IMG/VR virus record: IMGVR_UViG_2615840593_000003
Coordinates: 32,001 to 96,000 of that record
Strand: one strand, 5' to 3'
Source: a virus
Lineage: Duplodnaviria; Caudoviricetes
DNA length: 64,000 nucleotides
The notes beneath the pieces are model-generated. The model did no database searches. It saw only the letters and a list, made by a program, of their open reading frames with translations, and was not told where the DNA came from. How positions within the stretch are numbered: the first letter of the stretch is position 1; the number at the start of each line of letters is the position of its first letter. Shown here piece after piece: positions 1 through 64,000 of this stretch. The translations under genes were made by a program, and so were the position numbers.

Positions 1-1
1 C

Positions 2-280
2 TTGCATTGCTTTTTGCGCCCATTCTTCAACTTCTGAATAAGATGTAGTATAGACTAACAATAAGTTATCTAAATTAATGCCTTGTCCTTCTAATGATTC
101 TAAGTAGTTGTCTACGCTACCTGCTTCACAGTCGATATATAATACACGTAACGGTTTACCACTTTCACTTGTCATCTTCATGAAGTCTAATGCGAATGTT
201 GACTTCCAAGTTCCTGCCTCACCAAAGTTAAAGAATTTTAAACCTTTTTTTACTGTACTTCCACGTTTAGCTTTTGCCAT
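2..280 (-). CDS. AAA-family ATPase (Sak4/YorG-like), N-terminal part, runs off window
   Basis: Own translation MAKAKRGSTVKKGLKFFNFGEAGTWKSTFALDF...VLYIDCEAGS; Walker A GEAGTWKS; RBS gaggag; not in ORF track. Confidence 0.8.
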   Translation of the reverse strand, partial: MAKAKRGSTVKKGLKFFNFGEAGTWKSTFALDFMKMTSESGKPLRVLYIDCEAGSVDNYLESLEGQGINLDNLLLVYTTSYSEVEEWAQKAMQ

Positions 281-355
281 GAATAAATTACTCTCCTCTA
301 AATTATGTATTTTTCATTTTATTTATTTTGTACAATGTTATGTATTAATTAGCTA

Positions 356-1387
356 CTACCAAGGCAAATCGTCCTCTTCTACTTCTACTCCTTTTTTCTC
401 ACTATTTGAATCTTGTTTACCCCAATTATCAGATGATTTTTGTTGACCTTCAGCATTCAGTTTTTCTAATGCTTCATCTACAATTGATTGTGCATACGTT
501 TCAACGTCAATCGTTTCTGGGTTAGCACCTTCAATTACATACTCACGAGTGTAAGATGTATTTGCTCGATCAAATGAGTTTGTTTTACCCCAAGAGTCAG
601 TTTCTTTTACTTCTTCTACGTCAGCCTTATTAATGATTTTTCCACTAACATCAATAGATGTGTATGGCTTTAAATTCTTCTTGATCATATTTGCTAGAGA
701 CTTTTCATAAATTACAAACTCTGCATTTTCGATTGAATTTTGAGTAATGATCTTTGCTTCAACTAAGAACTTATCTCCACTTTCTGCTTTTTCAATTCCG
801 ACGAATACAATAGTTTGCTTAAAGTCTGATAGTGATTCAAACCCATCTTCGTCAAAATCAATATCCTTAGAGTTTAAGAATACTGCATCAGCAAGCAACT
901 TTTTGTTGCGAATAGCATCACCATCACGATTTTTAAATGAAGAATACTCAATTTTACCTTGTACATAAATGGAAGTATCATCACTTAGACCGCTAATTAA
1001 AGCTTCAGGTGCATCGTATTGAGCAAACGTAGAGATGATATTTTTACCTTTCTCATCTTTCTCTAATCCTAAGCGAGTACCAATAACCTTAAATCCTTCC
1101 CCTTCATGATTGTATCGATCATCCCAAGGTACGACTTTTTTCTGTGATTTTTCTCCTTTAACTTCAGACTGTTTGAACAAGTGAGCTTCCTTTGTTTTAA
1201 AGCCTTCTGCATTAATAAATACAATCGATTCTTGGTCAACTTTTACGCCGAATTTTGCAGTATTTTTTTCTGATCCTGATGTAAACGTATGTGACTTTAA
1301 TGCATCCTCTTTTTTCAATCCTGTTGCAAGACCTCGTAAACGGAAGAATCCTTTTGTTTCTGGTAGTCCATGAGTAGTTTTTGCCAT
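356..1387 (-). CDS. Putative ssDNA-binding/recombination protein (YorF-like)
   Basis: OB-fold-like segments, acidic tail EEDDLPW, upstream of the AAA ATPase; start moved to MAKTT using RBS ggagag. Confidence 0.6.
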   Translation of the reverse strand: MAKTTHGLPETKGFFRLRGLATGLKKEDALKSHTFTSGSEKNTAKFGVKVDQESIVFINAEGFKTKEAHLFKQSEVKGEKSQKKVVPWDDRYNHEGEGFKVIGTRLGLEKDEKGKNIISTFAQYDAPEALISGLSDDTSIYVQGKIEYSSFKNRDGDAIRNKKLLADAVFLNSKDIDFDEDGFESLSDFKQTIVFVGIEKAESGDKFLVEAKIITQNSIENAEFVIYEKSLANMIKKNLKPYTSIDVSGKIINKADVEEVKETDSWGKTNSFDRANTSYTREYVIEGANPETIDVETYAQSIVDEALEKLNAEGQQKSSDNWGKQDSNSEKKGVEVEEDDLPW

Positions 1388-1427
1388 ATTAATAAATCTC
1401 TCCATTTCAATTATGTATTTTATCATT

Positions 1428-1605
1428 TAACTATCGAACCTATCACAATGTACCTAACTAAATTTTAAATAATATTAAGATTTTATTTTGAGAATATGTA
1501 ATAAGCTTTGGCGGAACTTACTACTTGAGAACATGCGATTGTTTAGTATTTCACCTTTATATGTATAAATTTTAATTATTTACATCACTCAAGGTTCGAT
1601 AGTTA
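1428..1605 (-). other. Structured leader bounded by a perfect 14-bp inverted repeat
   Basis: taactatcgaacct (1428-1441) and aggttcgatagtta (1592-1605). Confidence 0.55.
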
Positions 1606-1631
1606 TTTTTAATTATGTATAACTTTACTTA

Positions 1632-2252
1632 CTATGCTTTTATTTCTTCATCTAAACCTTCACGCTTGAAATAGTACTTACTTCTCGGATTCGTCCAAGG
1701 TGGAGGTTTAATTTCTTTCCATTGCTCTTTATTCATTATTCCATCTTTTACAACTTTAATTACTTGTTTTTCATGTAACTTCAATCCTTCATAGTCAGAA
1801 CCTTTATCAATTGCTTTGGCTATTTCTGATAAGATGAATGCGTCTATTACATTATCACTTGGATGTTTGTATCCCCAACGTTTTTCTATAGGAGTTACCA
1901 TCATTTTCTTAGAAGCTCTTCCATTACCAGTTGCAAACTTCTTTAAACCACCTGGACTTACATCATAGTATTTAAATCCTGCTTTATATAGATTCTCTCT
2001 AATTACCCATCCGACTCCAAATTGATAATCAATCCCTTGTCCAACGGAGTTATAACTAAAGTTTTCAATGCAGATGATATCTGTTTCTAAGTTTAATTTC
2101 TTAATTATTTCTTCAGCAATGTAAATCATTCTTTCTGGATCTTTCCTGTATGTATAGAATAAATCGGTTTCAACTATAATATTACCTTTTACATCTTGTA
2201 TGAAAAAACCTGTCATTGATGATGGGTCAATTCCAACATAACGTTTGATCAA
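1632..2252 (-). CDS. RuvC-like Holliday junction resolvase
   Basis: Acidic motifs YVGIDPS, CIENFSY, GLKKFATG, SDNVIDAF. Confidence 0.85.
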   Translation of the reverse strand: MIKRYVGIDPSSMTGFFIQDVKGNIIVETDLFYTYRKDPERMIYIAEEIIKKLNLETDIICIENFSYNSVGQGIDYQFGVGWVIRENLYKAGFKYYDVSPGGLKKFATGNGRASKKMMVTPIEKRWGYKHPSDNVIDAFILSEIAKAIDKGSDYEGLKLHEKQVIKVVKDGIMNKEQWKEIKPPPWTNPRSKYYFKREGLDEEIKA

Positions 2253-2617
2253 TCAGCATCACCATCTACGTTTTCTTTTAACTTAGGATTGTATTGAAGA
2301 ATAGTCACCTTATCCAAAACATGCTGTACAATCTCATCTCTTAGCTTTTCAATACGCATATGTGCATCTTCAATTTTTCCTGACATTGTAGCAGATATAG
2401 GTATTTCATAATTCACTAATCCATTTAATAACGATTTTAAGTTTCCGAAGTATCCAACGTCTTTATAATCGAACTCATTAATCAATGGGGCATTTCTGCC
2501 TTTCCCATCTCTCTTTTGATAGCGTTTCTGTAAGATGATGTTACGTTGATCACTTGTAATTCGATAATCTTCAGTTAATTGTACTGCATTCTTTTCTTCT
2601 ACTAAAGTTTCTACCAT
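2249..2617 (-). CDS. Phage protein (DUF5405-like)
   Basis: YRITSDQRNIILQKR...VGYFGNL pattern. Confidence 0.5.
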   Translation of the reverse strand: MVETLVEEKNAVQLTEDYRITSDQRNIILQKRYQKRDGKGRNAPLINEFDYKDVGYFGNLKSLLNGLVNYEIPISATMSGKIEDAHMRIEKLRDEIVQHVLDKVTILQYNPKLKENVDGDAD

Positions 2618-2838
2618 TTAATCACCTTACTTTTATGTATTTTACTTACTAATACTATCACTTTTTAGAAAATGTATCTCCAGTAGCAGTTTCTTGATTG
2701 TCTTATTACACCAAACAGCATTATCACGAGTAAATTCTTTTTGATCATTCAAATAATCTAATTCGTTCAAAATCTCCTGTTCGTCATAAGTCAATCTCCT
2801 GACCATCGTAATCACTCCCTCTCTTAACTTATATATTT

Positions 2839-2883
2839 ATTATAACATCCTAATTTTATATTTCAAGCATTTTTATGTATTTT
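2839..2883 (-). promoter_or_regulatory. sigmaA-type promoter with upstream AAATACATAA element
   Basis: Minus strand aaatacataaaaatgc-TTGAAA-16bp-TATAAT. Confidence 0.65.
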
Positions 2884-2888
2884 ATTAT

Positions 2889-3449
2889 TTAATTTTTAAG
2901 TCCTGATTTTACTACTTCTAATTCTTTTTGTAATTGTGCAATTTGTGTCTCTAAATTACTTACCTTTTCTAACTGTTTCTTTTCTAATAGATCCTTTTCA
3001 TACTCTGTTAACCATTTCTCTTGTAACGACCATAAATCTCGCTCATACCCTTGGAATTCATGATTCAATAGCTTTACTTCTTTAACAATTGATACTTTAG
3101 GTAAATGCACGTCATAACTTATTCCACAGCAATCTTTGTCAGAATTATAACCTTCATCTTTAGGTTTACACTGACAATAACCACCCTGCATCTGACCAAT
3201 GTCTAATTCAATTGTATATGTAATAGGATTATTTGCTTCATAGATCTCTAACCATCCATTAGAATAACCGTCAAATTCATCTGGATCATTATAATCGATA
3301 TTATAACTACTGTCTTCGTATTGAGTTAGCAACTCTTTCATTTCTGGATAGCTCTCTAATTGAATCAAAGTTTCATAGTAAGGAATAAGACGTTCTTTTA
3401 CTTCCTGATTTAAAATGAAATCCTTAAGATCATCATAAAATTTATGCAT
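2889..3449 (-). CDS. Hypothetical protein
   Basis: 186-aa ORF, RBS ggagga. Confidence 0.75.
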   Translation of the reverse strand: MHKFYDDLKDFILNQEVKERLIPYYETLIQLESYPEMKELLTQYEDSSYNIDYNDPDEFDGYSNGWLEIYEANNPITYTIELDIGQMQGGYCQCKPKDEGYNSDKDCCGISYDVHLPKVSIVKEVKLLNHEFQGYERDLWSLQEKWLTEYEKDLLEKKQLEKVSNLETQIAQLQKELEVVKSGLKN

Positions 3450-3486
3450 TTATCTTCCTCCAGTTTTTATAAAATGTGATTATTAT

Positions 3487-3819
3487 TTAAACCAACATAC
3501 TTTCATCAAATTCATCAAAAGCAATTTTTGCATAGCAGCTTTGGATTTTTCCATTTTTAAAATATTTCTTCCAGATATCATCATTCTCTTCACCTTCCCC
3601 ACTCAACAAGAACACGACTTCAGGATAGTGTAGTGATAATTTTTTCATGTCTTCTTCATGATCGTACCAATTTACTCCATCACATGTTTCTCCATTATCA
3701 TCAATTGCATAATCAAATCCTTCAAAATCAAACTTACCTTCTTCCCATTCTTGATAGATGTCGTTAATACTTGGTTCACCTTTATAAACTGTTAAATTAA
3801 ATGTCGTACTATATCCCAT
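3487..3819 (-). CDS. Hypothetical phage protein
   Basis: 110-aa ORF with RBS; stop abuts junction site 3469-3486. Confidence 0.75.
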   Translation of the reverse strand: MGYSTTFNLTVYKGEPSINDIYQEWEEGKFDFEGFDYAIDDNGETCDGVNWYDHEEDMKKLSLHYPEVVFLLSGEGEENDDIWKKYFKNGKIQSCYAKIAFDEFDESMLV

Positions 3820-3848
3820 ACTACCTTCTCCTTTTTTATATGAATTAT

Positions 3849-4256
3849 TTAAGATAAAAAATTCAAAACGTCTCTAATCTCCCCTTTAGACAGTTCTTTA
3901 ATGTACACATCACCACTGTCCTCATGAATTGAAATGTTAACACTATCATCTGTTTTATATAGAACTACCTCTTTACCAGTATCGATTTTTAATTTAATTT
4001 CATCATCAAAACAAATACATTTGCTTCCATCATATAAATCAATTAATCCCTCACTAAAACCTAAGGACAAGATACAGAATGTTTCTTCATCGCCATATTG
4101 ATTGATCGTATCACTTGAAATACCTACTTCATTTAGTAATTCATGATTTTCTTTACTATTTTCAACTAGTACATATGCACAATCTCCTCCACTGACTTCA
4201 ATAACCTCTAGACTATTTAATGCATTGATTACTTCTTTTTTGTTTAACTTATTCAT
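3849..4256 (-). CDS. Hypothetical protein
   Basis: 135-aa ORF with RBS. Confidence 0.7.
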   Translation of the reverse strand: MNKLNKKEVINALNSLEVIEVSGGDCAYVLVENSKENHELLNEVGISSDTINQYGDEETFCILSLGFSEGLIDLYDGSKCICFDDEIKLKIDTGKEVVLYKTDDSVNISIHEDSGDVYIKELSKGEIRDVLNFLS

Positions 4257-4260
4257 TATA

Positions 4261-4515
4261 TTATTCTCCCTCTTTCAATTTAGGTTTATAAACATCTGGA
4301 CGTGTATCTTTATACCACTTGATAAATTGTTTCTTATATCTAATAAATTTCACAAAATAAGTAACACCTTTAATGCGTTGGTATAGCCATACGTTGAATA
4401 TGTACCAAATAGGATATAAAAGTAAGCTAATTACTAGTAGACTTCCTAAAATAATAATTAAGACTGCTGATATGTATGAACTGACTGATAAAACATTTAT
4501 TACAAAATCATTCAA
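4261..4515 (-). CDS. Small membrane protein
   Basis: Hydrophobic N-terminal helix, RBS gaggag. Confidence 0.65.
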   Translation of the reverse strand: MNDFVINVLSVSSYISAVLIIILGSLLVISLLLYPIWYIFNVWLYQRIKGVTYFVKFIRYKKQFIKWYKDTRPDVYKPKLKEGE

Positions 4516-4559
4516 GATACATTACTCTCCTCTTTTAATAAAACTGAAATATTATTTAA

Positions 4560-5543
4560 TTATTTTGCATTTAAATCTGCTGAATGTAAGAACATTAAAT
4601 CCTCATACTGTTCAACTGTCAGTAACTCACGTAATTTACGCTCCTGTTTTACACTCATATCCATAGGAGTCATGTGGAATTGAACTAAATCAACTATGTA
4701 CTTAATGAAGTTATCTTCGTATCCTAATACCGATAACCAATAGCAAGCTAACTGTGCGCTTACAAATTCATGACCAATATATGATGCATATCGTTTCTCT
4801 TCACCTTTATAATTGATAAATGATTTACACCAACCTTTACCTAAATCATGAAATAGTGAAGCGATCAACATTTCCTTTTTACGATTATCTTTATAGTTTT
4901 TCATTACAAATTCATACACATAGAAGATATGACGACTAATTGAAAATGAATGATACTTGGAGTCATGTGGTTTGTCATAAACATCTTCAAAGGAATCAAT
5001 AATTTTCATCAACTCTTCCATTAAATCTTCATGATTTGGCGACTCATCAGATAATAAGTATTCAAATCGTTCACTATAAAACTTATCCAACTTTAGCTCT
5101 GGGTGAATTAACTTAACATCATTCCACCCTTCATTAATTGTAGGAATTTGAGCAGACATATACATCTTATTCAATACTTCAAATCCAACTTTCCGTTCAC
5201 GTTGGGAATCATTATGTAAGCATTCGCCAAACAATGAGTTGAAATAATAAGCATAAAACTCGTCAGCTTTAATTTCGTTTTTAATTAAATGAATTCTACG
5301 TTTACGGTTTAAGTTTGTAGCATCGTAAATGACATCTCGACCTTCACTTAATAGATTATTAATACGAATATGTAATTCTTTGAAAATCATTTCATTTTGA
5401 GACTGAACATTTACATCTCCTAATAATTCCTCACGCAAGCTGTCTGAAGATAAGACTATTGCATTCAATAATTTAGCCATTTCTTTAGCTATTGTTGATT
5501 TACCAACAGCAGGTAGACCAATAAGAACATGAAGTTTACTCAT
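4560..5543 (-). CDS. Polynucleotide kinase (AAA_33) fused to an HD domain
   Basis: Walker A GLPAVGKST, SSDSLR, YDATN; HD motif LFHDLGK. Confidence 0.85.
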   Translation of the reverse strand: MSKLHVLIGLPAVGKSTIAKEMAKLLNAIVLSSDSLREELLGDVNVQSQNEMIFKELHIRINNLLSEGRDVIYDATNLNRKRRIHLIKNEIKADEFYAYYFNSLFGECLHNDSQRERKVGFEVLNKMYMSAQIPTINEGWNDVKLIHPELKLDKFYSERFEYLLSDESPNHEDLMEELMKIIDSFEDVYDKPHDSKYHSFSISRHIFYVYEFVMKNYKDNRKKEMLIASLFHDLGKGWCKSFINYKGEEKRYASYIGHEFVSAQLACYWLSVLGYEDNFIKYIVDLVQFHMTPMDMSVKQERKLRELLTVEQYEDLMFLHSADLNAK

Positions 5544-6348
5544 AGTTGCGACACTCCTCAATAATTTTATTCTTGATAATGTCTTGTGATAGTTTAATAA
5601 ATTTATCCTTTACTGAATAATCAATTGTACTTTCATCAATTTTGCTTAAAACATCATCCTTAAATAATTTAGCTTGTTTAGTCACTTCCTCCATTAACAA
5701 CTTGGCTTCACTTAAAATAACCTCATTCTTTTTTGTACTCAAAATTAATTCTATTGAATTTGAAGGAATTAACGATTCTTTCATTGATCTTTTATGTAAA
5801 TAGTAATCTTGCATCATTACATATAATCGGATAACGTGAGAGAGTTGCTTGCCGTCATATCCGTATTTTTCAATCTTATGAGCAATTGTTGGATAAGGAT
5901 GACACAATGCTTTTTGTTTTTCACACATCATTCCATACATGGCTCTAATCATTTGTGCTGATAACTTTTCCACTAACTCATCTTTAAGGCTAAAAATTTC
6001 ATCAAATTCCTTTTCAAAACGATTATCTACAATATAATAATCAGTAAACAAAGTTTCGATATAAGCAGGATTTGCTTTGATTAACGTTTGGAAATAACTT
6101 CGAATATCTTTTAAATCACACTGTCCCCATTCAGTCTCAATTACTGTTGAAATTGGTTTACTATTATAGATCAACTCGTCTAACGTAGGAACAATGACAG
6201 CTTTCATATCGATATCAGACTGATATTCTTCATCGTTGATGTCTAAGTTATAATTTTGAGAACCATAAATTGAAATATATGCTACTGTATAACCTTGAGA
6301 TTCAAGGACTTTCTTTTGTTTAATTAAATTTTCATATAATCTATTCAT
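5536..6348 (-). CDS. Pol-beta superfamily nucleotidyltransferase
   Basis: YGSQNY...SDIDMK motif; ANPAYIE; YDGKQLSHVIRL. Confidence 0.8.
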   Translation of the reverse strand: MNRLYENLIKQKKVLESQGYTVAYISIYGSQNYNLDINDEEYQSDIDMKAVIVPTLDELIYNSKPISTVIETEWGQCDLKDIRSYFQTLIKANPAYIETLFTDYYIVDNRFEKEFDEIFSLKDELVEKLSAQMIRAMYGMMCEKQKALCHPYPTIAHKIEKYGYDGKQLSHVIRLYVMMQDYYLHKRSMKESLIPSNSIELILSTKKNEVILSEAKLLMEEVTKQAKLFKDDVLSKIDESTIDYSVKDKFIKLSQDIIKNKIIEECRNYE

Positions 6349-6359
6349 GACAATTCTCC

Positions 6360-7277
6360 TTAGCTAAAAATTTCACGTTTAGTCATTTTGACTTTCTGAG
6401 TAATAAGATGGTTTAAAGTTTTAAAATCTATTTTAGGTTGTTTGTGCTTCTTAATGATATTCCAAGTTTCCTCTTTGATTAATTCTGAGAATACTCGACC
6501 TAATAACATAGGAATGTATTTACTAGTCCATCCTTCATTTTCATTTACAATTTTAGAGTATTCTTTTTCAATGAATGCTTCTGTACAATACTCATCTACA
6601 ATAACTTCTTCAATCATTTTTCCTGCTTTTATTTCATTGTAACCCATAGCTTTATTATGTATTTCCTTAAATTCAGTAGTAACGATCTTAGCCCATGTTT
6701 GACGTTTATATTTGTTATAGAAGTTATAGTTCTTAATTACAACTCCTTCACCTACTCCTGCTCCATCTTTAATCAAAAATTGATTCTTATCTAATGATTT
6801 CAAGAATGCCTCATAATTACCATTTACTACTTTTGCAATTGGAATGATGAAATCTAAATTGTGTTCTTCTAATAAAGGCTTATAGATGTCATATGGTATG
6901 TATTCTACGCTTTCTTCACCTTTATCAAGAGTAATATCAAACACGTAGAATTTGCGCCAAGCATCTTCTCGATAAGTTTTTAATGAATGAGGTACTAACC
7001 ATTCTCCATACAGACGATGTGTTGGATGAGCTTCTAGATAATTTTTGATATTTACATTGTTTAAAACATATTCATAAAAACCTGCATTATCTTTTTCTAA
7101 TGATAGTTCACGATTTCGACTACCTGCTTTAATATTTCCTTCGTCATCTACCCAAACACTAGCGTTAGTTCCATCTAATTTAGGGAAAATTAATACTTCT
7201 CCAAATTCAATATCTGTTACATCATCTGTTCCGTATCTTTCTAAGTGTTGGTATTTTTTAAATTGCATAATTAACAT
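6360..7277 (-). CDS. RNA ligase (Rnl2-like)
   Basis: Motif I PKLDGTN, GSRNR, LYGEW, FYVFDI, GEGVVIK, WAKIV. Confidence 0.85.
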   Translation of the reverse strand: MLIMQFKKYQHLERYGTDDVTDIEFGEVLIFPKLDGTNASVWVDDEGNIKAGSRNRELSLEKDNAGFYEYVLNNVNIKNYLEAHPTHRLYGEWLVPHSLKTYREDAWRKFYVFDITLDKGEESVEYIPYDIYKPLLEEHNLDFIIPIAKVVNGNYEAFLKSLDKNQFLIKDGAGVGEGVVIKNYNFYNKYKRQTWAKIVTTEFKEIHNKAMGYNEIKAGKMIEEVIVDEYCTEAFIEKEYSKIVNENEGWTSKYIPMLLGRVFSELIKEETWNIIKKHKQPKIDFKTLNHLITQKVKMTKREIFS

Positions 7278-7337
7278 CTCCTTGTTTTATGTATATTATT
7301 AATTAATTTTATAAAAGCAGAATATTATTTAACTAAA

Positions 7338-8612
7338 TTACCATAAATCTTCCATATCGGAACTACTTATTTCTGTTGATACTTCAGTTTTAGGTTCATC
7401 TTTAATTCCAAGCCACTCTTTCCATTCCGTATCTGGAACTTCTCTAATTACCTTACATTTAGTTGCAGTTATTTCATGTAAACTATCATCAATTACATCT
7501 ACACCGTCAATCTCAACTTCAATTAAAACCTTATCAGTGTTGCTGAAATATGTGGAACTCTTTAATTCGTATTTATGATTGAAGAATAACTTACCATGAG
7601 CACCATATGAACTATTCGGATACTCTTTTTCGGCTTTCACTTCTTCTCCAATTACATATTTAAATGCGGAACGGAAGAAGCTTTGTAATGATTCTTCTGA
7701 TTTTTCAACAAACTTATAGAATTTCTTATCTTTATATAACTCATTAACATCAAGTTCAGTTGCTTCTTTTTCTGACGCATATTCTCCAATTACTTCACCA
7801 TTAATAACTCTGTATTCATTGCCATCCTTTAGTTTAACAACCAATCTTTCACCTTTATCTAAATCATCTAGAATTTCATCAATATCATAATCGATAGGAC
7901 GATACTCTTTGAAGAAGTTTTCTGATTTAGAGAAGTTTGCAATACGATCAATAGCTACTTGTAAATCAAACTCTTCATCTTTTACATCATCAAATAGTCG
8001 GTCATAAGATTCACCATACATTCCACCTAGTTGTTCTTTTAGCTCATCATAAGATTTAATATCCAATGTCATACAAGTCATTAGAACACGGAAATATTCT
8101 GCTTTTGAGATTTTATATCCTTTATCTTCATACTTTTGTGTACGAATAGCTGAAATTAATGGATAGCTTGTATTTGAATTAAATCGTAAAATACGTTGTG
8201 AATTATGTTTTAAGAACTCGGGATGTAAAATGAATTCCTCAATCTCAAAATCATATGCACCCATACAAACTGTAAAATCATATGTATTAAAAATATCTTC
8301 AACTTTTTCATATGTACGATAGTGAATAATCTGTACTAAAATTTGTTTTTCTAAGTATTTCTGAATAAATTGTGTAGCTTTCTTTGTGTGTGAGACTACA
8401 TGGTTTCCAGATAAAGTTCTGTCTGCAAATAGATATAGTGAATTATAATCACGGAAATATACATCTACGTCATTGATATCTTTATTAGTGAACAAACTTG
8501 AGATCATTCCACCTGCAATAATAGCTTTGGATCTCTTTAGTGAGTTGTATAAGTCTTCCCCTAAGTATGCTTTCAGTTTATTCTTTTCAAATGTAAAATC
8601 GAATTGCATCAA
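7338..8612 (-). CDS. Nucleotidyltransferase with a poly(A) polymerase/CCA-adding head-like domain
   Basis: IIAGG...INDVDVYF, YDFTVCM, RTQKYEDKGY. Confidence 0.65.
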   Translation of the reverse strand: MMQFDFTFEKNKLKAYLGEDLYNSLKRSKAIIAGGMISSLFTNKDINDVDVYFRDYNSLYLFADRTLSGNHVVSHTKKATQFIQKYLEKQILVQIIHYRTYEKVEDIFNTYDFTVCMGAYDFEIEEFILHPEFLKHNSQRILRFNSNTSYPLISAIRTQKYEDKGYKISKAEYFRVLMTCMTLDIKSYDELKEQLGGMYGESYDRLFDDVKDEEFDLQVAIDRIANFSKSENFFKEYRPIDYDIDEILDDLDKGERLVVKLKDGNEYRVINGEVIGEYASEKEATELDVNELYKDKKFYKFVEKSEESLQSFFRSAFKYVIGEEVKAEKEYPNSSYGAHGKLFFNHKYELKSSTYFSNTDKVLIEVEIDGVDVIDDSLHEITATKCKVIREVPDTEWKEWLGIKDEPKTEVSTEISSSDMEDLW

Positions 8613-8670
8613 AAATCATTCTCCTTTTTATGTATTTTTATTATCAATTTTAGATAATACGTGTATTTTA

Positions 8671-9228
8671 TTAATTTTCTAATAATGCTACCATACTAAC
8701 TCTATTGCTTTTACCTGCTAAAATATCTGCAAATTCAACAGTTTTCTTTGCTTTCCGTTCTTTATCATAAGTATGAAGGTGAGTTTTTACCTTTTCTAAT
8801 ACATTAATAAATGCGTCATTCTCTTTAACCTCAATATTGCTTTCTAACAAGAAGTATCTTACTTTATCAGTACTTATACGATGCAATGCTGATTTTAGAA
8901 AAAGACCTAATTCAACTCCGTCTTTCTGTGTGTATGTAATAACTTTTGCAATCAATCCATTCATTTCTTCTAAAGATATTTTCTCTGAACTAGCAGTAAG
9001 AGAAGCTATTGCATAAGAGTCTAACAATTGATCTTGTCTTATTGGATTCTTGTTCTCTGTTTCATTCCATAAATCAACTATATCTAACATCTGAATACCT
9101 TGATTTGACCAAGCGAATTCAATAGTTTCTAACTTTAAAAACAATGTTTCAATTTCCTTTTTTGTTCTAGGTTTAAACATGTTTATAAAAAGCTCTTTAT
9201 TTTTATTAACCCATGTTTCCTCATTCAT
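8671..9228 (-). CDS. Hypothetical protein
   Basis: 185-aa ORF between junction sites 8654 and 9259. Confidence 0.7.
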   Translation of the reverse strand: MNEETWVNKNKELFINMFKPRTKKEIETLFLKLETIEFAWSNQGIQMLDIVDLWNETENKNPIRQDQLLDSYAIASLTASSEKISLEEMNGLIAKVITYTQKDGVELGLFLKSALHRISTDKVRYFLLESNIEVKENDAFINVLEKVKTHLHTYDKERKAKKTVEFADILAGKSNRVSMVALLEN

Positions 9229-9276
9229 AAGTTAATCCACCTTTATGTATTTTTTAAGGTAATATCGTACTATCAT

Positions 9277-9768
9277 TTAAAACCAACTTGGTACTTCTTC
9301 TTGTTCCATTAAAAATTTTCTGTCATATTTTAAAGATCCAATTTTTCGTTCATATTCTAATATTTCGTTATCAATTTTATCAATCAATTTATCCTTACTT
9401 TTCTTAGCATCTTTCGTCTTAAGATGTTTTGGAAACTTCCAACCTCCTGAATCAATAGCTATGGAGATTACATCATCTTTTTCATAATCCTCTTTAGCAC
9501 TTTCACTAATATAAATTATTTCATCTCTGTCAAAAACCAGTGTAAATATACTAAAGTTTTCATCGGTGATTTGTATGTATAAGCTATCCTGTCCACTCCA
9601 ATATGTATCTCTCATAAAATAATCATGATCAACTTTTACAACTTCGAAAGTCCAATTACAGCAATGATATAAATCATTCTCAAATAATTTACTTCTATAC
9701 TTCTTATCAGGCTTACATTTATAAATAGCATTCAAATTTAATTTTTCAATATTCTCTTGTGATAACAT
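9277..9768 (-). CDS. Hypothetical phage protein
   Basis: 163-aa ORF with RBS, between sites 9259 and 9786. Confidence 0.75.
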   Translation of the reverse strand: MLSQENIEKLNLNAIYKCKPDKKYRSKLFENDLYHCCNWTFEVVKVDHDYFMRDTYWSGQDSLYIQITDENFSIFTLVFDRDEIIYISESAKEDYEKDDVISIAIDSGGWKFPKHLKTKDAKKSKDKLIDKIDNEILEYERKIGSLKYDRKFLMEQEEVPSWF

Positions 9769-9799
9769 GAACTCATCTCCTTTTCATAAAAGTGAATTA

Positions 9800-10009
9800 T
9801 TATTTAAAGTCTTCTTTAAGCAATTCGCTAATTTTTATTGACAGTTCCATAGCTAGTCTTTTTCTCCCTTCTAGCTCGTAATATTCAATCCTATCAGGAT
9901 TTATATCAGTGTTTAAACAAGACTTTACTTCTTCTTTTAATATATCGCCTAATTGGTATAATATTGAGTATCCTCCCATAAAACTCCTCATTTCTTCGTT
10001 TTTTATCAA
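9800..10009 (-). CDS. Hypothetical protein
   Basis: 69-aa ORF filling the space between sites 9786 and 10005; start uncertain. Confidence 0.5.
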   Translation of the reverse strand: MIKNEEMRSFMGGYSILYQLGDILKEEVKSCLNTDINPDRIEYYELEGRKRLAMELSIKISELLKEDFK

Positions 10010-10022
10010 AGTGAACTATTAT

Positions 10023-10376
10023 TTATTTCTCGTTCTCTATAACATTTAACATGTAATTAATATCTACATACGTACAATTATTGACTTTCTTCATCTGTAG
10101 TAAATCAGCATGTAGTTTGTATAACTTGATTTCTAACTTCTTATATCTGTCCAATTCATCATAATCGATGATAACAGTGTGCTGTTTTGGTAATTGATCT
10201 GTAAAATTACCGATTTCATTTCCTAACTCATAAACTGACAAACAATCCTCTCGAAACCCTGTTCTTAGTGCTATGAACTCTTTATTTTTATCAATGTATG
10301 TTACTGTTTCTATATTATTGAAGCCTCTCTTAGCTTCTTCTAAAAAGTTAAGTGCTTCTGGTGGAATCTGATTCAT
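10023..10376 (-). CDS. Hypothetical protein
   Basis: 117-aa ORF, RBS aaggag. Confidence 0.75.
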   Translation of the reverse strand: MNQIPPEALNFLEEAKRGFNNIETVTYIDKNKEFIALRTGFREDCLSVYELGNEIGNFTDQLPKQHTVIIDYDELDRYKKLEIKLYKLHADLLQMKKVNNCTYVDINYMLNVIENEK

Positions 10377-10751
10377 TTCATTCTCCTTTAAAAATTAATT
10401 ATTTTTCTTATTAAGATGAATCCATATAAATGATGTTAGAATAGCAATCAATAAACTATCTGTAATAGCACCATCTTTTGTTGGCGTACTCCATTCAAGA
10501 AAGTAGCTCGTAGCCAATGCAATATTAACGACAATAAATAATCCGATTGCAAAATTTAGTATTTTATTATCCATCTATGTCATCTTCTTTATTATTTATT
10601 TCGTTAATCTTTTTGGTATATTTCAACGTTAATTCTTGTGTTAAAATGCCTCCGTGATTATCATACTCATTGATTAAGTCGATAATTAATTGTACTGCTT
10701 TACTTGTTTTCAATTTTTACTTCATCCTTTCAATAATACTTATTTATTATA

Positions 10752-11000
10752 TTATTTTATTTCTCTAATAACACCTAAGTTTCTTCCACCAAAATCAAAT
10801 GAACTAACCCCACCGCATTCAGATAATACGTACTCTTTCTTACCATCCATACTAGTCGCTACCCAACATATTTCATAGACACCTTTCTTATCTAGGTGTA
10901 CTCTAATTGGTAATACATTTAAATCAATAATTCCGAATTCCTCAACTTCAACTAAATTAGAAGTCACCATTGATTCGTAATACGGTTTAATCATTCTCAT
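10752..11000 (-). CDS. Hypothetical protein
   Basis: 82-aa ORF. Confidence 0.6.
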   Translation of the reverse strand: MRMIKPYYESMVTSNLVEVEEFGIIDLNVLPIRVHLDKKGVYEICWVATSMDGKKEYVLSECGGVSSFDFGGRNLGVIREIK

Positions 11001-11083
11001 CCATCCTCAATCATTTTATTTGAAACATCAATAAGCAAAGTGCTAACATGTACACTATATAAGTTGTAAAGGATTGATCATGT

Positions 11084-11245
11084 ATGTCTGAAAGTCAAAA
11101 TCCCAAAGTAGTTAATTTAGATGAGTACATTGCTTTGAAAAACCTTATAAACAGTATCTCCGATGATGAACTTGAAACTGCTAAAAAATATATAGAAGCT
11201 TTAGAACAAGTCAATAAGAATACTGATACTAAACCTAAAGGATGA
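11084..11245 (+). CDS. Small counter-oriented protein (53 aa)
   Basis: Own translation MSESQNPKVVNLDEYIALKNLINSISDDELETAKKYIEALEQVNKNTDTKPKG; RBS aaagga; followed by a terminator. Confidence 0.65.
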   Translation: MSESQNPKVVNLDEYIALKNLINSISDDELETAKKYIEALEQVNKNTDTKPKG

Positions 11246-11261
11246 AATCATCCTTTTTTTT
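11237..11261 (+). terminator. Rho-independent terminator
   Basis: aaaggatga-aa-tcatccttt followed by a T run. Confidence 0.75.
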
Positions 11262-11297
11262 ATTTTTCATTTAATAAATCCATTCTACTATTTAAAA

Positions 11298-11924
11298 CTA
11301 TGAAACAACTTTATCATTCAAATAGTGGAGTATGTAATTTCGCATATGCTTTCTAAAAACTTTCATTGTGTAATGAACCGTCTTTGGACTTACACCGATT
11401 AACGGTGCTACTTTTGTTGCAGGTATTTCTTTAATTGCTAAAGGTATAAGATATGGGTAGTATTTATCCATAATAAATCCCTTCGCATATTCAACTGCAT
11501 TATGTAAATATGTATAATCTTCTTTATGTAGTACATCTTTTTCAGACATATTTATAATATCAATTAACCTACTTCCATCACCGTCATTTACATTTTCGTC
11601 TAAATAACAGAATGACTGATCTAAGTCGTTTCTCATCTTTCTACTAGCATTATTGAGACTAACATTAACTTCATTCACCATCACGATATAACAATAAGAA
11701 GAAAATTTACACTTATTCTCTCCACTATAAGCTTTTACAGCTCTTACAAAACCTAAAACACAAGCATCTTCTATATCTTCTTTTCTGATGACAATGACAT
11801 TATTAAACTTCTTTATTACCTTATGTATAAGTCCTTTATTTCTTTTGTAAAGCACTTCAAATGCTAACTCATTATTGTCGGTTTTATATAACTCTACTAA
11901 TTCTTCATTTGTTAATTTTTCCAT
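11298..11924 (-). CDS. Phage sigma-70 family RNA polymerase sigma factor
   Basis: LTNEELV...AFEVLY; region 2 EDIEDACVLGFVRAVKAY...KFSSYCY; C-terminal HTH VAPLIGVSPKTV. Confidence 0.85.
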   Translation of the reverse strand: MEKLTNEELVELYKTDNNELAFEVLYKRNKGLIHKVIKKFNNVIVIRKEDIEDACVLGFVRAVKAYSGENKCKFSSYCYIVMVNEVNVSLNNASRKMRNDLDQSFCYLDENVNDGDGSRLIDIINMSEKDVLHKEDYTYLHNAVEYAKGFIMDKYYPYLIPLAIKEIPATKVAPLIGVSPKTVHYTMKVFRKHMRNYILHYLNDKVVS

Positions 11925-11935
11925 TCAAATACCAT

Positions 11936-12244
11936 TTACCCTTCTTGACTCCAAATAAAGTACTCAGTATGTAATTCTGATTTTCGTTTACGTGGTCGTT
12001 TAACATCAAATAATACCTTTGTGCCATTTTCTTTGAATGGGTAGCGTTCTGTATTTTCAACATCATGAATACTGATACCTCGTCCTAACATATTTGAGTC
12101 TGTTGCTTCTGATGTGAATTGTTCAGAACATCCACCTTTTGTTAACATTACATCATTTGCACTATGAAATTCTACTACTTTATATGTATTTTTTAATTCC
12201 TTTATTTGGTCAATTATAAATTGATTTAATGTAATATTGCTCAT
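11936..12244 (-). CDS. Hypothetical protein
   Basis: 102-aa ORF coupled to neighbouring genes. Confidence 0.7.
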   Translation of the reverse strand: MSNITLNQFIIDQIKELKNTYKVVEFHSANDVMLTKGGCSEQFTSEATDSNMLGRGISIHDVENTERYPFKENGTKVLFDVKRPRKRKSELHTEYFIWSQEG

Positions 12245-12492
12245 AAGTCATCCTCTCCTATCTCGCATAATCCTAACGCTATATTGATTGCATAAGCTAT
12301 TCTGTACTTATCTTCTAACTCTGTAATAAAATCAATTACTTCATTACAAATGTCATTTGGGTGTACTCCACTGTAAGCTTTAGCTATAGCACTAACTATC
12401 ACATCTGTTACATATCTACTCTGTTCAATTTTAGCTGTAGCTTGAAATGCCTTATCACGTAATTCCATTAACTCTTTTGATATTTTAATCAA
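12241..12492 (-). CDS. Hypothetical protein
   Basis: 83-aa ORF with RBS. Confidence 0.65.
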   Translation of the reverse strand: MIKISKELMELRDKAFQATAKIEQSRYVTDVIVSAIAKAYSGVHPNDICNEVIDFITELEDKYRIAYAINIALGLCEIGEDDL

Positions 12493-12519
12493 CGCTCATT
12501 CACTCCTTTGTTATCAATA

Positions 12520-12741
12520 TCAAACTTTGTTATTTAGTAATCTACCTTTTCTCGGTAATGTTATACTCAATACCCCATCAACTTTCAGTAATTCATTTTT
12601 ACTTTTATCTGTATCGATAAATAATATGTTTATTACTGGTGATTTATATGTAATTGAACCAAGCTTAGATAATTCTTCAAGTGTTTCTTTGTCCTTATAT
12701 GTAATTATGTATTGATAAGATGTATTTCTACTGGATCGCAT
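12520..12741 (-). CDS. Small protein resembling a stand-alone subtilase propeptide (I9-like fold)
   Basis: YIITYKD...LSKLGSITYKSPVINILFI...LLKVDGVLSI pattern; fold call tentative. Confidence 0.4.
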   Translation of the reverse strand: MRSSRNTSYQYIITYKDKETLEELSKLGSITYKSPVINILFIDTDKSKNELLKVDGVLSITLPRKGRLLNNKV

Positions 12742-12822
12742 TTCGTCTTATAAATGAATAACCATTTTCTCACCTCGATTCTTTGTTTGTATTTTTGAAT
12801 AAAAACATCCTATTATCGAAAG

Positions 12823-13041
12823 TTAAAATAATTCTCTTTCATCCTCATCTTCTCTATCAAAGTAGTAATCCTTAGAGTGGTTGTCTATATGTAGAAATTT
12901 CTTTATGCTATTTAAAGCATCTATCGAAGAGTCAAAGTGTTTTCTGACATGGTCTGCGAATTCTATACTAGAGTTAGACTGAGCAAGCTCACTTAAATTT
13001 CCATCTAAAATTTTAAACAATGAATTTAATTCTTTGCTCAT
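12823..13041 (-). CDS. Hypothetical protein
   Basis: 72-aa ORF. Confidence 0.6.
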   Translation of the reverse strand: MSKELNSLFKILDGNLSELAQSNSSIEFADHVRKHFDSSIDALNSIKKFLHIDNHSKDYYFDREDEDERELF

Positions 13042-13043
13042 AG

Positions 13044-13610
13044 TTATTTACCTACCAATCCGAAATAATCATTTAAATAATGATATTTTCTTTTATTTTT
13101 AGTGAATTTCTTTGTTTGATCATTCTTCTTTATATGTACAATTTTATTACCTATCACACGTATTTCCATCGAACCATAATTAAATACATGTCTTCTACTG
13201 AATACTTTTGGTTTCCCTTTACCAAAATTGCTTGATAGAATAACATTTCGAGTTAACTTCTTCTTAGTATCGTCAAATGAAGTATTTTCATTCTTTAAAA
13301 ATGTATTGCAGTAGTACTGATAAGCTTCTTCGGAAATCTCAAGTGGTTTATTTAATAAACGTTCCTCAACTTTTTTCCAATATACCTTTCTTTCCTCAAG
13401 TGTTGCTCTTCGAACAACACTCTTTAGAGGCTTATACTTTGTAGTTTTATTGTAGCCTACAAAGTTAGCAAGTTGATGTTTACCTTGACTATCAACTATA
13501 AGTACATCTCCACGTTTTAGATTTTTAATGCCAGTATTAAATCCGTACACTACCCCTTTGTCTTGTCCACTTATCAAATTAAAAGTAACTTCTGCGATCA
13601 TTTTCACCAA
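13044..13610 (-). CDS. Hypothetical basic protein
   Basis: 188-aa ORF coupled to the upstream gene. Confidence 0.7.
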   Translation of the reverse strand: MVKMIAEVTFNLISGQDKGVVYGFNTGIKNLKRGDVLIVDSQGKHQLANFVGYNKTTKYKPLKSVVRRATLEERKVYWKKVEERLLNKPLEISEEAYQYYCNTFLKNENTSFDDTKKKLTRNVILSSNFGKGKPKVFSRRHVFNYGSMEIRVIGNKIVHIKKNDQTKKFTKNKRKYHYLNDYFGLVGK

Positions 13611-13804
13611 TCCCCTTCCACTATTTTATTGTTTATCGATTCAGCTTCGTTCTCGACACTGTGCCATTCATTAGATATTTGAAGATTTAATTCTCCCATT
13701 TCTTGATAACCTATTTTCATTTGCTCGATCATAGCTTGTCTTAACTTGTCATCTATTATGGAATCATTACTTATTTGCTTTATCTCTTCAAACATTAACA
13801 ACAT
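13604..13804 (-). CDS. Orphan MazE/EndoAI-like antitoxin C-terminal domain
   Basis: EQMKIGYQEMGELNLQISNEWHSVENEAE resembles the B. subtilis EndoAI toxin-binding region (recalled as DLMRRGYMEMAKINLNISSEAHFAECEAE); no RHH domain. Confidence 0.75.
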   Translation of the reverse strand: MLLMFEEIKQISNDSIIDDKLRQAMIEQMKIGYQEMGELNLQISNEWHSVENEAESINNKIVEGDW

Positions 13805-13981
13805 CTCCGTTTCATTATTATGTATTTTATTAATTAATCACCGACATTTGCTACATAACAACTATTTATTTATAATGAGAATGTTATAGTTTTCATTTAT
13901 TTGTTTTCTTTGATAAATATATCTTAATCTACCAACCAATTAATTTCAAGTATTTTTTATGTATTTTATTAATTAATTTCC

Positions 13982-14176
13982 TTATGTATTCAACTTCTCA
14001 TTATTACCTAAACTACTGATATCGATGATAATAGCTACAATGACGCCAATAACACCTATTAAATTTGTACCTATTACTGCACTAATACTATGATAGTTTA
14101 CAAAGAACCAAAACCAAGACCAGAAAAATAGGCTACAGCTTGTGATTAGGATATTTCTTACTATAAATTCTTTCAT
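13982..14176 (-). CDS. Small membrane protein
   Basis: Two hydrophobic helices. Confidence 0.6.
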   Translation of the reverse strand: MKEFIVRNILITSCSLFFWSWFWFFVNYHSISAVIGTNLIGVIGVIVAIIIDISSLGNNEKLNT

Positions 14177-14448
14177 GGCTTACTCCTTAAATTTATTACT
14201 TTCACATCTTCATCACCAATATATCTTTTCAATTCCTCTAATTCTTGTTTAAATACAAATGTCTTACCGTAAATATCAGGTACTTCAACTAATAGATATC
14301 TACTATCATCTTTCTCTAAATCATGTATACATTGATTGCACATCTGCACTCCAGAGTCTCCAAAAGCATCGGTTGTCATATCATCTGATGGATAAACATC
14401 TTTACATCTAATACATTTTTTACAGTTCCAGTTCATAATCAATATCAC
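14173..14448 (-). CDS. Hypothetical zinc-finger protein
   Basis: CxxC...CxxC motifs. Confidence 0.6.
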   Translation of the reverse strand: MILIMNWNCKKCIRCKDVYPSDDMTTDAFGDSGVQMCNQCIHDLEKDDSRYLLVEVPDIYGKTFVFKQELEELKRYIGDEDVKVINLRSKP

Positions 14449-14694
14449 TCCTAAATATTTTTATAAAATTCCACTATTATAAAAGTGGTCAACAACTACA
14501 AAGTTGTGCTTAGTAATTACCACTCAACACATATTACTCTTTTTCTTACCGCACTTTGTACATTCTAAGTAAGGGAAATAACTTCGGTTATCTATCTCTT
14601 TATACTTATGTCCAAACAATAAACAAAAAAGAATGTTCATCATATTACCTCCTGTATATAATTTTTCAATAGTTTAAATAAAAGAGTGGTTTCA

Positions 14695-15297
14695 TTAAAA
14701 CTCAACAGTGATCGATTTATCCATCAAAATTTCATAACACTTAACTACCAATCTAATTTGATAAGCAATATCATCAAAAGCATCATGCTTACGTTCGCTT
14801 TCATCTGTTACTGACTCTTTAATCTCATCTTCAGTTAATCCTGATTTCATACTTGCCAATTCTAAAATTGTACGTACATCACGATCATTCTTATAATAAA
14901 TTGGATACTTCAATCCACTGCGCCCATTGAGATTAGTCTGTAATTTTGCATTATCGAATAGGATACCATTACCCCATAAGTAAACATCCTTCATGTCTCC
15001 TGTAGTTGATTGCGCTTCTAACCACTTATGCAATGCTTCAAATAAATTATATTCTTCATATGTACCTTTATTAATCAATTCGGTAAGCAATTCTTTATCT
15101 GTATTTAACCACCATTTTAAAGTTGAGCCATCAACATTCAAGTTGCTGTACTTATCAATATCACCTATTAAATTAATAGAATCATGCTTGTCCCCTGTTT
15201 GAATGTTGAAGCTCATTGCTGAAATTTGAAATACAGTCGCATTTTCTCCAGTACCTAGTGTTTCAATATCAACCATTATATCTTTACGCATATTCAA
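14695..15297 (-). CDS. DEDDh 3'-5' exo(ribo)nuclease
   Basis: MVDIETLG, WGNGILFD, RDVRT, HDAFDD. Confidence 0.85.
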   Translation of the reverse strand: MNMRKDIMVDIETLGTGENATVFQISAMSFNIQTGDKHDSINLIGDIDKYSNLNVDGSTLKWWLNTDKELLTELINKGTYEEYNLFEALHKWLEAQSTTGDMKDVYLWGNGILFDNAKLQTNLNGRSGLKYPIYYKNDRDVRTILELASMKSGLTEDEIKESVTDESERKHDAFDDIAYQIRLVVKCYEILMDKSITVEF

Positions 15298-15547
15298 TTC
15301 TCCTTATTATGTATATGTATTTTAAAATCCTACGTACTTCATCAATATTTGGAATGGACGACAATCGTTTGAAATGTATCGCATATTACTCCCTACCTGC
15401 CATCCATTCTTATTACTTTCTACAATGTTTTCATGCAGCTCAATCTCATTACTTGCTTTAAGAATCTTCTTTCCGTTAAATTTATTAAATTCCATCTTTA
15501 TATCCTCTTTTATGTATAATTTTAATAAAATCTATATATTATGTATT

Positions 15548-15742
15548 TCAATATTTAATCTCTTTAACTATTCCTGTCTTCAGCATATATTTAGTGTAAC
15601 AAATTGAGTCACAGTATAAGTTACAATCATCTACTAGGTACTCATTCTCTCTGGTTAGTTCATTTAAACATTCTTTATTTGCACATTGACCAATCACATT
15701 ATTCTCCTTTAAATTATTCAGTATCTTCACCTTCTCCAACAT
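15548..15742 (-). CDS. Small Cys-rich protein
   Basis: CANKEC...YCDSIC; RBS within the upstream gene. Confidence 0.55.
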   Translation of the reverse strand: MLEKVKILNNLKENNVIGQCANKECLNELTRENEYLVDDCNLYCDSICYTKYMLKTGIVKEIKY

Positions 15743-15953
15743 TATTATTTTCTTGGAGTGGATTATACTCTTTTGTTAACTCTAAATATTTGAATCCTGC
15801 ACCTATTTTCAGGTCTACCATTTGCTTAATAAGCCAGTCACATCTTGCAGTCCACGAAACCATGTTGTCATCATTATTAAACATTGAACCTTCATCATGT
15901 TCGTTAATAATTGAATCAAAAGTATTCTTTAAATTCTTGATATCTTTATTCAT
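15714..15953 (-). CDS. Hypothetical protein
   Basis: 79-aa ORF, RBS aggtg. Confidence 0.6.
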   Translation of the reverse strand: MNKDIKNLKNTFDSIINEHDEGSMFNNDDNMVSWTARCDWLIKQMVDLKIGAGFKYLELTKEYNPLQENNNVGEGEDTE

Positions 15954-15981
15954 TTGTATCTCACCTTTATGTATATGTATT

Positions 15982-16371
15982 TTAATCTACTCGTCTTAAT
16001 TTTGTTTGCATCATTTTATGACATTCCGAATCTGCTTTTTTAATTTTATAATGTCTTCTGTATTTCCATCTTATGTTTGACTTTGTTACTTTAAGTAAAT
16101 GTGCTATGTATCGAAAATCTTCATTATTAAATTTACCATGTTTAACTCCATAGACAGTAGTTAAGGAATCTGTATATAATGTTACTCCTTTCCAACCTTT
16201 CTTTAATGCCATTTGTAAAGCCTTGACTATAGTTGTTGCTTCTGCTTTAGTTGAAGATTCATCAAATCCAATAAAAGTTCTTCTTTTAATTCTCTTGTTT
16301 CCTTTCATGACGTAGTAATGATGAGTAGATGATCCATCCTTATAACCACTATCAGTATAAATTTTAATCAT
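15982..16371 (-). CDS. RNase H-like protein
   Basis: IKIYTDSG, STKAEA, LYTDS, KKADSEC; start at MIKIY with RBS gaggt. Confidence 0.75.
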   Translation of the reverse strand: MIKIYTDSGYKDGSSTHHYYVMKGNKRIKRRTFIGFDESSTKAEATTIVKALQMALKKGWKGVTLYTDSLTTVYGVKHGKFNNEDFRYIAHLLKVTKSNIRWKYRRHYKIKKADSECHKMMQTKLRRVD

Positions 16372-16394
16372 ATGTATTACCTCTATTATGTATT

Positions 16395-16604
16395 TTATGT
16401 ATTTGCTTTCCACTTGGCTTTAGAATTATCCATAAGATTGATCATTTCATCTATCCAGTTTTGTGCAGATTGTTTATCTTTGTATGTCTTATCAAATATC
16501 CACCCATCCTCATCTCTTATTATTTTAAAACCATCTCCCCATCTATTAGGAGAAATGAACAATCCAAAATCTTCATATCGTTTTTTACTATATTTCTTAA
16601 TCAT
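16395..16604 (-). CDS. Hypothetical protein
   Basis: 69-aa ORF, RBS aggtgg. Confidence 0.65.
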   Translation of the reverse strand: MIKKYSKKRYEDFGLFISPNRWGDGFKIIRDEDGWIFDKTYKDKQSAQNWIDEMINLMDNSKAKWKANT

Positions 16605-16707
16605 AACATACCACCTTTATGTATTTTTTAATATATTTAATTTCAAGGTGCGACATTAGAGACATTGCCAATACCACACCCTAATATTAACCTACTTCAA
16701 TGATTAA

Positions 16708-17151
16708 TCAGGTAATTTTACGAAGAACTATGTAATTAGGGTAATTCTGCTCTAAATACAACTTCATCTCATTAATATTTTTTACATTTTCCATCTCTAT
16801 GGTAGTCTGAGATTCGCCGTTGAATAAGAGCGCAAACGTTGGTGTTAAGACAATACTGTAATCATCTTTACAATTAATCCTTATCATATCGTGCACTTTA
16901 AATGTCTTGTTATTAGAAGGGTAGTATTTTAGTTCTGCTTCTTTGTTAAAAAATACTATATCCTCACCTTCATCATCAATCTCTAATATTTTAGTAAATT
17001 TTAAATCTAGGCACTCATTCAGTATTTTTTTACCTTTAATGCTTGTTACAGAAAGTCCATCAGGAGCTATCAATCCGTCAAATCGAGTCAATAATTCCTC
17101 TGGTGTTTGGTCAGAAATGGCTAATTCTGCCTCAATTTTTGCTATTATCAT
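16708..17151 (-). CDS. Hypothetical protein behind an SOS-box promoter
   Basis: 147-aa ORF, RBS aggggg; own promoter and Cheo box. Confidence 0.7.
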   Translation of the reverse strand: MIIAKIEAELAISDQTPEELLTRFDGLIAPDGLSVTSIKGKKILNECLDLKFTKILEIDDEGEDIVFFNKEAELKYYPSNNKTFKVHDMIRINCKDDYSIVLTPTFALLFNGESQTTIEMENVKNINEMKLYLEQNYPNYIVLRKIT

Positions 17152-17218
17152 GCTTATATTCCCCCTTTTGAAAAGTATTTACTATAAGTACAGTGAAATT
17201 CACCATTGCTATAATCCA

Positions 17219-17271
17219 ATTTTACCAATCATCCAAAATTATGTCAATACCGAAATACAAACGTTTGTTCT
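17219..17271 (-). promoter_or_regulatory. sigmaA promoter with LexA (Cheo) box
   Basis: TTGACA(17242-47)-17bp-TAAAAT(17219-24) with extended TG; AGAACAAACGTTTG at 17258-17271. Confidence 0.7.
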
Positions 17272-17420
17272 CGTTTTTGTTCGATACTTCTTAATAATAT
17301 TTAAGTTATATTGATTTCATTATTTAAATATTATTAGCAAATACCAAATAAATTTTGTGTATTTTTTTATTTTATGTATAAAGGAAACCGAATGTCTTAC
17401 ATTCAGTCCTTTTTATATTC

Positions 17421-18395
17421 TTAGAAGTTTAATTTAAAATTTCCATACTCTTCTTCCATAAAATCTATATCGATGATCTCTTTAAATCTCATGAACGATG
17501 GATATTTTTTTCCTTTAATTTCCAAACTATATAGATCAAATTTTTCAGCTACTTTAGTTGCTATTTCTTTAGTTAGAACTCTATCGCTACCCATAAATTT
17601 ATTAGCATAATACATCACACCAGAGTTACCAATGGAAGTTGTAGTTATTTGTACGTCATCAAATGCAACCTTAACTACGTTTATAATAATGTTCTGTAAC
17701 ATTGGTATTGAAATACGTACATCGTTGCCGCCCACTCTACTTTTTCTGAATACATACTCTCCATCAACAATACGATTAGTTCTGCCATTTACACTTTTAT
17801 ATTCTTGTGTCTGATAAGTTTCAATAAGCATATCATATAGTTCTTTTGATATTTCTAACTGTCTGTTAGTCAAATCAACTTCATCACTTAGTAAAGAAGC
17901 GTAGTATTTATCTTCTCTCTCAGTTAAATCTTCTCTTCTTAAATTAATTATTTCTGAAAATTTATTTCCGCTAATACCCTCAAATAAGGCTAAAACCAAA
18001 GCTTTATCTCTTACATTGTTAATGTTTTCAAAGTACTTAAATAAATCATTTCTTGTATAATATTTAATTCCTTCTCTATACAAGTATTTAGAAACAAACT
18101 CAGTGTTTATAGTATCAATAATTGGATTAAGTGAACTCTCTCCATATCCATTATCTTTTGCCCATGTAATATAATTTTTTATAGTATTGAAGAAGTTTAC
18201 AGCAGAACGTTCTGTTTTTCTTTGTACCCAATAAAACAATTCTTCTAACATATCAAAGTCCATGTCAAATAAATCTTTACCTTTTTGAGCCTCAAATGAT
18301 TCTGTTCTTTTAAAATATAATCTATATTGATTTTTAGTTTCTTCAGCATGTTCTGAAGCTTTTAAAAAGGCTTCCTTATAATCGGCATTATACAT
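17421..18395 (-). CDS. yopR: YopR/MrpR-like master repressor (degenerate tyrosine-recombinase fold)
   Basis: MYNADYKEAFL N-terminus; RDKALVLALFEGISG lacks the catalytic Arg; third gene of the yopP-Q-R triad. Confidence 0.75.
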   Translation of the reverse strand: MYNADYKEAFLKASEHAEETKNQYRLYFKRTESFEAQKGKDLFDMDFDMLEELFYWVQRKTERSAVNFFNTIKNYITWAKDNGYGESSLNPIIDTINTEFVSKYLYREGIKYYTRNDLFKYFENINNVRDKALVLALFEGISGNKFSEIINLRREDLTEREDKYYASLLSDEVDLTNRQLEISKELYDMLIETYQTQEYKSVNGRTNRIVDGEYVFRKSRVGGNDVRISIPMLQNIIINVVKVAFDDVQITTTSIGNSGVMYYANKFMGSDRVLTKEIATKVAEKFDLYSLEIKGKKYPSFMRFKEIIDIDFMEEEYGNFKLNF

Positions 18396-18407
18396 AAATT
18401 ACTCCTC

Positions 18408-19742
18408 CTATATTAGGCTTTCGAAATATTTAACAATACTGCTTCTATCTTTTTTAGACAGCTTACCAATATTCTTATTTAATAATTTATATTCATTCCA
18501 ACGAGTATTTTCAATGTGGAACTCATTAATATCTATAATTTTTTCTAATTCATCAAACTTCATTTCTTTATCATTCATCTTCTTCATTAATGCTAAATGA
18601 CCTTCAAAAATATCAGCATCAAAAAGAACTTTATATTCGTCATTTTCGTGCTTTCCAAAAATACCGAATAAATAGACTAAATATTCATTTATTTCCTCGG
18701 CAATTTTTCTAGCCTCTAATCTACTATTGATTTTGAAAATGTTGCTTATTGCAGTATATAAAGTGTTATAAGGGATAAATTCATTACCTTTTAGAGAATG
18801 CTTAATGTCTGTACTAGTTGTAATCCTATCTTTAAGTTCACCTTTTGACTTTAAAATGCTTATTACATCGCTTGCGTAATTTTCTTCTTTCAACTCATTG
18901 GCTCTACCTTTTGTCAAAGGAGTATGCTTATTTAAGTCTAATTGATATCTCTTAATTTCCTCATCTGATTTGTTGGATATAATTACAGGAAAAGACCCTT
19001 GAATACCTTTATCTCTAATATACGCACTATAAGTGCCCAAAGTTCTATGCATACCATCAACTATGTCTAATATAGTTCCTTCTGTTATAGTTAATGTATT
19101 CTTATCATTATCATAAATTAATTCTGACTCTTCTTCAGAACTAAATTGCTTGGCATTAAAAATCACAGTGGATGGTCTTAGTTTATTCTTTAAAGTTAAA
19201 TTTCTTATTTCATTTACTTTCTTTTGTAACACAATAGGTACTTCTGTCACTAATCCATATCTTGCAACCTTACGCATACCTCTTTGTACATTTGGGTTAT
19301 AATCTAATTTACCATATCTAAAAAGTCTACCGATTTCTTGTTTTGTAAAAGATGTTAAATAATATCCATCACCCAAATCAATAACATTTTGCTTTACCAT
19401 TGGAAAATCTATTTCATCCATCGATTGAACATCTACAAATTGGTAACTTTCAAATTCTTTTTTCTCACGTTCTGTAAACCAATCATTCATCCACTCGTGT
19501 TGATCAATACCTAACTTAATAACTAGTTGTTGACCAAACAGCGCTAGCTCTTCCCCGGTTAACTTCCCTACATTATTCGAATTGTTAAATAGTGAGTAAA
19601 TACTAGTTTTTTTAATTCCATGTTTACCATTTAAATGTTCAACTATAAGTTCTACTTCTTCTTTCTTAACTGTTGAAGCAAATAGATGTATCAAACTTTT
19701 AATTTCTGTTTCTAATTGCTCTCTTGTTTTATTAATTTGCAT
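18408..19742 (-). CDS. yopQ: YopQ-like DGQHR/DndB/ParB-fold protein
   Basis: YNPNVQRG, LDIVDGMHR; position between yopP-like and yopR-like genes. Confidence 0.7.
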   Translation of the reverse strand: MQINKTREQLETEIKSLIHLFASTVKKEEVELIVEHLNGKHGIKKTSIYSLFNNSNNVGKLTGEELALFGQQLVIKLGIDQHEWMNDWFTEREKKEFESYQFVDVQSMDEIDFPMVKQNVIDLGDGYYLTSFTKQEIGRLFRYGKLDYNPNVQRGMRKVARYGLVTEVPIVLQKKVNEIRNLTLKNKLRPSTVIFNAKQFSSEEESELIYDNDKNTLTITEGTILDIVDGMHRTLGTYSAYIRDKGIQGSFPVIISNKSDEEIKRYQLDLNKHTPLTKGRANELKEENYASDVISILKSKGELKDRITTSTDIKHSLKGNEFIPYNTLYTAISNIFKINSRLEARKIAEEINEYLVYLFGIFGKHENDEYKVLFDADIFEGHLALMKKMNDKEMKFDELEKIIDINEFHIENTRWNEYKLLNKNIGKLSKKDRSSIVKYFESLI

Positions 19743-19795
19743 ATACTAACGCCCCTTTCGCACTAGAGTAATTTTACCACTTTTTCTCTGTCTTG

Positions 19796-20872
19796 TCATA
19801 GGTAATCACTCGTAGAAGCTTTATTTTTTATCTTATTATTTAGTAAAAGTAACATCTCTGGACGCATCTCTTCTAAGCATTCTAACAATAATTTATGTGA
19901 AACTGTTTTATATAATTCTTCAGAAGTGTTCATTTTGGCAGATATAATACCTGTGACATTTAGATTAGTTAATCTTAGATATCTCATAGTTGTATTAACA
20001 TTACTATGCCTTGCTTTTTTCATTGCTGAATCTATACAATTGCCATTGTTCAAATAACACATAGTTACTGCTAATTTTTTAAATGAGTGAAATGTGTAAT
20101 TAATATCTGTATGATTCCATAATTTATCGCCTCTCTCCATTATATCCACTAACTGTTTATATGTGAGAGTGAATAGCTTAGTGTTATTTCCAATAGTTTT
20201 GAGTTGTAGAAGCTCATTATACAAATCCTTACTTATTTTATCAATCCATTCCTTATTGCCTTTACCTTTGTTGTAACCATGAGATTTCATTATAACTCCA
20301 TCTTCAACTTCAGTAAAATTAGACCATTCAACTCTCAGTAGTTCACTAGCTCGTAAGCCTGTTTCAATAGCTAACTTTATTATTAATGATTTCTCAAGTC
20401 CTTGTTCATCTTTAGAAAAGTATTTTACATACTGCATAGCTAAATCAAAAGGAATCATTTCTATTTCTTCTCTTTTATCAGGTAAAGACTTAAGCAAATT
20501 TAATTTATCTAAATCATAAGTAATAATGTCCCAATTTTTTAGATACCTTATCAATTCTTTTATTACTGAGATATGTCTGTTAATAGTTGCATTCTTATAC
20601 TTAGGTTCATCATCTTTATTTAATTCATCGTATAGTCCATTGAAGTAGTCTTTTAATACAGATACATTTAAATTTTCGATATCTTCTTTTGAAATGTATC
20701 TGTATTCATTTTTTCTAATTAGCTCCTTAAATACTTTATTTAAACTGCTTCTATAGTTCACAAAACTACTTTCAGACTTCTTTTTGTATTCAATTAAAAA
20801 ATCATCTATATGATTTCCAATATAAGTAACCATTTGAACAGCATTCTGATTTGTATTAAGAGCAGCAACCAT
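19796..20872 (-). CDS. yopP: YopP-like tyrosine recombinase with most catalytic residues retained
   Basis: SAM-like N-domain (ATINRHISVIK); TGLRASEL, KGKGNKE, HSFKK (HxxK variant), ARHSNVNTTMRY. Confidence 0.85.
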   Translation of the reverse strand: MVAALNTNQNAVQMVTYIGNHIDDFLIEYKKKSESSFVNYRSSLNKVFKELIRKNEYRYISKEDIENLNVSVLKDYFNGLYDELNKDDEPKYKNATINRHISVIKELIRYLKNWDIITYDLDKLNLLKSLPDKREEIEMIPFDLAMQYVKYFSKDEQGLEKSLIIKLAIETGLRASELLRVEWSNFTEVEDGVIMKSHGYNKGKGNKEWIDKISKDLYNELLQLKTIGNNTKLFTLTYKQLVDIMERGDKLWNHTDINYTFHSFKKLAVTMCYLNNGNCIDSAMKKARHSNVNTTMRYLRLTNLNVTGIISAKMNTSEELYKTVSHKLLLECLEEMRPEMLLLLNNKIKNKASTSDYL

Positions 20873-20907
20873 AACTTACAACCACCTTTGCGATTTTCTT
20901 ATTAATA

Positions 20908-20961
20908 ATAGTATATCCATATTTTTGTTAATTGTAAAGCGAATTATGTATTTTATTATTT
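20908..20961 (-). promoter_or_regulatory. Promoter of the yopP-Q-R-like operon with adjacent AATAAAATACATAA element
   Basis: Minus strand aataaaatacataattcgc-TTTACA...TATACT. Confidence 0.6.
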
Positions 20962-21022
20962 ATTACTTGAGAGCCGACCTCGTTTTATCGACTCTCAGTG
21001 TTTTATAATATGTTCCTTTTAT

Positions 21023-21442
21023 TTAACCTTTTAACATTAATTCAATCTCATCCAATTCCATTTGAACCTTTTTATCCTCAGAGAAGAAAGTATCAAGCTT
21101 TGTTTCTAAAGCTTTTAGTGTCTTCTTTTCTTCTTTAACAATAATGTTTTGTATTTGTGCATTTAAATCGCTTACCCATTCAGAGATATGGTGTCCATCA
21201 ATAATTGCATATTCAAATAAATCTTCATCATATGAATTCAATCCACGACCAATCCCCATAAGTTTACCAATTAGAACTGCAATATCAGCTTTAGATAGAA
21301 CGTTAAAGTTATATACTACACCTTCAAAGTTTAGAATTTTCTTCGTAATAAACTTTGATGGATGGTCTTTCTCTGCAATAATATTTTTCTTTTCTTCGAT
21401 TACCTTTTTTAAAGCTTCAATACGAGCGTCATTATTTACCAT
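21023..21442 (-). CDS. Hypothetical coiled-coil protein
   Basis: 139-aa ORF; stop abuts site 21005. Confidence 0.75.
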   Translation of the reverse strand: MVNNDARIEALKKVIEEKKNIIAEKDHPSKFITKKILNFEGVVYNFNVLSKADIAVLIGKLMGIGRGLNSYDEDLFEYAIIDGHHISEWVSDLNAQIQNIIVKEEKKTLKALETKLDTFFSEDKKVQMELDEIELMLKG

Positions 21443-21444
21443 AA

Positions 21445-22617
21445 TTATTTATCCTCCTTGAACTTTTGTCCATTTTCTAAATACAAGACTTGATACATCG
21501 GTTTATATACGTCAAATAGATGTCTGAAGTTATCAAACTTCACAGTCTCTTCGTACTCTACTTCTCTTAATTGTACCTGTGAAGTCCAAGACCAAGATGG
21601 TCGGTACTCTTCTTGTTTTTTATATTTAAAATTAATATATGGCTTAGGATTTTCTTCATTTGTAACCTTAACTTCAATTTGATGGAGATATCCTGTTACA
21701 TTTGTATTAACATCAGCCGTTCTCCAACTACTCCATCGACGGTTGTCATGATCTTCTAGATTTAATTCTTTTCGAACATACTCATCAAATTCCTCGTAAG
21801 TGAATGGTATATATTGAGTTGCTGAAATATTAACAGGAGAAAATGCTCTTTGTTTTTCTAGATAAGCATACATTTCTGCATATTCATCATGAGTATTATC
21901 TTCTATTTCTGCAATGAATTTCTGCCAGTTACCACCTTCTACATGACAACTATACGTTCCATCATCTTTTTTACTAACAAAGAAAAATTTCTTTTTGTCT
22001 TCTTTGTTATAAGTATAATAATCTTCTCCATTTGGTAGTTTAACTTTTAGACTCCAACTATACTCATAGTGGTCATAACGACCCATGTATATCCATTGTT
22101 CATTGTTTTTGGTTAGATAAGTTGCTCCGACTTTAATAGTACGAGCACCAATTTTAAATCTGCTATGTATTTTTTCACTGTATTCTAAAATTGATTTATA
22201 ATCTGCTGATTCGACGGGCAGAAGAACTAAATCTTTTCCAGACCAACCATAAACAAACTCTCCTTCTAAACCCTTGCCTTTAGAAGAAGTAGCATTCTCC
22301 AAAATAAATAATAGATTCTCAATTGTTACTTCAAACTCAAATCCACGAGGATCATATACTCTTACATACGCCTGACGATGATTCCAACAAGAAACATAGT
22401 CTCCAACTTTTTTGTTAAGAACGAACCCTTCCGTTGGTACATTTTCAAAAATGTCATTACCTAGTTCTTTATCTCGCCAATTCTGCCAACTTGTTTCTTT
22501 GCGTAATACTCCTTTTTCGTCAAAGTAAATTATATATGCTAACTTTTGAGTATATGTATTGCTTCGCTTTTGATAACCTATATTAATTTTTTCAGGAATA
22601 AAAATAGTAGATTTCAA
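21445..22617 (-). CDS. Phage protein of unknown function
   Basis: 390-aa ORF, RBS gaggag. Confidence 0.8.
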   Translation of the reverse strand: MKSTIFIPEKINIGYQKRSNTYTQKLAYIIYFDEKGVLRKETSWQNWRDKELGNDIFENVPTEGFVLNKKVGDYVSCWNHRQAYVRVYDPRGFEFEVTIENLLFILENATSSKGKGLEGEFVYGWSGKDLVLLPVESADYKSILEYSEKIHSRFKIGARTIKVGATYLTKNNEQWIYMGRYDHYEYSWSLKVKLPNGEDYYTYNKEDKKKFFFVSKKDDGTYSCHVEGGNWQKFIAEIEDNTHDEYAEMYAYLEKQRAFSPVNISATQYIPFTYEEFDEYVRKELNLEDHDNRRWSSWRTADVNTNVTGYLHQIEVKVTNEENPKPYINFKYKKQEEYRPSWSWTSQVQLREVEYEETVKFDNFRHLFDVYKPMYQVLYLENGQKFKEDK

Positions 22618-22669
22618 TTAACAAACTCCTCTTTTATGTATTTTTTATAATAGTTAAATTTTATATAAT

Positions 22670-23173
22670 CTAATATGTGAATTGTCCTACATCTTTAAAC
22701 TTTGCTTCTGAATATGATCCATAAGTATTCTTATAGTACTTAAATAATTTTTTCTGAATCGCTTTCAAAGAATCGTCGCTAAATTTCAAGCCTTCACAAG
22801 ATAAGTAAATATCATCGACCTTGGATGTACTGTTATAATCGTCTATAACAACTACTTCTCTACCGTCAATTTTATAAGTATCATTATCAGACTCATCATT
22901 AATTATGCTGTTAAATATATCTCTCACCTCTTCTGGAGAATAACTGTCTAAAGCTTTCTCTACCACTTGGATACCGTTTACTTCGTAGTATAAAGAATTT
23001 TTACATCTCATACTTTTTCTACAGGAGAAATCAATCACTACATATAAATTATCTCTAAAATTAGCAATAGCTTCACCACAGAAACATCCATCAGTATGAA
23101 CCTTACCAGACTTAAATTCCTTTTTAATTTTCTTTATTTCATCAACTGTTAAATTTAATTCAATTACATTCAT
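22670..23173 (-). CDS. Hypothetical protein
   Basis: 167-aa ORF between sites 22647 and 23201. Confidence 0.7.
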   Translation of the reverse strand: MNVIELNLTVDEIKKIKKEFKSGKVHTDGCFCGEAIANFRDNLYVVIDFSCRKSMRCKNSLYYEVNGIQVVEKALDSYSPEEVRDIFNSIINDESDNDTYKIDGREVVVIDDYNSTSKVDDIYLSCEGLKFSDDSLKAIQKKLFKYYKNTYGSYSEAKFKDVGQFTY

Positions 23174-23217
23174 CTTAGATATACTCCTTTTATGTATTTA
23201 ACAATATTTAGTTATTA

Positions 23218-23406
23218 TTAATAAATGCTTTCTATTTCATCAATTGTTAGTTTTACTATGTTCCCATAATCAGTTTTACCGACATACACATCTTTTCCTA
23301 ATTTATCATGATAATATCTATCGATAATTTTAGCTTTATTGTTCTTTATGACACCATTTCCAATTGATTTAAAAGACATTGTTTTGCCAAACATACGTAA
23401 ACTCAC
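23218..23406 (-). CDS. Hypothetical protein
   Basis: 62-aa ORF; stop overlaps site 23201. Confidence 0.55.
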   Translation of the reverse strand: MSLRMFGKTMSFKSIGNGVIKNNKAKIIDRYYHDKLGKDVYVGKTDYGNIVKLTIDEIESIY

Positions 23407-23408
23407 TC

Positions 23409-23645
23409 CTATTTACAGTAATTTAATGCTTCACTTTCAAACTCGTAATTATGTTCTTTATCACACTTTGGGCAACGTACTCTATATTGTTTTATAAAAT
23501 CAATATCAAAACCATTATAGTATTCTTTATAAAACCTACCTAAATAAGTCCATTCATGAACACATTCAGCTTGCTTTAATTCCTTTTCACGCTGAATTTC
23601 TCTTAACTGTCGTCTGTGTGAAAATTCACTTATCCATTTGAACAC
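23409..23645 (-). CDS. Small zinc-ribbon protein
   Basis: CVHEW...RCPKCDK. Confidence 0.65.
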   Translation of the reverse strand: MFKWISEFSHRRQLREIQREKELKQAECVHEWTYLGRFYKEYYNGFDIDFIKQYRVRCPKCDKEHNYEFESEALNYCK

Positions 23646-23820
23646 TGAACCATCTCCAGTTGATTCAATTGATCCTTTAATCCAATGTAATCATTTATTG
23701 CAAACAGCAAATTATCTAATTCTCTTTTAGAACAACGATTTGACGGACTACCATTTAAACGTACAATTAACTTATGCATTACTGTATACCTCTTTTCATT
23801 AATATATCTCTTTTATGTAA

Positions 23821-24081
23821 TTACAATCCTCTTGCTAATCGTTCTTTTCTAATCTCATTAAGCATTACCATAGGTGAATCAATTTCATATTGTAATTTCA
23901 TTATCTCTTTATTTAATCTGTCAATTTCATTTTCTTGCTTACTTATTATACTCCATAGCTTATCATTATCTTTTAATTCACCAGTTAAGTCTGTTACATC
24001 ATCTAAAAACAATACTTTTCCTTTTTCATATCTTCTATCTATTAATTTAAATAATATCCTCTCAATAAAATTCAACCCCAC
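23821..24081 (-). CDS. Hypothetical protein
   Basis: 86-aa ORF, RBS ggagga. Confidence 0.65.
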   Translation of the reverse strand: MGLNFIERILFKLIDRRYEKGKVLFLDDVTDLTGELKDNDKLWSIISKQENEIDRLNKEIMKLQYEIDSPMVMLNEIRKERLARGL

Positions 24082-24087
24082 TCCTCC

Positions 24088-24321
24088 CTACTCTTCATAA
24101 TAATCACTGATATCTGCGCCCAATGAGTTACAAGTTAATGATAATGCAGACATTAATCTCTTATTCTTATCTTGTAGCTCTTTAATGTATAAATTAGCAA
24201 AATAAAACACTTCTGTTGGGCAGCAAGCCATTGATTCCGTACACTTCCCATCAACTACTTCAGGTATTAACTCCCTCATTTCAACTGCTTGATCGGTCAT
24301 CGTCTCTTCTGTTGATTTCAT
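24088..24321 (-). CDS. Hypothetical protein
   Basis: 77-aa ORF with RBS. Confidence 0.65.
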   Translation of the reverse strand: MKSTEETMTDQAVEMRELIPEVVDGKCTESMACCPTEVFYFANLYIKELQDKNKRLMSALSLTCNSLGADISDYYEE

Positions 24322-24349
24322 GATTACACTTCTCCTTTATCAATTCAAA

Positions 24350-24547
24350 TTAATGTATAACTACAATGTCTTCATTATCGTAGAACTCATGAAGAGTAAA
24401 TGCTTTTAAATCTTTTTTAAAATATTCACCACCTAGCCTAGAGTGAACTTTATTTACAGCTTCTTTTTTATTACTAGACTTTACAAGAAACCATTCGTTA
24501 TGTGTCATTGGATGCCTGTCAAATACCTTTACAATATAATCATTCAT
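24350..24547 (-). CDS. Hypothetical protein
   Basis: Start at MNDYIV with RBS ggagggg just after site 24563. Confidence 0.6.
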   Translation of the reverse strand: MNDYIVKVFDRHPMTHNEWFLVKSSNKKEAVNKVHSRLGGEYFKKDLKAFTLHEFYDNEDIVVIH

Positions 24548-24811
24548 TACATTTCCCCTCCAATAATACATCTGTTTTATGTAATTAATTATTTAGTATT
24601 GATGACCTTCATTATCCCAAAGTGCTTCTGTAACTTTAACGACTTTACCAAATTCTTCTGCTTGTTTTATTGCTCCACCGATATACCCTGCGTAAAACTG
24701 CTTTCGAAGTGTCTTATTTTTATCAACATCATAAATGCAACACGTTGTATAAAGTAGCTGTACCAATAATCATCATTATCCCTCCATTTTTTTCTTCGTA
24801 AAAGACGGCTT

Positions 24812-25285
24812 TTATTTAACTTCCCACTCGTTGTTTATATCTTCTAACTCCCAACTTTCAATACCACTGTGTTGCATTTTGTAATCATTAAGCAATCCAA
24901 ATTTACGCAACTTATATAAATCATTCAATTCTAAGTCAAAGAATTTATCACTAATTTCCATTACTGCAATTTCAAGTATAAATTGCATCATTCTCATATG
25001 ATTCAAATATGTATTTGTTCCACATACATGATAATATCCATCCTCTTCATATGGATATCTTTCACCTTTGAACCAGAAGTGTGAACATCCATCCCATTTA
25101 ACACTAGCGATTGCAAAAAAGCCTCTACTTGCTACACTTCCGTCAGTATTCCATGAACAAGGTATGTATGCTTTGCACTCAATATAAGTTTTTTCTGCAA
25201 TATAATCTACCTGACCTATTACATCATGTTCATTTTCTTTAAATGAAACCAGATTAATTCTTTTAATATTCTTCATTCCAAACAC
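24812..25285 (-). CDS. Hypothetical protein
   Basis: 157-aa ORF filling sites 24798-25297. Confidence 0.7.
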   Translation of the reverse strand: MFGMKNIKRINLVSFKENEHDVIGQVDYIAEKTYIECKAYIPCSWNTDGSVASRGFFAIASVKWDGCSHFWFKGERYPYEEDGYYHVCGTNTYLNHMRMMQFILEIAVMEISDKFFDLELNDLYKLRKFGLLNDYKMQHSGIESWELEDINNEWEVK

Positions 25286-25310
25286 CCCTATCTCTAATAA
25301 AATGCGATTA

Positions 25311-25928
25311 TCATTTAATATCTGTAAAACTATAATTCTCTGGTAAATGAATTTGAAAATTATATTTACCCTTTTGGTAATGAGGTAAATCTTTTATTAA
25401 TTCTTGATATGTAATATAAGGCGTATCACCTTTGACTAAATCAAAGTTTGGAGTTGTTTTTACTGTCTCTGTGATGCCATTACCATTTAATTTATATGAA
25501 ATCGTCATAGTAGTTAGTAAGCTGCTATTTATTGATCCTGTACCAAAGATAAGGCTTCCTGATACTTCTACTTCTGCATCAATCTTAATGTAGAATATTT
25601 CAGCTTTAGTCGTTGGTAAGGTACTAATATAAGGGTCACCATATTTAGTTTTATAATCAGCAATTTCTTTATTGTTCTTTTCATTAGCCACAGAATACTT
25701 TGATGCTGCATTAATTACTGGTAAAAATATAACCATAATACTAAATAATACAGCAAGTCCAAGTGTACCAATGAATTCAAAATTTTCTCCTATCCATAAG
25801 CAAAAAATACTCAGCACAAGAAACAGTCCGATATATAAAACATATTGCCACCAAGTAAAACTAGCCCAAAAATGACCTTCATGTAATCCTACGCCATTTC
25901 CTATCTTAACAATTTCTTCGTAATTCAT
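25311..25928 (-). CDS. Membrane protein
   Basis: Two TM helices plus a soluble C-domain; RBS aggag. Confidence 0.75.
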   Translation of the reverse strand: MNYEEIVKIGNGVGLHEGHFWASFTWWQYVLYIGLFLVLSIFCLWIGENFEFIGTLGLAVLFSIMVIFLPVINAASKYSVANEKNNKEIADYKTKYGDPYISTLPTTKAEIFYIKIDAEVEVSGSLIFGTGSINSSLLTTMTISYKLNGNGITETVKTTPNFDLVKGDTPYITYQELIKDLPHYQKGKYNFQIHLPENYSFTDIK

Positions 25929-26169
25929 TACACCTCTCCTTTATTCATATTCAATCGCAATAATGTTAGACAATACAAACATGATACTTTTACCACTATT
26001 TAAATTTATTGGTACAGTCTATTCAGCATTTCCTGATGCAGCCCTTGTAATTTCGATCATTACACTTTCAGCTTCATTTCCTTCAAAAACATAATCCTCT
26101 TTTACTGTGTAAATTTTTAATCCCATCATTTCACCTACTTTATGTATTTTATTTTATAAAATGAAATTA

Positions 26170-26580
26170 TTATTTAACACTGTCACTGATCAATGGTACT
26201 AACTTTTCAACTCTAATTGCATCTACTACACATGTATCTCTAATATCTTCATTTGCTAAATCAAAAATTGCTTCATCAATACCTTGCTCTAAATAATTAA
26301 CTCTAGATTTTAATTCATCATTTTCGACTCTGAGTTTATTGTTATCATTTAAGTTCCAATGTTTTTCTCCGTATTTATTCAAATTTAAAATTAGCCAAGC
26401 ATTTACTAATGATCGTTTGATATCTCTTAGTTGACTTTCCATATACAATTCATTGAATCCATTTTGCAACTGTCCGTCTTCGTACAACTTAAATAAAGTT
26501 TTAAACTCGGTAACTATTTCTCCTACAAAATCCATTTCTTGCTTTACTTTTTGCAATTCATAAACTTCATAATTTAACAT
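26170..26580 (-). CDS. Hypothetical protein
   Basis: 136-aa ORF; stop inside site 26156. Confidence 0.7.
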   Translation of the reverse strand: MLNYEVYELQKVKQEMDFVGEIVTEFKTLFKLYEDGQLQNGFNELYMESQLRDIKRSLVNAWLILNLNKYGEKHWNLNDNNKLRVENDELKSRVNYLEQGIDEAIFDLANEDIRDTCVVDAIRVEKLVPLISDSVK

Positions 26581-27084
26581 ATCTCCATCTCCTTTTTAAA
26601 ATTTCTTCTTTCATAGTATTTATTTTTCTATCACAAATATTGTATCGTGCAACTTAAATCTATTACATTTTATACACCTATAATTTTCTGAGTATGTTAA
26701 TGTATTACAAGTAAAGCATTTCGTCATTTTAGAATCATCTACTACTTTATTAACTTGCCCCATTAAATTCTCAAATGAACTATTATCTTGTTTCATATGT
26801 CCTCCTCCAAACTCCAAGTGAAATGTAGATACCGTTACCCTTACTCCGTTTCATAAAAGTAACTTATTATTTAGACTCATTTTCATCTCTAGCTCCATTC
26901 ACTTGATTATATACTTTGTTTATACCCCTTCTAATATCTTCGATACTCGCATTGCTTATGACATGCTGATAATCAACTTTTTTAGTTACCTCTGTAACAG
27001 AAATCCGTCTATCTATTAATTTTATTATACATTCTCTTAAACTTTTTATATTTATCCCCTCTTTTCATAAAAGCGTTCTATTAT

Positions 27085-27372
27085 TTAGCATACTCCATCC
27101 CATTGCTTAAATTTCTTCTCACTGACAATTTCATTTTCTTTCAAAATAAATGCACTTGATCCCTCATATTCTAGGACTGTATTTTTTGAAGCTAATACAT
27201 AGTCATAAAATTCTGGAGCATTTGATTTAAATTTTTTTAAGTATAGAGAGACTAGTTTATTTGAAAATAGCTTTCTTTCTACTTTGTAAATATGTACCTC
27301 TATACAAGAGTAACTATTATCTATGGCATCTATCCACTTTTTTATTTTTATAAAACTCATTTCCTTTATCAC
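27085..27372 (-). CDS. Hypothetical protein
   Basis: 95-aa ORF; stop abuts site 27067. Confidence 0.6.
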   Translation of the reverse strand: MIKEMSFIKIKKWIDAIDNSYSCIEVHIYKVERKLFSNKLVSLYLKKFKSNAPEFYDYVLASKNTVLEYEGSSAFILKENEIVSEKKFKQWDGVC

Positions 27373-27441
27373 TAATCACAGGGAATTTTATCATATTTCA
27401 CTCTCCATTCATTTCCGATAAAATCGTTATTTTACGGAAAG

Positions 27442-27711
27442 TTAATCCACTTTATTTTTCTTCATCTTCTCCAATTGGTCTTCTGTGAAGGCGAATGACG
27501 TACATCCGATAGAATTCCATTCATCTATAATATGGTCTGGTATCATTTCTTCTACAGTAATTTTTACAAAATTACCATCGTACTCAGATAATAATTCATG
27601 TAAATATTCTCCACCAACTATTCCTATTTCGGCATCCTTCTTATTATCCCATAAGCCTAACTTTTCATATGACCCACCTAGATAACCTTTAAATTCTTTT
27701 TTATTTATCAC
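27442..27711 (-). CDS. Hypothetical protein
   Basis: 89-aa ORF, RBS aggagg. Confidence 0.7.
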   Translation of the reverse strand: MINKKEFKGYLGGSYEKLGLWDNKKDAEIGIVGGEYLHELLSEYDGNFVKITVEEMIPDHIIDEWNSIGCTSFAFTEDQLEKMKKNKVD

Positions 27712-27748
27712 CTAATATACCTCCTTTAATTTTGATAATATCGAATTA

Positions 27749-28060
27749 TTATTCAGTTGTAACACCATTAGACTTTAAATACTCTACCATCACATTTACT
27801 ATTGCATTAGATGGTGAATACCCAAATCCACTGTACTCAACTTCATCTTTTAAAATCGACGCACTGTAATTTAATCCATTTGATATTTTACTAACTAAAC
27901 ATTCTTCAAATTGCTCCAATAAAATCCACGCGTCATCTATATCTGTATTAGGATGCCAACTTGATTTATTTATCAAACCATTATCAGTAACCCATTTTCC
28001 AGATTCTTCATCCGTTGTCCAATTCATAATTTCTATAGCCAGAACATCTCTAATATCCAT
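27749..28060 (-). CDS. Phage ABA-sandwich (BC1872-like) protein
   Basis: LAIEIMNW...WHPNTDIDDAWILLEQF...PSNAIV pattern. Confidence 0.65.
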   Translation of the reverse strand: MDIRDVLAIEIMNWTTDEESGKWVTDNGLINKSSWHPNTDIDDAWILLEQFEECLVSKISNGLNYSASILKDEVEYSGFGYSPSNAIVNVMVEYLKSNGVTTE

Positions 28061-28149
28061 ATTTATTGAGCCTCCAATTTAAAATAAAACTATTATTATA
28101 CTCTTCAATATTCAAGTCAATATTCCTTCTTATAAAATACGAATATTAT

Positions 28150-28608
28150 CTAATCTTCTCCCCATTGAGAAACACCTACTAATAAAGCTCTAGCTCTTAA
28201 AATTTCACTATTATATTTCTCTTCATCAAAGTCTTCATCTGAAAAAGCATCGAAAATTATTTCCTCAATATCAACTATATAATCCGGAGAAAGACTATTT
28301 AGTACTTTATATTGATTTGGCTCTCCCTCTATATTATAATCATCCACTTTCAATAAATTTTTGGGAACACTTAAAGTAAAAATTACACCTTCAGTTTCGA
28401 TCATAGGAAATTCTATTTCACCTGCATCTAATGATTTTTGTTCTTCATAAAGAAGTCCACCTGTCCAAATAAAAGCATATTCTTTTGCCTTTTCATAATC
28501 AGTAGTAACGTAAACATGATTCCTATGTCTCTGAGCTACTAATCCTTCTTGTTCAATTTTATCCAAATAGTGAGAAGATGTACCGTGATACACAGTAGTC
28601 ATTTTCAT
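28150..28608 (-). CDS. ADP-ribosyltransferase-fold protein (Tpt1/KptA C-domain or ART-like)
   Basis: VYHGTS...IEQEGL...VYVTTDYEKAKEYA...NQYKV; start at MKMTT with RBS aggagg. Confidence 0.65.
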   Translation of the reverse strand: MKMTTVYHGTSSHYLDKIEQEGLVAQRHRNHVYVTTDYEKAKEYAFIWTGGLLYEEQKSLDAGEIEFPMIETEGVIFTLSVPKNLLKVDDYNIEGEPNQYKVLNSLSPDYIVDIEEIIFDAFSDEDFDEEKYNSEILRARALLVGVSQWGED

Positions 28609-28839
28609 ATGTAAAATCCTCCTAATATTTAGTAATGTTTGATTTCTTAACCTAAGTATAATTAATAAAATACATAAAATCAAGTATAAATTATGTATTT
28701 CTTTGTTTAATTTTATAAAAGGGAAATATTATAGAAAATGCATGAACAACATTACCATCAACAGGAAAATTCTTATAGAATATCATACTTAATTTGGTAT
28801 ACTATACATTGTAACTATTTTCTAGGAGGAATAAGGTAA

Positions 28840-29445
28840 ATGGATAGTAAATTTTGGACTATTTTCTTTTTAATAATCTTCTTTCCATTAGGTTTGTTTT
28901 TAATGTGGAAGCATGGTCACTTCACTAAACAAGTACGTGTTTTCATAACACTGTTTTTTGTAATTATAGTTTTACTTACATCTTGTTTTAGTGGTGCAAA
29001 CAGTGCTCAAAAGGAAGAATTGGATAAGAAGGAACAACAACTAAAAGATAAAGAAAAACACTTAGTCAAACTAGAGAAGTCACTAAATGATAGAGAACAA
29101 GATATAGACAAGAAAATACAGGATTACAAGAAAAATATCGAAGAGCAGAATAAAAAATTAAAAGAGCAAGAGGAAATGAAGAAGCTTGAAGAACAGAAAA
29201 AACAAGAGGAATTAAAAAAGCAAGAAGAACAAAAAAAGGTTGAAGAGCAAAAGAAATTGGAAGAAGCGCAAAAACAAGAGGCGACTCAACCAACATCTGC
29301 TACAACAACTGCTCCTCAACAAAGTGTAAACTTCAGAAATTGTAAAGAAGCTAAAGCTGCAGGTTATTCAAACATTAGAAGAGGAGAACCTGGTTACTCA
29401 TCTAGACTAGATAGAGACGGTGATGGAATAGCTTGCGATAGATGA
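28840..29445 (+). CDS. Membrane-anchored coiled-coil protein with a C-terminal Excalibur Ca-binding domain
   Basis: FFPLGLFLMWK TM; FRNCKEAKAAG...GEPGYSSRLDRDGDGIACD. Confidence 0.9.
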   Translation: MDSKFWTIFFLIIFFPLGLFLMWKHGHFTKQVRVFITLFFVIIVLLTSCFSGANSAQKEELDKKEQQLKDKEKHLVKLEKSLNDREQDIDKKIQDYKKNIEEQNKKLKEQEEMKKLEEQKKQEELKKQEEQKKVEEQKKLEEAQKQEATQPTSATTTAPQQSVNFRNCKEAKAAGYSNIRRGEPGYSSRLDRDGDGIACDR

Positions 29446-29454
29446 TAACAAAAG

Positions 29455-29488
29455 AAAGTCACTCACTATTTTCTGTGGGTGACTTTTT
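29455..29488. terminator. Bidirectional terminator
   Basis: aaagtcactcac...gtgggtgactttt between convergent genes. Confidence 0.7.
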
Positions 29489-29500
29489 ATATACTTTAGA

Positions 29501-30406
29501 TTATACGATACTTTCTTCAGGAGCTTTATCAAAATTGAAACCTTTAAATGACACAATTCTTAATGACCCTGTACTTGTTTTCTCAAGATACTGCACCTTA
29601 CAGAACAATCTCGGCTCCAACCACATTGCATCACGTTCTACATTAGTTATGATCTGTTTAGCGATTTCTCTAAATGCTCTTTTTTCATCAGGTTTAAAGC
29701 CAAACTCAACATTTGCAATTGGTCTATATTTATCATTACTTAATTGTGTACCTACTATCATTGTAAATGGATTTTCTTTATAACCTAATATAACGGTATC
29801 CATTACTTTAAAATGTTTATACTTTAACCAATTATGTGATCTATGATTTGTTTTGTAAGTGGAATCGCTACGCTTCCCCACGATACCTTCCATACCTTTT
29901 TCTTTAGTTATCTGAAAGATATCATTACCGTTACCCATAACTGAAGGTGTAACCAACAAATTATTTGAAGGCACAATTATCGATGATAACATTTCTTTCC
30001 GTTCTACTAATGAATTATTCATAACAGATTTATTTGTAGCTAATAAATCAAAAGTAATGAATGTAGTAGGATGTGTTAAAGTAGCTTGATTGATCTTATC
30101 TTTATTTGAAAATCTACCTCTATAATTAAAATCATCAAATACTGAAATGCCATTTCTCAAAACGACACCTTCACAATCAACGATTGCTGTGTCTTCCTTG
30201 ATTGACTTACCAACAGTTTTTAGTTCTGGAAACTTAGCAGTTACATTGTTACCATGACGTGTATAAGCTTCTACTCTTTCTCCATCTTTATGCAAAAGGA
30301 TACGCCAACCATCCCATTTTATATCATAAATCCATTCAGGATTATCTATTATTTCATCATTGTTACCCATCGAGAGTAACATAGGTTTTATTGGAGTAAA
30401 CAACAT
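29501..30406 (-). CDS. ATP-dependent DNA ligase (LigB/LigD-type ligase domain)
   Basis: PIKPML, DIKWDGWR, VDCEGV, FDLL, MEGIVGK, WLKYK, GSLRIVSF. Confidence 0.92.
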   Translation of the reverse strand: MLFTPIKPMLLSMGNNDEIIDNPEWIYDIKWDGWRILLHKDGERVEAYTRHGNNVTAKFPELKTVGKSIKEDTAIVDCEGVVLRNGISVFDDFNYRGRFSNKDKINQATLTHPTTFITFDLLATNKSVMNNSLVERKEMLSSIIVPSNNLLVTPSVMGNGNDIFQITKEKGMEGIVGKRSDSTYKTNHRSHNWLKYKHFKVMDTVILGYKENPFTMIVGTQLSNDKYRPIANVEFGFKPDEKRAFREIAKQIITNVERDAMWLEPRLFCKVQYLEKTSTGSLRIVSFKGFNFDKAPEESIV

Positions 30407-30482
30407 TGTATCATCTCCTTATTTACCATTATCTCATGATAAATAAAGTAAAAATACATGTAAATCAAGGTATTGGTGGTAA

Positions 30483-30836
30483 TTACAATTTCATTCTCTC
30501 ATTTATATGATCATTAATTAGGTTTTCTACTTTTGATTTTAATGCTTGATTAGCATACCTCAGTTCTACATCGTTACCTGCTGTAGCTATTTTTGCATCA
30601 CTAAAATTTTCATCTATCTTAGTCCATCCCACAATTCGTATCTTTTGCTGTGAAAGCTGTCGTTTTAGATTAAAACATTCATTACGTAAATCTTTTAAGA
30701 GTGAATCCAATATTGGGAGAAATACATTTTTCAACTTAAATTGTTCTGTTTTTAGATAATCCACCTGTAATGATTTAACAGCTAAATCTAACAATAAAAA
30801 TCTGTGTACAAGCTGTCGTTGTTCTGAATTAATCAT
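30483..30836 (-). CDS. Hypothetical protein in the YolD-ligase operon
   Basis: 117-aa ORF overlapping the YolD-like stop. Confidence 0.75.
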   Translation of the reverse strand: MINSEQRQLVHRFLLLDLAVKSLQVDYLKTEQFKLKNVFLPILDSLLKDLRNECFNLKRQLSQQKIRIVGWTKIDENFSDAKIATAGNDVELRYANQALKSKVENLINDHINERMKL

Positions 30837-31167
30837 CTATATTTACCATTGATGCTTTTTGTATCTGATCAAATGTAATGCGTTTGATTGAAATATCTGT
30901 ATCCAAGAGTAATTCCTTATGATATACATTAATTGCAGTAATCATTCCTACAACATCATGTATTTTATTATTGCTCCACAAAGTTAATTTGACTTCTTCA
31001 TGTAGTTTATAAGCTCTTTGCACTACCTGTTCGATCTCTTCCATTTCCCATTCAGTCAATTCACACTTTTTATCATGAAATTGTTCCTGTTTCCATTTCT
31101 TAATTTCGACTAAATGTTCAGGTAACATCATTGATGTCCATTTCATACTTCCACGGTCATTAAACAT
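30829..31167 (-). CDS. YolD-like protein
   Basis: DRGSMKWTSMMLPEH signature. Confidence 0.9.
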   Translation of the reverse strand: MFNDRGSMKWTSMMLPEHLVEIKKWKQEQFHDKKCELTEWEMEEIEQVVQRAYKLHEEVKLTLWSNNKIHDVVGMITAINVYHKELLLDTDISIKRITFDQIQKASMVNIDD

Positions 31168-31190
31168 AGTATCTCTCCTTACATAAAATA

Positions 31191-31228
31191 AGAACGTTTG
31201 TTTTTATTTATTATAGAACATTAGTTCT
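31191..31228. promoter_or_regulatory. Two LexA (Cheo) boxes upstream of the YolD-like gene
   Basis: AGAACGTTTGTTTT (31191-31204) and AGAACATTAGTTCT (31215-31228), GAAC-N4-GTTY. Confidence 0.8.
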
Positions 31229-31282
31229 AATTTATGCAATAAAAAGATCAAATATGCTCAATAAAAGATAACTATCATTTAA

Positions 31283-31438
31283 TCACTCTTTTTCACAAAC
31301 AATATCTTCATATGCTTCTGGATTTGTTGTTATTGAATATCCTGTAAAGAATACTCCTCCTACAAATGATAACAACGCCACTAATACGAAAGCAGATATC
31401 AATCCTACACTAATCCACGCTTTTGCAAAGTTACTCAT
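31283..31438 (-). CDS. Small membrane protein (51 aa)
   Basis: Own translation MSNFAKAWISVGLISAFVLVALLSFVGGVFF...; RBS aaggag. Confidence 0.6.
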   Translation of the reverse strand: MSNFAKAWISVGLISAFVLVALLSFVGGVFFTGYSITTNPEAYEDIVCEKE

Positions 31439-31454
31439 TGTGTATTTTCTCCTT

Positions 31455-31826
31455 TTAATTGTATAATTTTAATTCTCTTATCCATTCTGGAATTGTGTCT
31501 GGCGTGAAGATACCGTAATTAATACAAGTTAGTGTATTTGGTTCTAATTGAGTGTATCCTTTATCACGAATTACACGATATCCTCCGTGCCTTTCTATTT
31601 CTTCTAATTTTTCTTGAGGGCATTTTAGGATAATCTTTTTCTGTTCGCCACTCATGTATTCCTTTATTGTACTACGCATAAAATCTTCAAGTGGTCTAAC
31701 TCCAACTTCTAAATTCATGTATGTATAGATGTAACTAGCCACTGCATGACCAACCTGACCTGCTAATTTACCTTTTGAAATTTTAATATCTTCATTTACT
31801 AATATGTACATTCTATAATCTGCCAT
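31455..31826 (-). CDS. Peptidyl-tRNA hydrolase, PTH2 family
   Basis: ISKGKLAGQVGHA, QKKIILK, IRDKGYTQLEPNTLTC, LKLY. Confidence 0.9.
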   Translation of the reverse strand: MADYRMYILVNEDIKISKGKLAGQVGHAVASYIYTYMNLEVGVRPLEDFMRSTIKEYMSGEQKKIILKCPQEKLEEIERHGGYRVIRDKGYTQLEPNTLTCINYGIFTPDTIPEWIRELKLYN

Positions 31827-32395
31827 TATATTTCTCTCATTTCCAAAAATTTCTTTTCAATCTCTGGTGTTCGTTCACTCATAACATTAAATAATTCATC
31901 AATATGTATTAGCTCACCAAAAGGCTTATGTTTAAAAATTGGACTGTCTACTCCTACATTAAGTTGATTTAAATAACTGTTAGGTTCACTATGGATATGT
32001 CCAGAAATACTCCATTTACGAGGACGTAATCCTATTTCCATAGGATAATGAGTTAACCACATTGAATGCTTATTGTATTTGATTTCAATACCAACTTCAT
32101 GATACTCATCCAGTAAACCTAACTTGTTAATTTTTGACCACGTTTTAGAGAAATCATGATTCCCTTTAATTAATCGAATCTTTCCTTTTAACAGTTGTAA
32201 AATACTAACTGTCTGCTCATAGTTCCCTAAACAGAAATCACCTAAATGGTACACTATATCATTTTCATCAACTTGTTCATTCCATTTATTAATCATGTGT
32301 TCGGTCATTTCTTCAACAGATGAGTATGGTCGATTCTCGAATTCTAAAATTTTCTTATGATGAAAATGTGTATCACTTGTAAACCAAATATTCAT
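31826..32395 (-). CDS. Calcineurin-like metallophosphoesterase
   Basis: TSDTHF, HLGDF, KGNHD, THYP, GHIH, NVGVD. Confidence 0.9.
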   Translation of the reverse strand: MNIWFTSDTHFHHKKILEFENRPYSSVEEMTEHMINKWNEQVDENDIVYHLGDFCLGNYEQTVSILQLLKGKIRLIKGNHDFSKTWSKINKLGLLDEYHEVGIEIKYNKHSMWLTHYPMEIGLRPRKWSISGHIHSEPNSYLNQLNVGVDSPIFKHKPFGELIHIDELFNVMSERTPEIEKKFLEMREI

Positions 32396-32529
32396 TATGT
32401 ATTTTCCTCCTTAATTTGTATTTCTCATAAATACATTACTATACCATAAACAAATACAATTCTATCGTTTCATGTATTATGTATTTTCTAGAAGTACACT
32501 ATTTTAAATAATATTCTCATATTATGCAA

Positions 32530-32787
32530 TTATTCTATGTCTGCAACATAAATCCATCTAGCATCGTTCTTTTGATGTTCGTAAGGTAAATCTGTATAGT
32601 ATTCACTGTCATAAAAATATACTTTTTTAGGAGAACCCAAATACATTGATTCCATCAAGCTATATTTATCGTCATAATGATAATTTTCATCATAATCATA
32701 ATATGCCTCTCTTAAAGTAGCCATCTCCATATCACCATGAATTTCTAATACAGCTTTATAATGATTAACAACTTCACTTAATTTCAC
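32530..32787 (-). CDS. Hypothetical protein
   Basis: 85-aa ORF with RBS. Confidence 0.65.
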   Translation of the reverse strand: MKLSEVVNHYKAVLEIHGDMEMATLREAYYDYDENYHYDDKYSLMESMYLGSPKKVYFYDSEYYTDLPYEHQKNDARWIYVADIE

Positions 32788-32803
32788 ACTAACATCTCCT
32801 TGC

Positions 32804-33016
32804 TCAAAATTTCTTTGCTAACCATGTTGAAACTTTAGAGATAATTGGTTCATATACGTATTTATCTAATCCAAACATTATCTCCTCAATGTTATAAGCC
32901 AAACATCTTAAAATAAATAATGGGAATGTGAATGGTAGCATAACAATTCTCATGGTATTTTCAATAAAACTTTTTACTTTCATTTGCTTTTTCGTACCAA
33001 CAAAATGATTTATCAT
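32804..33016 (-). CDS. Hypothetical protein
   Basis: 70-aa ORF. Confidence 0.6.
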   Translation of the reverse strand: MINHFVGTKKQMKVKSFIENTMRIVMLPFTFPLFILRCLAYNIEEIMFGLDKYVYEPIISKVSTWLAKKF

Positions 33017-33049
33017 CTAATCAATTCCTTTTATAATAGGCTCGTTTTA

Positions 33050-33391
33050 TCAAAAGTATTTTATATGTAATTGTTTATTTTCTTCATATTGCTCACTAGT
33101 GTCATACAATTGTCTTGCCAGTGGCTCTATACTGTATTTCATCATTAGATAAGCATCTGAATCATAGTCTGAACCCTTATCAATCCAAATAAAATGATTC
33201 TTAATACCTCTACTATTTTGTCTAATCGGTGCAGTTTGAATGATCTCTGTATCTGATTCGAAATAGCATTGTGACCTAGTTTTGTATAATCTAATAGCTA
33301 CTTTATTTTTGATTAGCTCTTCGAATTTCAATTTTCCGCGTTCGTAATTATTTGTGTAGATAGATATTTTTATCTTCATATTTACCTCCAT
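33050..33391 (-). CDS. Hypothetical protein
   Basis: 113-aa ORF; stop overlaps site 33033. Confidence 0.65.
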   Translation of the reverse strand: MEVNMKIKISIYTNNYERGKLKFEELIKNKVAIRLYKTRSQCYFESDTEIIQTAPIRQNSRGIKNHFIWIDKGSDYDSDAYLMMKYSIEPLARQLYDTSEQYEENKQLHIKYF

Positions 33392-33393
33392 GT

Positions 33394-33834
33394 TTATTTA
33401 ATTAATTTGTTCCATAGTTTATCGTATAAATAGTCATCATCAACATATCTCAATATGTATAATATTATCTTTTGCTTGATTCTATCGATAAATGAATATC
33501 TTATGTATATTGACAATTCTTTTTCGTTTTCTTCATTTACATAAGTTGTATACAATTCTATTTCTCTATTTTCTCTACCTTCATACAGCTCTACAACTTC
33601 GTTCTTTATCCTCTCACTCACTAATTCTTTTATCTTATTTTTAGAAGCTATTGAAGCATCTAGAGAAAGCAATCTGATCATATTTTCAGTTTGATTAGGC
33701 TTATCATCTATATTGAGAAATGATTCTTCTACCGTATTAACTATATCTCCAAAGGTTTTTATCCTATTTGATATATCGTTATTTCTCTTTTCTATTTCCT
33801 CAAGCCTATTCCATAACTCATCATAATGAAACAT
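33394..33834 (-). CDS. Hypothetical protein
   Basis: 146-aa ORF with RBS. Confidence 0.7.
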   Translation of the reverse strand: MFHYDELWNRLEEIEKRNNDISNRIKTFGDIVNTVEESFLNIDDKPNQTENMIRLLSLDASIASKNKIKELVSERIKNEVVELYEGRENREIELYTTYVNEENEKELSIYIRYSFIDRIKQKIILYILRYVDDDYLYDKLWNKLIK

Positions 33835-33868
33835 ATCTCACCTTCTAAACTTTAATAATACTTTGTTT

Positions 33869-34147
33869 TTATTTAATTTCTTCAAATGAAAAATTTATTC
33901 TAACCTTAATCACTTCTTTAACTTTAACGCTGTTTTCATTATAGGTAGGGCTGAAATCATAAGTACTATTATTTTTTATTGCATTAAATACTTCATTAGC
34001 CTTATCAATTTCATCGAAAATAATATTTCTACAATGAGAAACATCAAGGTATACCTCATCAACTACATACTCATCGAAGCGTTCGTCCAATGTGATGTGT
34101 ACAAACTTATTATTTTCAGTTTTTATTACATAGTATTCTTTGTTCAT
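33869..34147 (-). CDS. Hypothetical protein
   Basis: 92-aa ORF; stop inside site 33855. Confidence 0.65.
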   Translation of the reverse strand: MNKEYYVIKTENNKFVHITLDERFDEYVVDEVYLDVSHCRNIIFDEIDKANEVFNAIKNNSTYDFSPTYNENSVKVKEVIKVRINFSFEEIK

Positions 34148-34151
34148 AATA

Positions 34152-34346
34152 TTAGATCGCCTCTTTTTTATTTAATCTAACTTCAGCAGTTGTAAATTGA
34201 TTATAAACCCAATAATCATACTCATTATCACCTGAATCGTATATAAAACCTTTATTAAGTAGAAATGAATTCGCTTCTTTTAATGTCTCGAAAAAGTGTA
34301 TCTCATGTATAACAGTATAATGAAATGCGATCTCAACCTTATACAA
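34152..34346 (-). CDS. Hypothetical protein
   Basis: 64-aa ORF with RBS. Confidence 0.6.
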   Translation of the reverse strand: MYKVEIAFHYTVIHEIHFFETLKEANSFLLNKGFIYDSGDNEYDYWVYNQFTTAEVRLNKKEAI

Positions 34347-34440
34347 ATAATCTACTCCTTATATTTAATAAAATGACTGTTTCATCAAATTTTATAAGAA
34401 ATATAATAATCAAATTCGCTCCAAAATATCTTTGTTATCA

Positions 34441-34469
34441 TTGAACAAAAATAACAAATGTTGTAATAT
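34441..34469 (+). promoter_or_regulatory. sigmaA promoter of the Excalibur cassette
   Basis: TTGAAC-17bp-TAATAT. Confidence 0.6.
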
Positions 34470-34490
34470 TTACTTTAAGGAGGGATTATT

Positions 34491-34697
34491 ATGAAAAAAC
34501 TATTAGCTACTCTATTAACAGCAACACTTATATTCTCGTTTATACCAACTGGTAGTGATGATGCTTCAGCCGCAGAATCATATAAGAATTGCAAAGAGCT
34601 GAATAAGAAGTATCCTAACGGTGTTAAGAAAGGTCATCCAGCATACTCAGCTAAACTTGACCGAGATAAAGACGGATGGGCTTGCGAAAAAAATTAA
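34491..34697 (+). CDS. Secreted Excalibur calcium-binding domain protein
   Basis: Signal peptide; YKNCKELNKKYPNGVKKGHPAYSAKLDRDKDGWACE. Confidence 0.9.
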   Translation: MKKLLATLLTATLIFSFIPTGSDDASAAESYKNCKELNKKYPNGVKKGHPAYSAKLDRDKDGWACEKN

Positions 34698-34712
34698 TAT
34701 TTAATAACACTT

Positions 34713-34737
34713 CCACCTATTTAATTAGGTGGATTTT
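34713..34737 (+). terminator. Terminator of the Excalibur cassette
   Basis: ccaccta...taggtgg followed by atttt. Confidence 0.65.
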
Positions 34738-34749
34738 ATTGTAATAGAG

Positions 34750-34902
34750 CTATTTTATTGAATCTTTGAATGATTTATCAACATCAGAATCACAAGTTAT
34801 ATGATATTCATCCCAATCCTCACCATATAAACCACCTTCTCGTATATCAATTTCGTCATTTTCACATTTTCTATTACAAACTGGACAATAAAATTCGTAC
34901 AT
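34750..34902 (-). CDS. Small zinc-ribbon protein (50 aa)
   Basis: Own translation MYEFYCPVCNRKCENDEIDIREGG...; fills the interval between sites 34741 and 34921. Confidence 0.55.
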   Translation of the reverse strand: MYEFYCPVCNRKCENDEIDIREGGLYGEDWDEYHITCDSDVDKSFKDSIK

Positions 34903-34938
34903 ATAAACAAACCCCTTTTAATAATAAGTCTCTTTCAT

Positions 34939-35175
34939 TTAAAATCGGAAACTATAGTTTATTTGCTTATCATGAATTTCTAATAATTTTAAAACTTCCT
35001 CATATACATTCTGTAATTGTTCTGGATTTGCCTTTTTAGGAAAGATTTCACGACTAACATCTAATTCAAATCCATTCTTCCAATGTCTCAAAATTACATT
35101 CTTACGAAAATGATAAATGCTTACACCTAGATCTTTCATGACTTTTGAAAAATCCCCATAATGATTTATTGTCAT
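34939..35175 (-). CDS. Hypothetical protein
   Basis: 78-aa ORF; stop abuts site 34921. Confidence 0.65.
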   Translation of the reverse strand: MTINHYGDFSKVMKDLGVSIYHFRKNVILRHWKNGFELDVSREIFPKKANPEQLQNVYEEVLKLLEIHDKQINYSFRF

Positions 35176-35393
35176 TGTTTTTCTCCTTTAGTTGATTAAT
35201 CGAATAACATTTTTCTAGTTTCCTTTTAGAAATCTTCTAATTCACCTGCTAATAGAAGATGTTCAATGTGTTCTTCTGCTTGCATTAAACTAAAACCATG
35301 TGTCATTAAATAATCAATTACTTCATCTTTCATATTCATTTCACATTCTCCTTTTTATGTATTTGTTTTGATAAAAGCATGATATTACTTAAA

Positions 35394-35636
35394 TCATTTA
35401 GCACAAACATCTCTTAAATCTATATCTAGCTTATTACCTATATCATCTTCGATGAATTCTCCATTATATTTACGATGTTTCATTTCCTTTAAAATTTCTT
35501 CTGTGCTATTAAATTCAACCCTATGGAGTGTTCCTTTAAACCCTTCTGAATCCTTATGAATATTATCAATATGACATAAATAAACGCTCACAATATCATT
35601 TCCTTTATTTTTAAGTTTCTCTCTATCGTTTTCCAA
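35394..35636 (-). CDS. Hypothetical protein
   Basis: 80-aa ORF. Confidence 0.55.
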   Translation of the reverse strand: MENDREKLKNKGNDIVSVYLCHIDNIHKDSEGFKGTLHRVEFNSTEEILKEMKHRKYNGEFIEDDIGNKLDIDLRDVCAK

Positions 35637-35865
35637 GTATTCTATTCATTTTCTTACCCTCTAGGAATCCATTAGTTTTCTTTTCTGATTTAGACGTCAT
35701 CACTTCACTCATTCTATTGTATTCTTCTACAGTGATACCTAAATTAATTGGATTAGTTTTTTCATCCTTACATGCTTCCATTAAAGATTTAGCTAATTCT
35801 CCAACACTCGTAAAGCATTTTGCTCCTACCCCACCAATAATCATTGATTTATTTATTTCCTCCAT
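35623..35865 (-). CDS. Hypothetical protein
   Basis: 80-aa ORF with RBS. Confidence 0.6.
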   Translation of the reverse strand: MEEINKSMIIGGVGAKCFTSVGELAKSLMEACKDEKTNPINLGITVEEYNRMSEVMTSKSEKKTNGFLEGKKMNRILGKR

Positions 35866-35875
35866 TTAACCACTC

Positions 35876-36217
35876 CTAAATTTGAAATTCATCCGACTCA
35901 TAAAGGCTCATCATATTATGTCCATATCTTAAAATTCGTTTTGTTGTATCTTGTAGGCATTTAAACTTACCGTTACTATAAATAAACGTGTCTTCAATCT
36001 TGAAGTAACTGCCTTCTCTTACATATCTCATGAATCTACTATCAGCCGTAACGATAATTACATCTTTTTCTTCATCATTAAGTGCATCTACAATTTCCTT
36101 AGTTGCTAGTCCATCATATTCAAATTCAGCAAGAACCCCATTTAATTGTTTTGCTATTTCCAACTTACTTCTTGTGTTACACCAGTGATCAGTCATAACT
36201 AACTTCACTAAAATCAC
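35876..36217 (-). CDS. Hypothetical protein
   Basis: 113-aa ORF. Confidence 0.65.
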   Translation of the reverse strand: MILVKLVMTDHWCNTRSKLEIAKQLNGVLAEFEYDGLATKEIVDALNDEEKDVIIVTADSRFMRYVREGSYFKIEDTFIYSNGKFKCLQDTTKRILRYGHNMMSLYESDEFQI

Positions 36218-36453
36218 TCCTTTTCCAAATGAACATTTCCTTTTATCTCATAACTTTCTCCACTTTCTAATTGTCTCCAAGATTCAAAATTATCACGTTG
36301 CTCATACCACCCGATTGGCATACCAAGACAACCTTCTACACTATTATCTACCCATGCAATAATCCATTTTGTATCAGACCCTTCAATAGTCGTATAATCT
36401 CCTTCGTAAATAATATTTCCTGACATATCTATAAAGCTTCTTAACTCAGTCAC
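36214..36453 (-). CDS. YopX C-terminal-like protein
   Basis: DMSGNIIYEGD...YEIKGNVH. Confidence 0.6.
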   Translation of the reverse strand: MTELRSFIDMSGNIIYEGDYTTIEGSDTKWIIAWVDNSVEGCLGMPIGWYEQRDNFESWRQLESGESYEIKGNVHLEKE

Positions 36454-36495
36454 GATTATTCCTCCTAGGTTTTAATAATAATATATTGGTTTCAT

Positions 36496-36711
36496 TTAAT
36501 TTCGATTTGTTAATGCTTCTTGGTATGCTTCAGCATAAGTATTCATTTGTCCTTCTGTATATACTGGATTAAATTCATTTGCAATTTGTTGTAATTTTCC
36601 TGCAATACCAAGAAGGAAATTAATATCATCATCATTAAATTCAGTTATTAATCCATTATCTGCTAATCCTTGTAGGTATTGAATTCTTTCTTGTTCGTTC
36701 ATTTCAATCAC
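36496..36711 (-). CDS. Hypothetical protein
   Basis: 71-aa ORF; stop abuts site 36478; own promoter near 36732-36785. Confidence 0.65.
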   Translation of the reverse strand: MIEMNEQERIQYLQGLADNGLITEFNDDDINFLLGIAGKLQQIANEFNPVYTEGQMNTYAEAYQEALTNRN

Positions 36712-36812
36712 TCCTTTTATTATTTAACTAAATATTACCACACAATAAACATTATCGCAACACATTTTATGTATTTTATTATTTAAAAGTAATAGAGCAA
36801 GGAATATTCTCC

Positions 36813-37259
36813 TCACTCTTTATTATTTGTTTTAATATTTAACGCCTCTTTAATTGCAGTTTGTAATAATTGAGAAAAGTTCAGTCCTGCATCTTCACCT
36901 GCATCACGTAGCCATCTTGGCAATGTGCAATTTTTAGTCACAGCTTTATTAGCAGATTCATTTCGATATGGTGGTATATAAACATCAATAAAAATAATTC
37001 TGTCAGTTGAATCATGTAATTCGATACTTTCAGGATTTGAAGGGATAGGTGATTCTAAATCTTTTTCTTCTAATTCGAGGATGCGAAAAGCTAACATGGT
37101 TTTTGCTTCTCGAATACCTTCTGTGATTTCATCAACTAAAATAGCTGTACCAGTGAAGTCTGGAAAATACATAGAATAATTGTCCTCAGATTGCTCAACT
37201 ACAACTGGATAAATAAAATGATTATAAGTAGACAAATTTATCACTCCTTTTTCATCCAA
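36813..37259 (-). CDS. hicB: HicB-family antitoxin (no adjacent hicA)
   Basis: FIYPVV...YFPDFTG...EAKTML...PIPS...KNCTLPRWL...GLNFSQLLQTAIK. Confidence 0.88.
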   Translation of the reverse strand: MDEKGVINLSTYNHFIYPVVVEQSEDNYSMYFPDFTGTAILVDEITEGIREAKTMLAFRILELEEKDLESPIPSNPESIELHDSTDRIIFIDVYIPPYRNESANKAVTKNCTLPRWLRDAGEDAGLNFSQLLQTAIKEALNIKTNNKE

Positions 37260-37304
37260 TTATAGCACGTATAAATGATGCTTGTTAAGAAAAATTAATA
37301 GTCC

Positions 37305-37775
37305 TTATTCCTGCTCCATTGAGCGAAGTGTGAGTATAAAAGCTTTAGCTAAGTTCAATTCTATATCAGTTGCGTGCTCTCCGTCCCCTAATGATAGAAA
37401 GTCATTTTGAATACTATAATCAACAAATAAACCATTTTTATCTTTGGAGTTCATTATTCTATCAAATTCATTGCGAATGCTTACTGGTGTTAACTCTTTA
37501 TAAGTGTTAACTGTATTTATTATTGTTTCTTCCCTAAGTTTTACTAATTCTTCTTCAGATACTTGATAAACTGGTGCTAATTTTAATAATACCGTTGGAG
37601 AAGGCATTCTCTTTGATCGTTCACATAAGCTTATAGCCTGTGCTGATATACCAGTACGTGTAGAAACCTCTTCCATAGTAAGATTTCTTGCTTTACGAAA
37701 AGCCTTCATATTTTTACCTATAATAGGACTTAGATGATAATCGCTTCTTTCGTCTTTCCCTTTGCTGTTCGCCAT
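37305..37775 (-). CDS. Xre-family HTH transcriptional regulator
   Basis: IGKNMKAFRKARNLTMEEVSTRTGISAQAISLCERSKRMPS. Confidence 0.88.
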   Translation of the reverse strand: MANSKGKDERSDYHLSPIIGKNMKAFRKARNLTMEEVSTRTGISAQAISLCERSKRMPSPTVLLKLAPVYQVSEEELVKLREETIINTVNTYKELTPVSIRNEFDRIMNSKDKNGLFVDYSIQNDFLSLGDGEHATDIELNLAKAFILTLRSMEQE

Positions 37776-38270
37776 GATAACACCTCTACTGTTTAAATAA
37801 ATTAATAATTAAACCTACTGTTTATATAGAAGTTATCATGGTAACATAGCAAAGTCAATTTGATATAACTATTTAACCTTCATTTACTTATAATTTATAC
37901 ATGCTGTTCAATGTAATTTCTGTTTTTTAAAGATCATTAATTTTTACCACCATCTACTATTGATATGCTCAATTTCGAATTTACGATTAATTATGTATTT
38001 TCCACTTTAATTGTTAATTAAACTTATCAGTATTCAAAATATAATCTGTATCACAAATTATACCTTCACTAAGTTTGATTTCTTCTACTTCCACATTTCT
38101 TCTGTTCTGATCTTTCCATTTATCCATCGCAATACCTTTTTGCCTTTTTCCAATCTCTCGCAACTACAATCATTCCTCTGTTCTCTGTATAACAGCTATA
38201 CTTAATTTTATAAACGTAAAAAATCTTCACATTGTTCACTCCATAGCTCTTCATAATACAAATATATTAT

Positions 38271-38483
38271 TTAATCTTCTAACTTTAATTCGTTAATGTA
38301 GTAATAATTATTACCATTGACGTATCGATGATCGCTCCCTAACACCATTTTTGCTACTGAATTCAGTTTATATTTTTCTTCGAGTTTATTGATAGCTGAG
38401 TTCTTATTTTTAAAATAACCAATAACCTCATGTACAGGCTCAATTTGATGAACGTATTTATATTCTGCTTGATAGATAATCAT
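38271..38483 (-). CDS. Hypothetical protein
   Basis: Single-gene unit between sites 38253 and 38516. Confidence 0.65.
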   Translation of the reverse strand: MIIYQAEYKYVHQIEPVHEVIGYFKNKNSAINKLEEKYKLNSVAKMVLGSDHRYVNGNNYYYINELKLED

Positions 38484-38529
38484 AGTTGTTCTCCTTTTGT
38501 TTTGTATCTATTTTTATAAAACGTGACTA

Positions 38530-38850
38530 TTATTTAACGTTAATTTCACGAGCTTTATTTCCTTTGTCTAATGTAATTTCTGAATCGTAATATTCGCTAT
38601 TAAACGGACTTCTATATTTTTGTATATAATTATCCTCATTAGCATAAAAATCTAACGCATTTTCTAATTCTTTAATTCGAGCATCCTTTTCAACGATTAA
38701 TCTTTCATAACCTTTATTGATATGGTATCGAGCGTGACACACTTCCTCTAATTCGTTGATTTTACTTTTCATTTCCTCGAACACTTGCCAAATCTTAGGG
38801 GTAGTTCCTACTGAGTTCAGCATTTTCTCCCATTTATCAAAGTTTTCCAT
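38530..38850 (-). CDS. Hypothetical phage protein
   Basis: ALDFYANEDNY...DKGNKARE; between sites 38516 and 38876. Confidence 0.7.
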   Translation of the reverse strand: MENFDKWEKMLNSVGTTPKIWQVFEEMKSKINELEEVCHARYHINKGYERLIVEKDARIKELENALDFYANEDNYIQKYRSPFNSEYYDSEITLDKGNKAREINVK

Positions 38851-38892
38851 TACTATCTCTCCTTTTTTGTTTTCTATAATAGAATCATTTGA

Positions 38893-39171
38893 TTAAATAT
38901 ATACGTATTCACCTAACTCGTATATTGCATCGTTTATTATAATACCTATATCATCAGGCATTTTCCTTTTTTCAAAGTATTGTCTAAGATTATACTTCTC
39001 GTCTAAATAGCTGCTCCATTTTGGGTACAGTTTCACTGGTGAATTATCAGGAAATGGTTCTCCTTGAAGATATTCAAGTACCTCTTTAATTTTACTTATA
39101 CATTCATCAGACATCATCCACCAAGAATATACACTTAATAAAACTTCTGTTTTTACTTTCATAAACATCAC
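38893..39171 (-). CDS. Hypothetical protein
   Basis: 92-aa ORF. Confidence 0.6.
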   Translation of the reverse strand: MMFMKVKTEVLLSVYSWWMMSDECISKIKEVLEYLQGEPFPDNSPVKLYPKWSSYLDEKYNLRQYFEKRKMPDDIGIIINDAIYELGEYVYI

Positions 39172-39443
39172 TCCTCACAATAGGGTACTGTTACGCCATT
39201 CTTTTCTATCATCATTTGAGTAGGTGCATTTGAAGTGGTAGAGCCACTACCACGTACATAAGTATAGTAGCAACCTGTACTTTTATGCTTAAGTATAACT
39301 GCTTCGCCACGATATACTTCATCTACTGATACAACATTCATTTCTCCATTATTACTTGCACTCACGTTTCCTTCATTACTCTGATTGCATCCGAATAAAA
39401 CTGTGAATCCTAACATTCCTAATATTATTAATTTACGCTTCAT
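39168..39443 (-). CDS. Lipoprotein (DUF6440-like)
   Basis: Lipobox LFGC; ILKHKSTGCYY. Confidence 0.7.
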   Translation of the reverse strand: MKRKLIILGMLGFTVLFGCNQSNEGNVSASNNGEMNVVSVDEVYRGEAVILKHKSTGCYYTYVRGSGSTTSNAPTQMMIEKNGVTVPYCEE

Positions 39444-39481
39444 TATGTATTTCCTCCTGTAATTTTAATAAAACTCCTCTT

Positions 39482-39916
39482 TTACTTAATTAACTCTGGA
39501 TTTTCATAAATATTCCCAATCGCTTCTAGTTTATCTAATTCTACAGCGATATTTAGTTGCCAACTACCACAAGGCGACTCTAAATAGTAGCCGTAAACTT
39601 CTCTACTCAATCCACCAACTAATTCATCTCTTGAATCATACACATGCATTCCTTTATTAACTACTAATTTTTGACCATGTGTTTCAATGATATCTTTTTC
39701 ATAAATTGCAATTCCATACTTATCATATAAACCTGTGTTTTGCATAATTTCTAAAGCGTCTAAATTCATAACAGCATAACTTCCGTGTAACCATTGTTCG
39801 TTAGAAGGCAGTGCAAATCTTTTTGCGTCAAATCCATCTGCTTTTAAATATAATGCGAAATTCATATAATGCATATTCTTGTTTAACGGTTCCCATACTC
39901 TAAATTCTTTGTTCAT
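39482..39916 (-). CDS. YopX family protein
   Basis: KEFRVW...MQNTGLYDKYGIAIYEKDI...IGNIYENPELI. Confidence 0.9.
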   Translation of the reverse strand: MNKEFRVWEPLNKNMHYMNFALYLKADGFDAKRFALPSNEQWLHGSYAVMNLDALEIMQNTGLYDKYGIAIYEKDIIETHGQKLVVNKGMHVYDSRDELVGGLSREVYGYYLESPCGSWQLNIAVELDKLEAIGNIYENPELIK

Positions 39917-39956
39917 TATATTAATTCTCCTTTTCTGTTTTAATAAAACGGTTCTA

Positions 39957-40211
39957 TTATAGGTTGCCGTTCACTTTATTGTACTCTGTCATTAAATCTT
40001 TATCGCTCAAGATGTCTTGATAAGATTCTGGAAAGGCATCTACAGTCTTCATTGAAATTGCTCTATTGTCACTTGGCTCATCGCTATATCTGAAAATAAT
40101 TACATTATTACAAACGTACATATCGCACATTGTTCCGAAGTCATCTTTATCAACTTTTACAAACTTGCAACAATCTGAATCATGCTTATACATCGGATTC
40201 ATTGTGATCAC
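39957..40211 (-). CDS. Hypothetical protein
   Basis: 84-aa ORF; stop inside site 39943. Confidence 0.65.
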   Translation of the reverse strand: MITMNPMYKHDSDCCKFVKVDKDDFGTMCDMYVCNNVIIFRYSDEPSDNRAISMKTVDAFPESYQDILSDKDLMTEYNKVNGNL

Positions 40212-40217
40212 TCCACA

Positions 40218-40406
40218 TTATGTATTTTTGATAATTTCTTGATTTTCTACAGCATAACTATTTCCACGATCCTTTAACTGCCCTATTACAATGTCTTTAC
40301 CTTTAAACATTTTCTTTCCTTCTGCTCTAGCATCTATTTCGCTATAAAATGTTTCATGTACCCACTCAATATTGTGTGCTTCTGTGAAAGTCCATTGATT
40401 ATGCAT
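40218..40406 (-). CDS. Hypothetical protein
   Basis: 62-aa ORF, RBS aggagg; promoter with AATAAAATACATAA upstream. Confidence 0.65.
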   Translation of the reverse strand: MHNQWTFTEAHNIEWVHETFYSEIDARAEGKKMFKGKDIVIGQLKDRGNSYAVENQEIIKNT

Positions 40407-40593
40407 TTATCAAAACCTCCTAAATTTTAGTACCTCTTTACCTCTTACATCCATATTAACACTACAACCCATTTAATTCAATAATAATTTATGTATTTTA
40501 TTATTTAAAATTAACATGTTCTTTTGAAAAAGCATAAATTAATTGTTTAGTGAATATAATAAATGTTGATATCTAAATATTAAAATCAAGGAT

Positions 40594-41151
40594 GTGGTAA
40601 CTTTGGACATACTTACTCAAGATGCTTTAGATAAAGAAATGTTGGATAAATATAGTTTAAATAATTGTGTAAATTCAACCACAATTAAAGAAAGTATCTA
40701 TGTTAGATTGATTTCATACGCATTAATATTGGCTTCTGGGTATATGATGAAGATTGAATTTTTCAATTATCCATTAACTTTTAATAAAACATTTATATCT
40801 GTGATTTTATCTTATTTATTAATTATCCCTATTCATGAAATGTTACATTATATTCCTTTTAAAATCCTTAAATACAATCCAAAATTAAATTTACTAAATA
40901 ATACAATTGATGGAGCAATAAAAAGAGAAGATTTAATGATCATTTCGATATCACCATTAATTATTATCTCTACCTTTTTGATTATTTTAATGACTATTTT
41001 TACTTCTTATATTCCATTACTCGTAATGATCATTGGGATTCACTTACTTACTTGTATTAATGATTTAGCTCAATTTAGCATCGCAAAGAAATTCCATAAA
41101 AACTGCTATATAGGAGTTGCTAATAAAACTGAGTACAGAGGATATTTATAA
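40594..41151 (+). CDS. Membrane zincin-like protein (DUF3267 family)
   Basis: TM helices, HEMLH (HExxH), ISPLIIIS, HLLTCINDL. Confidence 0.75.
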   Translation: MVTLDILTQDALDKEMLDKYSLNNCVNSTTIKESIYVRLISYALILASGYMMKIEFFNYPLTFNKTFISVILSYLLIIPIHEMLHYIPFKILKYNPKLNLLNNTIDGAIKREDLMIISISPLIIISTFLIILMTIFTSYIPLLVMIIGIHLLTCINDLAQFSIAKKFHKNCYIGVANKTEYRGYL

Positions 41152-41170
41152 CTTCTGTACTCAGTTTTTA
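41124..41170. terminator. Long hairpin terminator
   Basis: aaaactgagtacaga...tctgtactcagtttt. Confidence 0.7.
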
Positions 41171-41504
41171 ATATTATATAAACAATTTTACTAATACACT
41201 CTCTCAAAGTAAAGGCAGTACCCACTCTCTCGTTCCTAGACTTACTGATAATTTCGTTATGATTTAATTCCGTCATCATTTTCCTCCTTTACTGTATATT
41301 ATTTAGTTCCTATGTATTGATTCCATAGCGATATCAAACCATCTTTGAGCATCTAAATTTAATCTCCGTGAATTATTTCTCTCATCCTCTAATTGTTTTC
41401 TCAATTTGTTATTTTCATCTTCCAAATACTCTGTTCGTGCTTTCAATTCTTCGTAATTTAGATTTTTCATTTAAATATCTCCTTTTATAAAATGAACATA
41501 TTGT

Positions 41505-41690
41505 TTAATCTTCTAAGTAAGTAACTATTACACCGCTAAATAAACCTATGTATCCGCCAATGAGAATTGATACAAAAGTAGCTCCTTCATAAAAATTAAA
41601 ATAACTACGAGTAATCACTTGTACATAGTTTAATAAAATAACTAAAATTGAAAATGTAATAATTTTTTTCAAATTCACAAAAGATACCAC
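41505..41690 (-). CDS. Small membrane protein
   Basis: Two TM helices; between sites 41487 and 41723. Confidence 0.6.
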   Translation of the reverse strand: MVSFVNLKKIITFSILVILLNYVQVITRSYFNFYEGATFVSILIGGYIGLFSGVIVTYLED

Positions 41691-41740
41691 CTTTTTTATT
41701 TATGTATTTAATCGAATAATTTATAATTAATCACTGTTAT

Positions 41741-41983
41741 TTAACCTTCTTCTAGACCGTATTCTTTCATTTTCTTTTCTAATTCGTGAATTCTGATTTT
41801 CCTACGCATCTTTTCAATTCTTAATAATTCTTCTCTCGCCTCCATTTCTTCTTTATCTCTTGTTAATCGTTCCATCGTTTTCATTGCCTCAATACGTAGT
41901 CGACTTTCATATTCTGTAGAAGCACTGTGATAATTCCTATATTCATAACGCTTATTATTTTTTGACTTGAATAAACCGAACAT
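41741..41983 (-). CDS. Hypothetical coiled-coil protein
   Basis: 80-aa ORF between sites 41723 and 42002. Confidence 0.65.
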   Translation of the reverse strand: MFGLFKSKNNKRYEYRNYHSASTEYESRLRIEAMKTMERLTRDKEEMEAREELLRIEKMRRKIRIHELEKKMKEYGLEEG

Positions 41984-42050
41984 GATTATTCTCCTCCTTT
42001 GATAATATTCAGTTTTTATTTATTTTATTATTTAGAAAAGGAAGGTGGCA

Positions 42051-42296
42051 TTAAGCCACCATATCCTTTCTTAATAGTAGAACGTGTTGATACAGTGATG
42101 TTCCTTCATATCGAATAGGTTTAATGCCATCTGGACGTTCTGATTTCATCTTATTCACTATTCCACTTGCACTTAATGAATTGTATTTTGAAATGTACTC
42201 TCTAATAATTGAATCCTCTAGATGTGACCAATGATCATTTTGTTTTCTCATCCTTACAATTCCACCCTTCTGTTGTTTGGTGATATTGTAGCACAA
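42051..42296 (-). CDS. Hypothetical protein
   Basis: ORF; probable start MRKQND after RBS agggtgg. Confidence 0.55.
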   Translation of the reverse strand: MCYNITKQQKGGIVRMRKQNDHWSHLEDSIIREYISKYNSLSASGIVNKMKSERPDGIKPIRYEGTSLYQHVLLLRKDMVA

Positions 42297-42717
42297 AACC
42301 TACCTATATTAATATTATATCTTGTTTGAAAGTATCGTATTTATATGATTATGTATTTAACAATTATTTGTTTTTTGTACACCTTCGATAATATCTATCT
42401 TTTATTTAACTTTTAATATTATTTCCAATTGATTTTAGCTGTTTAAATACTTCTCATAACACTTTATGCCTCCGATTAACTAAAGCTCTCTATTAATTAG
42501 CAGCGAGTTAATTCATTACTAAAGACGTTTGCAACATTTCCGAAAGTTCGATTACCAGTATCGACCAAGCGAAATGCAAGTAAAGGTTGCATAAATCTTT
42601 GTATATAAAGAATAATATATAAGATACATAATATACAGTATTTACGATTCATAATTTCACCTTTTCAGGTAAAATTCCAATCGTGAAAATTTTTCTCTTT
42701 TATCCTTCTTCTACTAT

Positions 42718-43338
42718 TCATAACTTATGTAAATTAACACTATAATGATTATTAAACTTTTCTAACCCACTATCACCAAATGGATCATATTCTGCTTTGT
42801 GCTTAGTGATAGTAACCAACTTTTCTTTTACTAACAATTTATTGTACTTTGTTACTGAGAAATTACTTATTCCTAAATCAATTTGAATGGTTTCATAAGA
42901 CGGATAACAAAATAACTTTGTCATGTCACTTCTGTTGATGTAGGATTCATAATAATACATTAATCTAAATCCTATTAAACCCACTCTATCAATTGATTTT
43001 AATAGCTCTAAAGGTAATTGAGTAAAGTAGTCACTTTTACAAGGATCTAACATTATAATCTGCAATGGTTTATTAATTGGTAACTTGTCTATTTGATACT
43101 TAATCAAACCTTGGTTATGTAAATTTGAAAAGCACTTCTTGAGAGTCCTATTATCAGTAACTCCTGTTACAAATTTTATATCTTTAAGTAAAACGTTTAT
43201 TTCACTATTATTGAATGCTTTAAATTTCTTAAAAAGTAAAAACGCATAAACAACAAAAGACTTCTCATCAATATTGAATCCTATGTTTCTAACAATTTCA
43301 GTTGGTACTTGCAGCCATATTTTATTATTATCTTTCAT
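42718..43338 (-). CDS. Tandem winged-HTH protein (replication-initiator-like)
   Basis: WLQVPTEIV/FTQLPLELL repeat; FCYPSYETIQIDLGISNFSVTKYNKLL...NNHY. Confidence 0.6.
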   Translation of the reverse strand: MKDNNKIWLQVPTEIVRNIGFNIDEKSFVVYAFLLFKKFKAFNNSEINVLLKDIKFVTGVTDNRTLKKCFSNLHNQGLIKYQIDKLPINKPLQIIMLDPCKSDYFTQLPLELLKSIDRVGLIGFRLMYYYESYINRSDMTKLFCYPSYETIQIDLGISNFSVTKYNKLLVKEKLVTITKHKAEYDPFGDSGLEKFNNHYSVNLHKL

Positions 43339-43400
43339 TTTATTTCAACCTTTATGTATATTGTTTACTAAAATAAGATACCTCCACCTCCATTCTTATT

Positions 43401-43637
43401 TCACCTTGTAACAATAATTTTCCCTTTTTCATCATAATCCCAACTGTAACGGTTTCCACAATCTTCGCAACTCATCAATTGTTCATCTACTCCAAATTTC
43501 TCAAACTTATCGTAAATTTTTTTGGACTTTTCGCCCTTTTTAGTTATTCTATAATGAACTTCTGTGTATTCAAGTTCGACAAATAAAAGTTTTCCACCAC
43601 AAGAGCACACAGGAACTTGATATGCCAAAAATTTCAC
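43401..43637 (-). CDS. Zinc-ribbon protein (paralog of 44191-44439)
   Basis: CSCG...CEDCG...DYDEKGKII. Confidence 0.65.
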   Translation of the reverse strand: MKFLAYQVPVCSCGGKLLFVELEYTEVHYRITKKGEKSKKIYDKFEKFGVDEQLMSCEDCGNRYSWDYDEKGKIIVTR

Positions 43638-43665
43638 TCCCTAATTATATTTTTGTTTATAATAT

Positions 43666-43872
43666 TCAGTAATCTTTCAGAAATTCAATAAAGGAATCTG
43701 TCCAGTTACTGCCATTTTCAATGCAGTCAATATATTGATCTGCCACTGTATCATTTTCGTAGTACCCATTACTGTCTAGCCAATCTCTGACAATCTTTTC
43801 TTTTTCCCTTGCAATTTGAAAAGACTCTCCTGCTAATTTAATTGCTTCTTGGATTTCTTTTGGTACTCTCAT
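43666..43872 (-). CDS. Hypothetical protein
   Basis: 68-aa ORF with RBS. Confidence 0.65.
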   Translation of the reverse strand: MRVPKEIQEAIKLAGESFQIAREKEKIVRDWLDSNGYYENDTVADQYIDCIENGSNWTDSFIEFLKDY

Positions 43873-43900
43873 AATTTATTCTCCTTAACATACATTTTTT

Positions 43901-44092
43901 CTAATATGAATTAAGAACTTCAACCATTTTTTCTTTTATGTACTTTGGAATAGAACTCTGTTTCATTATTTCAAATCTATTGTCATGAATTCTTGTTGTT
44001 CTACCACTATAACTAAAAACTCTAACGCCATTTTTGAATTTGACAATGCTCCACTTACCATCATTAAAAACAATATCTCCCACACACACCAT
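43901..44092 (-). CDS. Hypothetical protein
   Basis: 63-aa ORF. Confidence 0.5.
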   Translation of the reverse strand: MVCVGDIVFNDGKWSIVKFKNGVRVFSYSGRTTRIHDNRFEIMKQSSIPKYIKEKMVEVLNSY

Positions 44093-44190
44093 CCTTCATA
44101 TTTTCAAACAATCTATAATGAATCTATTATTTTAACGCTCTACTTCCTTTGTTCTAGCATTACACTCATATTGATCATTAAGGAATTTGA

Positions 44191-44439
44191 TTAATATGTT
44201 TGATGATACCTTTCTTCAACGTCAATTACTCGCCCTTTATCATCTAAATCGTAATCGAATAATTCACCACAGCTACCGTTATCACACTCTAAATAATCTT
44301 TGCTTGTATCAAATACTTGTGGTATATTATCAGATTTGCGTTTAGAAATCGTATTTCGTTTAGTTAAAGGTATTCTATATACAAGCTCAGTTTCTTTATA
44401 AAGAAATAATTCACCTGTTTTACAAATAGGGCATTTCAA
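44191..44439 (-). CDS. Zinc-ribbon protein
   Basis: CPICK...CDNGSCG...DYDLDDKGRVI. Confidence 0.65.
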   Translation of the reverse strand: MKCPICKTGELFLYKETELVYRIPLTKRNTISKRKSDNIPQVFDTSKDYLECDNGSCGELFDYDLDDKGRVIDVEERYHQTY

Positions 44440-44481
44440 ATCAAATCACCTTCCAGTATATTTTTTAATAATAGATGTGTT

Positions 44482-44775
44482 TTACTTAATTGTTATTTCT
44501 TTAGCATAATACCAACCTACTCCCGTATTTCCCCACAATTTACTGATATCATCATATCGTTCTGATAGGTAACTATCATAAACCATAATATAGTTAACTC
44601 CATCTTTGACTATACAAGATATCATTTCGTCGCTTTCTAATTCTTTATTACAATACTCATCAAGATATTTGATTGCATCACTTATAGACGTATAAACTGT
44701 AAAATCTACCACATCATCTTGCTCATAATGATCTTCGATCCAATATTTCACCATTGGGATATAGCCTTTTTTCAC
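44482..44775 (-). CDS. Hypothetical protein
   Basis: Fills sites 44468-44795; RBS gggagg. Confidence 0.7.
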   Translation of the reverse strand: MKKGYIPMVKYWIEDHYEQDDVVDFTVYTSISDAIKYLDEYCNKELESDEMISCIVKDGVNYIMVYDSYLSERYDDISKLWGNTGVGWYYAKEITIK

Positions 44776-44808
44776 TTTAAAATTCCTCCCTTTTATAATA
44801 GTTCTACA

Positions 44809-45039
44809 TTATTTAATATAGATTTGCTTTGTACGTAATGCTAAATCACCCAATGTTAGTTTCAAATCACGCTCAGTCAAAGTACCATCTTCATTCAAAA
44901 TATTTAAAATAGCTTCAATTGATTCTTCGACTAAAGCTTCACGATAATTATCTTTTGCTTCCTCTAATTTTTCTTGCTTATCCTCTAACTCATATTTTGC
45001 TTTGTTCATCATACTCCACACTTCATCTTTTTTACTCAT
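44809..45039 (-). CDS. Hypothetical coiled-coil protein
   Basis: Start MSKKD with RBS aaggag; fills sites 44795-45057. Confidence 0.65.
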   Translation of the reverse strand: MSKKDEVWSMMNKAKYELEDKQEKLEEAKDNYREALVEESIEAILNILNEDGTLTERDLKLTLGDLALRTKQIYIK

Positions 45040-45289
45040 TTGAATCTCTCCTTTTAATAATAACTTCATTTTACTTAGTTGTGAAAGTTACAACAAACTC
45101 AAACTTACAATTGAACTCTTTTTCACATTCTTCACACACCATATTAAAATTACCTTCCATATCATCAGTCTCAATACCATAATTCTGCCAATCCTCATAT
45201 TCATGTTTGCAATGTGGACATATGATTGCTTCATTTGACATCATACAAAAATCACCTCTCTTTCATTAATAGACTTCTATTATCTAATC

Positions 45290-45901
45290 TTAATCAATTC
45301 CTAATTCATCTTTTTCATATTCTTTTTTACTCTGAATCATTTCAGACATACAGTCTTTATTAACTTTTACTTCCTTATATACAGCTATAGCTTTTTCTTT
45401 AGAATCAAAGAATAAATACTTAAATTTATCAATTTTTAAATCAAGGTAGCTGACTACATATTCACTATCAACCTCTAATTTTGAAATTAAAATTTCAGCT
45501 TCTTTCTCTTCGTCATCTTCATATTCATCATAATCTTCATTATCTGTATTCTCTTCTTCATTAAAACAAGCTAAATATCGCTGTGGAACTAAATGAATTG
45601 AACCTGTTGTATCTTCACATAAAGCCATTCCATTATCGTATTTATAAATAACAATTAGCGTTGCATACCGTTCAAGACCTTCATGTGGCTCTTGAATTAT
45701 TGTTTCTATATCTAAGCATTCTTCCTCAACAGAATGTATACCTAATCTCAATAGCTGATCACGATATTCCATTGAATCATCTAATATTACATCTATATCA
45801 CTAGTAGACATACCTCTATCATCTAATTCATCATAAATCTTATCCTCAATTTTTTTAAATCCATTAATTATATCAAATGTTGCTTTATCCATTAATTGCA
45901 C
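45290..45901 (-). CDS. Hypothetical acidic protein
   Basis: 203-aa ORF. Confidence 0.7.
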   Translation of the reverse strand: MQLMDKATFDIINGFKKIEDKIYDELDDRGMSTSDIDVILDDSMEYRDQLLRLGIHSVEEECLDIETIIQEPHEGLERYATLIVIYKYDNGMALCEDTTGSIHLVPQRYLACFNEEENTDNEDYDEYEDDEEKEAEILISKLEVDSEYVVSYLDLKIDKFKYLFFDSKEKAIAVYKEVKVNKDCMSEMIQSKKEYEKDELGID

Positions 45902-45919
45902 TCCCTGTTATTTGTTACT

Positions 45920-46336
45920 TCAAAGTTTTTTATCAATAAATTTGATTAACTCATCTTTCATTAGTTCCTTAATGAAAACATGCATTGGCTTATTTGCTTT
46001 TAATTGATTACATCTTCTACAAGCACATACGACCATTTCCTCTGTGGTGAATATTTTATACTCAGATTGAGGAACAATATGATCTATTGTATTTCCAAAC
46101 TTTCCGCAATATTGACAGATATTTTTATCTCTTTTTAGCACTCTTTCTTTTAAAGGCGGTAGTTGAACTGTTAATTTTATAGTGTCAGGTGCAACAATTA
46201 TTGCGTATCCTTTTTTAACTTCATATAATGCTTTTTCAAAAAATGTTCTACCATGCTTACCTTCTTTATGCCAATCAGCTATTACTTTTATAAACGGTGC
46301 TGAATTATCTAATTCCATATCTAAAACCTCTTTCAT
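45920..46336 (-). CDS. HNH endonuclease
   Basis: VLKRDKNICQYCG...TIDHIVPQS...CACRRCNQLKAN. Confidence 0.88.
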   Translation of the reverse strand: MKEVLDMELDNSAPFIKVIADWHKEGKHGRTFFEKALYEVKKGYAIIVAPDTIKLTVQLPPLKERVLKRDKNICQYCGKFGNTIDHIVPQSEYKIFTTEEMVVCACRRCNQLKANKPMHVFIKELMKDELIKFIDKKL

Positions 46337-46366
46337 TAAAGTAAACTATTATATAAAATGCTGATA

Positions 46367-46600
46367 TTACTTAAAATTGGAATTAAGCTTTATTTCTATA
46401 TTTTCAAATGGTATACCTCTTCTTGTACCCTCTTTAACCACTGCACTATCAATAAACATTTCCTTACCATCTTTATAAATTATTTTTACACCATTGTTAT
46501 GATTAATAAAACTTCCTATATCTTCCATATTAACAGTTATTACTTCACAATCATCAGTTTCATATGAAGTTCCATCATTTTTATAAATTTTCATAAGCAT
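46367..46600 (-). CDS. Hypothetical protein
   Basis: Fills sites 46353-46611. Confidence 0.6.
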   Translation of the reverse strand: MLMKIYKNDGTSYETDDCEVITVNMEDIGSFINHNNGVKIIYKDGKEMFIDSAVVKEGTRRGIPFENIEIKLNSNFK

Positions 46601-46633
46601 TCTTCTTTTCGTAATATTATACTTTTATAGAAA

Positions 46634-46843
46634 TTAAATTTTACTGGCTAAATTATATGTAAGAGATTTAATTTCATCCAGTTTTTTACGTTCACACTTA
46701 ATAGAATCAATCAAATGAAATAAGTCAGACTCCAGTTCTTTATTATCACTAGCATGTTTCATCAATATAGACATAACTTCTTGTTCTAGTTTTGTAAAAT
46801 CTACTTTTTCAATATTTTCACTTACCATATTTAGCTCCTCCAA
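46634..46843 (-). CDS. Hypothetical protein
   Basis: First gene after the promoter near 46951-47000. Confidence 0.6.
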   Translation of the reverse strand: MEELNMVSENIEKVDFTKLEQEVMSILMKHASDNKELESDLFHLIDSIKCERKKLDEIKSLTYNLASKI

Positions 46844-47012
46844 TTTTACCTAAATTAAATTTTACTTTATGTACAAATGGTATACAACTTCCAACTACAA
46901 ATTACAGTGAGTATTTATAGTTAGTTGAAGCCACCATTTTTCTTAAAACAAGATTACCACAATTCATGTACAATCGTCAATATATTTTGTGTATTTTATT
47001 ATTTAATTTCTT

Positions 47013-48071
47013 TTACGCTTCTATTTTCACCTTTTGATTATAGAACTCATCTAAATGTTTTTTGATCGATTCTAAGCGTCCTAATACATTTACCTTCTTT
47101 ATTCCCCACGATCCGGCAAACTCTTTGTAATTAGTAGGTATCTCATCTGATTCTCCTTGTATTGTACTGGAGAATAATGTTAACCAGTCAATAAGATACT
47201 GTTTATCATAAGCACTATCTTCAAAATGCTTCATAACATGTATTAACGTTGGTAGATTGATTTTTCTCAATAGGAACTTATCTGTTTCCTCTCCATAAGC
47301 ATCCTGTAAAAGTGTCATTGCTTTTTCTACAGTTTCAAAAATCCCTTCATTCATTCCTTCATGTAGCTTCTCAGAGTACTTTGTTAATTCATCGCTAGCG
47401 AATGATTTTAATTCATAGTCTTCATCAAATAACATAAGAGTCTGTAACAAAACTGCTTGATCTTCACCTTTTCGTAATTGTGTTGGAGTAAAGTGTGCGT
47501 TCTTGATCATAAATGGATGCTCAGATAGTCTATTTAATCTAATAGAAGCACTTATACCCATAACAGCTTTATTCTTCTGATGCACACTTAGGTAAACCCC
47601 ATTATTCAAACGATAGAATAATTCTACTTTTTCTTCCTCAGTAATGTCGCTTAAATAATACATATTTAATGTTTTAGTTTGAAATTCTAGCCTCACTGGT
47701 TCTGGTAATTCTTCAAATTTAGTTTTACTAATGTTGTAATACGTATCATCTATATTTACTGGTGGAGTATCTGGATGTAAAGCATAATCCCCTTTATAAT
47801 ACGACACCAAGTTCGTTATTCTTTGCTTACCATCAATTACTTCATAAGTGTTCGCTGTTTTATTATCTTTTGTTTCTACTTCCGCAGATGTAACTACTGG
47901 AGGAATAAAGTAATCGACTATTAATGATTGCACTAGTAATGATTTCTGCTTTAAACTCCATTGTTCATCTGCTCTTTGAATTGGAAAATCAAAATTCAAT
48001 CTTTCATCCGTGATTAGTTTATCAAATTTACTAACTGACATAGGCATACTTGCTTTTATCATTTTCTTCAC
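47013..48071 (-). CDS. DUF262 (ParB/GmrS-like) protein
   Basis: FPIQR...WSLKQKSLLVQSL...YEVIDGKQRIT...LFYRLNNG. Confidence 0.85.
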   Translation of the reverse strand: MKKMIKASMPMSVSKFDKLITDERLNFDFPIQRADEQWSLKQKSLLVQSLIVDYFIPPVVTSAEVETKDNKTANTYEVIDGKQRITNLVSYYKGDYALHPDTPPVNIDDTYYNISKTKFEELPEPVRLEFQTKTLNMYYLSDITEEEKVELFYRLNNGVYLSVHQKNKAVMGISASIRLNRLSEHPFMIKNAHFTPTQLRKGEDQAVLLQTLMLFDEDYELKSFASDELTKYSEKLHEGMNEGIFETVEKAMTLLQDAYGEETDKFLLRKINLPTLIHVMKHFEDSAYDKQYLIDWLTLFSSTIQGESDEIPTNYKEFAGSWGIKKVNVLGRLESIKKHLDEFYNQKVKIEA

Positions 48072-48121
48072 TCCTTAAATTCTGTTGGATTTAAATTTCA
48101 AACCACACAATTAATAAATCA

Positions 48122-48338
48122 ACATTCTATATACCTCTATTTTCGCATTAGGAAATTCTACAGATTTCAATTTTTAAAATGTAAAATTCTACGATTTTGA
48201 TTTTTTAATTCTATAGTTTTGATTTTTCGCATTACAAAATTCTACCCATTTCATTTTTTGATTTCAGAAATTCTATAGGTTTCATTTTTCACATTTATAA
48301 ATTCTATATTTTCTGATTTTTCATTCATAGAATTATAG
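48122..48338. repeat. Imperfect tandem repeat, 31-bp period, about 8 units, core AAATTCTA
   Basis: ATTCTA at 48124, 48155, 48186, 48208, 48239, 48270, 48301 and ATTATA at 48332 (spacings 31,31,22,31,31,31,31). Confidence 0.85.
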
Positions 48339-48580
48339 TTTCTTCATAGTTTTATATGCCGAAAACATATTCGATATTACCTCATTTAAATACTTCGAAT
48401 TAAATAATATTGAGATATTACATAAACATATACAGTTAAACAACTTTTAACATATCTAGCGTAATCATAGAGAGTGTTTTCTGTTATTTACAGCACCAAT
48501 TACCACCTACCGAAAAACGTTATGTATATATTTATTTAACGATTAAAAAATAAGCCTTCTTACATATTATTATGTTACTT

Positions 48581-48910
48581 TTATTGATTAGCTAACAATT
48601 TCATATAGCCTTTTTGCAATTCTTTCATTTGATCTTTGTAGTAATCAGTTTCATCTTGAGTGAAGCTTGGTGCAAACAACGTAGGCATCTCCAGTTCTTC
48701 TTCAGAGTTATTTACTGAAATTTCATATCGAGCAAGATCATACTTATCAACTAATTCAAATCCATACTCTTCATTTATATTGTTAATGCATTCATCTCTT
48801 AATTCCTCATTCATATGTAACAACGTGTTATAAACCTCATATTTATTGTAGCTTATTTGTTGATTGTACCCCACTGAATTATTCGCAACTAATTTTAATT
48901 GATTCATCAT
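48581..48910 (-). CDS. Hypothetical protein
   Basis: 109-aa ORF with RBS; first gene of the leftward arm. Confidence 0.7.
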   Translation of the reverse strand: MMNQLKLVANNSVGYNQQISYNKYEVYNTLLHMNEELRDECINNINEEYGFELVDKYDLARYEISVNNSEEELEMPTLFAPSFTQDETDYYKDQMKELQKGYMKLLANQ

Positions 48911-49878
48911 TTTCTATTTCCCCTTTTAATGTATTTTATTTATTTTGTTATTTTATGTTTTTTATCTTTAGTATATCACATCAACTTAACTTGTATAACT
49001 GTAGAATTGGATTATTTTTCATATTCTGAATTAAATGTCTAATTAATTAATGGATAATATGTAAGTTTTATTTATTTTATTAATTTAAATTTTAATTGTT
49101 AATCTCAACATTAATAACTCCAATCAATTCAGATCCAGAAAACCTTTATAAATCAACGTTTTTCATGTTTTCTAAGAATTTACCTTACAAGTAAGCTATA
49201 AGTAAATTATATATATCTTATAAGTAAGATACAAGTGTTTTTTAAAAATAATCTAGAAATAATTTTTAACTTTATATTCATTTTCTGATCATGATCAGTA
49301 TTAGATTGTGTTTCTTCCTATTAATATGTACAAATTAAATTTTCATTAGTAATGATCCTAGCCACCATTAATAAAGGAATAAGACAACGATAAGTAAATT
49401 CTTAGCAATTTATATTTGGACACTTATTGATTAATAGTTAAGTTGAATGATCTTGTTTGTATGAACCCCCTACTCCAAACAAATTTAATGAGACTATTTA
49501 TTTGATCAACCATTTACCACCTATAACAGTGCTTTCGGTAACTGTACAGAATGGAAAAGTGTCAGCTCGATTTTTAGCTTGCTGTTACTTAATGTGAATT
49601 TTCCATTTTAAATTTCTCAAAAAAGTCGTGGCGATATTTTCGTTTTGCTGTTACTAATAAGCAGTTTTTAATTTTAATTTCGATGGACAATGGATCTACC
49701 AAAAACGATTCCAGTAGACATAGACAGTAATCATTTAAAAATCAAACATTCGTTCTCATTTATCTAGATCTTAGTTTCACTTTTAATCATTTAATAGGAA
49801 GAAATTCGATATTTATATGTTATACTTCTAATAAACCCAGTAGTATCAACGTTTTAAAGGATATATCAAAAATTAAAT

Positions 49879-49928
49879 AATAAAATACATAAAATTTGTT
49901 GACGGATATAATCTAGACATGGTAATAT
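49879..49928 (+). promoter_or_regulatory. Rightward sigmaA promoter with AATAAAATACATAA element
   Basis: aataaaatacataa(49879-92)...TTGACG-18bp-TAATAT. Confidence 0.7.
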
Positions 49929-50161
49929 AAGGACAGTTAAGAAAACGAAATAACTTGATCTCAAGAAACGTTAAAAATAAGGCTTGTAATTAAGTTTAAG
50001 TAGTTATAAAATTTAATTAATAAAATACATAAACAATAAGTGCTTTATAAAGTCACCTAGTTGCCATGACCTCTAAAGAGTGAGCGTACAATGAAACAAA
50101 GTAGCGATGATATGAGCATAGGTTATTTTATAAAGTACTTACTTCTATAGGAGGAATTAAA

Positions 50162-50752
50162 ATGACAACTGTAACTGTTGAGCAAATTCAAAACTCTATT
50201 CAAAAAGGTATCACATTTGTACCAGAAGTTGATTTACGTAAAGATCTTATTGTTGGTTATAACTACACATTGGAACAAACTTTATCGATGTCAGATGATG
50301 AAGTTTATGCATTCTTTGACAAATTAGAATATGGTGAAGAGGAGAAAGAAATGTATCCTATATCTTGTAAATGCGGACATTATGAAATGGAATGCACAGG
50401 ATACGATAACAGCGCAATGATTCCAGATCACTATATGTTTGAATGTCCTAAGTGTAAAGAAGTAACTCATATCCATGAATGCGCAATGGATAACATCTAT
50501 GAAGAAATGGATTTCAAAAACAAATTGAATCCTGAAATGAAAAAGATTTATGCTATTGAAGGTACATGGAGTCACCTTAAAACTATAAAGAAAGATGACA
50601 TGGATTTAGAATCATATACTAATGGTTGGACACACATTCAAACTTTTGAAGTTGAAGAGAAGCATAGCTTCTATAAGAATGGTAATGTATACATGACTAT
50701 TGAATATAACTATATACATAAAAAATATAGTGTATATATTAAAACAGTTTAA
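50162..50752 (+). CDS. Hypothetical zinc-finger protein
   Basis: CKCG...CPKC; RBS ggagga. Confidence 0.75.
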   Translation: MTTVTVEQIQNSIQKGITFVPEVDLRKDLIVGYNYTLEQTLSMSDDEVYAFFDKLEYGEEEKEMYPISCKCGHYEMECTGYDNSAMIPDHYMFECPKCKEVTHIHECAMDNIYEEMDFKNKLNPEMKKIYAIEGTWSHLKTIKKDDMDLESYTNGWTHIQTFEVEEKHSFYKNGNVYMTIEYNYIHKKYSVYIKTV

Positions 50753-50866
50753 TAATATATAAACTCGACTAGATGAGTTTAAAAAGACATTAAGTCTAGT
50801 GCGTTCCTTCCATATCGGAAGGAGGTTGTAACACAAAATACATAAAACCAAAAGGAGAGAAACAAA

Positions 50867-51330
50867 GTGAAATTACTAAACAAAATCAGTGCTCTATCTA
50901 CTATGAAAGCTAAGGAGTTACAAGTAGAGGCAAACAAAGAAGGTTTAGCATGGTATAACCGTGACGAAAAGCGCAAAATGCGAAAAGATGAAATTCTTGC
51001 AATGTTGACAAATCACTACACTGAATTAGCTAACAAAGAAGTAAGTACACAAAATAATGAATTAGAGATCGAAACTCTACTACAGTACAGCTTGTTACCT
51101 ACTTTAAAGAACTTGCATCCAATGTAATAACAACAGCTAAAAACGATTATCAGCAAGCTACACAACAGTTAAGTAATGTTAAACAGTTATTATCAGATGC
51201 AATGTTAAAGCTTAATGACAAGCTATCTGACAAGAAAAACAAACTACTAGCTCGTAATTGGAATCTAACGATCAATAATATTAAATGCATTGTATCAACA
51301 GCAGAACGAAAAATTAGTGCGGTTGCTTAA
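50867..51330 (+). CDS. HeH/Rho-N-like protein split by a -1 frameshift
   Basis: Frame 0 stops at 51127; the -1 frame is open 51061-51330; in-frame T TTA AAG heptamer at 51103-51109. Confidence 0.55.
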
Positions 51331-51363
51331 TAAAGATATCTTATCTAATTGGAGGAATAGTAA

Positions 51364-51555
51364 ATGAAAACTTTGAGAAAAGAAGTTCTTAAAAATGGAA
51401 TTACTGTAGAGTTAGTCGAATGTGAAGGTAATTATCAAGTTATTACAAGTGTTACTAGCTATCCAGAAACAATTACTTTCCTTGATAAAGCTATTTTAAC
51501 ATTCGAGAAACGTATAAAATTATACTCTAGATTTTCAAAATGTGTTATAAATTAA
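51364..51555 (+). CDS. Hypothetical protein
   Basis: 63-aa ORF, RBS ggagga. Confidence 0.65.
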   Translation: MKTLRKEVLKNGITVELVECEGNYQVITSVTSYPETITFLDKAILTFEKRIKLYSRFSKCVIN

Positions 51556-51639
51556 GTTTCAGTAAAAAGTAAATATTGATGAGAGGTATTCCCTCCACTG
51601 TTCATTAAATAACAAAATAAAAAAGGATGGTAATTTATT

Positions 51640-52005
51640 ATGAAAATCAAAAACATTTTACTTTCAATCGTTACAGCTTTCACTCTATTCACTGGAGCAA
51701 CTACAAATACAGATGTTATAGCTAAAGAAACAAATAATTCTTCAAATGAATGTACTCAAGTACAAGTAAATGAATTAAAAGACAATCAAACAGAATTATT
51801 CTATATGTACAGCACTAAAGAAGGACATTTCTTCTTAGATCCAAAAGCAGAAACTGAAAATGTTGTTTATGTTGGGTTGAATGATTATAAAATAGATGAA
51901 AATTTCAAAATTGATACTGCTACTCTTCATCATGGTAAAAAGTTTATCGGTACATTTACAGACGATTCACTGTGGGAATTGATTAAAATTGAAGAAATAA
52001 AATAA
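51640..52005 (+). CDS. Secreted protein
   Basis: N-terminal signal peptide. Confidence 0.7.
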   Translation: MKIKNILLSIVTAFTLFTGATTNTDVIAKETNNSSNECTQVQVNELKDNQTELFYMYSTKEGHFFLDPKAETENVVYVGLNDYKIDENFKIDTATLHHGKKFIGTFTDDSLWELIKIEEIK

Positions 52006-52251
52006 TTGGAGTGGTTTAAATGAAGACTTTTGAATATGTCATTACAAATGAATTGCTCGGTGATATTGAAGGTCATATAAATGCTGAGTCATTAGAAAGT
52101 GCCATTGATGAATTGAAAGATTATTATGCTCATACATTAGGAATCAGCTATGATTCAATTAATATTCAATCAATAGTTGAAATAAACGATTAATTAACAG
52201 TAAATAACTACCCTCCTCCAGTAAGGTTATACATAAAGGAGGTAGAATAAA

Positions 52252-52467
52252 TTGAAAGTATATGCAGATTTAAGGTACATCATAGATGATTTACAGGCAA
52301 GTAAGAATTACAATGAACTATACAGCAAGATCCAAAAATATATGGATAATATCAATAATATCGCAATAAATAATAATACCAGTATTATTGTTGAAGTGAT
52401 TCAAAATGAATTGATTGTTGTTGCTGATAACGTGGATAAACATATTAAATTAAAATTTGATGATTGA
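52252..52467 (+). CDS. Hypothetical protein
   Basis: 71-aa ORF, RBS aggagg. Confidence 0.6.
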   Translation: MKVYADLRYIIDDLQASKNYNELYSKIQKYMDNINNIAINNNTSIIVEVIQNELIVVADNVDKHIKLKFDD

Positions 52468-52649
52468 GAGGTATTCCCTACTCTCAATTTACATAGGAGG
52501 AATCGTTATGATTAGTAAAATTAAGTCTGCAATAGATGATTTTTTATGGATGGATGATGACTCGCAAGAAGATAAAGTTTCTTATTATAAATTTGGAACT
52601 ACTATAAATGTAATCGCACTTGCTTTATTCTTGATAACGAAAATTAATT

Positions 52650-52698
52650 AATAAAATACATAATAATACTTTACAATATTGTGTATTTGTAGTAATAT
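52650..52698 (+). promoter_or_regulatory. sigmaA promoter with AATAAAATACATAA element
   Basis: aataaaatacataa...TTTACA-17bp-TAATAT. Confidence 0.7.
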
Positions 52699-52828
52699 AA
52701 AGACAAGGAAATAGTAACGAGTCATTAAGTTGACTACTTAAAACCTAATCTAAGTAAGTAAATTAGATGCCATTATTTATTTAGATTAGGTTTTAAGTTA
52801 GAATGAAGCTACATACTAACTACTGGGA

Positions 52829-53224
52829 GTGCTACTAATGGCAAACAAATATAATGTAATCAATAAACATTTTACAGGAACTTCTTTGATTGAAGTAATT
52901 AAAAATAATGAATCAACTATTATTAGTGAAATTAGAAATGAAATAAATAATTTTCTATCTAAAAAGTATATTAAAATTGAAGAAATCGATGTTAATAGCG
53001 ATGTTAAAATTACAATAAAAAGAAGTAGCATATTGCAATTCTTTATTGAAGATAAAGCAGTCAATCAATTTGAATTAACAGTGTATTACCTTACAAACGA
53101 ATTAAAACATACTTCTGTAGATATTTACGATGTATATGGATATGAGAATTATTTTTCGGATGAACATATAAAAAGTGATGAAATTGTTATCATTGATACC
53201 TCATTAGCAGTTGATAAAAATTAG
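52829..53224 (+). CDS. Hypothetical protein
   Basis: 131-aa ORF. Confidence 0.65.
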   Translation: MLLMANKYNVINKHFTGTSLIEVIKNNESTIISEIRNEINNFLSKKYIKIEEIDVNSDVKITIKRSSILQFFIEDKAVNQFELTVYYLTNELKHTSVDIYDVYGYENYFSDEHIKSDEIVIIDTSLAVDKN

Positions 53225-53235
53225 GAGGAATTGAA

Positions 53236-53712
53236 ATGACTTATACAAAAGAATATCTCATTGATAATATAGCGAAAGATGATTATGAACGTGAATATAT
53301 AAACAATTTAACAGATGAAATTTTTAACCAAATAGTAGAAGCTATTGAACACAATGAAAAGGAATCTGTAACATTTAAAGATATTCAAGAGTACGGTATG
53401 ATACTTAGTGTAATGAAGTATGATTTCATTACTAGAGAAAAACTCAAAAAACGATATCCTAATGAGGAGTATGCTGATTTTCATTTAAAAGAAATGTCAA
53501 GTAAATGGGAAATATATAGAAATGTAAATGATGATACTTCTATGAAAATAGTTATGGCAGACCAACATTTTTACAATATGGAACGATTCGGTACAGATTT
53601 AGATTTATCGGCTTATGTGAAATTTAATTATGTTGCTGATTGGTTTACGATTGTTGACCTTAATGGTAGAGAAATGTGCGGATTCCCAGTATATCCAAAG
53701 AAAAGTATATAA
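53236..53712 (+). CDS. Hypothetical protein
   Basis: 158-aa ORF, RBS aggagg. Confidence 0.75.
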   Translation: MTYTKEYLIDNIAKDDYEREYINNLTDEIFNQIVEAIEHNEKESVTFKDIQEYGMILSVMKYDFITREKLKKRYPNEEYADFHLKEMSSKWEIYRNVNDDTSMKIVMADQHFYNMERFGTDLDLSAYVKFNYVADWFTIVDLNGREMCGFPVYPKKSI

Positions 53713-53853
53713 GTGATTCATATAGTCAATTTCCTTTTTTTCGAAATCAAATAATAAATAAAAGAGTTTATATTTATTATTTGATTTTTTTTAAGTAATA
53801 TATGCTTTTTATAAAATAGTAAGATGCAAAACAAGAGAGGAGTAAATGTGTAG

Positions 53854-54183
53854 ATGGCTATGATTACACGTAGAGAGCATCATAGGAACTTTGGCATTAA
53901 AGATCGTGTAAGCAAGTTGATAAGTAGGATTGTAAATAAAGCAGATTTACCATCACATTATCAACTACCTATTACAAATTTAAAGTTTGAAAAGTGGAAA
54001 TGTGAACCGCTTCATAATGGACAGAAACATTTTATTACGGTATGTAACGATGATATAAAAGAAAGTTTACGTGGTATAGAATTATTGAATGGGAAAGTAA
54101 TTGAAATGATTAAAAAGTCAGATGATGAATATAAAATAAGATTTAAAAATAATAGAGTGTATAAATTGATTAAGTATATTTAG
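53854..54183 (+). CDS. Hypothetical protein
   Basis: 109-aa ORF, RBS gaggag. Confidence 0.7.
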   Translation: MAMITRREHHRNFGIKDRVSKLISRIVNKADLPSHYQLPITNLKFEKWKCEPLHNGQKHFITVCNDDIKESLRGIELLNGKVIEMIKKSDDEYKIRFKNNRVYKLIKYI

Positions 54184-54197
54184 TTGGAATTTTATTT

Positions 54198-54246
54198 AAT
54201 AAAATACATAAAATATATTGTGTTTTATTAATTTATGGTATATAAT
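54198..54246 (+). promoter_or_regulatory. sigmaA promoter with AATAAAATACATAA element (toxin locus)
   Basis: aataaaatacataa...TTGTGT-17bp-TATAAT. Confidence 0.7.
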
Positions 54247-54284
54247 AGTAGTATATTAAAGGAAAGGAGTTGAAACAGTGAAGT

Positions 54285-54440
54285 ATGGATATTGAACACA
54301 TTATCATGGTGACAGGCTCAGTCGTAGCAATCTTAAAAGGAATTACTTCTTCCTTAAAGGACATACACGACATGAGGACAAGCAAAAAGCGACCATCTTC
54401 CAAGCCGTCGGCAAAACGCAAGAAGAATAGTCGCAAGTAG
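54285..54440 (+). CDS. YonT-like type I toxin (51 aa)
   Basis: Own translation MDIEHIIMVTGSVVAILKGITSSLKDIHDMRTSKKRPSSKPSAKRKKNSRK: hydrophobic N-half, very basic tail, then a GC hairpin and a small membrane gene. Confidence 0.65.
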   Translation: MDIEHIIMVTGSVVAILKGITSSLKDIHDMRTSKKRPSSKPSAKRKKNSRK

Positions 54441-54499
54441 TCGGAGGGGATATATTCCCCTTCCCTATTGATAATAATATTACCATACTCACTTAAAAT

Positions 54500-54685
54500 A
54501 TGCTAAAGAAAATTGGTTATCTAAATTTATTTTTTATATTGTTCTTACCATTCTTGATGTATCAATGGATTGATTTTAAAAATTTAAATGTATTTGATTG
54601 GATCGTTATTGTAGTGTACGGAATACTTGTGATTGTATTTATAGTTAGAGTTGTAATTGCTGTGATTAAATCAAAGGAAACTTAA
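54500..54685 (+). CDS. YoyJ-like small membrane protein
   Basis: Two TM helices directly downstream of the YonT-like ORF and hairpin. Confidence 0.6.
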   Translation: MLKKIGYLNLFFILFLPFLMYQWIDFKNLNVFDWIVIVVYGILVIVFIVRVVIAVIKSKET

Positions 54686-54754
54686 CCATGAACGTTATAA
54701 TATTTGGAGTAGCCAACTTGTATTTTTGGTTACTCCCTCCTTTTGATTTTATTT

Positions 54755-54803
54755 AATAAAATACATAAATATTGTTGTAATTAGTTTTATTAAGTGATAT
54801 AAT
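54755..54803 (+). promoter_or_regulatory. sigmaA promoter with AATAAAATACATAA element
   Basis: aataaaatacataa...TTGTAA-17bp-TATAAT. Confidence 0.7.
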
Positions 54804-54853
54804 GTAATTAAGAGGTAAGGCGATCATACATAATCACTTAGGAGGAATTCAAA

Positions 54854-55339
54854 ATGACAGAATTACAATTTGCTTTAGAAAACGGTGTACAGGTTGAAGT
54901 AAAAGAATTAAATGAAAATGAAATTATGGTATCTTGGAATAATGGTTCTAATGTTGAGGTTATTTCTAAAGAAGAAGCTGTTGAACTAGGATTAGTAAAA
55001 GAAGAAGTTAAAACAACAGAAGCGATATTTTTCTTAAACTCAAAAGAATACACATCAATGGATGAAATTACTTTCATAGAAGAAGCTAACAAACTTGCAG
55101 AAAGTTTACACGGTGCTAAACGTCGTGTGAAGTATGGAGTTAAATTTGAGAATAAAGACGCATTGTTAGCATTCACAGGTGATAATTGGAACTTCTTTTC
55201 AAGTAACATTAATTCATTTGCAGAAAACGGTAAAGTTAAATGGAAAGTAGAATTCTTTACTACAGTATCAAATGGAGTGTTTACTAATAACCATGTTAAT
55301 AAACGTTTATCTACAACAATCAAACACTTCAATAAATAA
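54854..55339 (+). CDS. Hypothetical protein
   Basis: 161-aa ORF, RBS aggagg; hairpin terminator near 55344-55370. Confidence 0.75.
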   Translation: MTELQFALENGVQVEVKELNENEIMVSWNNGSNVEVISKEEAVELGLVKEEVKTTEAIFFLNSKEYTSMDEITFIEEANKLAESLHGAKRRVKYGVKFENKDALLAFTGDNWNFFSSNINSFAENGKVKWKVEFFTTVSNGVFTNNHVNKRLSTTIKHFNK

Positions 55340-55520
55340 TTTTAGAACCACTTAAAGTGGTTTCTTTTTTGCGTTATAGTCACTTATTAATTTGTTTTTA
55401 AAATAATAAATACATAAGAAAGGATTAGCATTATTTGAATATGATTAGAGCCGATACATTGTATAGTTGTACCGCTTCCCCACTCGACTTGTAAATTAAA
55501 ATTGAAAAGGATGATTAACA

Positions 55521-56576
55521 ATTAATACTTCTAATATTAAAGCAGGAAATACATATAAAAATTATAAAGAGTTATGCTTTGCGCTCTATGAAAAAGTTAA
55601 GTCTGGAAATGCTAAAAAGTATCAATTGATTGATTGGGATAGATATTTTAAATATGAAAAGCAAGGTAATAAATTTGTTATTAAAAAAGTATTTGAAGAA
55701 GCCAAAGATAAGATTGACAATAGAGGAAAATACAATCAATTACCATTCATCGAAGAAATGGAACTACTTCTAATAGATATGATGATTAAAAATAAGGACA
55801 TGGTTATCTCTGATAGTAAGTTAATGCTTGAGCTTTGTATGATTAATCCTAATTATCATAGTTATTTCATGGATAGAGAAAAGCTATCAGAATTGCTGAA
55901 TATGGATATTGAATACATAGTTGACTTCTACGATACATCTAATGGAACGTTTAAAGGAGCAATTGACACTGTAATTAAAAGTCTTGAAAATAAAAAGTTA
56001 ATGCTACATCAAAATGTATATATGGTTAATCACGTTAGTATGCCTAAGATTGATAATGTAGATGATGTATTTGATTTTGACGCTGATACTGGGCTATTTA
56101 AAAGTAAACCAATTAAACCTAAAATAGAGTATAGACAAGCAACTAAAGAAGAATCTGAATCTATATTGGGAATAGAAAGAAGAACATTGGTAGATGATTT
56201 TAAATGTGACAATGTGGGTCAGGTGATTAGGAAAGGTTTAGGTAATCAATACTATACGAAAGTAAATAAATTAGTATTAGATCATTTAAGCATCGTAAAG
56301 TTTTATAAGGCTAATAAATTTATATATAACATTCATGAATTAGCGAGACAAAAATATAAAGTACTAAACCAACATAAAGTAAAAGAGATACAAGAATTAC
56401 TCAACTTAAAAGTAATGATACGTATTGATAAGAATGCTACCAACAGATATGAGAAAGCTATAGGTTTATTGAAGGAGTATGATGATAAAGCCCATAGAAT
56501 AAATGATGATTACATAGACAATATAAATACCTTAAGTAATAACTTAATTGATATACATAATACAGATGGAATATAA
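55521..56576 (+). CDS. Phage protein of unknown function, probable ATT start
   Basis: Frame open 35 codons upstream of the tracked start, to ATT at 55521, behind RBS aaaggatg. Confidence 0.7.
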   Translation: MNTSNIKAGNTYKNYKELCFALYEKVKSGNAKKYQLIDWDRYFKYEKQGNKFVIKKVFEEAKDKIDNRGKYNQLPFIEEMELLLIDMMIKNKDMVISDSKLMLELCMINPNYHSYFMDREKLSELLNMDIEYIVDFYDTSNGTFKGAIDTVIKSLENKKLMLHQNVYMVNHVSMPKIDNVDDVFDFDADTGLFKSKPIKPKIEYRQATKEESESILGIERRTLVDDFKCDNVGQVIRKGLGNQYYTKVNKLVLDHLSIVKFYKANKFIYNIHELARQKYKVLNQHKVKEIQELLNLKVMIRIDKNATNRYEKAIGLLKEYDDKAHRINDDYIDNINTLSNNLIDIHNTDGI

Positions 56577-56584
56577 GACGTATA

Positions 56585-56645
56585 AAAGTTGTCCGTTCTT
56601 AACCACTTAATAGTATTTATATAGGGAGCAAGAACGGACAACTTT
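56585..56645. repeat. Perfect 16-bp inverted repeat with a 29-nt loop
   Basis: aaagttgtccgttctt / aagaacggacaacttt. Confidence 0.8.
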
Positions 56646-56702
56646 AATGCAATAAATACATAATATAATAAAATATATTATAATTACAAAGGAGACAATT
56701 AT

Positions 56703-57392
56703 ATGACTAAAGCGAGAGAATATAAAGGATTAAAATTTGGAGATTATACAGTAATAGAAAGGACAGAAGCACCAGATTATGTTAAAAATAAAAGAATGGC
56801 ATATTGGTTAGTTAGATGTGATAAATGTGGAGACGAGAAAATAACACCTTCTTATCGTCTAACAAATGGAGAAATTAAAGTATGTAGAAAGTGTGAAATT
56901 GAGAATAATAAAATAGAGCGTGAAAAATGGGAAAAGGATAATATAGAATTAGTTAGATTCAAAAGAATTTGGTATGGAATTAATAAAAGATGTAAGCCTG
57001 AGTATGAAGAGTCTCAGTGGTACTATGATAAAGGAATTAAAGTATGTGATAGATGGTTAGAATTTGAAAACTTTAAGGAAGATATGTTTAAAGAATACAT
57101 AGAATTTGAAAAAGAGTATGGAGAAAATTCAGCAACAATAGATAGAGTTGATTCCGACAAAGGTTATTCACCAGACAATTGTAAATGGGCAACATATACC
57201 GAACAAGCTAGGAATAGAAGTAGTAATATTAAAATCGAATTGAATGGGATTGAATATAATACTCTTACTGAATTAGGAGAAGCATATGGAATAAAGCAAA
57301 GTGTTATTATAAATAGATACGGAAGAGGTAAAAGAGGATTAGAATTAGTTAAAACTCCGAGAAAGTCGCCTACAAAAAACAATAATACATAA
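56703..57392 (+). CDS. Free-standing HNH homing endonuclease
   Basis: YWLVRCDKCG, IWYGINKRC, GIKVCDRW, TIDRVDSDKGYSPDNCKWATYTEQARNR. Confidence 0.88.
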   Translation: MTKAREYKGLKFGDYTVIERTEAPDYVKNKRMAYWLVRCDKCGDEKITPSYRLTNGEIKVCRKCEIENNKIEREKWEKDNIELVRFKRIWYGINKRCKPEYEESQWYYDKGIKVCDRWLEFENFKEDMFKEYIEFEKEYGENSATIDRVDSDKGYSPDNCKWATYTEQARNRSSNIKIELNGIEYNTLTELGEAYGIKQSVIINRYGRGKRGLELVKTPRKSPTKNNNT

Positions 57393-57432
57393 GTATTTAA
57401 ATTTATAACAAATAATACATAATACTATATTT

Positions 57433-57480
57433 AACCGTACTAGTTTCCCAAAAAATATAAGACTAGTACGGTTATTTTTT
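57433..57480 (+). terminator. Terminator
   Basis: aaccgtactagt...actagtacggtt followed by a T run. Confidence 0.7.
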
Positions 57481-58427
57481 AGATTAAATACTTATGTATA
57501 AATAAATATTGTGAATATCATGTGAATATGTAATAGTATCACTTAGAGTTTCCTGCATATGTTATACAACGAATATAACATCACATTTCAAATTTCAGCC
57601 ATTTAAAAAAGCTAATATTAAATTTTATGTAATATAGTTATACTTTCATGGTTATAGGAACTCTTGTTCGTATTTTATAGTGAGTTATGAGAGAGTTTTA
57701 GGCGTGTTAGAGATGGTATTTATTGTAAGATATAGGTAAAATAATATACATTATATCCTTTAAACACTGGATATGGGGGTTAGTTTACATCTGGAGGTTA
57801 TATGAGTGATCAAATATCAGGTCTACCACATCTATTTCCACACCATGATAATTTTTACGTTTTCATATTTTCACCACCAACCCATCACATCCCCTATCCA
57901 TAATCCAATATACCTAAAATTAGTTCTACCTGCCTATTTTGTACTTTTGCCATTACTCGTAATCGTAATCGTAAATTTCATCAAATATCCTTACCAGTAT
58001 TGAATATTAACGTATAGTAAAATAGTAACAAAATACACTTTTCTACCAATTATCACCCTATTTTCACCTCTAATATCCGCATAAACACTACATATTTACG
58101 ACTAATCATAGACGACTATTTTACACCTTCACCGCATAAGCAACCGCAATTCCCTTATGAACATTGGATATCTGCCTATTTATTATCCTTTTCTTAAACA
58201 TAAAAATAACTCGAAAATAAACGACTATTTAGTATCAATTCCCTTATATAACCTACATTTCTACTATTGAAATTAGATTAAATTACGAGTAATGATACTT
58301 TCATTAGAAATCGTCTTTTCGAGTCAAATTATATAGTTATTTTTTAAACCTATGTATTCTTACTAAATAACTCATGATATTAATTTATTATTTATAGTAA
58401 GATATTGATATGTAATTGTAACTTAAA

Positions 58428-58628
58428 CTAACTTAGATAACTTCTCTTCTCAACAATGTCGAGTGCATAATTTAAAATGCTCATTTTAGGTATATCCTCC
58501 TTTGCACACATTGCCAATAGCTTCAATGACTCTTCTGGTTGATTAATAGATAATTTACTGATCACTAAAAGTAATGCAGATTCAACGGACTCATCCTTCT
58601 TTATATGTACTCTTTTCACATTATTCAT
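58428..58628 (-). CDS. Small hypothetical protein
   Basis: 66-aa ORF, RBS agggg. Confidence 0.5.
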   Translation of the reverse strand: MNNVKRVHIKKDESVESALLLVISKLSINQPEESLKLLAMCAKEDIPKMSILNYALDIVEKRSYLS

Positions 58629-58942
58629 TTTAATAACTCATTCCCCTTTCTAATTATATATTAATAATTATTGGAAACTTTTCTATAAATTACAAGTAAA
58701 AGTTACTACTTGTTCTATTTTTAAGGTCTGACATATCATTCACTATAGTCAATGATACAACAATTCAAATATGAATGAAATGATATTCTTTATTATTCTA
58801 CACGTTTCGACAATATTTCTTACCATTTAATAGAAAATAGTAGATGATTATTATTTTTTATTTTATTATTTAAATTTATTTTGTAACTTCACTAGCTGTT
58901 TGACTAGTTTCGTATTATTATATAAGTAGACACAAATTAAAT

Positions 58943-58989
58943 AATAAAATACATAAAGATGTTGACTTTATATTTACCTATGATATTAT
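58943..58989 (+). promoter_or_regulatory. Promoter of the operon leading to the RNAP gene, with AATAAAATACATAA element
   Basis: aataaaatacataa...TTGACT...TATTAT. Confidence 0.7.
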
Positions 58990-59014
58990 TTAATTAAATA
59001 CATAATAAAGGAGA

Positions 59015-59257
59015 ATGATATTATTGGAAAACTATGAAACTATTAATGAAGAGGTATTTGAAATGACTAAAACTAAGGAGGATAACTTTAGTAACAGTGA
59101 GATCATGTATTACTTGGAAGAAATGATTAGTATGGGTATGGTAGAAGATTATGAATTAGAAGCATATCAGGATATTAAGCGATATGGGAAAGTTAAAAAA
59201 AGTTCCTTGAAGAAAATTAAGCGTAACATGTTTAATTTATATAATGAGAAATTTTAA
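59015..59257 (+). CDS. Hypothetical protein
   Basis: 80-aa ORF, RBS aaggag. Confidence 0.6.
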   Translation: MILLENYETINEEVFEMTKTKEDNFSNSEIMYYLEEMISMGMVEDYELEAYQDIKRYGKVKKSSLKKIKRNMFNLYNEKF

Positions 59258-59460
59258 GAAAAATACATATGAAGTATGAATTGAAATTGTCAGGAATTAA
59301 TACAGCGTTTTAGGAAATGATACTTACTATTAGAAAAGAATAAAGACTTGTTAAATCAATTGGAATTAATTAAAAATGCATACATAAGTAATATGAAGTT
59401 AAGTTTTAAAATTAATGCACTAAATACATAAAATATAATTAAATAAGGAGCAGCTGAATA

Positions 59461-61209
59461 ATGAATGTAAATCTATGGTTTGCAAGAGATAATCATGGTG
59501 AGATTGCAACAATTTTGAATTCAAATATTGAAAATACATATACATGTCCTATTTGTAATAGCGAAGTAATTCCAAAAGCATTACAGTCAAAACAAATCAC
59601 TCCGCACTTCGCACATATTGATAGAAATAAATGTACAGGCGAATCATTTGTACACTTTTGGATGAAGCATGGATTTATTGAACGTGGAGATACCTTTACG
59701 ATCATTTCAGATGATAAGCACACTTTCACATGCAAGGATTTTAAAACTGAGGTTACTTTTAACTTAGAATCCGGAGTGTATCGTCCTGATATTCTAGTAG
59801 AAACTGAATGTGGTAATGAAATTGTTTTTGAAATGGCTAATACTAATAAGAAGCAAGTTAAAGATTATATTGATCGTTGGATCGAGTTAGATAAGATTAT
59901 TGTTGAAGTAGATGTTCCTACTTTGACTGGTCAAAATGAAGTAAAAGAATTTAAAGCCTTGTACTATAAAGGTAAATGTTTCAACTTTAATAAACGTGAT
60001 GGTGGTTATTACAATACAATAGGTAAGTTGAAAGAGGAAATGATTAGAAGTAACAAGTACGATATTGAAAAGGTTAAGAAGTTGGACTGGTTTTGGGACA
60101 CTGTAATAGATTATCGAACAGGAAAATTAAATATCATTGATTTAACAACTTGTATCGATGAAATACTATCTAATGATACTGAATCTGAATTAAGAGAGCT
60201 TTCTAGAGAATTTCTAATAAGTAAAAAGTGTTCTAATATATTCACTGACTACCTTAAATATAAAGCTTCAAAAATAAAAGAAGAAGTTATGAATGGCGTA
60301 GTTATCCCTGGGTATATGAGAGATTTTATAGAAGTGACTGAAAATGCTTATTTTAATAAGTATAATCAAAGCTATTCAGTGGCAGTAAAAGATAACTACA
60401 ATTTCTTTAATGAAACATTTTATAAATATGAGGTGAATTCTGCTAGAGAAAAACTAATAAAAGCCATTGATTCAAATATAGATAATCCTGAAATATTGTT
60501 ATATAGAAAAATACAAATAAATAAAGATTTGATTCAAAATGCTATTGAACAAGCTAAAATTGAAATAAACAATGATAAGGTAGAATTAAGTTTAAGTGAA
60601 TCATTATCTAAATTTAATCTAAACAGAATTATTATGAAATACAAAGGTTGTTATATACAACAGTATATAGAGATTACAGAAGATGTAGCTGAAAGCAGTG
60701 ATTTAAATTATATAGTTAGTTTTATTATTAACCAATTCAAAAAGTATGAATGTTTATTAAAGGATAGTAATGATTATGAATATATTGAAAAAATTCTGAG
60801 TTTGAATTTTAGAGTAAGTGATAGTTATATTGTATCCAATAAGATAACTCCTAATCTATTCAATATACACAGTATTAATTCTAAGGCACGTATAGATCTA
60901 TTAATTTATGATGGAAATGTGTACCTAGATAAGAAACCAAATGAATACTCTTATAGTAATTTTGAAAAACAATTAAGTAGAATGGATTTACATAATCCGA
61001 TAATTCGTAAAGTTGAATGTGAGAACCTAACGGATAAAATAAAGAGTTACATAGAATATAAATTGCACCACTTCAAAATGTGTAAGGACTGTTATATGGA
61101 GTTTGAAATATGTGAAAGTGAAATGGATTTCTTTAATAAGAACGGACTTCAATTACCGAAGAGATGTAAGTCATGTCGCAATAAACGTAAACTAGGAGGA
61201 GTAAAATGA
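59461..61209 (+). CDS. CoiA-like PD-(D/E)xK nuclease with N- and C-terminal zinc ribbons
   Basis: YTCPIC...PHFAH...GESFVH...YRPDILV...IVFEM; C-terminal CKDC...LPKRCKSCR. Confidence 0.75.
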   Translation: MNVNLWFARDNHGEIATILNSNIENTYTCPICNSEVIPKALQSKQITPHFAHIDRNKCTGESFVHFWMKHGFIERGDTFTIISDDKHTFTCKDFKTEVTFNLESGVYRPDILVETECGNEIVFEMANTNKKQVKDYIDRWIELDKIIVEVDVPTLTGQNEVKEFKALYYKGKCFNFNKRDGGYYNTIGKLKEEMIRSNKYDIEKVKKLDWFWDTVIDYRTGKLNIIDLTTCIDEILSNDTESELRELSREFLISKKCSNIFTDYLKYKASKIKEEVMNGVVIPGYMRDFIEVTENAYFNKYNQSYSVAVKDNYNFFNETFYKYEVNSAREKLIKAIDSNIDNPEILLYRKIQINKDLIQNAIEQAKIEINNDKVELSLSESLSKFNLNRIIMKYKGCYIQQYIEITEDVAESSDLNYIVSFIINQFKKYECLLKDSNDYEYIEKILSLNFRVSDSYIVSNKITPNLFNIHSINSKARIDLLIYDGNVYLDKKPNEYSYSNFEKQLSRMDLHNPIIRKVECENLTDKIKSYIEYKLHHFKMCKDCYMEFEICESEMDFFNKNGLQLPKRCKSCRNKRKLGGVK

Positions 61210-63959
61210 TTAAACTGCAACAATATTATGTTTTCAAACTAACTACCTCTAGACTTGCAGAATTTGATTATGATATTAAAGATTTAACTGTCTCCCATGC
61301 TAGATTAAATGGAGAGCTAGTACAGATCGGTGATAACCAAGTGTTTAGGATGATTCGCAAGATAAAAAATACTAAAACAGAATTTGAATCATTAAATTTA
61401 GCAATCAATGAGCGTAACGATCTTAAGAAGTTAGATTCAAATGATGAAAACTCTATAAAAATAGCACAGAAACAAAAAAACATAGATGACATCTTATTTG
61501 TTCCAGACATTATCAATATTAAAGTTGATGATAAAAAAGTTTATAAAAAGATATTCAAAGAAGGATTCACTGTAAATGGTATCACTTTTAAACGTTTTTG
61601 TAGTGGTGCAGGACAATCGAGACAATCTGTAGCGTCATTCTGTAATATTGACATTATAGAAGAATTAACAAGACGCTTGAATTGTGGATTAAGCATTAAA
61701 GAAATTAACGTTGCAAAGTATAATGCTTACTTCGGGTTATATATGTCTGCTACATACCCTGTTCGAACTCCCAATGTATGCGTCATTCCTGATTATGAGG
61801 ACGAAGAGTTAGTTAAAAAGGTTGATTGGATTGATGATGTAGAAATTGACGGTAAAGATAAGCGTATTGTGTATGAGAAAGATGATTTTATATTTAAGCC
61901 TAATATGTGGGATGGACAAGGATTGGTTTCCCCTACTTTTGCAGAAAAATGGCAAGAGGATTTAAAACTTGAATATCTCCCTTCTCAATTTGTAGTTCGT
62001 AGTAGCTTCGTTAAAGGTGCGTTAGCTGTTTTCGATTTTCATAAGTTTGCACAGGAAGAAGCTAAAACAAATAAAATTAAAGATATTTATGGAGATGAGT
62101 GGGATATTGATGATATAGATGTAATACTCTCTGCCTCTCAGTTCAAAATGAATAAATTTTACTCGTCATGGGAGCAGTTTTTACAACTTCAAGAACATCA
62201 TGGTTTAACTTGGGGAGTTACTAAGGTCAATCCTAAAGCAGATAATGAAGTTAGTTTGCTGAATTACCAATACATGCAATCATTAAATCTAGATAAAGAA
62301 AAAATTCAACAGCTTATCTCCCCTACTGTTGATTGGATTGAAAAGATTTGCCGAGGAGATAAACTTTACACTTTGTTATTCTTACTAGGATCGTCTAATA
62401 AAACAGATACAATTGAAGCCATTTTTAATAAAACAAATAATAACTATGTAAAAGCTATCTTATATAATGACAAATTACTGAATGATCCTTTTATAAAGAA
62501 GAAAATTTATGACAATATCTCAACGAAAATCGATGAAGCTAAGATTGGTCGCATTTGGGTGAATGGGAACTATCAATTCATGATTAGTGACCCTTATGCA
62601 CAAGCTCAATTTGCATTTGGAATGAAAGTTACTGGTCTACTGAATGAATTTGAACATTATTCACATTTCTGGAACGAACTCGAAGTTAATAAAGTAGATG
62701 CCTTGCGTAGCCCATTAGTTGATTTCCATGAGCATAATATGTTGAATCTAGTTGACAATGAAAAAGTAAATGAATGGTTTAAATATCAACCATCAGGAAT
62801 AATTTATAATGTGTGGGGTGTTGACACAATACGTCACTCGGATTCTGATTATGATGGGGATATCGTTTTTACTACAAATAACGAAATTGTGATGGATAAT
62901 ATTGTACCGAATTTAAATGTCATTACTTATGATAAAGCAAGTGCAAAACCACAAAGATTAAATCCGACTAATATTCTGGCAACAGATTTACGTAGCTTTA
63001 ACTCAAAGATAGGTACAATCACTAACTACTCTACTACTTTTATCTCTATGCTTGCTAATTTTAAAGAGAATTCAGATGAATATAAAGAAATACTGAATCG
63101 CATTAAATTGCTACGTCGTTATATTGGTGATTCAATAGATCAAGCAAAAGGAATTAAAACTAAGCCATTCCCTACTGAATGGAAAAAACGTAAATTCGTT
63201 GATAAGGATGATAGCGATGAGGTTAAGCAACAAAAATATTATCACAACAGATTGGTTGCTAATAAGAAACCTTACTTTATGATCTATATTTATGAAAAAT
63301 TAAGAACTGAATATAGAGAACATCGGAGTAAAACTGATCGCACATGTAAAGAGAAATTTGGTTGTAATCTACATCAGCTAATGAACAAGCAAGATAAAAC
63401 CAAAGATGAATCATATTATCTATATAGTTACTATCGTGACATGCCTGTGATTAAGAATGATTCTGTGATGAATATGCTGTGCAAAATGATCGAAGAAATT
63501 GACTTCAATTATAAACGAGTTAAAAATGATGAAAATGTAAATGAAATATTTGATATTCTTTATGATTACGAAATTGGTATTGATGAAGAAAGATTGGAAA
63601 AATTAATTAAATTACGTTCAAAATTCAATAATAAGCGCAACTTCAAATTCAAATCTAATGCTATTGAGAACGTTTCAGAAAATAATTCAGATGAATTAAT
63701 TAATGAATTTTATAATGAAATACGTACTGAAGCATATGAAATTTGCTCAAATATGAAAGAACTAGCAAATCATTTAATTTACATAACTTATAAGCTATAC
63801 CCTAAAGACTCTAAAAATTTCGCATGGCATATTGCAACTGAAGGCATTTTAGAAATACTTGAATCCAAATCAGACATGAATATCGAATTACCAATGAAAG
63901 ATAAAGAAGGAGTTGAGTATTTAGGTAATAGATATTCGTTAAGGAGTGTTGTTGTTTGA
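61206..63959 (+). CDS. yonO: YonO-like single-subunit DNA-dependent RNA polymerase
   Basis: 917 aa; WDGQGLVS, VKGAL, LRSPL, catalytic DSDYDGD, IDQAKG, KKPYFM. Confidence 0.9.
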   Translation: MIKLQQYYVFKLTTSRLAEFDYDIKDLTVSHARLNGELVQIGDNQVFRMIRKIKNTKTEFESLNLAINERNDLKKLDSNDENSIKIAQKQKNIDDILFVPDIINIKVDDKKVYKKIFKEGFTVNGITFKRFCSGAGQSRQSVASFCNIDIIEELTRRLNCGLSIKEINVAKYNAYFGLYMSATYPVRTPNVCVIPDYEDEELVKKVDWIDDVEIDGKDKRIVYEKDDFIFKPNMWDGQGLVSPTFAEKWQEDLKLEYLPSQFVVRSSFVKGALAVFDFHKFAQEEAKTNKIKDIYGDEWDIDDIDVILSASQFKMNKFYSSWEQFLQLQEHHGLTWGVTKVNPKADNEVSLLNYQYMQSLNLDKEKIQQLISPTVDWIEKICRGDKLYTLLFLLGSSNKTDTIEAIFNKTNNNYVKAILYNDKLLNDPFIKKKIYDNISTKIDEAKIGRIWVNGNYQFMISDPYAQAQFAFGMKVTGLLNEFEHYSHFWNELEVNKVDALRSPLVDFHEHNMLNLVDNEKVNEWFKYQPSGIIYNVWGVDTIRHSDSDYDGDIVFTTNNEIVMDNIVPNLNVITYDKASAKPQRLNPTNILATDLRSFNSKIGTITNYSTTFISMLANFKENSDEYKEILNRIKLLRRYIGDSIDQAKGIKTKPFPTEWKKRKFVDKDDSDEVKQQKYYHNRLVANKKPYFMIYIYEKLRTEYREHRSKTDRTCKEKFGCNLHQLMNKQDKTKDESYYLYSYYRDMPVIKNDSVMNMLCKMIEEIDFNYKRVKNDENVNEIFDILYDYEIGIDEERLEKLIKLRSKFNNKRNFKFKSNAIENVSENNSDELINEFYNEIRTEAYEICSNMKELANHLIYITYKLYPKDSKNFAWHIATEGILEILESKSDMNIELPMKDKEGVEYLGNRYSLRSVVV

Positions 63960-64000
63960 TTATTTTTGATGAAAAGAGATACGCTGAAGCATTGCTTAAA
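63956..64000 (+). CDS. Start of the next gene (partial)
   Basis: RBS aaggag; TTG start overlapping the RNAP stop; MIIFDEKRYAEALLK. Confidence 0.6.
   Translation, partial: MIIFDEKRYAEALLK

Follow-up and report, generated by a model that had tools for sequence, protein, structure and literature searches.

A stand-alone MazE-like tail in an SPbeta-like phage, a probable orphan inhibitor of host MazF

A short gene on the minus strand of an SPbeta-like phage genome (13604..13795, stop codon counted in) encodes a predicted 63-residue protein homologous to the C-terminal, MazF-binding segment of the antitoxin MazE (EndoAI) and to the phage proteins AimX and YosL. The gene stands apart from any mazF, and its product carries the residues that touch the partner protein in AimX and MazE. 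The protein (hereafter, the mimic) is probably a stand-alone version of this MazE/EndoAI segment and, as such, an orphan MazF inhibitor of the AimX/YosL type. Coordinates refer to the window, the 64,000-nucleotide stretch of DNA that we analyzed, which corresponds to bases 32001-96000 of a 154,764-bp IMG/VR "provirus" record (CheckV completeness, 88%).

Phage genome and probable host

Its genes mark the record as that of an SPbeta-like phage, though a distant one. A tblastn search against SPbeta matched 34 ORFs, including those for YopP/YopQ/YopR, the YorI-YorL replication proteins, the terminase, the portal and tail genes. Furthermore, a 917-aa ORF (61206-63959) resembles the YonO-type proteins (YonO-like RNA polymerase) of SPbeta-like phages. 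The presence of this ORF and of YopP/YopQ/MrpR homologues in the window agrees with the SPbeta-like setting invoked in an earlier note on this DNA. The long ORFs of the record are on the minus strand up to approximately 81.5 kb and on the plus strand after that point. A megablast search with 3 kb of the DNA gave no match in the phage collection.

All of the homologues of the mimic with a source name (9/9) come from Lysinibacillus, and two Lysinibacillus genomes have syntenic prophage segments with copies of the gene that are 81-86% identical. We therefore infer that the host is Lysinibacillus, a genus whose genomes contain genes 81-89% identical to those of the phage.

The homologues of YopP (19796-20872), YopQ (18408-19742) and the master repressor MrpR/YopR (17421-18395) form a predicted lysogeny module on the minus strand (17421..20872). 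All three were assigned by tblastn to SPbeta, and the repressor also matched the Pfam domain MrpR_N_CB (E 1.3e-16). The module is 3.6 kb upstream of the mimic gene along the direction of transcription. This linkage is kept in four of four related Lysinibacillus loci, with the distance down to 1.2 kb in L013 and L014. The mimic gene thus has the repressor module on one side and a sigma-factor-like gene on the other, with small ORFs directly upstream. SPbeta AimR, a divergent protein searched for without a positive control in a record that is 88% complete, had no match. YopM, which takes the position of aimX in SPbeta, belongs to a different family (phrog_23684) and does not match the YosL family.

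A MazE-like tail of probably 63 residues

The window contains the 66-aa ORF described in the earlier note (13604..13804, minus strand), together with the strings quoted from it, such as ENEAE. Its translation is MLLMFEEIKQISNDSIIDDKLRQAMIEQMKIGYQEMGELNLQISNEWHSVENEAESINNKIVEGDW. The ribosome-binding site, GGAG (13805..13808, minus strand), was read from the sequence and is invariant in an alignment of three phages. It directly adjoins the first ATG (13804) and is 9 nt ahead of a second ATG at 13795. We also collected 45 database homologues (E<=0.01; 45 kept from 46 candidates), most of them 62-63 aa long. Because of the homologue lengths and the position of the GGAG, translation probably starts at M4 (ATG 13795), giving a product of 63 aa rather than the 66 aa read from the upstream ATG. 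Residue numbers (M26, Y30, E32, M33 and so on) refer to this 63-aa form.

Only about 22 residues precede the MazE-homologous segment, and no Pfam domain of the RHH or AbrB type was detected in the mimic at E<=1. This is in line with the proposal in the earlier note of a mimic that lacks a DNA-binding domain; a domain for dimerization is missing too. The N-terminal 22 residues of the family include four nearly invariant positions (E4, D11, K17 and A21) without a counterpart in MazE. AlphaFold2 modeled the monomer as one long helix (residues 12-59; mean pLDDT 87.6). The single predicted helix is compatible with a MazE tail, yet it is not diagnostic of one.

Searches of all PDB chains supported the resemblance to the toxin-binding C-terminal helix of MazE/EndoAI that the earlier note had proposed. 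With the single sequence, phmmer matched EndoAI (4ME7_E, E 3.8e-4; query 21-64 on residues 50-93/94) and AimX (8ANV_C, E 5.6e-3), a 52-aa "arbitrium putative lysogeny regulator." A family profile built from 29 sequences (alignment A1) matched the C-terminal MazF-binding segment of Bacillus subtilis EndoAI/MazE (4ME7_E) at E 2.6e-8 and phi3T AimX (8ANV_C) at E 1.2e-7. These were the only significant matches of the profile among 177,635 PDB sequences, the third-ranked match having an E-value of 0.46. The earlier note had named the lack of a significant profile match to EndoAI as grounds for giving up its reading, and the reading survives this comparison.

Phage and antitoxin families gave a similar picture. 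The mimic matched the C-terminal half of phrog_21769 (E 3.2e-10; profile positions 60-111 of 115). We identify this family with YosL because SPbeta YosL scores E 4.1e-61 over its full length (positions 1-115). A tblastn search with the mimic also recovered yosL of SPbeta (E 8e-5) and of phi3T, as well as their relatives. In the precomputed Pfam 38 annotations, PF27083.1 is assigned to the window's own protein (P0001) and to 45 of 45 homologues; the Atlas listing names this family MazE_antitoxin_C (Pfam 38.1). Our scan with a Pfam library that does not include PF27083 gave chance-level matches only (mRNA_cap_C and DUF1319), none of them significant. The only NCBIfam match was to the 54-position model of staphylococcal MazE, NF041459 (E 1.5e-5; model positions 8-45), with a score of 25 bits versus an equivalog cut-off of 108, which leaves the mimic outside that family. 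The shortfall in NF041459 and in the local Pfam scan is expected of a partial match, and we make no family call from either. The homologous core is indeed only about 35-45 residues long.

Contact residues and possible partners of the helix

AimX and YosL are reported to bind MazF (PMC10769878). The earlier note stated that both block the toxin, and the published accounts say the same (PMC10769878; 10.1101/2023.04.27.537455). According to the structural work, the AimX helix and the MazE helix are each seated in a groove at the dimer interface of the partner, and the AimX helix touches the phage protein phi3T_93 through residues M14, Y18, E20 and M21 (PMC10769878). The identical residues of MazE are described as touching MazF, and YosL also carries them (PMC10769878). 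In the phmmer alignment, the four AimX residues correspond to M26, Y30, E32 and M33 of the mimic. Three of these positions are invariant in the family (M26, Y30 and M33, each 29/29), and position 32 is E in 25 of the 29 sequences and Q in the other 4.

Mutational data from the B. subtilis phages indicate how much depends on this helix. For example, the Y18A substitution in AimX and Y82A in YosL are reported to abolish MazF neutralization (10.1101/2023.04.27.537455). The same preprint reports that the C-terminal domain of YosL is enough to block MazF toxicity and is not itself toxic in the way that the full-length protein is. Based on its sequence, the mimic is in effect a natural version of this domain.

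A MazE-like helix alone is no proof that MazF is the sole or main target, because AimX binds a second partner, phi3T_93, with the same helix that it uses for MazF (PMC10769878). The helix of the mimic could therefore bind mainly another protein, such as a phi3T_93/YopN-like lysogeny factor or a host protein, with MazF inhibition secondary or absent. The nearly invariant E4, D11, K17 and A21 hint at such an extra function. We nevertheless regard this alternative as unlikely. YosL, the closest relative of the mimic, binds MazF and not phi3T_93 in the published account (PMC10769878), and a search of the record with SPbeta YopN, run without a positive control, returned nothing at E<=10. Furthermore, the distribution of MazF cut sites in the phage genome (see below) argues that MazF matters to this phage.

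Relationship to known inhibitors and origin of the gene

The closest precedent for a MazF-inhibiting mimic is YosL of phages SPbeta and phi3T (phrog_21769). Like the mimic, YosL is a phage-borne orphan, and its C-terminal segment shows homology to the portion of MazE that binds MazF; the two share the ENEAE signature, and the yosL coding sequence is also free of sense TACATA. YosL is reported as a product of the lytic cycle alone that binds MazF and neutralizes it. Unlike the mimic, which covers only positions 60-111 of the 115 in the family profile, YosL has 117 aa, of which some 60-70 at the N-terminus form an unrelated domain that is described as toxic when overexpressed (10.1101/2023.04.27.537455). 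The genomic settings differ as well. In SPbeta, yosL is just upstream of nrdI-nrdE-nrdF, whereas the mimic gene is not so placed and its phage has a host of a different genus; the sole match of SPbeta nrdE in the record is an ORF about 34 kb from the mimic gene.

AimX of phi3T (8ANV chain C, 52 aa) is similar in being a short peptide that consists essentially of the MazE-like segment alone, and it is reported to inhibit MazF and promote lysis (PMC10769878). The aimX gene directly follows aimR-aimP and is under AimR antitermination; the mimic gene, in contrast, has a promoter-like region of its own.

Chromosomal MazE/EndoAI shares with the mimic the MazF-binding C-terminal segment, M..GY.EM..(I/L)NL.I..E....E.EA, and differs from it in having an N-terminal part and a place beside mazF. 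MazE proteins have 100-130 residues, and the reported similarity is confined to their C-terminal region (PMC10769878). Staphylococcal MazE (NF041459) is a naturally short antitoxin of the MazE type, a family from which the mimic is separated by its score. It is the cognate antitoxin encoded beside mazF. Phages also have other toxin-less, antitoxin-like genes that counter toxin-antitoxin systems of the host, such as the gene reported to act against DarTG1 (PMC11825919), although that case involves unrelated toxin families and unrelated biochemistry.

The earlier note had described the gene as a captured antitoxin fragment. This can stand only in a deep sense; a recent pick-up from the present host is not supported. 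The best pairwise match of the mimic is to YosL (43.5 bits; 38% over 45 aa, ungapped), and it is nearer to YosL than to Lysinibacillus MazE (31.2 bits; 34%, gapped). We also built a quick maximum-likelihood tree from 38 columns of 154 core segments, with a backbone that is largely unresolved (95 of 149 inner branches open). This tree places the chromosomal-type MazEs, including four host MazEs, on one side of a branch with an SH-aLRT of 95 and the mimic family outside. Furthermore, ENEAE is common to the mimic, YosL and AimX, whereas 12 of 14 chromosomal-type sequences have EYEA. Together, these differences argue against recent capture from the present host.

Among 1.84 billion representatives, a profile search identified 152 relatives at E<=1e-3. 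The 149 whose length we examined include 78 with 76 aa or fewer, 44 with 77-104 aa and 27 with at least 105 aa. The large share of the shortest class suggests that stand-alone MazE tails are common.

An orphan gene in hosts with a single mazEF

Throughout the 154,764-bp record, no match to the MazF-type domain PF02452 (PemK_toxin) was found at E<=1. The same search detected the domain in 5 of 14 control genomes. The earlier statement that the window lacks a mazF is thus correct and extends to the complete record, which has one MazE-like segment only. A canonical cognate mazE adjoins mazF; the neighbors of the mimic gene are unrelated to the toxin.

The hosts, on the other hand, have the toxin. 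Each of four related Lysinibacillus genomes contains one chromosomal mazEF. Searched with the family profile, each of these whole genomes matched at two sites and no others: the gene in the prophage and the MazE of the chromosome (E ~1e-8), which is directly upstream of the single mazF in all four. Lysinibacillus MazF matches B. subtilis EndoA (4ME7_A) over its full length (E 3e-58).

An ORF of 185 aa (13044-13601) starts 3 nt past the stop codon of the mimic gene, a tight, operon-like spacing that raises the question of whether the mimic is the antitoxin of a phage-borne pair. The 185-aa protein has an 11-residue stretch, NLKRGDVLIVD, in common with the N-terminus of MazF. We rejected it as a MazF-like toxin. 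The likeness has an hhalign probability of 8.9% over just 11 columns, and the protein has no match in Pfam, the PDB or the phage database. Moreover, its gene is missing in four of four related loci, all of which kept the mimic gene. With this pattern of loss and no PemK domain in the record, a phage-borne toxin-antitoxin pair is highly improbable, and we retain the reading of the mimic as an orphan.

Upstream region and a repeated element

Two copies of the element AATAAAATACATAA are on the strand of the gene in its upstream region. The distal copy (13957..13970, minus strand) is just upstream of the -35-like hexamer of a candidate promoter and is 100% conserved in L011. The proximal copy (13818..13831, minus strand) contains a TACATA hexamer (13819-13824) in sense orientation, 10 nt ahead of the ribosome-binding site. 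The two copies flank the candidate promoter, a weak sigma-70-like sequence (TTGAAA-17 nt-TAAGAT, 13921..13949, minus strand) with 9 of 12 matches to the consensus. A conserved untranslated leader (13832..13920, minus strand; 92-95% identity in three phages) spans the distance from the candidate promoter to the proximal element. Sigma-70-like matches are not above chance in this region (7 found versus 14.8 expected). Hence, of the promoter with an upstream element that the earlier note had seen ahead of the gene, the element is clearly present, in two copies, and the promoter role finds no backing in a match at chance level.

The element itself is far from a chance occurrence. The window has 24 matches with up to one mismatch versus 0.67 expected, and 0 of 100 shuffles reached this number. 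It occurs 39 times in the whole record, with the consensus ttAAtTAATAAAATACATAAaa. In SPbeta, we read a repeated element from the sequence as ...acaaa(t/a)aATATGTATAta. This SPbeta repeated element (SPBRE) is reported to be the binding site of MrpR (PMC10516654). SPBRE and the phage element share the core TATGTAT in opposite orientation relative to the genes. By analogy, the MrpR homologue may use the phage element as its operator. Judged by its sequence, the element could work at the DNA level, as an operator or promoter, at the RNA level, as a MazF site, or at both levels.

The upstream stretch of 175 nt, from the distal element to the ribosome-binding site, is 84-100% identical by segment in the three phages, compared to 83-85% for the coding sequence. 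No Rfam family matched positions 13300-14300 at E<=1, and the predicted fold of the leader RNA was no better than that of shuffled sequences (z -0.51). Differences between the gene and its counterparts in two related prophages cluster at third codon positions (19/29, 16/28 and 19/33), and the 29-sequence family alignment has seven invariant columns, with contact residues among them. The gene is very short, but the conserved length of its 45 homologues, the invariant columns, the third-position bias, the conservation of the ribosome-binding site and upstream region, and profile E-values of 1e-7 to 1e-8 to EndoAI and AimX make it barely credible that it is a remnant in decay or without expression whose similarity to MazE is a chance or relic one.

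Distribution of MazF cut sites

B. subtilis MazF is reported to cut strictly at U^ACAUA, leaving TACAT(C/G/T) uncleaved, and this specificity is described as common to the Listeria and Staphylococcus aureus enzymes (bioRxiv 10.64898/2026.08.06.743204). By analogy, Lysinibacillus MazF would have the same specificity. The element AATAAAATACATAA includes the UACAUA hexamer (TACATA) in sense orientation, and so does the commonest intergenic motif of the phage, whose consensus is AAATACATAA.

Sense TACATA is strongly enriched in the phage genome. In the early block, it occurs 146 times versus 45.9 ± 6.9 in dinucleotide shuffles and ranks first of 1,600 testable hexamers. The late block has 82 sites versus 38.2 ± 5.8 (rank 16 of 1,449). 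Antisense TACATA is at or below expectation in both blocks. The asymmetry is pronounced in intergenic DNA (18.3 kb), where 96 sites are in sense and 15 in antisense orientation; the uncleavable variants TACATT, TACATG and TACATC have sense counts of 12, 7 and 4. A Shine-Dalgarno-like sequence begins within 12 nt downstream of 38 of the 96 intergenic sense sites. Segments of related prophages have the same bias, with sense/antisense counts of 30/2 in L011 and 36/3 in L012. The short, diverged segments of L013 and L014 are not informative for the motif.

The enrichment extends to coding sequences beyond what codon usage predicts. The 96 long genes (150 aa or more, counted without their first 120 nt) have 77 sense sites versus 49.1 ± 5.0 after synonymous-codon shuffling, the maximum in 60 shuffles being 62. 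For TACATT, TACATG, TACATC and the antisense hexamer, the counts in the long genes are within about 1.4 standard deviations of the shuffles.

Sense sites are absent from the lysogeny module (3,452 nt; 0 versus a mean of 6.2), and only 0.3% of windows of the same size have none. The longest interval without a sense site in the early block (3,572 nt; median gap, 333 nt) coincides exactly with the YopP/YopQ/MrpR module, and the second longest spans the gene of a 673-aa recombinase. Likewise, the longest gap in SPbeta (3,605 nt) covers yopQ, yopR and part of yopP. The coding sequence of the mimic has no sense TACATA either. Enrichment of MazF sites in the ORFs of phi3T and SPbeta has been published (section 11 of the preprint 10.1101/2023.04.27.537455), and the phage described here shares this architecture. 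What is new relative to SPbeta, where the intergenic sites are evenly divided (20 sense, 19 antisense), is a cut-site hexamer inside an intergenic motif ahead of ribosome-binding sites.

Proposed mode of action and significance

If the mimic is a MazF inhibitor, lifting of the MrpR-type repressor, or infection, would lead to its synthesis. The conserved helix (M26..GY30.E32M33) would then slot into the dimer-interface groove of the chromosomal MazF of the host and block the UACAUA-specific RNase. Phage transcripts of the lytic genes, rich in cut sites, would be spared, and the lytic cycle could go ahead. Experimental support for such a sequence comes from the B. subtilis phages: MazF block and promotion of lysis are reported for phi3T AimX, and MazF neutralization for YosL of SPbeta and phi3T.

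The position of the cut sites allows a wider and more tentative reading, possible though doubtful at present, in which the mimic gene is the release valve of an arbitrium-free, MazF-gated lysis-lysogeny switch written into the phage genome. It is suggested by the presence of UACAUA in the intergenic motif and in lytic genes beyond codon usage, and by its absence from the repressor operon and the recombinase gene. If this were true, the activity of host MazF would serve as a read-out of physiology and erase the lytic mRNAs at their translation starts unless the mimic was made. Meanwhile, the repressor message would stay intact.

AimX, YosL and the Pfam family MazE_antitoxin_C were known already; what is new, as judged from the sequences, is a minimal member reduced to the tail, carried by an SPbeta-like phage of Lysinibacillus. 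None of the papers listed by our literature search deals with a MazF inhibitor of a Lysinibacillus SPbeta-like prophage, and the preprint on AimX and YosL (10.1101/2023.04.27.537455) names Lysinibacillus 0 times. The AimX/YosL strategy would thus reach beyond the phages of B. subtilis into SPbeta-like prophages of Lysinibacillus. There it would take a form that is natural and minimal, a counterpart of the YosL C-terminal domain known to suffice, in a phage where sequence search detected no arbitrium receptor. In its wider outline, the MazF architecture seems to hold in phages of different hosts, with lytic genes rich in sites and a repressor operon and mimic gene that have none. This offers a directly testable model of how temperate phages may base their decisions on an RNase of the host.

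The mimic gene and its leader

The untranslated leader (window 13832–13920, minus strand) of the gene for the MazE/EndoAI-like mimic is better conserved among three phages than the mimic coding sequence itself. It contains an eight-codon mini-ORF without a clear ribosome-binding site, encoding MKTITFSL in the window phage and MKVITFSL and MKVITFSF in its relatives. A search of the leader against Rfam gave no match, and its predicted RNA fold was nothing out of the ordinary. Three nucleotides past the mimic stop codon begins a 185-aa gene (13044–13601, minus strand) found, among the loci compared, in the window phage only. Its product had no match in Pfam, PDB or the phage database; phrog_15690 matches its C-terminal half (E 1.4e-11).

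Two other Lysinibacillus genomes carry repressor-mimic loci (L013, 2466–6132; L014, 2371–6126) that encode YopQ-like and MrpR-like proteins, a 154-aa gene product and a diverged MazE mimic of 59–61 aa. Both loci adjoin host genes for NfeD-like and flotillin-like proteins. They may mark the border of a prophage, or be remnants in which the repressor and the mimic have been retained.

A repeated element containing the MazF cut hexamer

The element AATAAAATACATAA is present in 39 copies in the whole 155-kb record (in the window at, for example, 1411, 2873, 13818, 13957, 20944, 26140, 49879, 54198 and 58943). It includes, in sense orientation, the MazF cut hexamer as published (bioRxiv 10.64898/2026.08.06.743204). 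A shorter intergenic form of the element is AAATACATAA, and intergenic TACATA occurs 96 times in sense versus 15 in antisense orientation. In one of two arrangements, a full copy stands immediately 5' of a sigma-A-like −35/−10 sequence; in the other, the short form is followed 0–12 nt on by a Shine-Dalgarno-like sequence (38 of 96).

Downstream of the mimic, at a distance of 1.7 kb, is a sigma-factor-like phage gene (11298–11924, minus strand; Sigma70_r2, E 1.5e-5; PHROG sigma factor, E 1e-13), whose product might direct transcription from a promoter specific to the phage, perhaps the repeated element. The early region between repressor and mimic also carries nuclease genes, one for an exonuclease (14695–15297, minus strand; phrog_255, E 4.7e-46) and one whose product resembles RNase H (15982–16413, minus strand; RVT_3/RNase_H). 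On the plus strand, the gene for a YonO-like single-chain RNA polymerase homologue (61206–63959; 36% identical to a protein of Bacillus phage BUCT082, E 1e-159) follows one (59461–61209) whose 582-aa product has CoiA_N and treble-clef zinc-finger domains.

An RNA-repair-like gene pair and site-free stretches

MazF cleavage leaves 2',3'-cyclic-phosphate and 5'-OH ends, the kind that RNA-repair enzymes heal and seal. The window encodes an RNA-repair-like pair in a common direction (minus strand): an RNA ligase (6360–7277; PF09414, E 1.8e-18) and a P-loop kinase-HD phosphohydrolase protein (4560–5561; AAA_33, E 6.7e-16; HD, E 7.8e-6). A connection between this pair and MazF is speculative.

Sense TACATA is absent from the coding sequence of a 352-aa protein (47013–48071, minus strand) with a GmrSD_N domain (DUF262-type restriction endonuclease N-terminal, E 8.4e-15), possibly a phage-borne defence or exclusion gene. 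The two longest intervals of the early block without sense UACAUA (genome 1574–4626, outside the window, and window 17373–20945) coincide with a 673-aa recombinase gene and the YopP/YopQ/MrpR lysogeny module, respectively. In SPbeta, yopP-yopQ-yopR is likewise a sense-UACAUA gap.

Follow-up and report, generated by a model that had tools for sequence, protein, structure and literature searches.

Introduction

A gene for a YopP-like tyrosine recombinase was found next to a dense run of short repeats (6-6-6 sites) in a 154.8-kb SPbeta-like phage of Lysinibacillus. The locus raises the question of whether the recombinase acts on these repeats. YopP (SroD) is the product of a core gene of SPbeta-like phages, located in an operon studied intensely for the arbitrium lysis-lysogeny switch; the accessible parts of PMC8612738, PMC10516654, and preprints of 2021 and 2025 assign it no function. 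Positions refer to the window, i.e., the whole stretch of 64,000 nucleotides that was analysed, unless genome coordinates are indicated. A megablast search of phage records with this region gave no matches, and relatives were obtained by a peptide-pattern scan of viral contigs. Gene calls were crude ORF picks.

The YopP-like protein

19796..20872, minus strand: yopP/sroD-like gene, 358 aa, ATG start at 20872 (ORF call)
20873-21022: non-coding DNA upstream of the yopP-like ORF, part of the interval originally flagged

Judged from its sequence, the ORF at 19796..20872 is the YopP/SroD orthologue of this phage. Its product was 29% identical to SPbeta YopP (2e-14), each protein being 358 aa long. 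Pfam search yielded Phage_integrase (PF00589) at 3.1e-11 (43.8 bits, cut-off 27.1) and the N-terminal SAM-like domain Phage_int_SAM_1 at 2.4e-6. The catalytic positions R, K, H-x-x-K, H, and Y, which the sequence-only reading had described as kept, were all present in the translation (TGLR, KGKGNK, HSFK, ARH, and MRY). An alignment of 25 rows, consisting of the query and 24 of the 46 homologues found, showed that R174, K204, H262, H289, and Y298 are invariant. K265 was near-invariant (at least 90% of rows), with Arg in P0040. The YopP-like protein thus has Lys265 where H-x-x-R requires the second catalytic Arg (R-II). SPbeta YopP likewise reads HSFK, and R-II was basic in all seven phage YopP orthologues (Lys in six, Arg in that of Geobacillus E3). 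When Lys is engineered at R-II of Cre, Flp, or lambda Int, catalysis is strongly lowered.

The single protein had no match among PDB sequences (phmmer), but the family profile matched XerA (5hxy, 4.9e-7), a XerC-like protein (4a8e, 9.2e-6), and XerH (5jjv, 7.4e-4). In the profile alignment, 'FHsfkK' fell onto 'PHVLRH' of XerA; therefore, Lys occupies the position of the second Arg. The AF2 model (pLDDT 84.3) had a two-domain fold with core-binding and catalytic domains. Its best Foldseek matches were XerH-difH, XerA, Tn1549 Int, Cre, and lambda Int (E-values of 6e-9 to 1e-7), with IntI (2a3v) only at rank 43. By sequence and modelled fold, the YopP-like protein is a Xer-like tyrosine recombinase with an active site predicted to be complete except for the Arg-to-Lys replacement at R-II.

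The yopPQR operon and its putative control elements

18408..19742, minus strand: yopQ/sroE-like gene, 444 aa (BLASTP with SPbeta YopQ, 29% over 366 aa, 3e-31)
17421..18395, minus strand: yopR/mrpR/sroF-like gene, 324 aa, homologue of the recombinase-fold repressor (MrpR_N_CB 1.3e-16, MrpR_C_cat 2e-6)
20910..20938, minus strand: putative sigma-A promoter of yopPQR, read by eye (-35 TTTACA at 20933-20938, 17-nt spacer, -10 TATACT at 20910-20915)
20944..20963, minus strand: motif A copy, in sense TTAAATAATAAAATACATAA, directly before the -35 box; it departs from the motif at one position
20969..20996, minus strand: hairpin with G+C (GAGAGCCGA ... TCGACTCTC), likely the terminator of the upstream gene, read from sequence
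Genome 2390-4411, minus strand: large serine integrase (phrog_95, 4.4e-87)
Genome 111801-112829: second tyrosine recombinase, by position the counterpart of SPbeta YomM (Pfam Phage_integrase, 1.9e-21)

The order yopP-yopQ-yopR was the same in SPbeta, a Staphylococcus SPbeta-like phage, and E3, and in the phages screened the best match of each of the three proteins was the cognate gene. The YopQ-like protein had no Pfam family above the cut-off. Its homologues are labelled 'DNA sulfur modification' in phage records, and it contains DGMHR, which we take to resemble the DGQHR motif of DndB/ParB-like proteins. The YopR-like protein matched SPbeta YopR over 303 aa (BLASTP, 24%, 7e-12). SPbeta MrpR retains only three of seven catalytic residues according to the accessible text of PMC10516654. 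A similar loss in the YopR-like neighbour may be assumed mainly by analogy with SPbeta MrpR; it was tested weakly here, as the hhalign comparison of the YopP profile with the YopR-like protein (probability 0.5%) was too weak for residue mapping.

Motif A had 30 matches against 0.41 expected, and its copies adjoined -35 boxes. The copy at 20944..20963 is probably the operator of the MrpR-like repressor. The SroF box of phi3T, as given in the available part of bioRxiv 2025.11.27.690993, resembles motif A, and it is likely that motif A, not the 6-6-6 sites, is the counterpart of the SPBRE/SroF box within the window.

Anatomy and placement of the junction sites

21001..21026: first junction site of the dense block (core 21005-21022, ATAATA-TGTTCC-TTTTAT), 133 bp from the yopP start codon (20872)
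21001..48425: dense block of 34 junction sites in 27.4 kb among small minus-strand genes, each spacer distinct
1465..15546: twelve more junction sites downstream of yopPQR, with zero inside the operon
53791..53816: lone junction site located among the window's block of plus-strand genes

The 6-6-6 sites were 26-bp elements of the form TTAAATAAWA-N6-TWTTATWWAA, of which the phage genome contained 64 (59 intergenic). All 64 had a 10-6-10 anatomy, with degenerate inverted 10-bp arms and a fixed 6-bp spacer; next to the spacer, position 10 was A in 62 sites and position 17 was T in every site. A generic count of 10-bp near-palindromes at spacer 6, an insensitive method, gave 187 vs. 188. The sites were then scored by a position-weight scan and exact-dyad enrichment, and the family had 114 strand matches against a mean of 4.6 in five Markov shuffles. 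We found no description of these sites in the openly readable literature.

The sites lay between consecutive genes, bounded by a stop codon on one side and the next ribosome-binding site on the other. The site at 21001..21026, which reads TTAAATAAAA-GGAACA-TATTATAAAA in sense, overlaps the stop codon of the ORF at 21023-21442. The outer arm positions were skewed relative to the sense strand, and a sense-only motif, AAATACATAA, followed 15 of 58 early sites within 60 bp, ahead of the ribosome-binding site. This skew and the association with AAATACATAA suggest a role of the sites in expression. Two such roles were considered and rejected. As RNA hairpins or terminators, the sites performed no better than expected: the arm pairing sum, i.e., the Watson-Crick-paired fractions added over the ten arm position pairs, was 7.0 vs. 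7.47 under independence, and the mean MFE was −0.62 vs. −0.54 kcal/mol for shuffles. As promoters, read by eye, they had a −10-like arm only 0–10 nt from the ribosome-binding site and no properly spaced −35.

The sequence-only reading had likened yopP and its nearest site, placed about 130 bp from the start codon, to intI beside attI, and had left integration to a separate serine recombinase. The latter was borne out by the serine integrase at genome 2390-4411, and YopP is not needed for integration. The distance was also real (133 bp), but with 34 sites in 27.4 kb, i.e., one every ~0.8 kb, a site this close to yopP is expected. The intI-attI picture was not supported: the sites recur throughout the block, show no attC-like folding, and carry ordered individual tags.

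Spacer tags and mosaic joints between related phages

Within a genome, no spacer was used twice: 64 of 64 were distinct in the phage studied (G000) and 59 of 59 in its relative G001. Between these two genomes, 40 of the 59 G001 sites had a partner with an identical spacer, and collinearity of the pairs held at each of the 39 steps (controls 2 and 0). In the 40 pairs the arms were 88% identical, and the 40-bp flanks were mostly at or near the random level (17 pairs below 0.65 on both sides; random 40-mers had a mean of 0.38 and a 95th percentile of 0.625). For 29 of the 40 pairs, neither neighbouring gene was homologous by BLASTP. The spacer GGAACA of the site nearest to yopP was kept at the equivalent position in two relatives, G001 (40296) and L008 (9900). 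Ten tags were common to these three genomes in unchanged order, with slot lengths of, e.g., 1247, 403, and 225 bp.

The laboratory phages SPbeta and phi3T had 26 identical-spacer pairs (control 0). At the site edges, the identity of their flanks jumped between 1.00 and ~0.3 (random). Three cases were informative as to the arms, and in each of them the differing arm was on the side lacking homology. Between distant phages, spacer sharing was not above the control level. The sites are barcoded mosaic joints, at which the tags stay constant in order and the intervening genes are swapped.

Site-bearing junctions comprised 17 homology breaks and two continuous cases and site-less junctions 23 and 13, respectively, a marginal difference (Fisher p = 0.058), and 25 of 66 HSP ends lay within 40 bp of a site (19.2 ± 3.6 expected). 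Pairing of sites by synteny, with the spacer ignored, gave only 20 pairs, two of them mispaired by a shifted paralogous HSP. The unique collinear spacers and the homology breaks at the site edges are consistent with recombination that depends on spacer homology.

Distribution of sites and candidate genes

ATAAAA-N6-TTTTAT was the top enriched dyad in SPbeta (34 vs. 2.3), Tsamsa (23 vs. 1.6), the Staphylococcus SPbeta-like phage (17 vs. 2.9), and Geobacillus E3 (30 vs. 5.7). It was also enriched in phi3T (14 vs. 1) and LIBA6276 (19 vs. 6). The dyad count was zero in each of SPP1, SPO1, and phi105, and these phages were missing from the organism tally of 85 YopP-positive tblastn records. The proposed co-occurrence of yopP and arrays held in one direction: every array-bearer among the sampled phages had a YopP-type gene, that of LIBA6276 being known only as an annotated xerC adjoining a YopR-like gene. 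It failed in the other, since Lactococcus WRP3 and Brevibacillus Sundance had a YopP homologue and no such array. The top dyad of WRP3, considered as an array site, proved to represent ordinary extended −10 promoters.

In the seven phages screened, YopR-like and HU-like (YonN) genes tracked the arrays better than YopP did. Over the sampled phages, the second tyrosine recombinase also followed the arrays as well as YopP or better. YopR-like genes were present wherever arrays were seen, a YonN-like gene was found in six of six array-bearers, and WRP3 had neither gene and no arrays. YonO-type RNA polymerase was discarded as a correlate, being detected only in G000, G001, and SPbeta; Tsamsa, E3, and the Staphylococcus phage gave no match.

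Proposed mechanism and alternative explanations

We tentatively favour the reading that a phage tyrosine recombinase uses the sites as core sites for tag-matched cassette exchange, with YopP as the leading candidate for the enzyme, while giving it less than even credence. Two recombinase subunits would bind the arms, and strands would be exchanged across the 6-bp spacer; Xer sites have 6-bp central regions as well. Since exchange would require identical spacers and all spacers of one genome differ, no two sites of a genome would be partners for each other. Partners would be found where related phages or prophages reside together and carry equal tags, and cassettes would be swapped in register, much as heterospecific lox sites are used in recombinase-mediated cassette exchange, but in nature. 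YopP heads the candidates because it is Xer-like, conserved, without an assigned function, and dispensable for integration. Its assignment to the sites is the weakest step, and YopP is a candidate beside the second tyrosine recombinase, another binder, and short-homology recombination, over none of which the sites are tied to it. A more elaborate form, to which we give less credence still, is that SPbeta-like phages of Bacillus, Lysinibacillus, Staphylococcus, and Geobacillus own a cassette-exchange system with slot-specific spacers, in which YopP with its R-II Lys swaps slots in register, perhaps helped by the dead paralogue YopR or by YopQ, and the tags block self-deletion.

A serious possibility, though again one we would not call probable, is that the sites are bound by a protein other than a recombinase, such as a regulator, the ParB/DndB-like YopQ/SroE, or the HU-like YonN, and serve expression or DNA architecture. 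The joints would then have arisen via short homology (e.g., with a single-strand-annealing protein) or selection for intact genes, and YopP would be otherwise employed in the lysogeny operon. The fixed position between stop codon and ribosome-binding site, the sense skew of the outer positions, and the occurrence of YonN-like genes in all six array-bearers screened and not in WRP3 point in this direction. AAATACATAA, placed after 15 of 58 early sites, corresponds to the arrangement of SAS and ESAS in Cluster K mycobacteriophages, as described in the accessible part of PMC3203893, and SroE is reported as a second repressor in the available text of bioRxiv 2025.11.27.690993. Motifs can also shuffle genes without a site-specific enzyme, as do the promoter/stem-loop motifs of T4-like phages in the portions of PMC2839356 and PMC4122927 available to us. 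Laboratory phi3T-SPbeta hybrids had crossovers within identical stretches of 1.4–13 kb, like ordinary homologous recombination. The spacers argue against this explanation: a spacer not read by a dimeric binder would be expected to diverge more quickly than its arms, yet 40 spacers were identical between arms of 88% identity and unrelated flanks, and an expression signal has no need of spacer uniqueness. YopQ in particular was not detected in Tsamsa, which has arrays. Short-homology recombination at the conserved islands would give the same joints, but islands of 18–26 bp are short for homologous recombination.

Unlikely, in our estimate, is a role of YopP as a Cre/Xer-like single-site enzyme for genome circularisation or replicon dimer resolution, unrelated to the arrays. 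XerA and XerH are its closest solved relatives, and YopP homologues occur at the very start of the record in the Lactococcus WRP3 group (22 records), whose members we take to be virulent and in which arrays were not seen. Near yopP, however, no conserved lone candidate site was found besides an ordinary array member, and the arrays would be left unexplained.

Somewhat more improbable is that the enzyme acting on the sites is the second tyrosine recombinase (genome 111801-112829) instead of YopP. Its Pfam match is stronger than that of YopP, and YomM-type genes were detected in G001, Tsamsa, the Staphylococcus SPbeta-like phage, E3, and WRP3. The last of these lacks arrays, however; the G001 match consists of two adjoining pieces (91285-92040 and 92039-92287) and may be broken, the arrays there being intact; and the protein of the phage studied was not detected with SPbeta YomM at 1e-3.

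Binding of the sites by the recombinase-fold repressor YopR/MrpR/SroF, which the sequence-only reading had offered as its alternative, is very improbable: YopR-like genes do accompany the arrays, and the phi3T SroF box has the 26-bp length of a site (bioRxiv 2025.11.27.690993, accessible part) and abuts one at 107931 and 121064, but SroF acts as a monomer on an asymmetric box according to the same part of that preprint, the ten ChAP-seq peaks of SPbeta MrpR are all SPBRE in the available text of PMC10516654, the SPBRE motif found de novo (ACAAATACAAATAATATGTATA) is asymmetric, overlaps the extended −10, and has 10 copies, the nearest strict sites lie 83 to 3008 bp from these copies, and SPbeta has 38 strict sites, far above ten peaks.

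The tagged junction sites are a defined, testable object, present also in the laboratory phages SPbeta and phi3T, for which genetics, ChIP, and assays of recombination are routine. If they are recombinase substrates, spacer heterospecificity would organise in-register cassette exchange in nature, of which we know no earlier example, and would explain mechanistically how large temperate phages come to be mosaic exactly at gene boundaries in their accessory regions. Should they not be substrates, it would still have to be explained why slot-specific spacers are so strictly conserved.

Comparison with known systems

The Xer/dif system resembles the one described here in the best sequence and fold matches of the YopP-like protein (XerA and XerH) and in the inverted arms, 6-bp central region, and invariant adjoining bases of the sites. 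The arms of difH differ slightly, as do the two arms of a junction site. A dif site, however, occurs once per replicon and serves dimer resolution, whereas here 64 sites have 64 central regions, and the YopP-like protein has Lys for the second catalytic Arg.

Integrons likewise combine a tyrosine recombinase with nearby small variable genes parted by imperfect inverted repeats. In contrast to attC, which acts as a folded single strand, the junction sites do not fold; cassette order is interchangeable in integrons, whereas the junction sites are ordered and individually tagged; and no special attI-like site was found, that at 21001..21026 being an ordinary family member with its own conserved tag.

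In the PeSL of T4-like phages, conserved intergenic motifs beside variable genes also mark the joints of shuffling; according to the accessible parts of PMC2839356 and PMC4122927, they consist of an early promoter and a stem-loop and are thought to act by homologous recombination. The junction sites differ in having no stable stem, no recognisable promoter spacing, and locus-specific spacers. The SAS of Cluster K mycobacteriophages is, like AAATACATAA, an asymmetric sense-only repeat before start sites, and about half of SAS copies have an ESAS upstream, an imperfect inverted repeat with 17 bp arms and a variable spacer of 4–13 bp that travels with particular gene families (PMC3203893, available part). 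By comparison, the junction sites all have a 6-bp spacer, and their tags hold their positions as the neighbouring genes change.

The SPBRE/SroF box is also an A+T-rich repeat of ~22–26 bp, found in the same phages and bound by a recombinase-fold protein, but in the accessible portions of PMC10516654 and bioRxiv 2025.11.27.690993 it is asymmetric, a monomer binds it, and its ~10 copies are located in promoters. The junction sites are pseudo-symmetric, 4–6 times more numerous, and of a different motif.

Recombinase-mediated cassette exchange is an engineered Cre/Flp method using heterospecific spacer variants of lox or FRT, and we know of no natural genome-wide version. The phages resemble it in that cassettes lie between sites with the same arms and different spacers; in the putative exchange proposed here, as in the engineered one, recombination between identical spacers only would give an in-register swap and no deletion.

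Phage record and gene content

The window covers bases 32001-96000 of a 154,764-bp virus record with a G+C content of 30%. Genes between approximately 1.6 and 81 kb are on the minus strand, and those past 81 kb are on the plus strand (genome coordinates; gene calls were longest-ORF picks and are crude). The record encodes a large serine integrase (673 aa; phrog_95, 4.4e-87), a DNA polymerase, a RecJ-like exonuclease, a ribonucleotide reductase, and an FtsK-like protein, and the homologues of its YopP-like protein carry Lysinibacillus names. On this gene content and these names, the record is an SPbeta-like temperate Lysinibacillus phage. Kinship to SPbeta itself is distant (29%, 29%, and 24% identity for YopP, YopQ, and YopR, respectively). 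The following genes are located in the window:

17421-18395, minus strand: YopR/MrpR-like protein
18408-19742, minus strand: YopQ-like protein
19796-20872, minus strand: YopP-like tyrosine recombinase
47013-48071, minus strand: GmrSD_N-domain protein at the edge of the early block (352 aa, 8.4e-15)
61206-63959, plus strand: YonO-type RNA polymerase (917 aa; Pfam RdRP 1.5e-16; 29% identity to SPbeta YonO, a single-subunit RNA polymerase)

GmrSD_N is found at the N terminus in a family of modification-dependent restriction enzymes. A 558-aa protein outside the window (locus L001, genome 6949-8625) has HNH/homing-endonuclease family matches and adjoins the ribonucleotide reductase genes; in SPbeta, introns and an intein split the reductase genes.

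Anatomy of the junction sites

The site that the sequence-only reading placed at 21005 is real, being the core of a 26-bp element (21001-21026). A weight-matrix scan yielded 114 strand matches vs. 4.6 in shuffles. The matches represent 64 distinct junction sites; 59 are intergenic according to the crude ORF calls, and the minus-strand half of the genome contains 58. Read in the sense direction, the consensus is TTAAATAAWA, six variable bases (the spacer), and TWTTATWWAA, with A at position 10 in 62/64 sites and T at position 17 in all 64. The upstream gene usually takes its stop codon from the left end of a site, and 0-30 nt separate the right end from the ribosome-binding site that follows. 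A hairpin reading was rejected, as arm complementarity did not exceed the independent-column prediction and the predicted RNA folding energy equaled that of shuffles. The inner W positions (9 and 18) are anti-correlated (Watson-Crick pairs 0.25 vs. 0.50 expected), so that each site combines an ATAATA arm with an ATAAAA arm, either of which can come first in the direction of transcription. This anti-correlation was absent from the SPbeta sites. The unequal arms may be due to two different subunits or to perfect palindromes being avoided.

The decamer AAATACATAA, over-represented about 20-fold by itself, occurs on the sense strand only, usually 0-10 nt ahead of a ribosome-binding site, and follows 15 of the 58 early sites within 60 bp downstream. 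Examples from the whole-genome search are at window 7287-7306, 9243-9262, 16617-16636, 26140-26159, and 58986-59005. The motif AAATACATA was found 51 times in the early half (2.6 expected; 2 antisense) and 29 times in the late half (2.0 expected; 0 antisense); the early region of SPbeta likewise has more copies than expected (12 vs. 1.5). Two sense-only 9-mers, CTCCCCTAC and TCCCCTACT, occur 9 and 11 times (0.05-0.1 expected) in the late half (genome 81.5-148.5 kb, mostly outside the window). Four overlapping head-to-tail copies of a ~31/84-nt repeat (ATTCTATA...) at window 48124-48353, within the large intergenic region that separates the divergent gene blocks, could be iterons or regulator sites.

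Spacers as position-specific tags

All spacers are distinct within a genome, both in the phage under study (64) and in its 121,875-bp relative (59), whose YopP, YopQ, and YopR share 69%, 57%, and 49% protein identity with those of the former. Forty of the 59 sites of the relative match a site of the studied phage by identical spacer, collinear in 39/39 steps; reversed and reverse-complemented controls gave 2 and 0 matches. Arm identity over these pairs is 88%. The 40-bp flanks, at a cut of 0.65 identity, were similar on neither side in 17 pairs, on one side in 19, and on both in 4; the 95th percentile for random 40-mers is 0.625, which means that several of the one-sided calls are only shared signals. 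Neighboring genes had a BLASTP match at 1e-3 for neither gene in 29/40 pairs, one in 7, and both in 4, a search that may overlook homology of small proteins. With a third genome included, ten tags are common in the same order (slot lengths between sites are, for example, 1247, 403, and 225 bp), and further tags are common to genome pairs in varying combinations. SPbeta and phi3T have 26 same-spacer pairs among 33 and 38 sites (control 0): in nine, identity is 100% as far as the site and at random level past it; in six, it is limited to the 18-26-bp site; and in three, the spacer is common and the differing arm is that of the non-homologous side. Identical, ordered spacers beside differing arms and genes make the spacer the best-conserved part of the element. 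In these comparisons, covering two phage pairs and one triple, the spacer marks a genome position, not a gene.

YopP-like recombinase

The ORF at 19796-20872 encodes 358 aa with Phage_integrase and SAM-like domains. The recombinase residues named in the sequence-only reading are present: in an alignment with 24 of the 46 homologues found (down to 33% identity), R174, K204 (in GKGNK), H262, H289, and Y298 are invariant. The lysine of H-x-x-K, K265 in nearly all rows and arginine in one (P0040), sits at the second-arginine position, since in profile matches to solved structures (XerA, a XerC-like protein, and XerH) FHSFKK falls on the XerA motif PHVLRH. Lysine also stands there in the orthologues of the 121,875-bp relative, SPbeta, WRP3, Tsamsa, and a Staphylococcus SPbeta-like phage, and arginine in that of Geobacillus E3. 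Retention of a basic residue throughout the orthologues argues for a working active-site pocket rather than a decayed one. The AlphaFold model (pLDDT 84.3) has XerH-difH, XerA, Tn1549 integrase, Cre, and lambda Int as nearest folds. The parts consulted of PMC8612738, PMC10516654, and 2021 and 2025 bioRxiv preprints give YopP no function past "XerC-type integrase domain".

Arrays and recombinases across phages

In an exact-dyad enrichment test, ATAAAA-N6-TTTTAT ranked first in four phages; others were scored against the same pattern read backwards.

Dyad counts in other phages
SPbeta: 34 observed, 2.3 expected
Tsamsa: 23 observed, 1.6 expected
Staphylococcus SPbeta-like phage: 17 observed, 2.9 expected
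Geobacillus E3: 30 observed, 5.7 expected
phi3T: 14, reversed control 1
LIBA6276: 19, reversed control 6
SPP1: 0, reversed control 2
SPO1: 0, reversed control 0
phi105: 0, reversed control 0
Brevibacillus Sundance: 0, reversed control 4

The dyad was not enriched in Lactococcus WRP3 by the exact-dyad test, and the top dyad of that phage was rejected as an array of this type, being ordinary extended -10 promoters. By tblastn in seven phages, a small co-occurrence sample, YopP was found in 7/7, YopQ was not found in Tsamsa and WRP3, and YopR and the HU-like YonN were missing from WRP3 only. For the YonO-type gene, tblastn gave matches in the studied phage, its relative, and SPbeta but none in Tsamsa, the Staphylococcus phage, E3, and WRP3. 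Thus, every sampled phage with arrays carries a YopP-type gene, but YopP also occurs where arrays are lacking. The distribution of YopR and YonN follows that of the arrays no less closely.

The tblastn screen also detected a second tyrosine recombinase, of YomM type, in the relative, WRP3, Tsamsa, the Staphylococcus phage, and E3. The studied phage has a second tyrosine recombinase of its own (342 aa; Phage_integrase 1.9e-21), which lies among late genes outside the window, at genome 111801-112829 (locus L003, 17801-18829). It is the positional counterpart of SPbeta YomM and a rival candidate for acting on the junction sites.

Possible function of the junction sites

Xer-, Cre-, or Int-type enzymes usually act on a pair of inverted arms that flank a fixed 6-bp spacer, with invariant bases next to it, and exchange by them needs identical spacers. 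Because the junction sites have such an anatomy and spacers that are unique per genome yet kept between genomes, we rank site-specific exchange by any tyrosine recombinase first, tentatively and at slightly less than an even chance. The spacer pattern is the design expected if same-tag sites swapped cassettes in register, unique spacers preventing self-deletion. That YopP in particular carries out the exchange, as the sequence-only reading proposed, is less likely still.

Ranked second are binding sites combined with short-homology recombination. Some results fit less neatly. Homology breaks outnumber continuity 17 to 2 at site-bearing junctions and 23 to 13 at those without a site (p = 0.058, a trend only), and 25/66 HSP ends lie within 40 bp of a site vs. 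19.2 +/- 3.6 expected. Crossovers in three laboratory-evolved phi3T-SPbeta hybrids fall inside stretches of identity 1.4-13 kb long, the outcome expected of general homologous recombination, and neither support nor refute site-specific exchange.

Probable repressor operator

Downstream (3') of the yopP-like gene are the YopQ-like gene and a gene whose product matches both Pfam MrpR families, an order also seen in SPbeta, a Staphylococcus phage, and E3. This MrpR/YopR-like repressor had been suggested as an alternative ligand of the junction sites. In the portion of PMC10516654 consulted, ChAP-seq of MrpR in SPbeta gave ten peaks, at the operator SPBRE. Derived from the ten named promoters, SPBRE is ACAAATACAAATAATATGTATA running into an extended -10 (10 copies) and differs from the motif of the 38 SPbeta dyad sites (strict pattern). 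In phi3T, monomeric SroF recognizes an asymmetric box of 26 bp (2025 bioRxiv preprint, section 5). In the studied phage, sigma-A-like -35 boxes, among them the one of the yopP operon, are preceded at a distance of 4-6 bp by the 20-bp repeat TTAAATAATAAAATACATAA (30 matches vs. 0.41 expected). Copies are at window 2873-2892, 20944-20963, 36767-36786, 40489-40508, 49873-49892, and 58937-58956, among others. The repeat resembles the SroF box, and its first half is common to the left arm of the junction sites. It probably serves the MrpR-like repressor as operator and would be the counterpart of SPBRE and the SroF box. With SPBRE unlike the dyad sites and TTAAATAATAAAATACATAA the likely operator here, binding of YopR to the junction sites is unlikely.

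At phi3T 107931 and 121064 (loci L065 and L066), the published 26-bp SroF box (AGAATAAAAATAAAATTACT) abuts the left arm of a junction site, and at 105166 and 125051 a similar sequence comes after the site. Such pairs may be composite modules of repressor operator and junction site.

Comparison with known systems

The proposed likeness to an integron, with intI beside attI, fails: the phage sites do not fold, are ordered, and include no special site beside the recombinase gene. At one site per 0.8 kb, a site 133 bp from yopP is unremarkable. The layout of junction site plus AAATACATAA is like that of the SAS/ESAS repeats of Cluster K mycobacteriophages, which, in the part of PMC3203893 consulted, are thought to concern translation.
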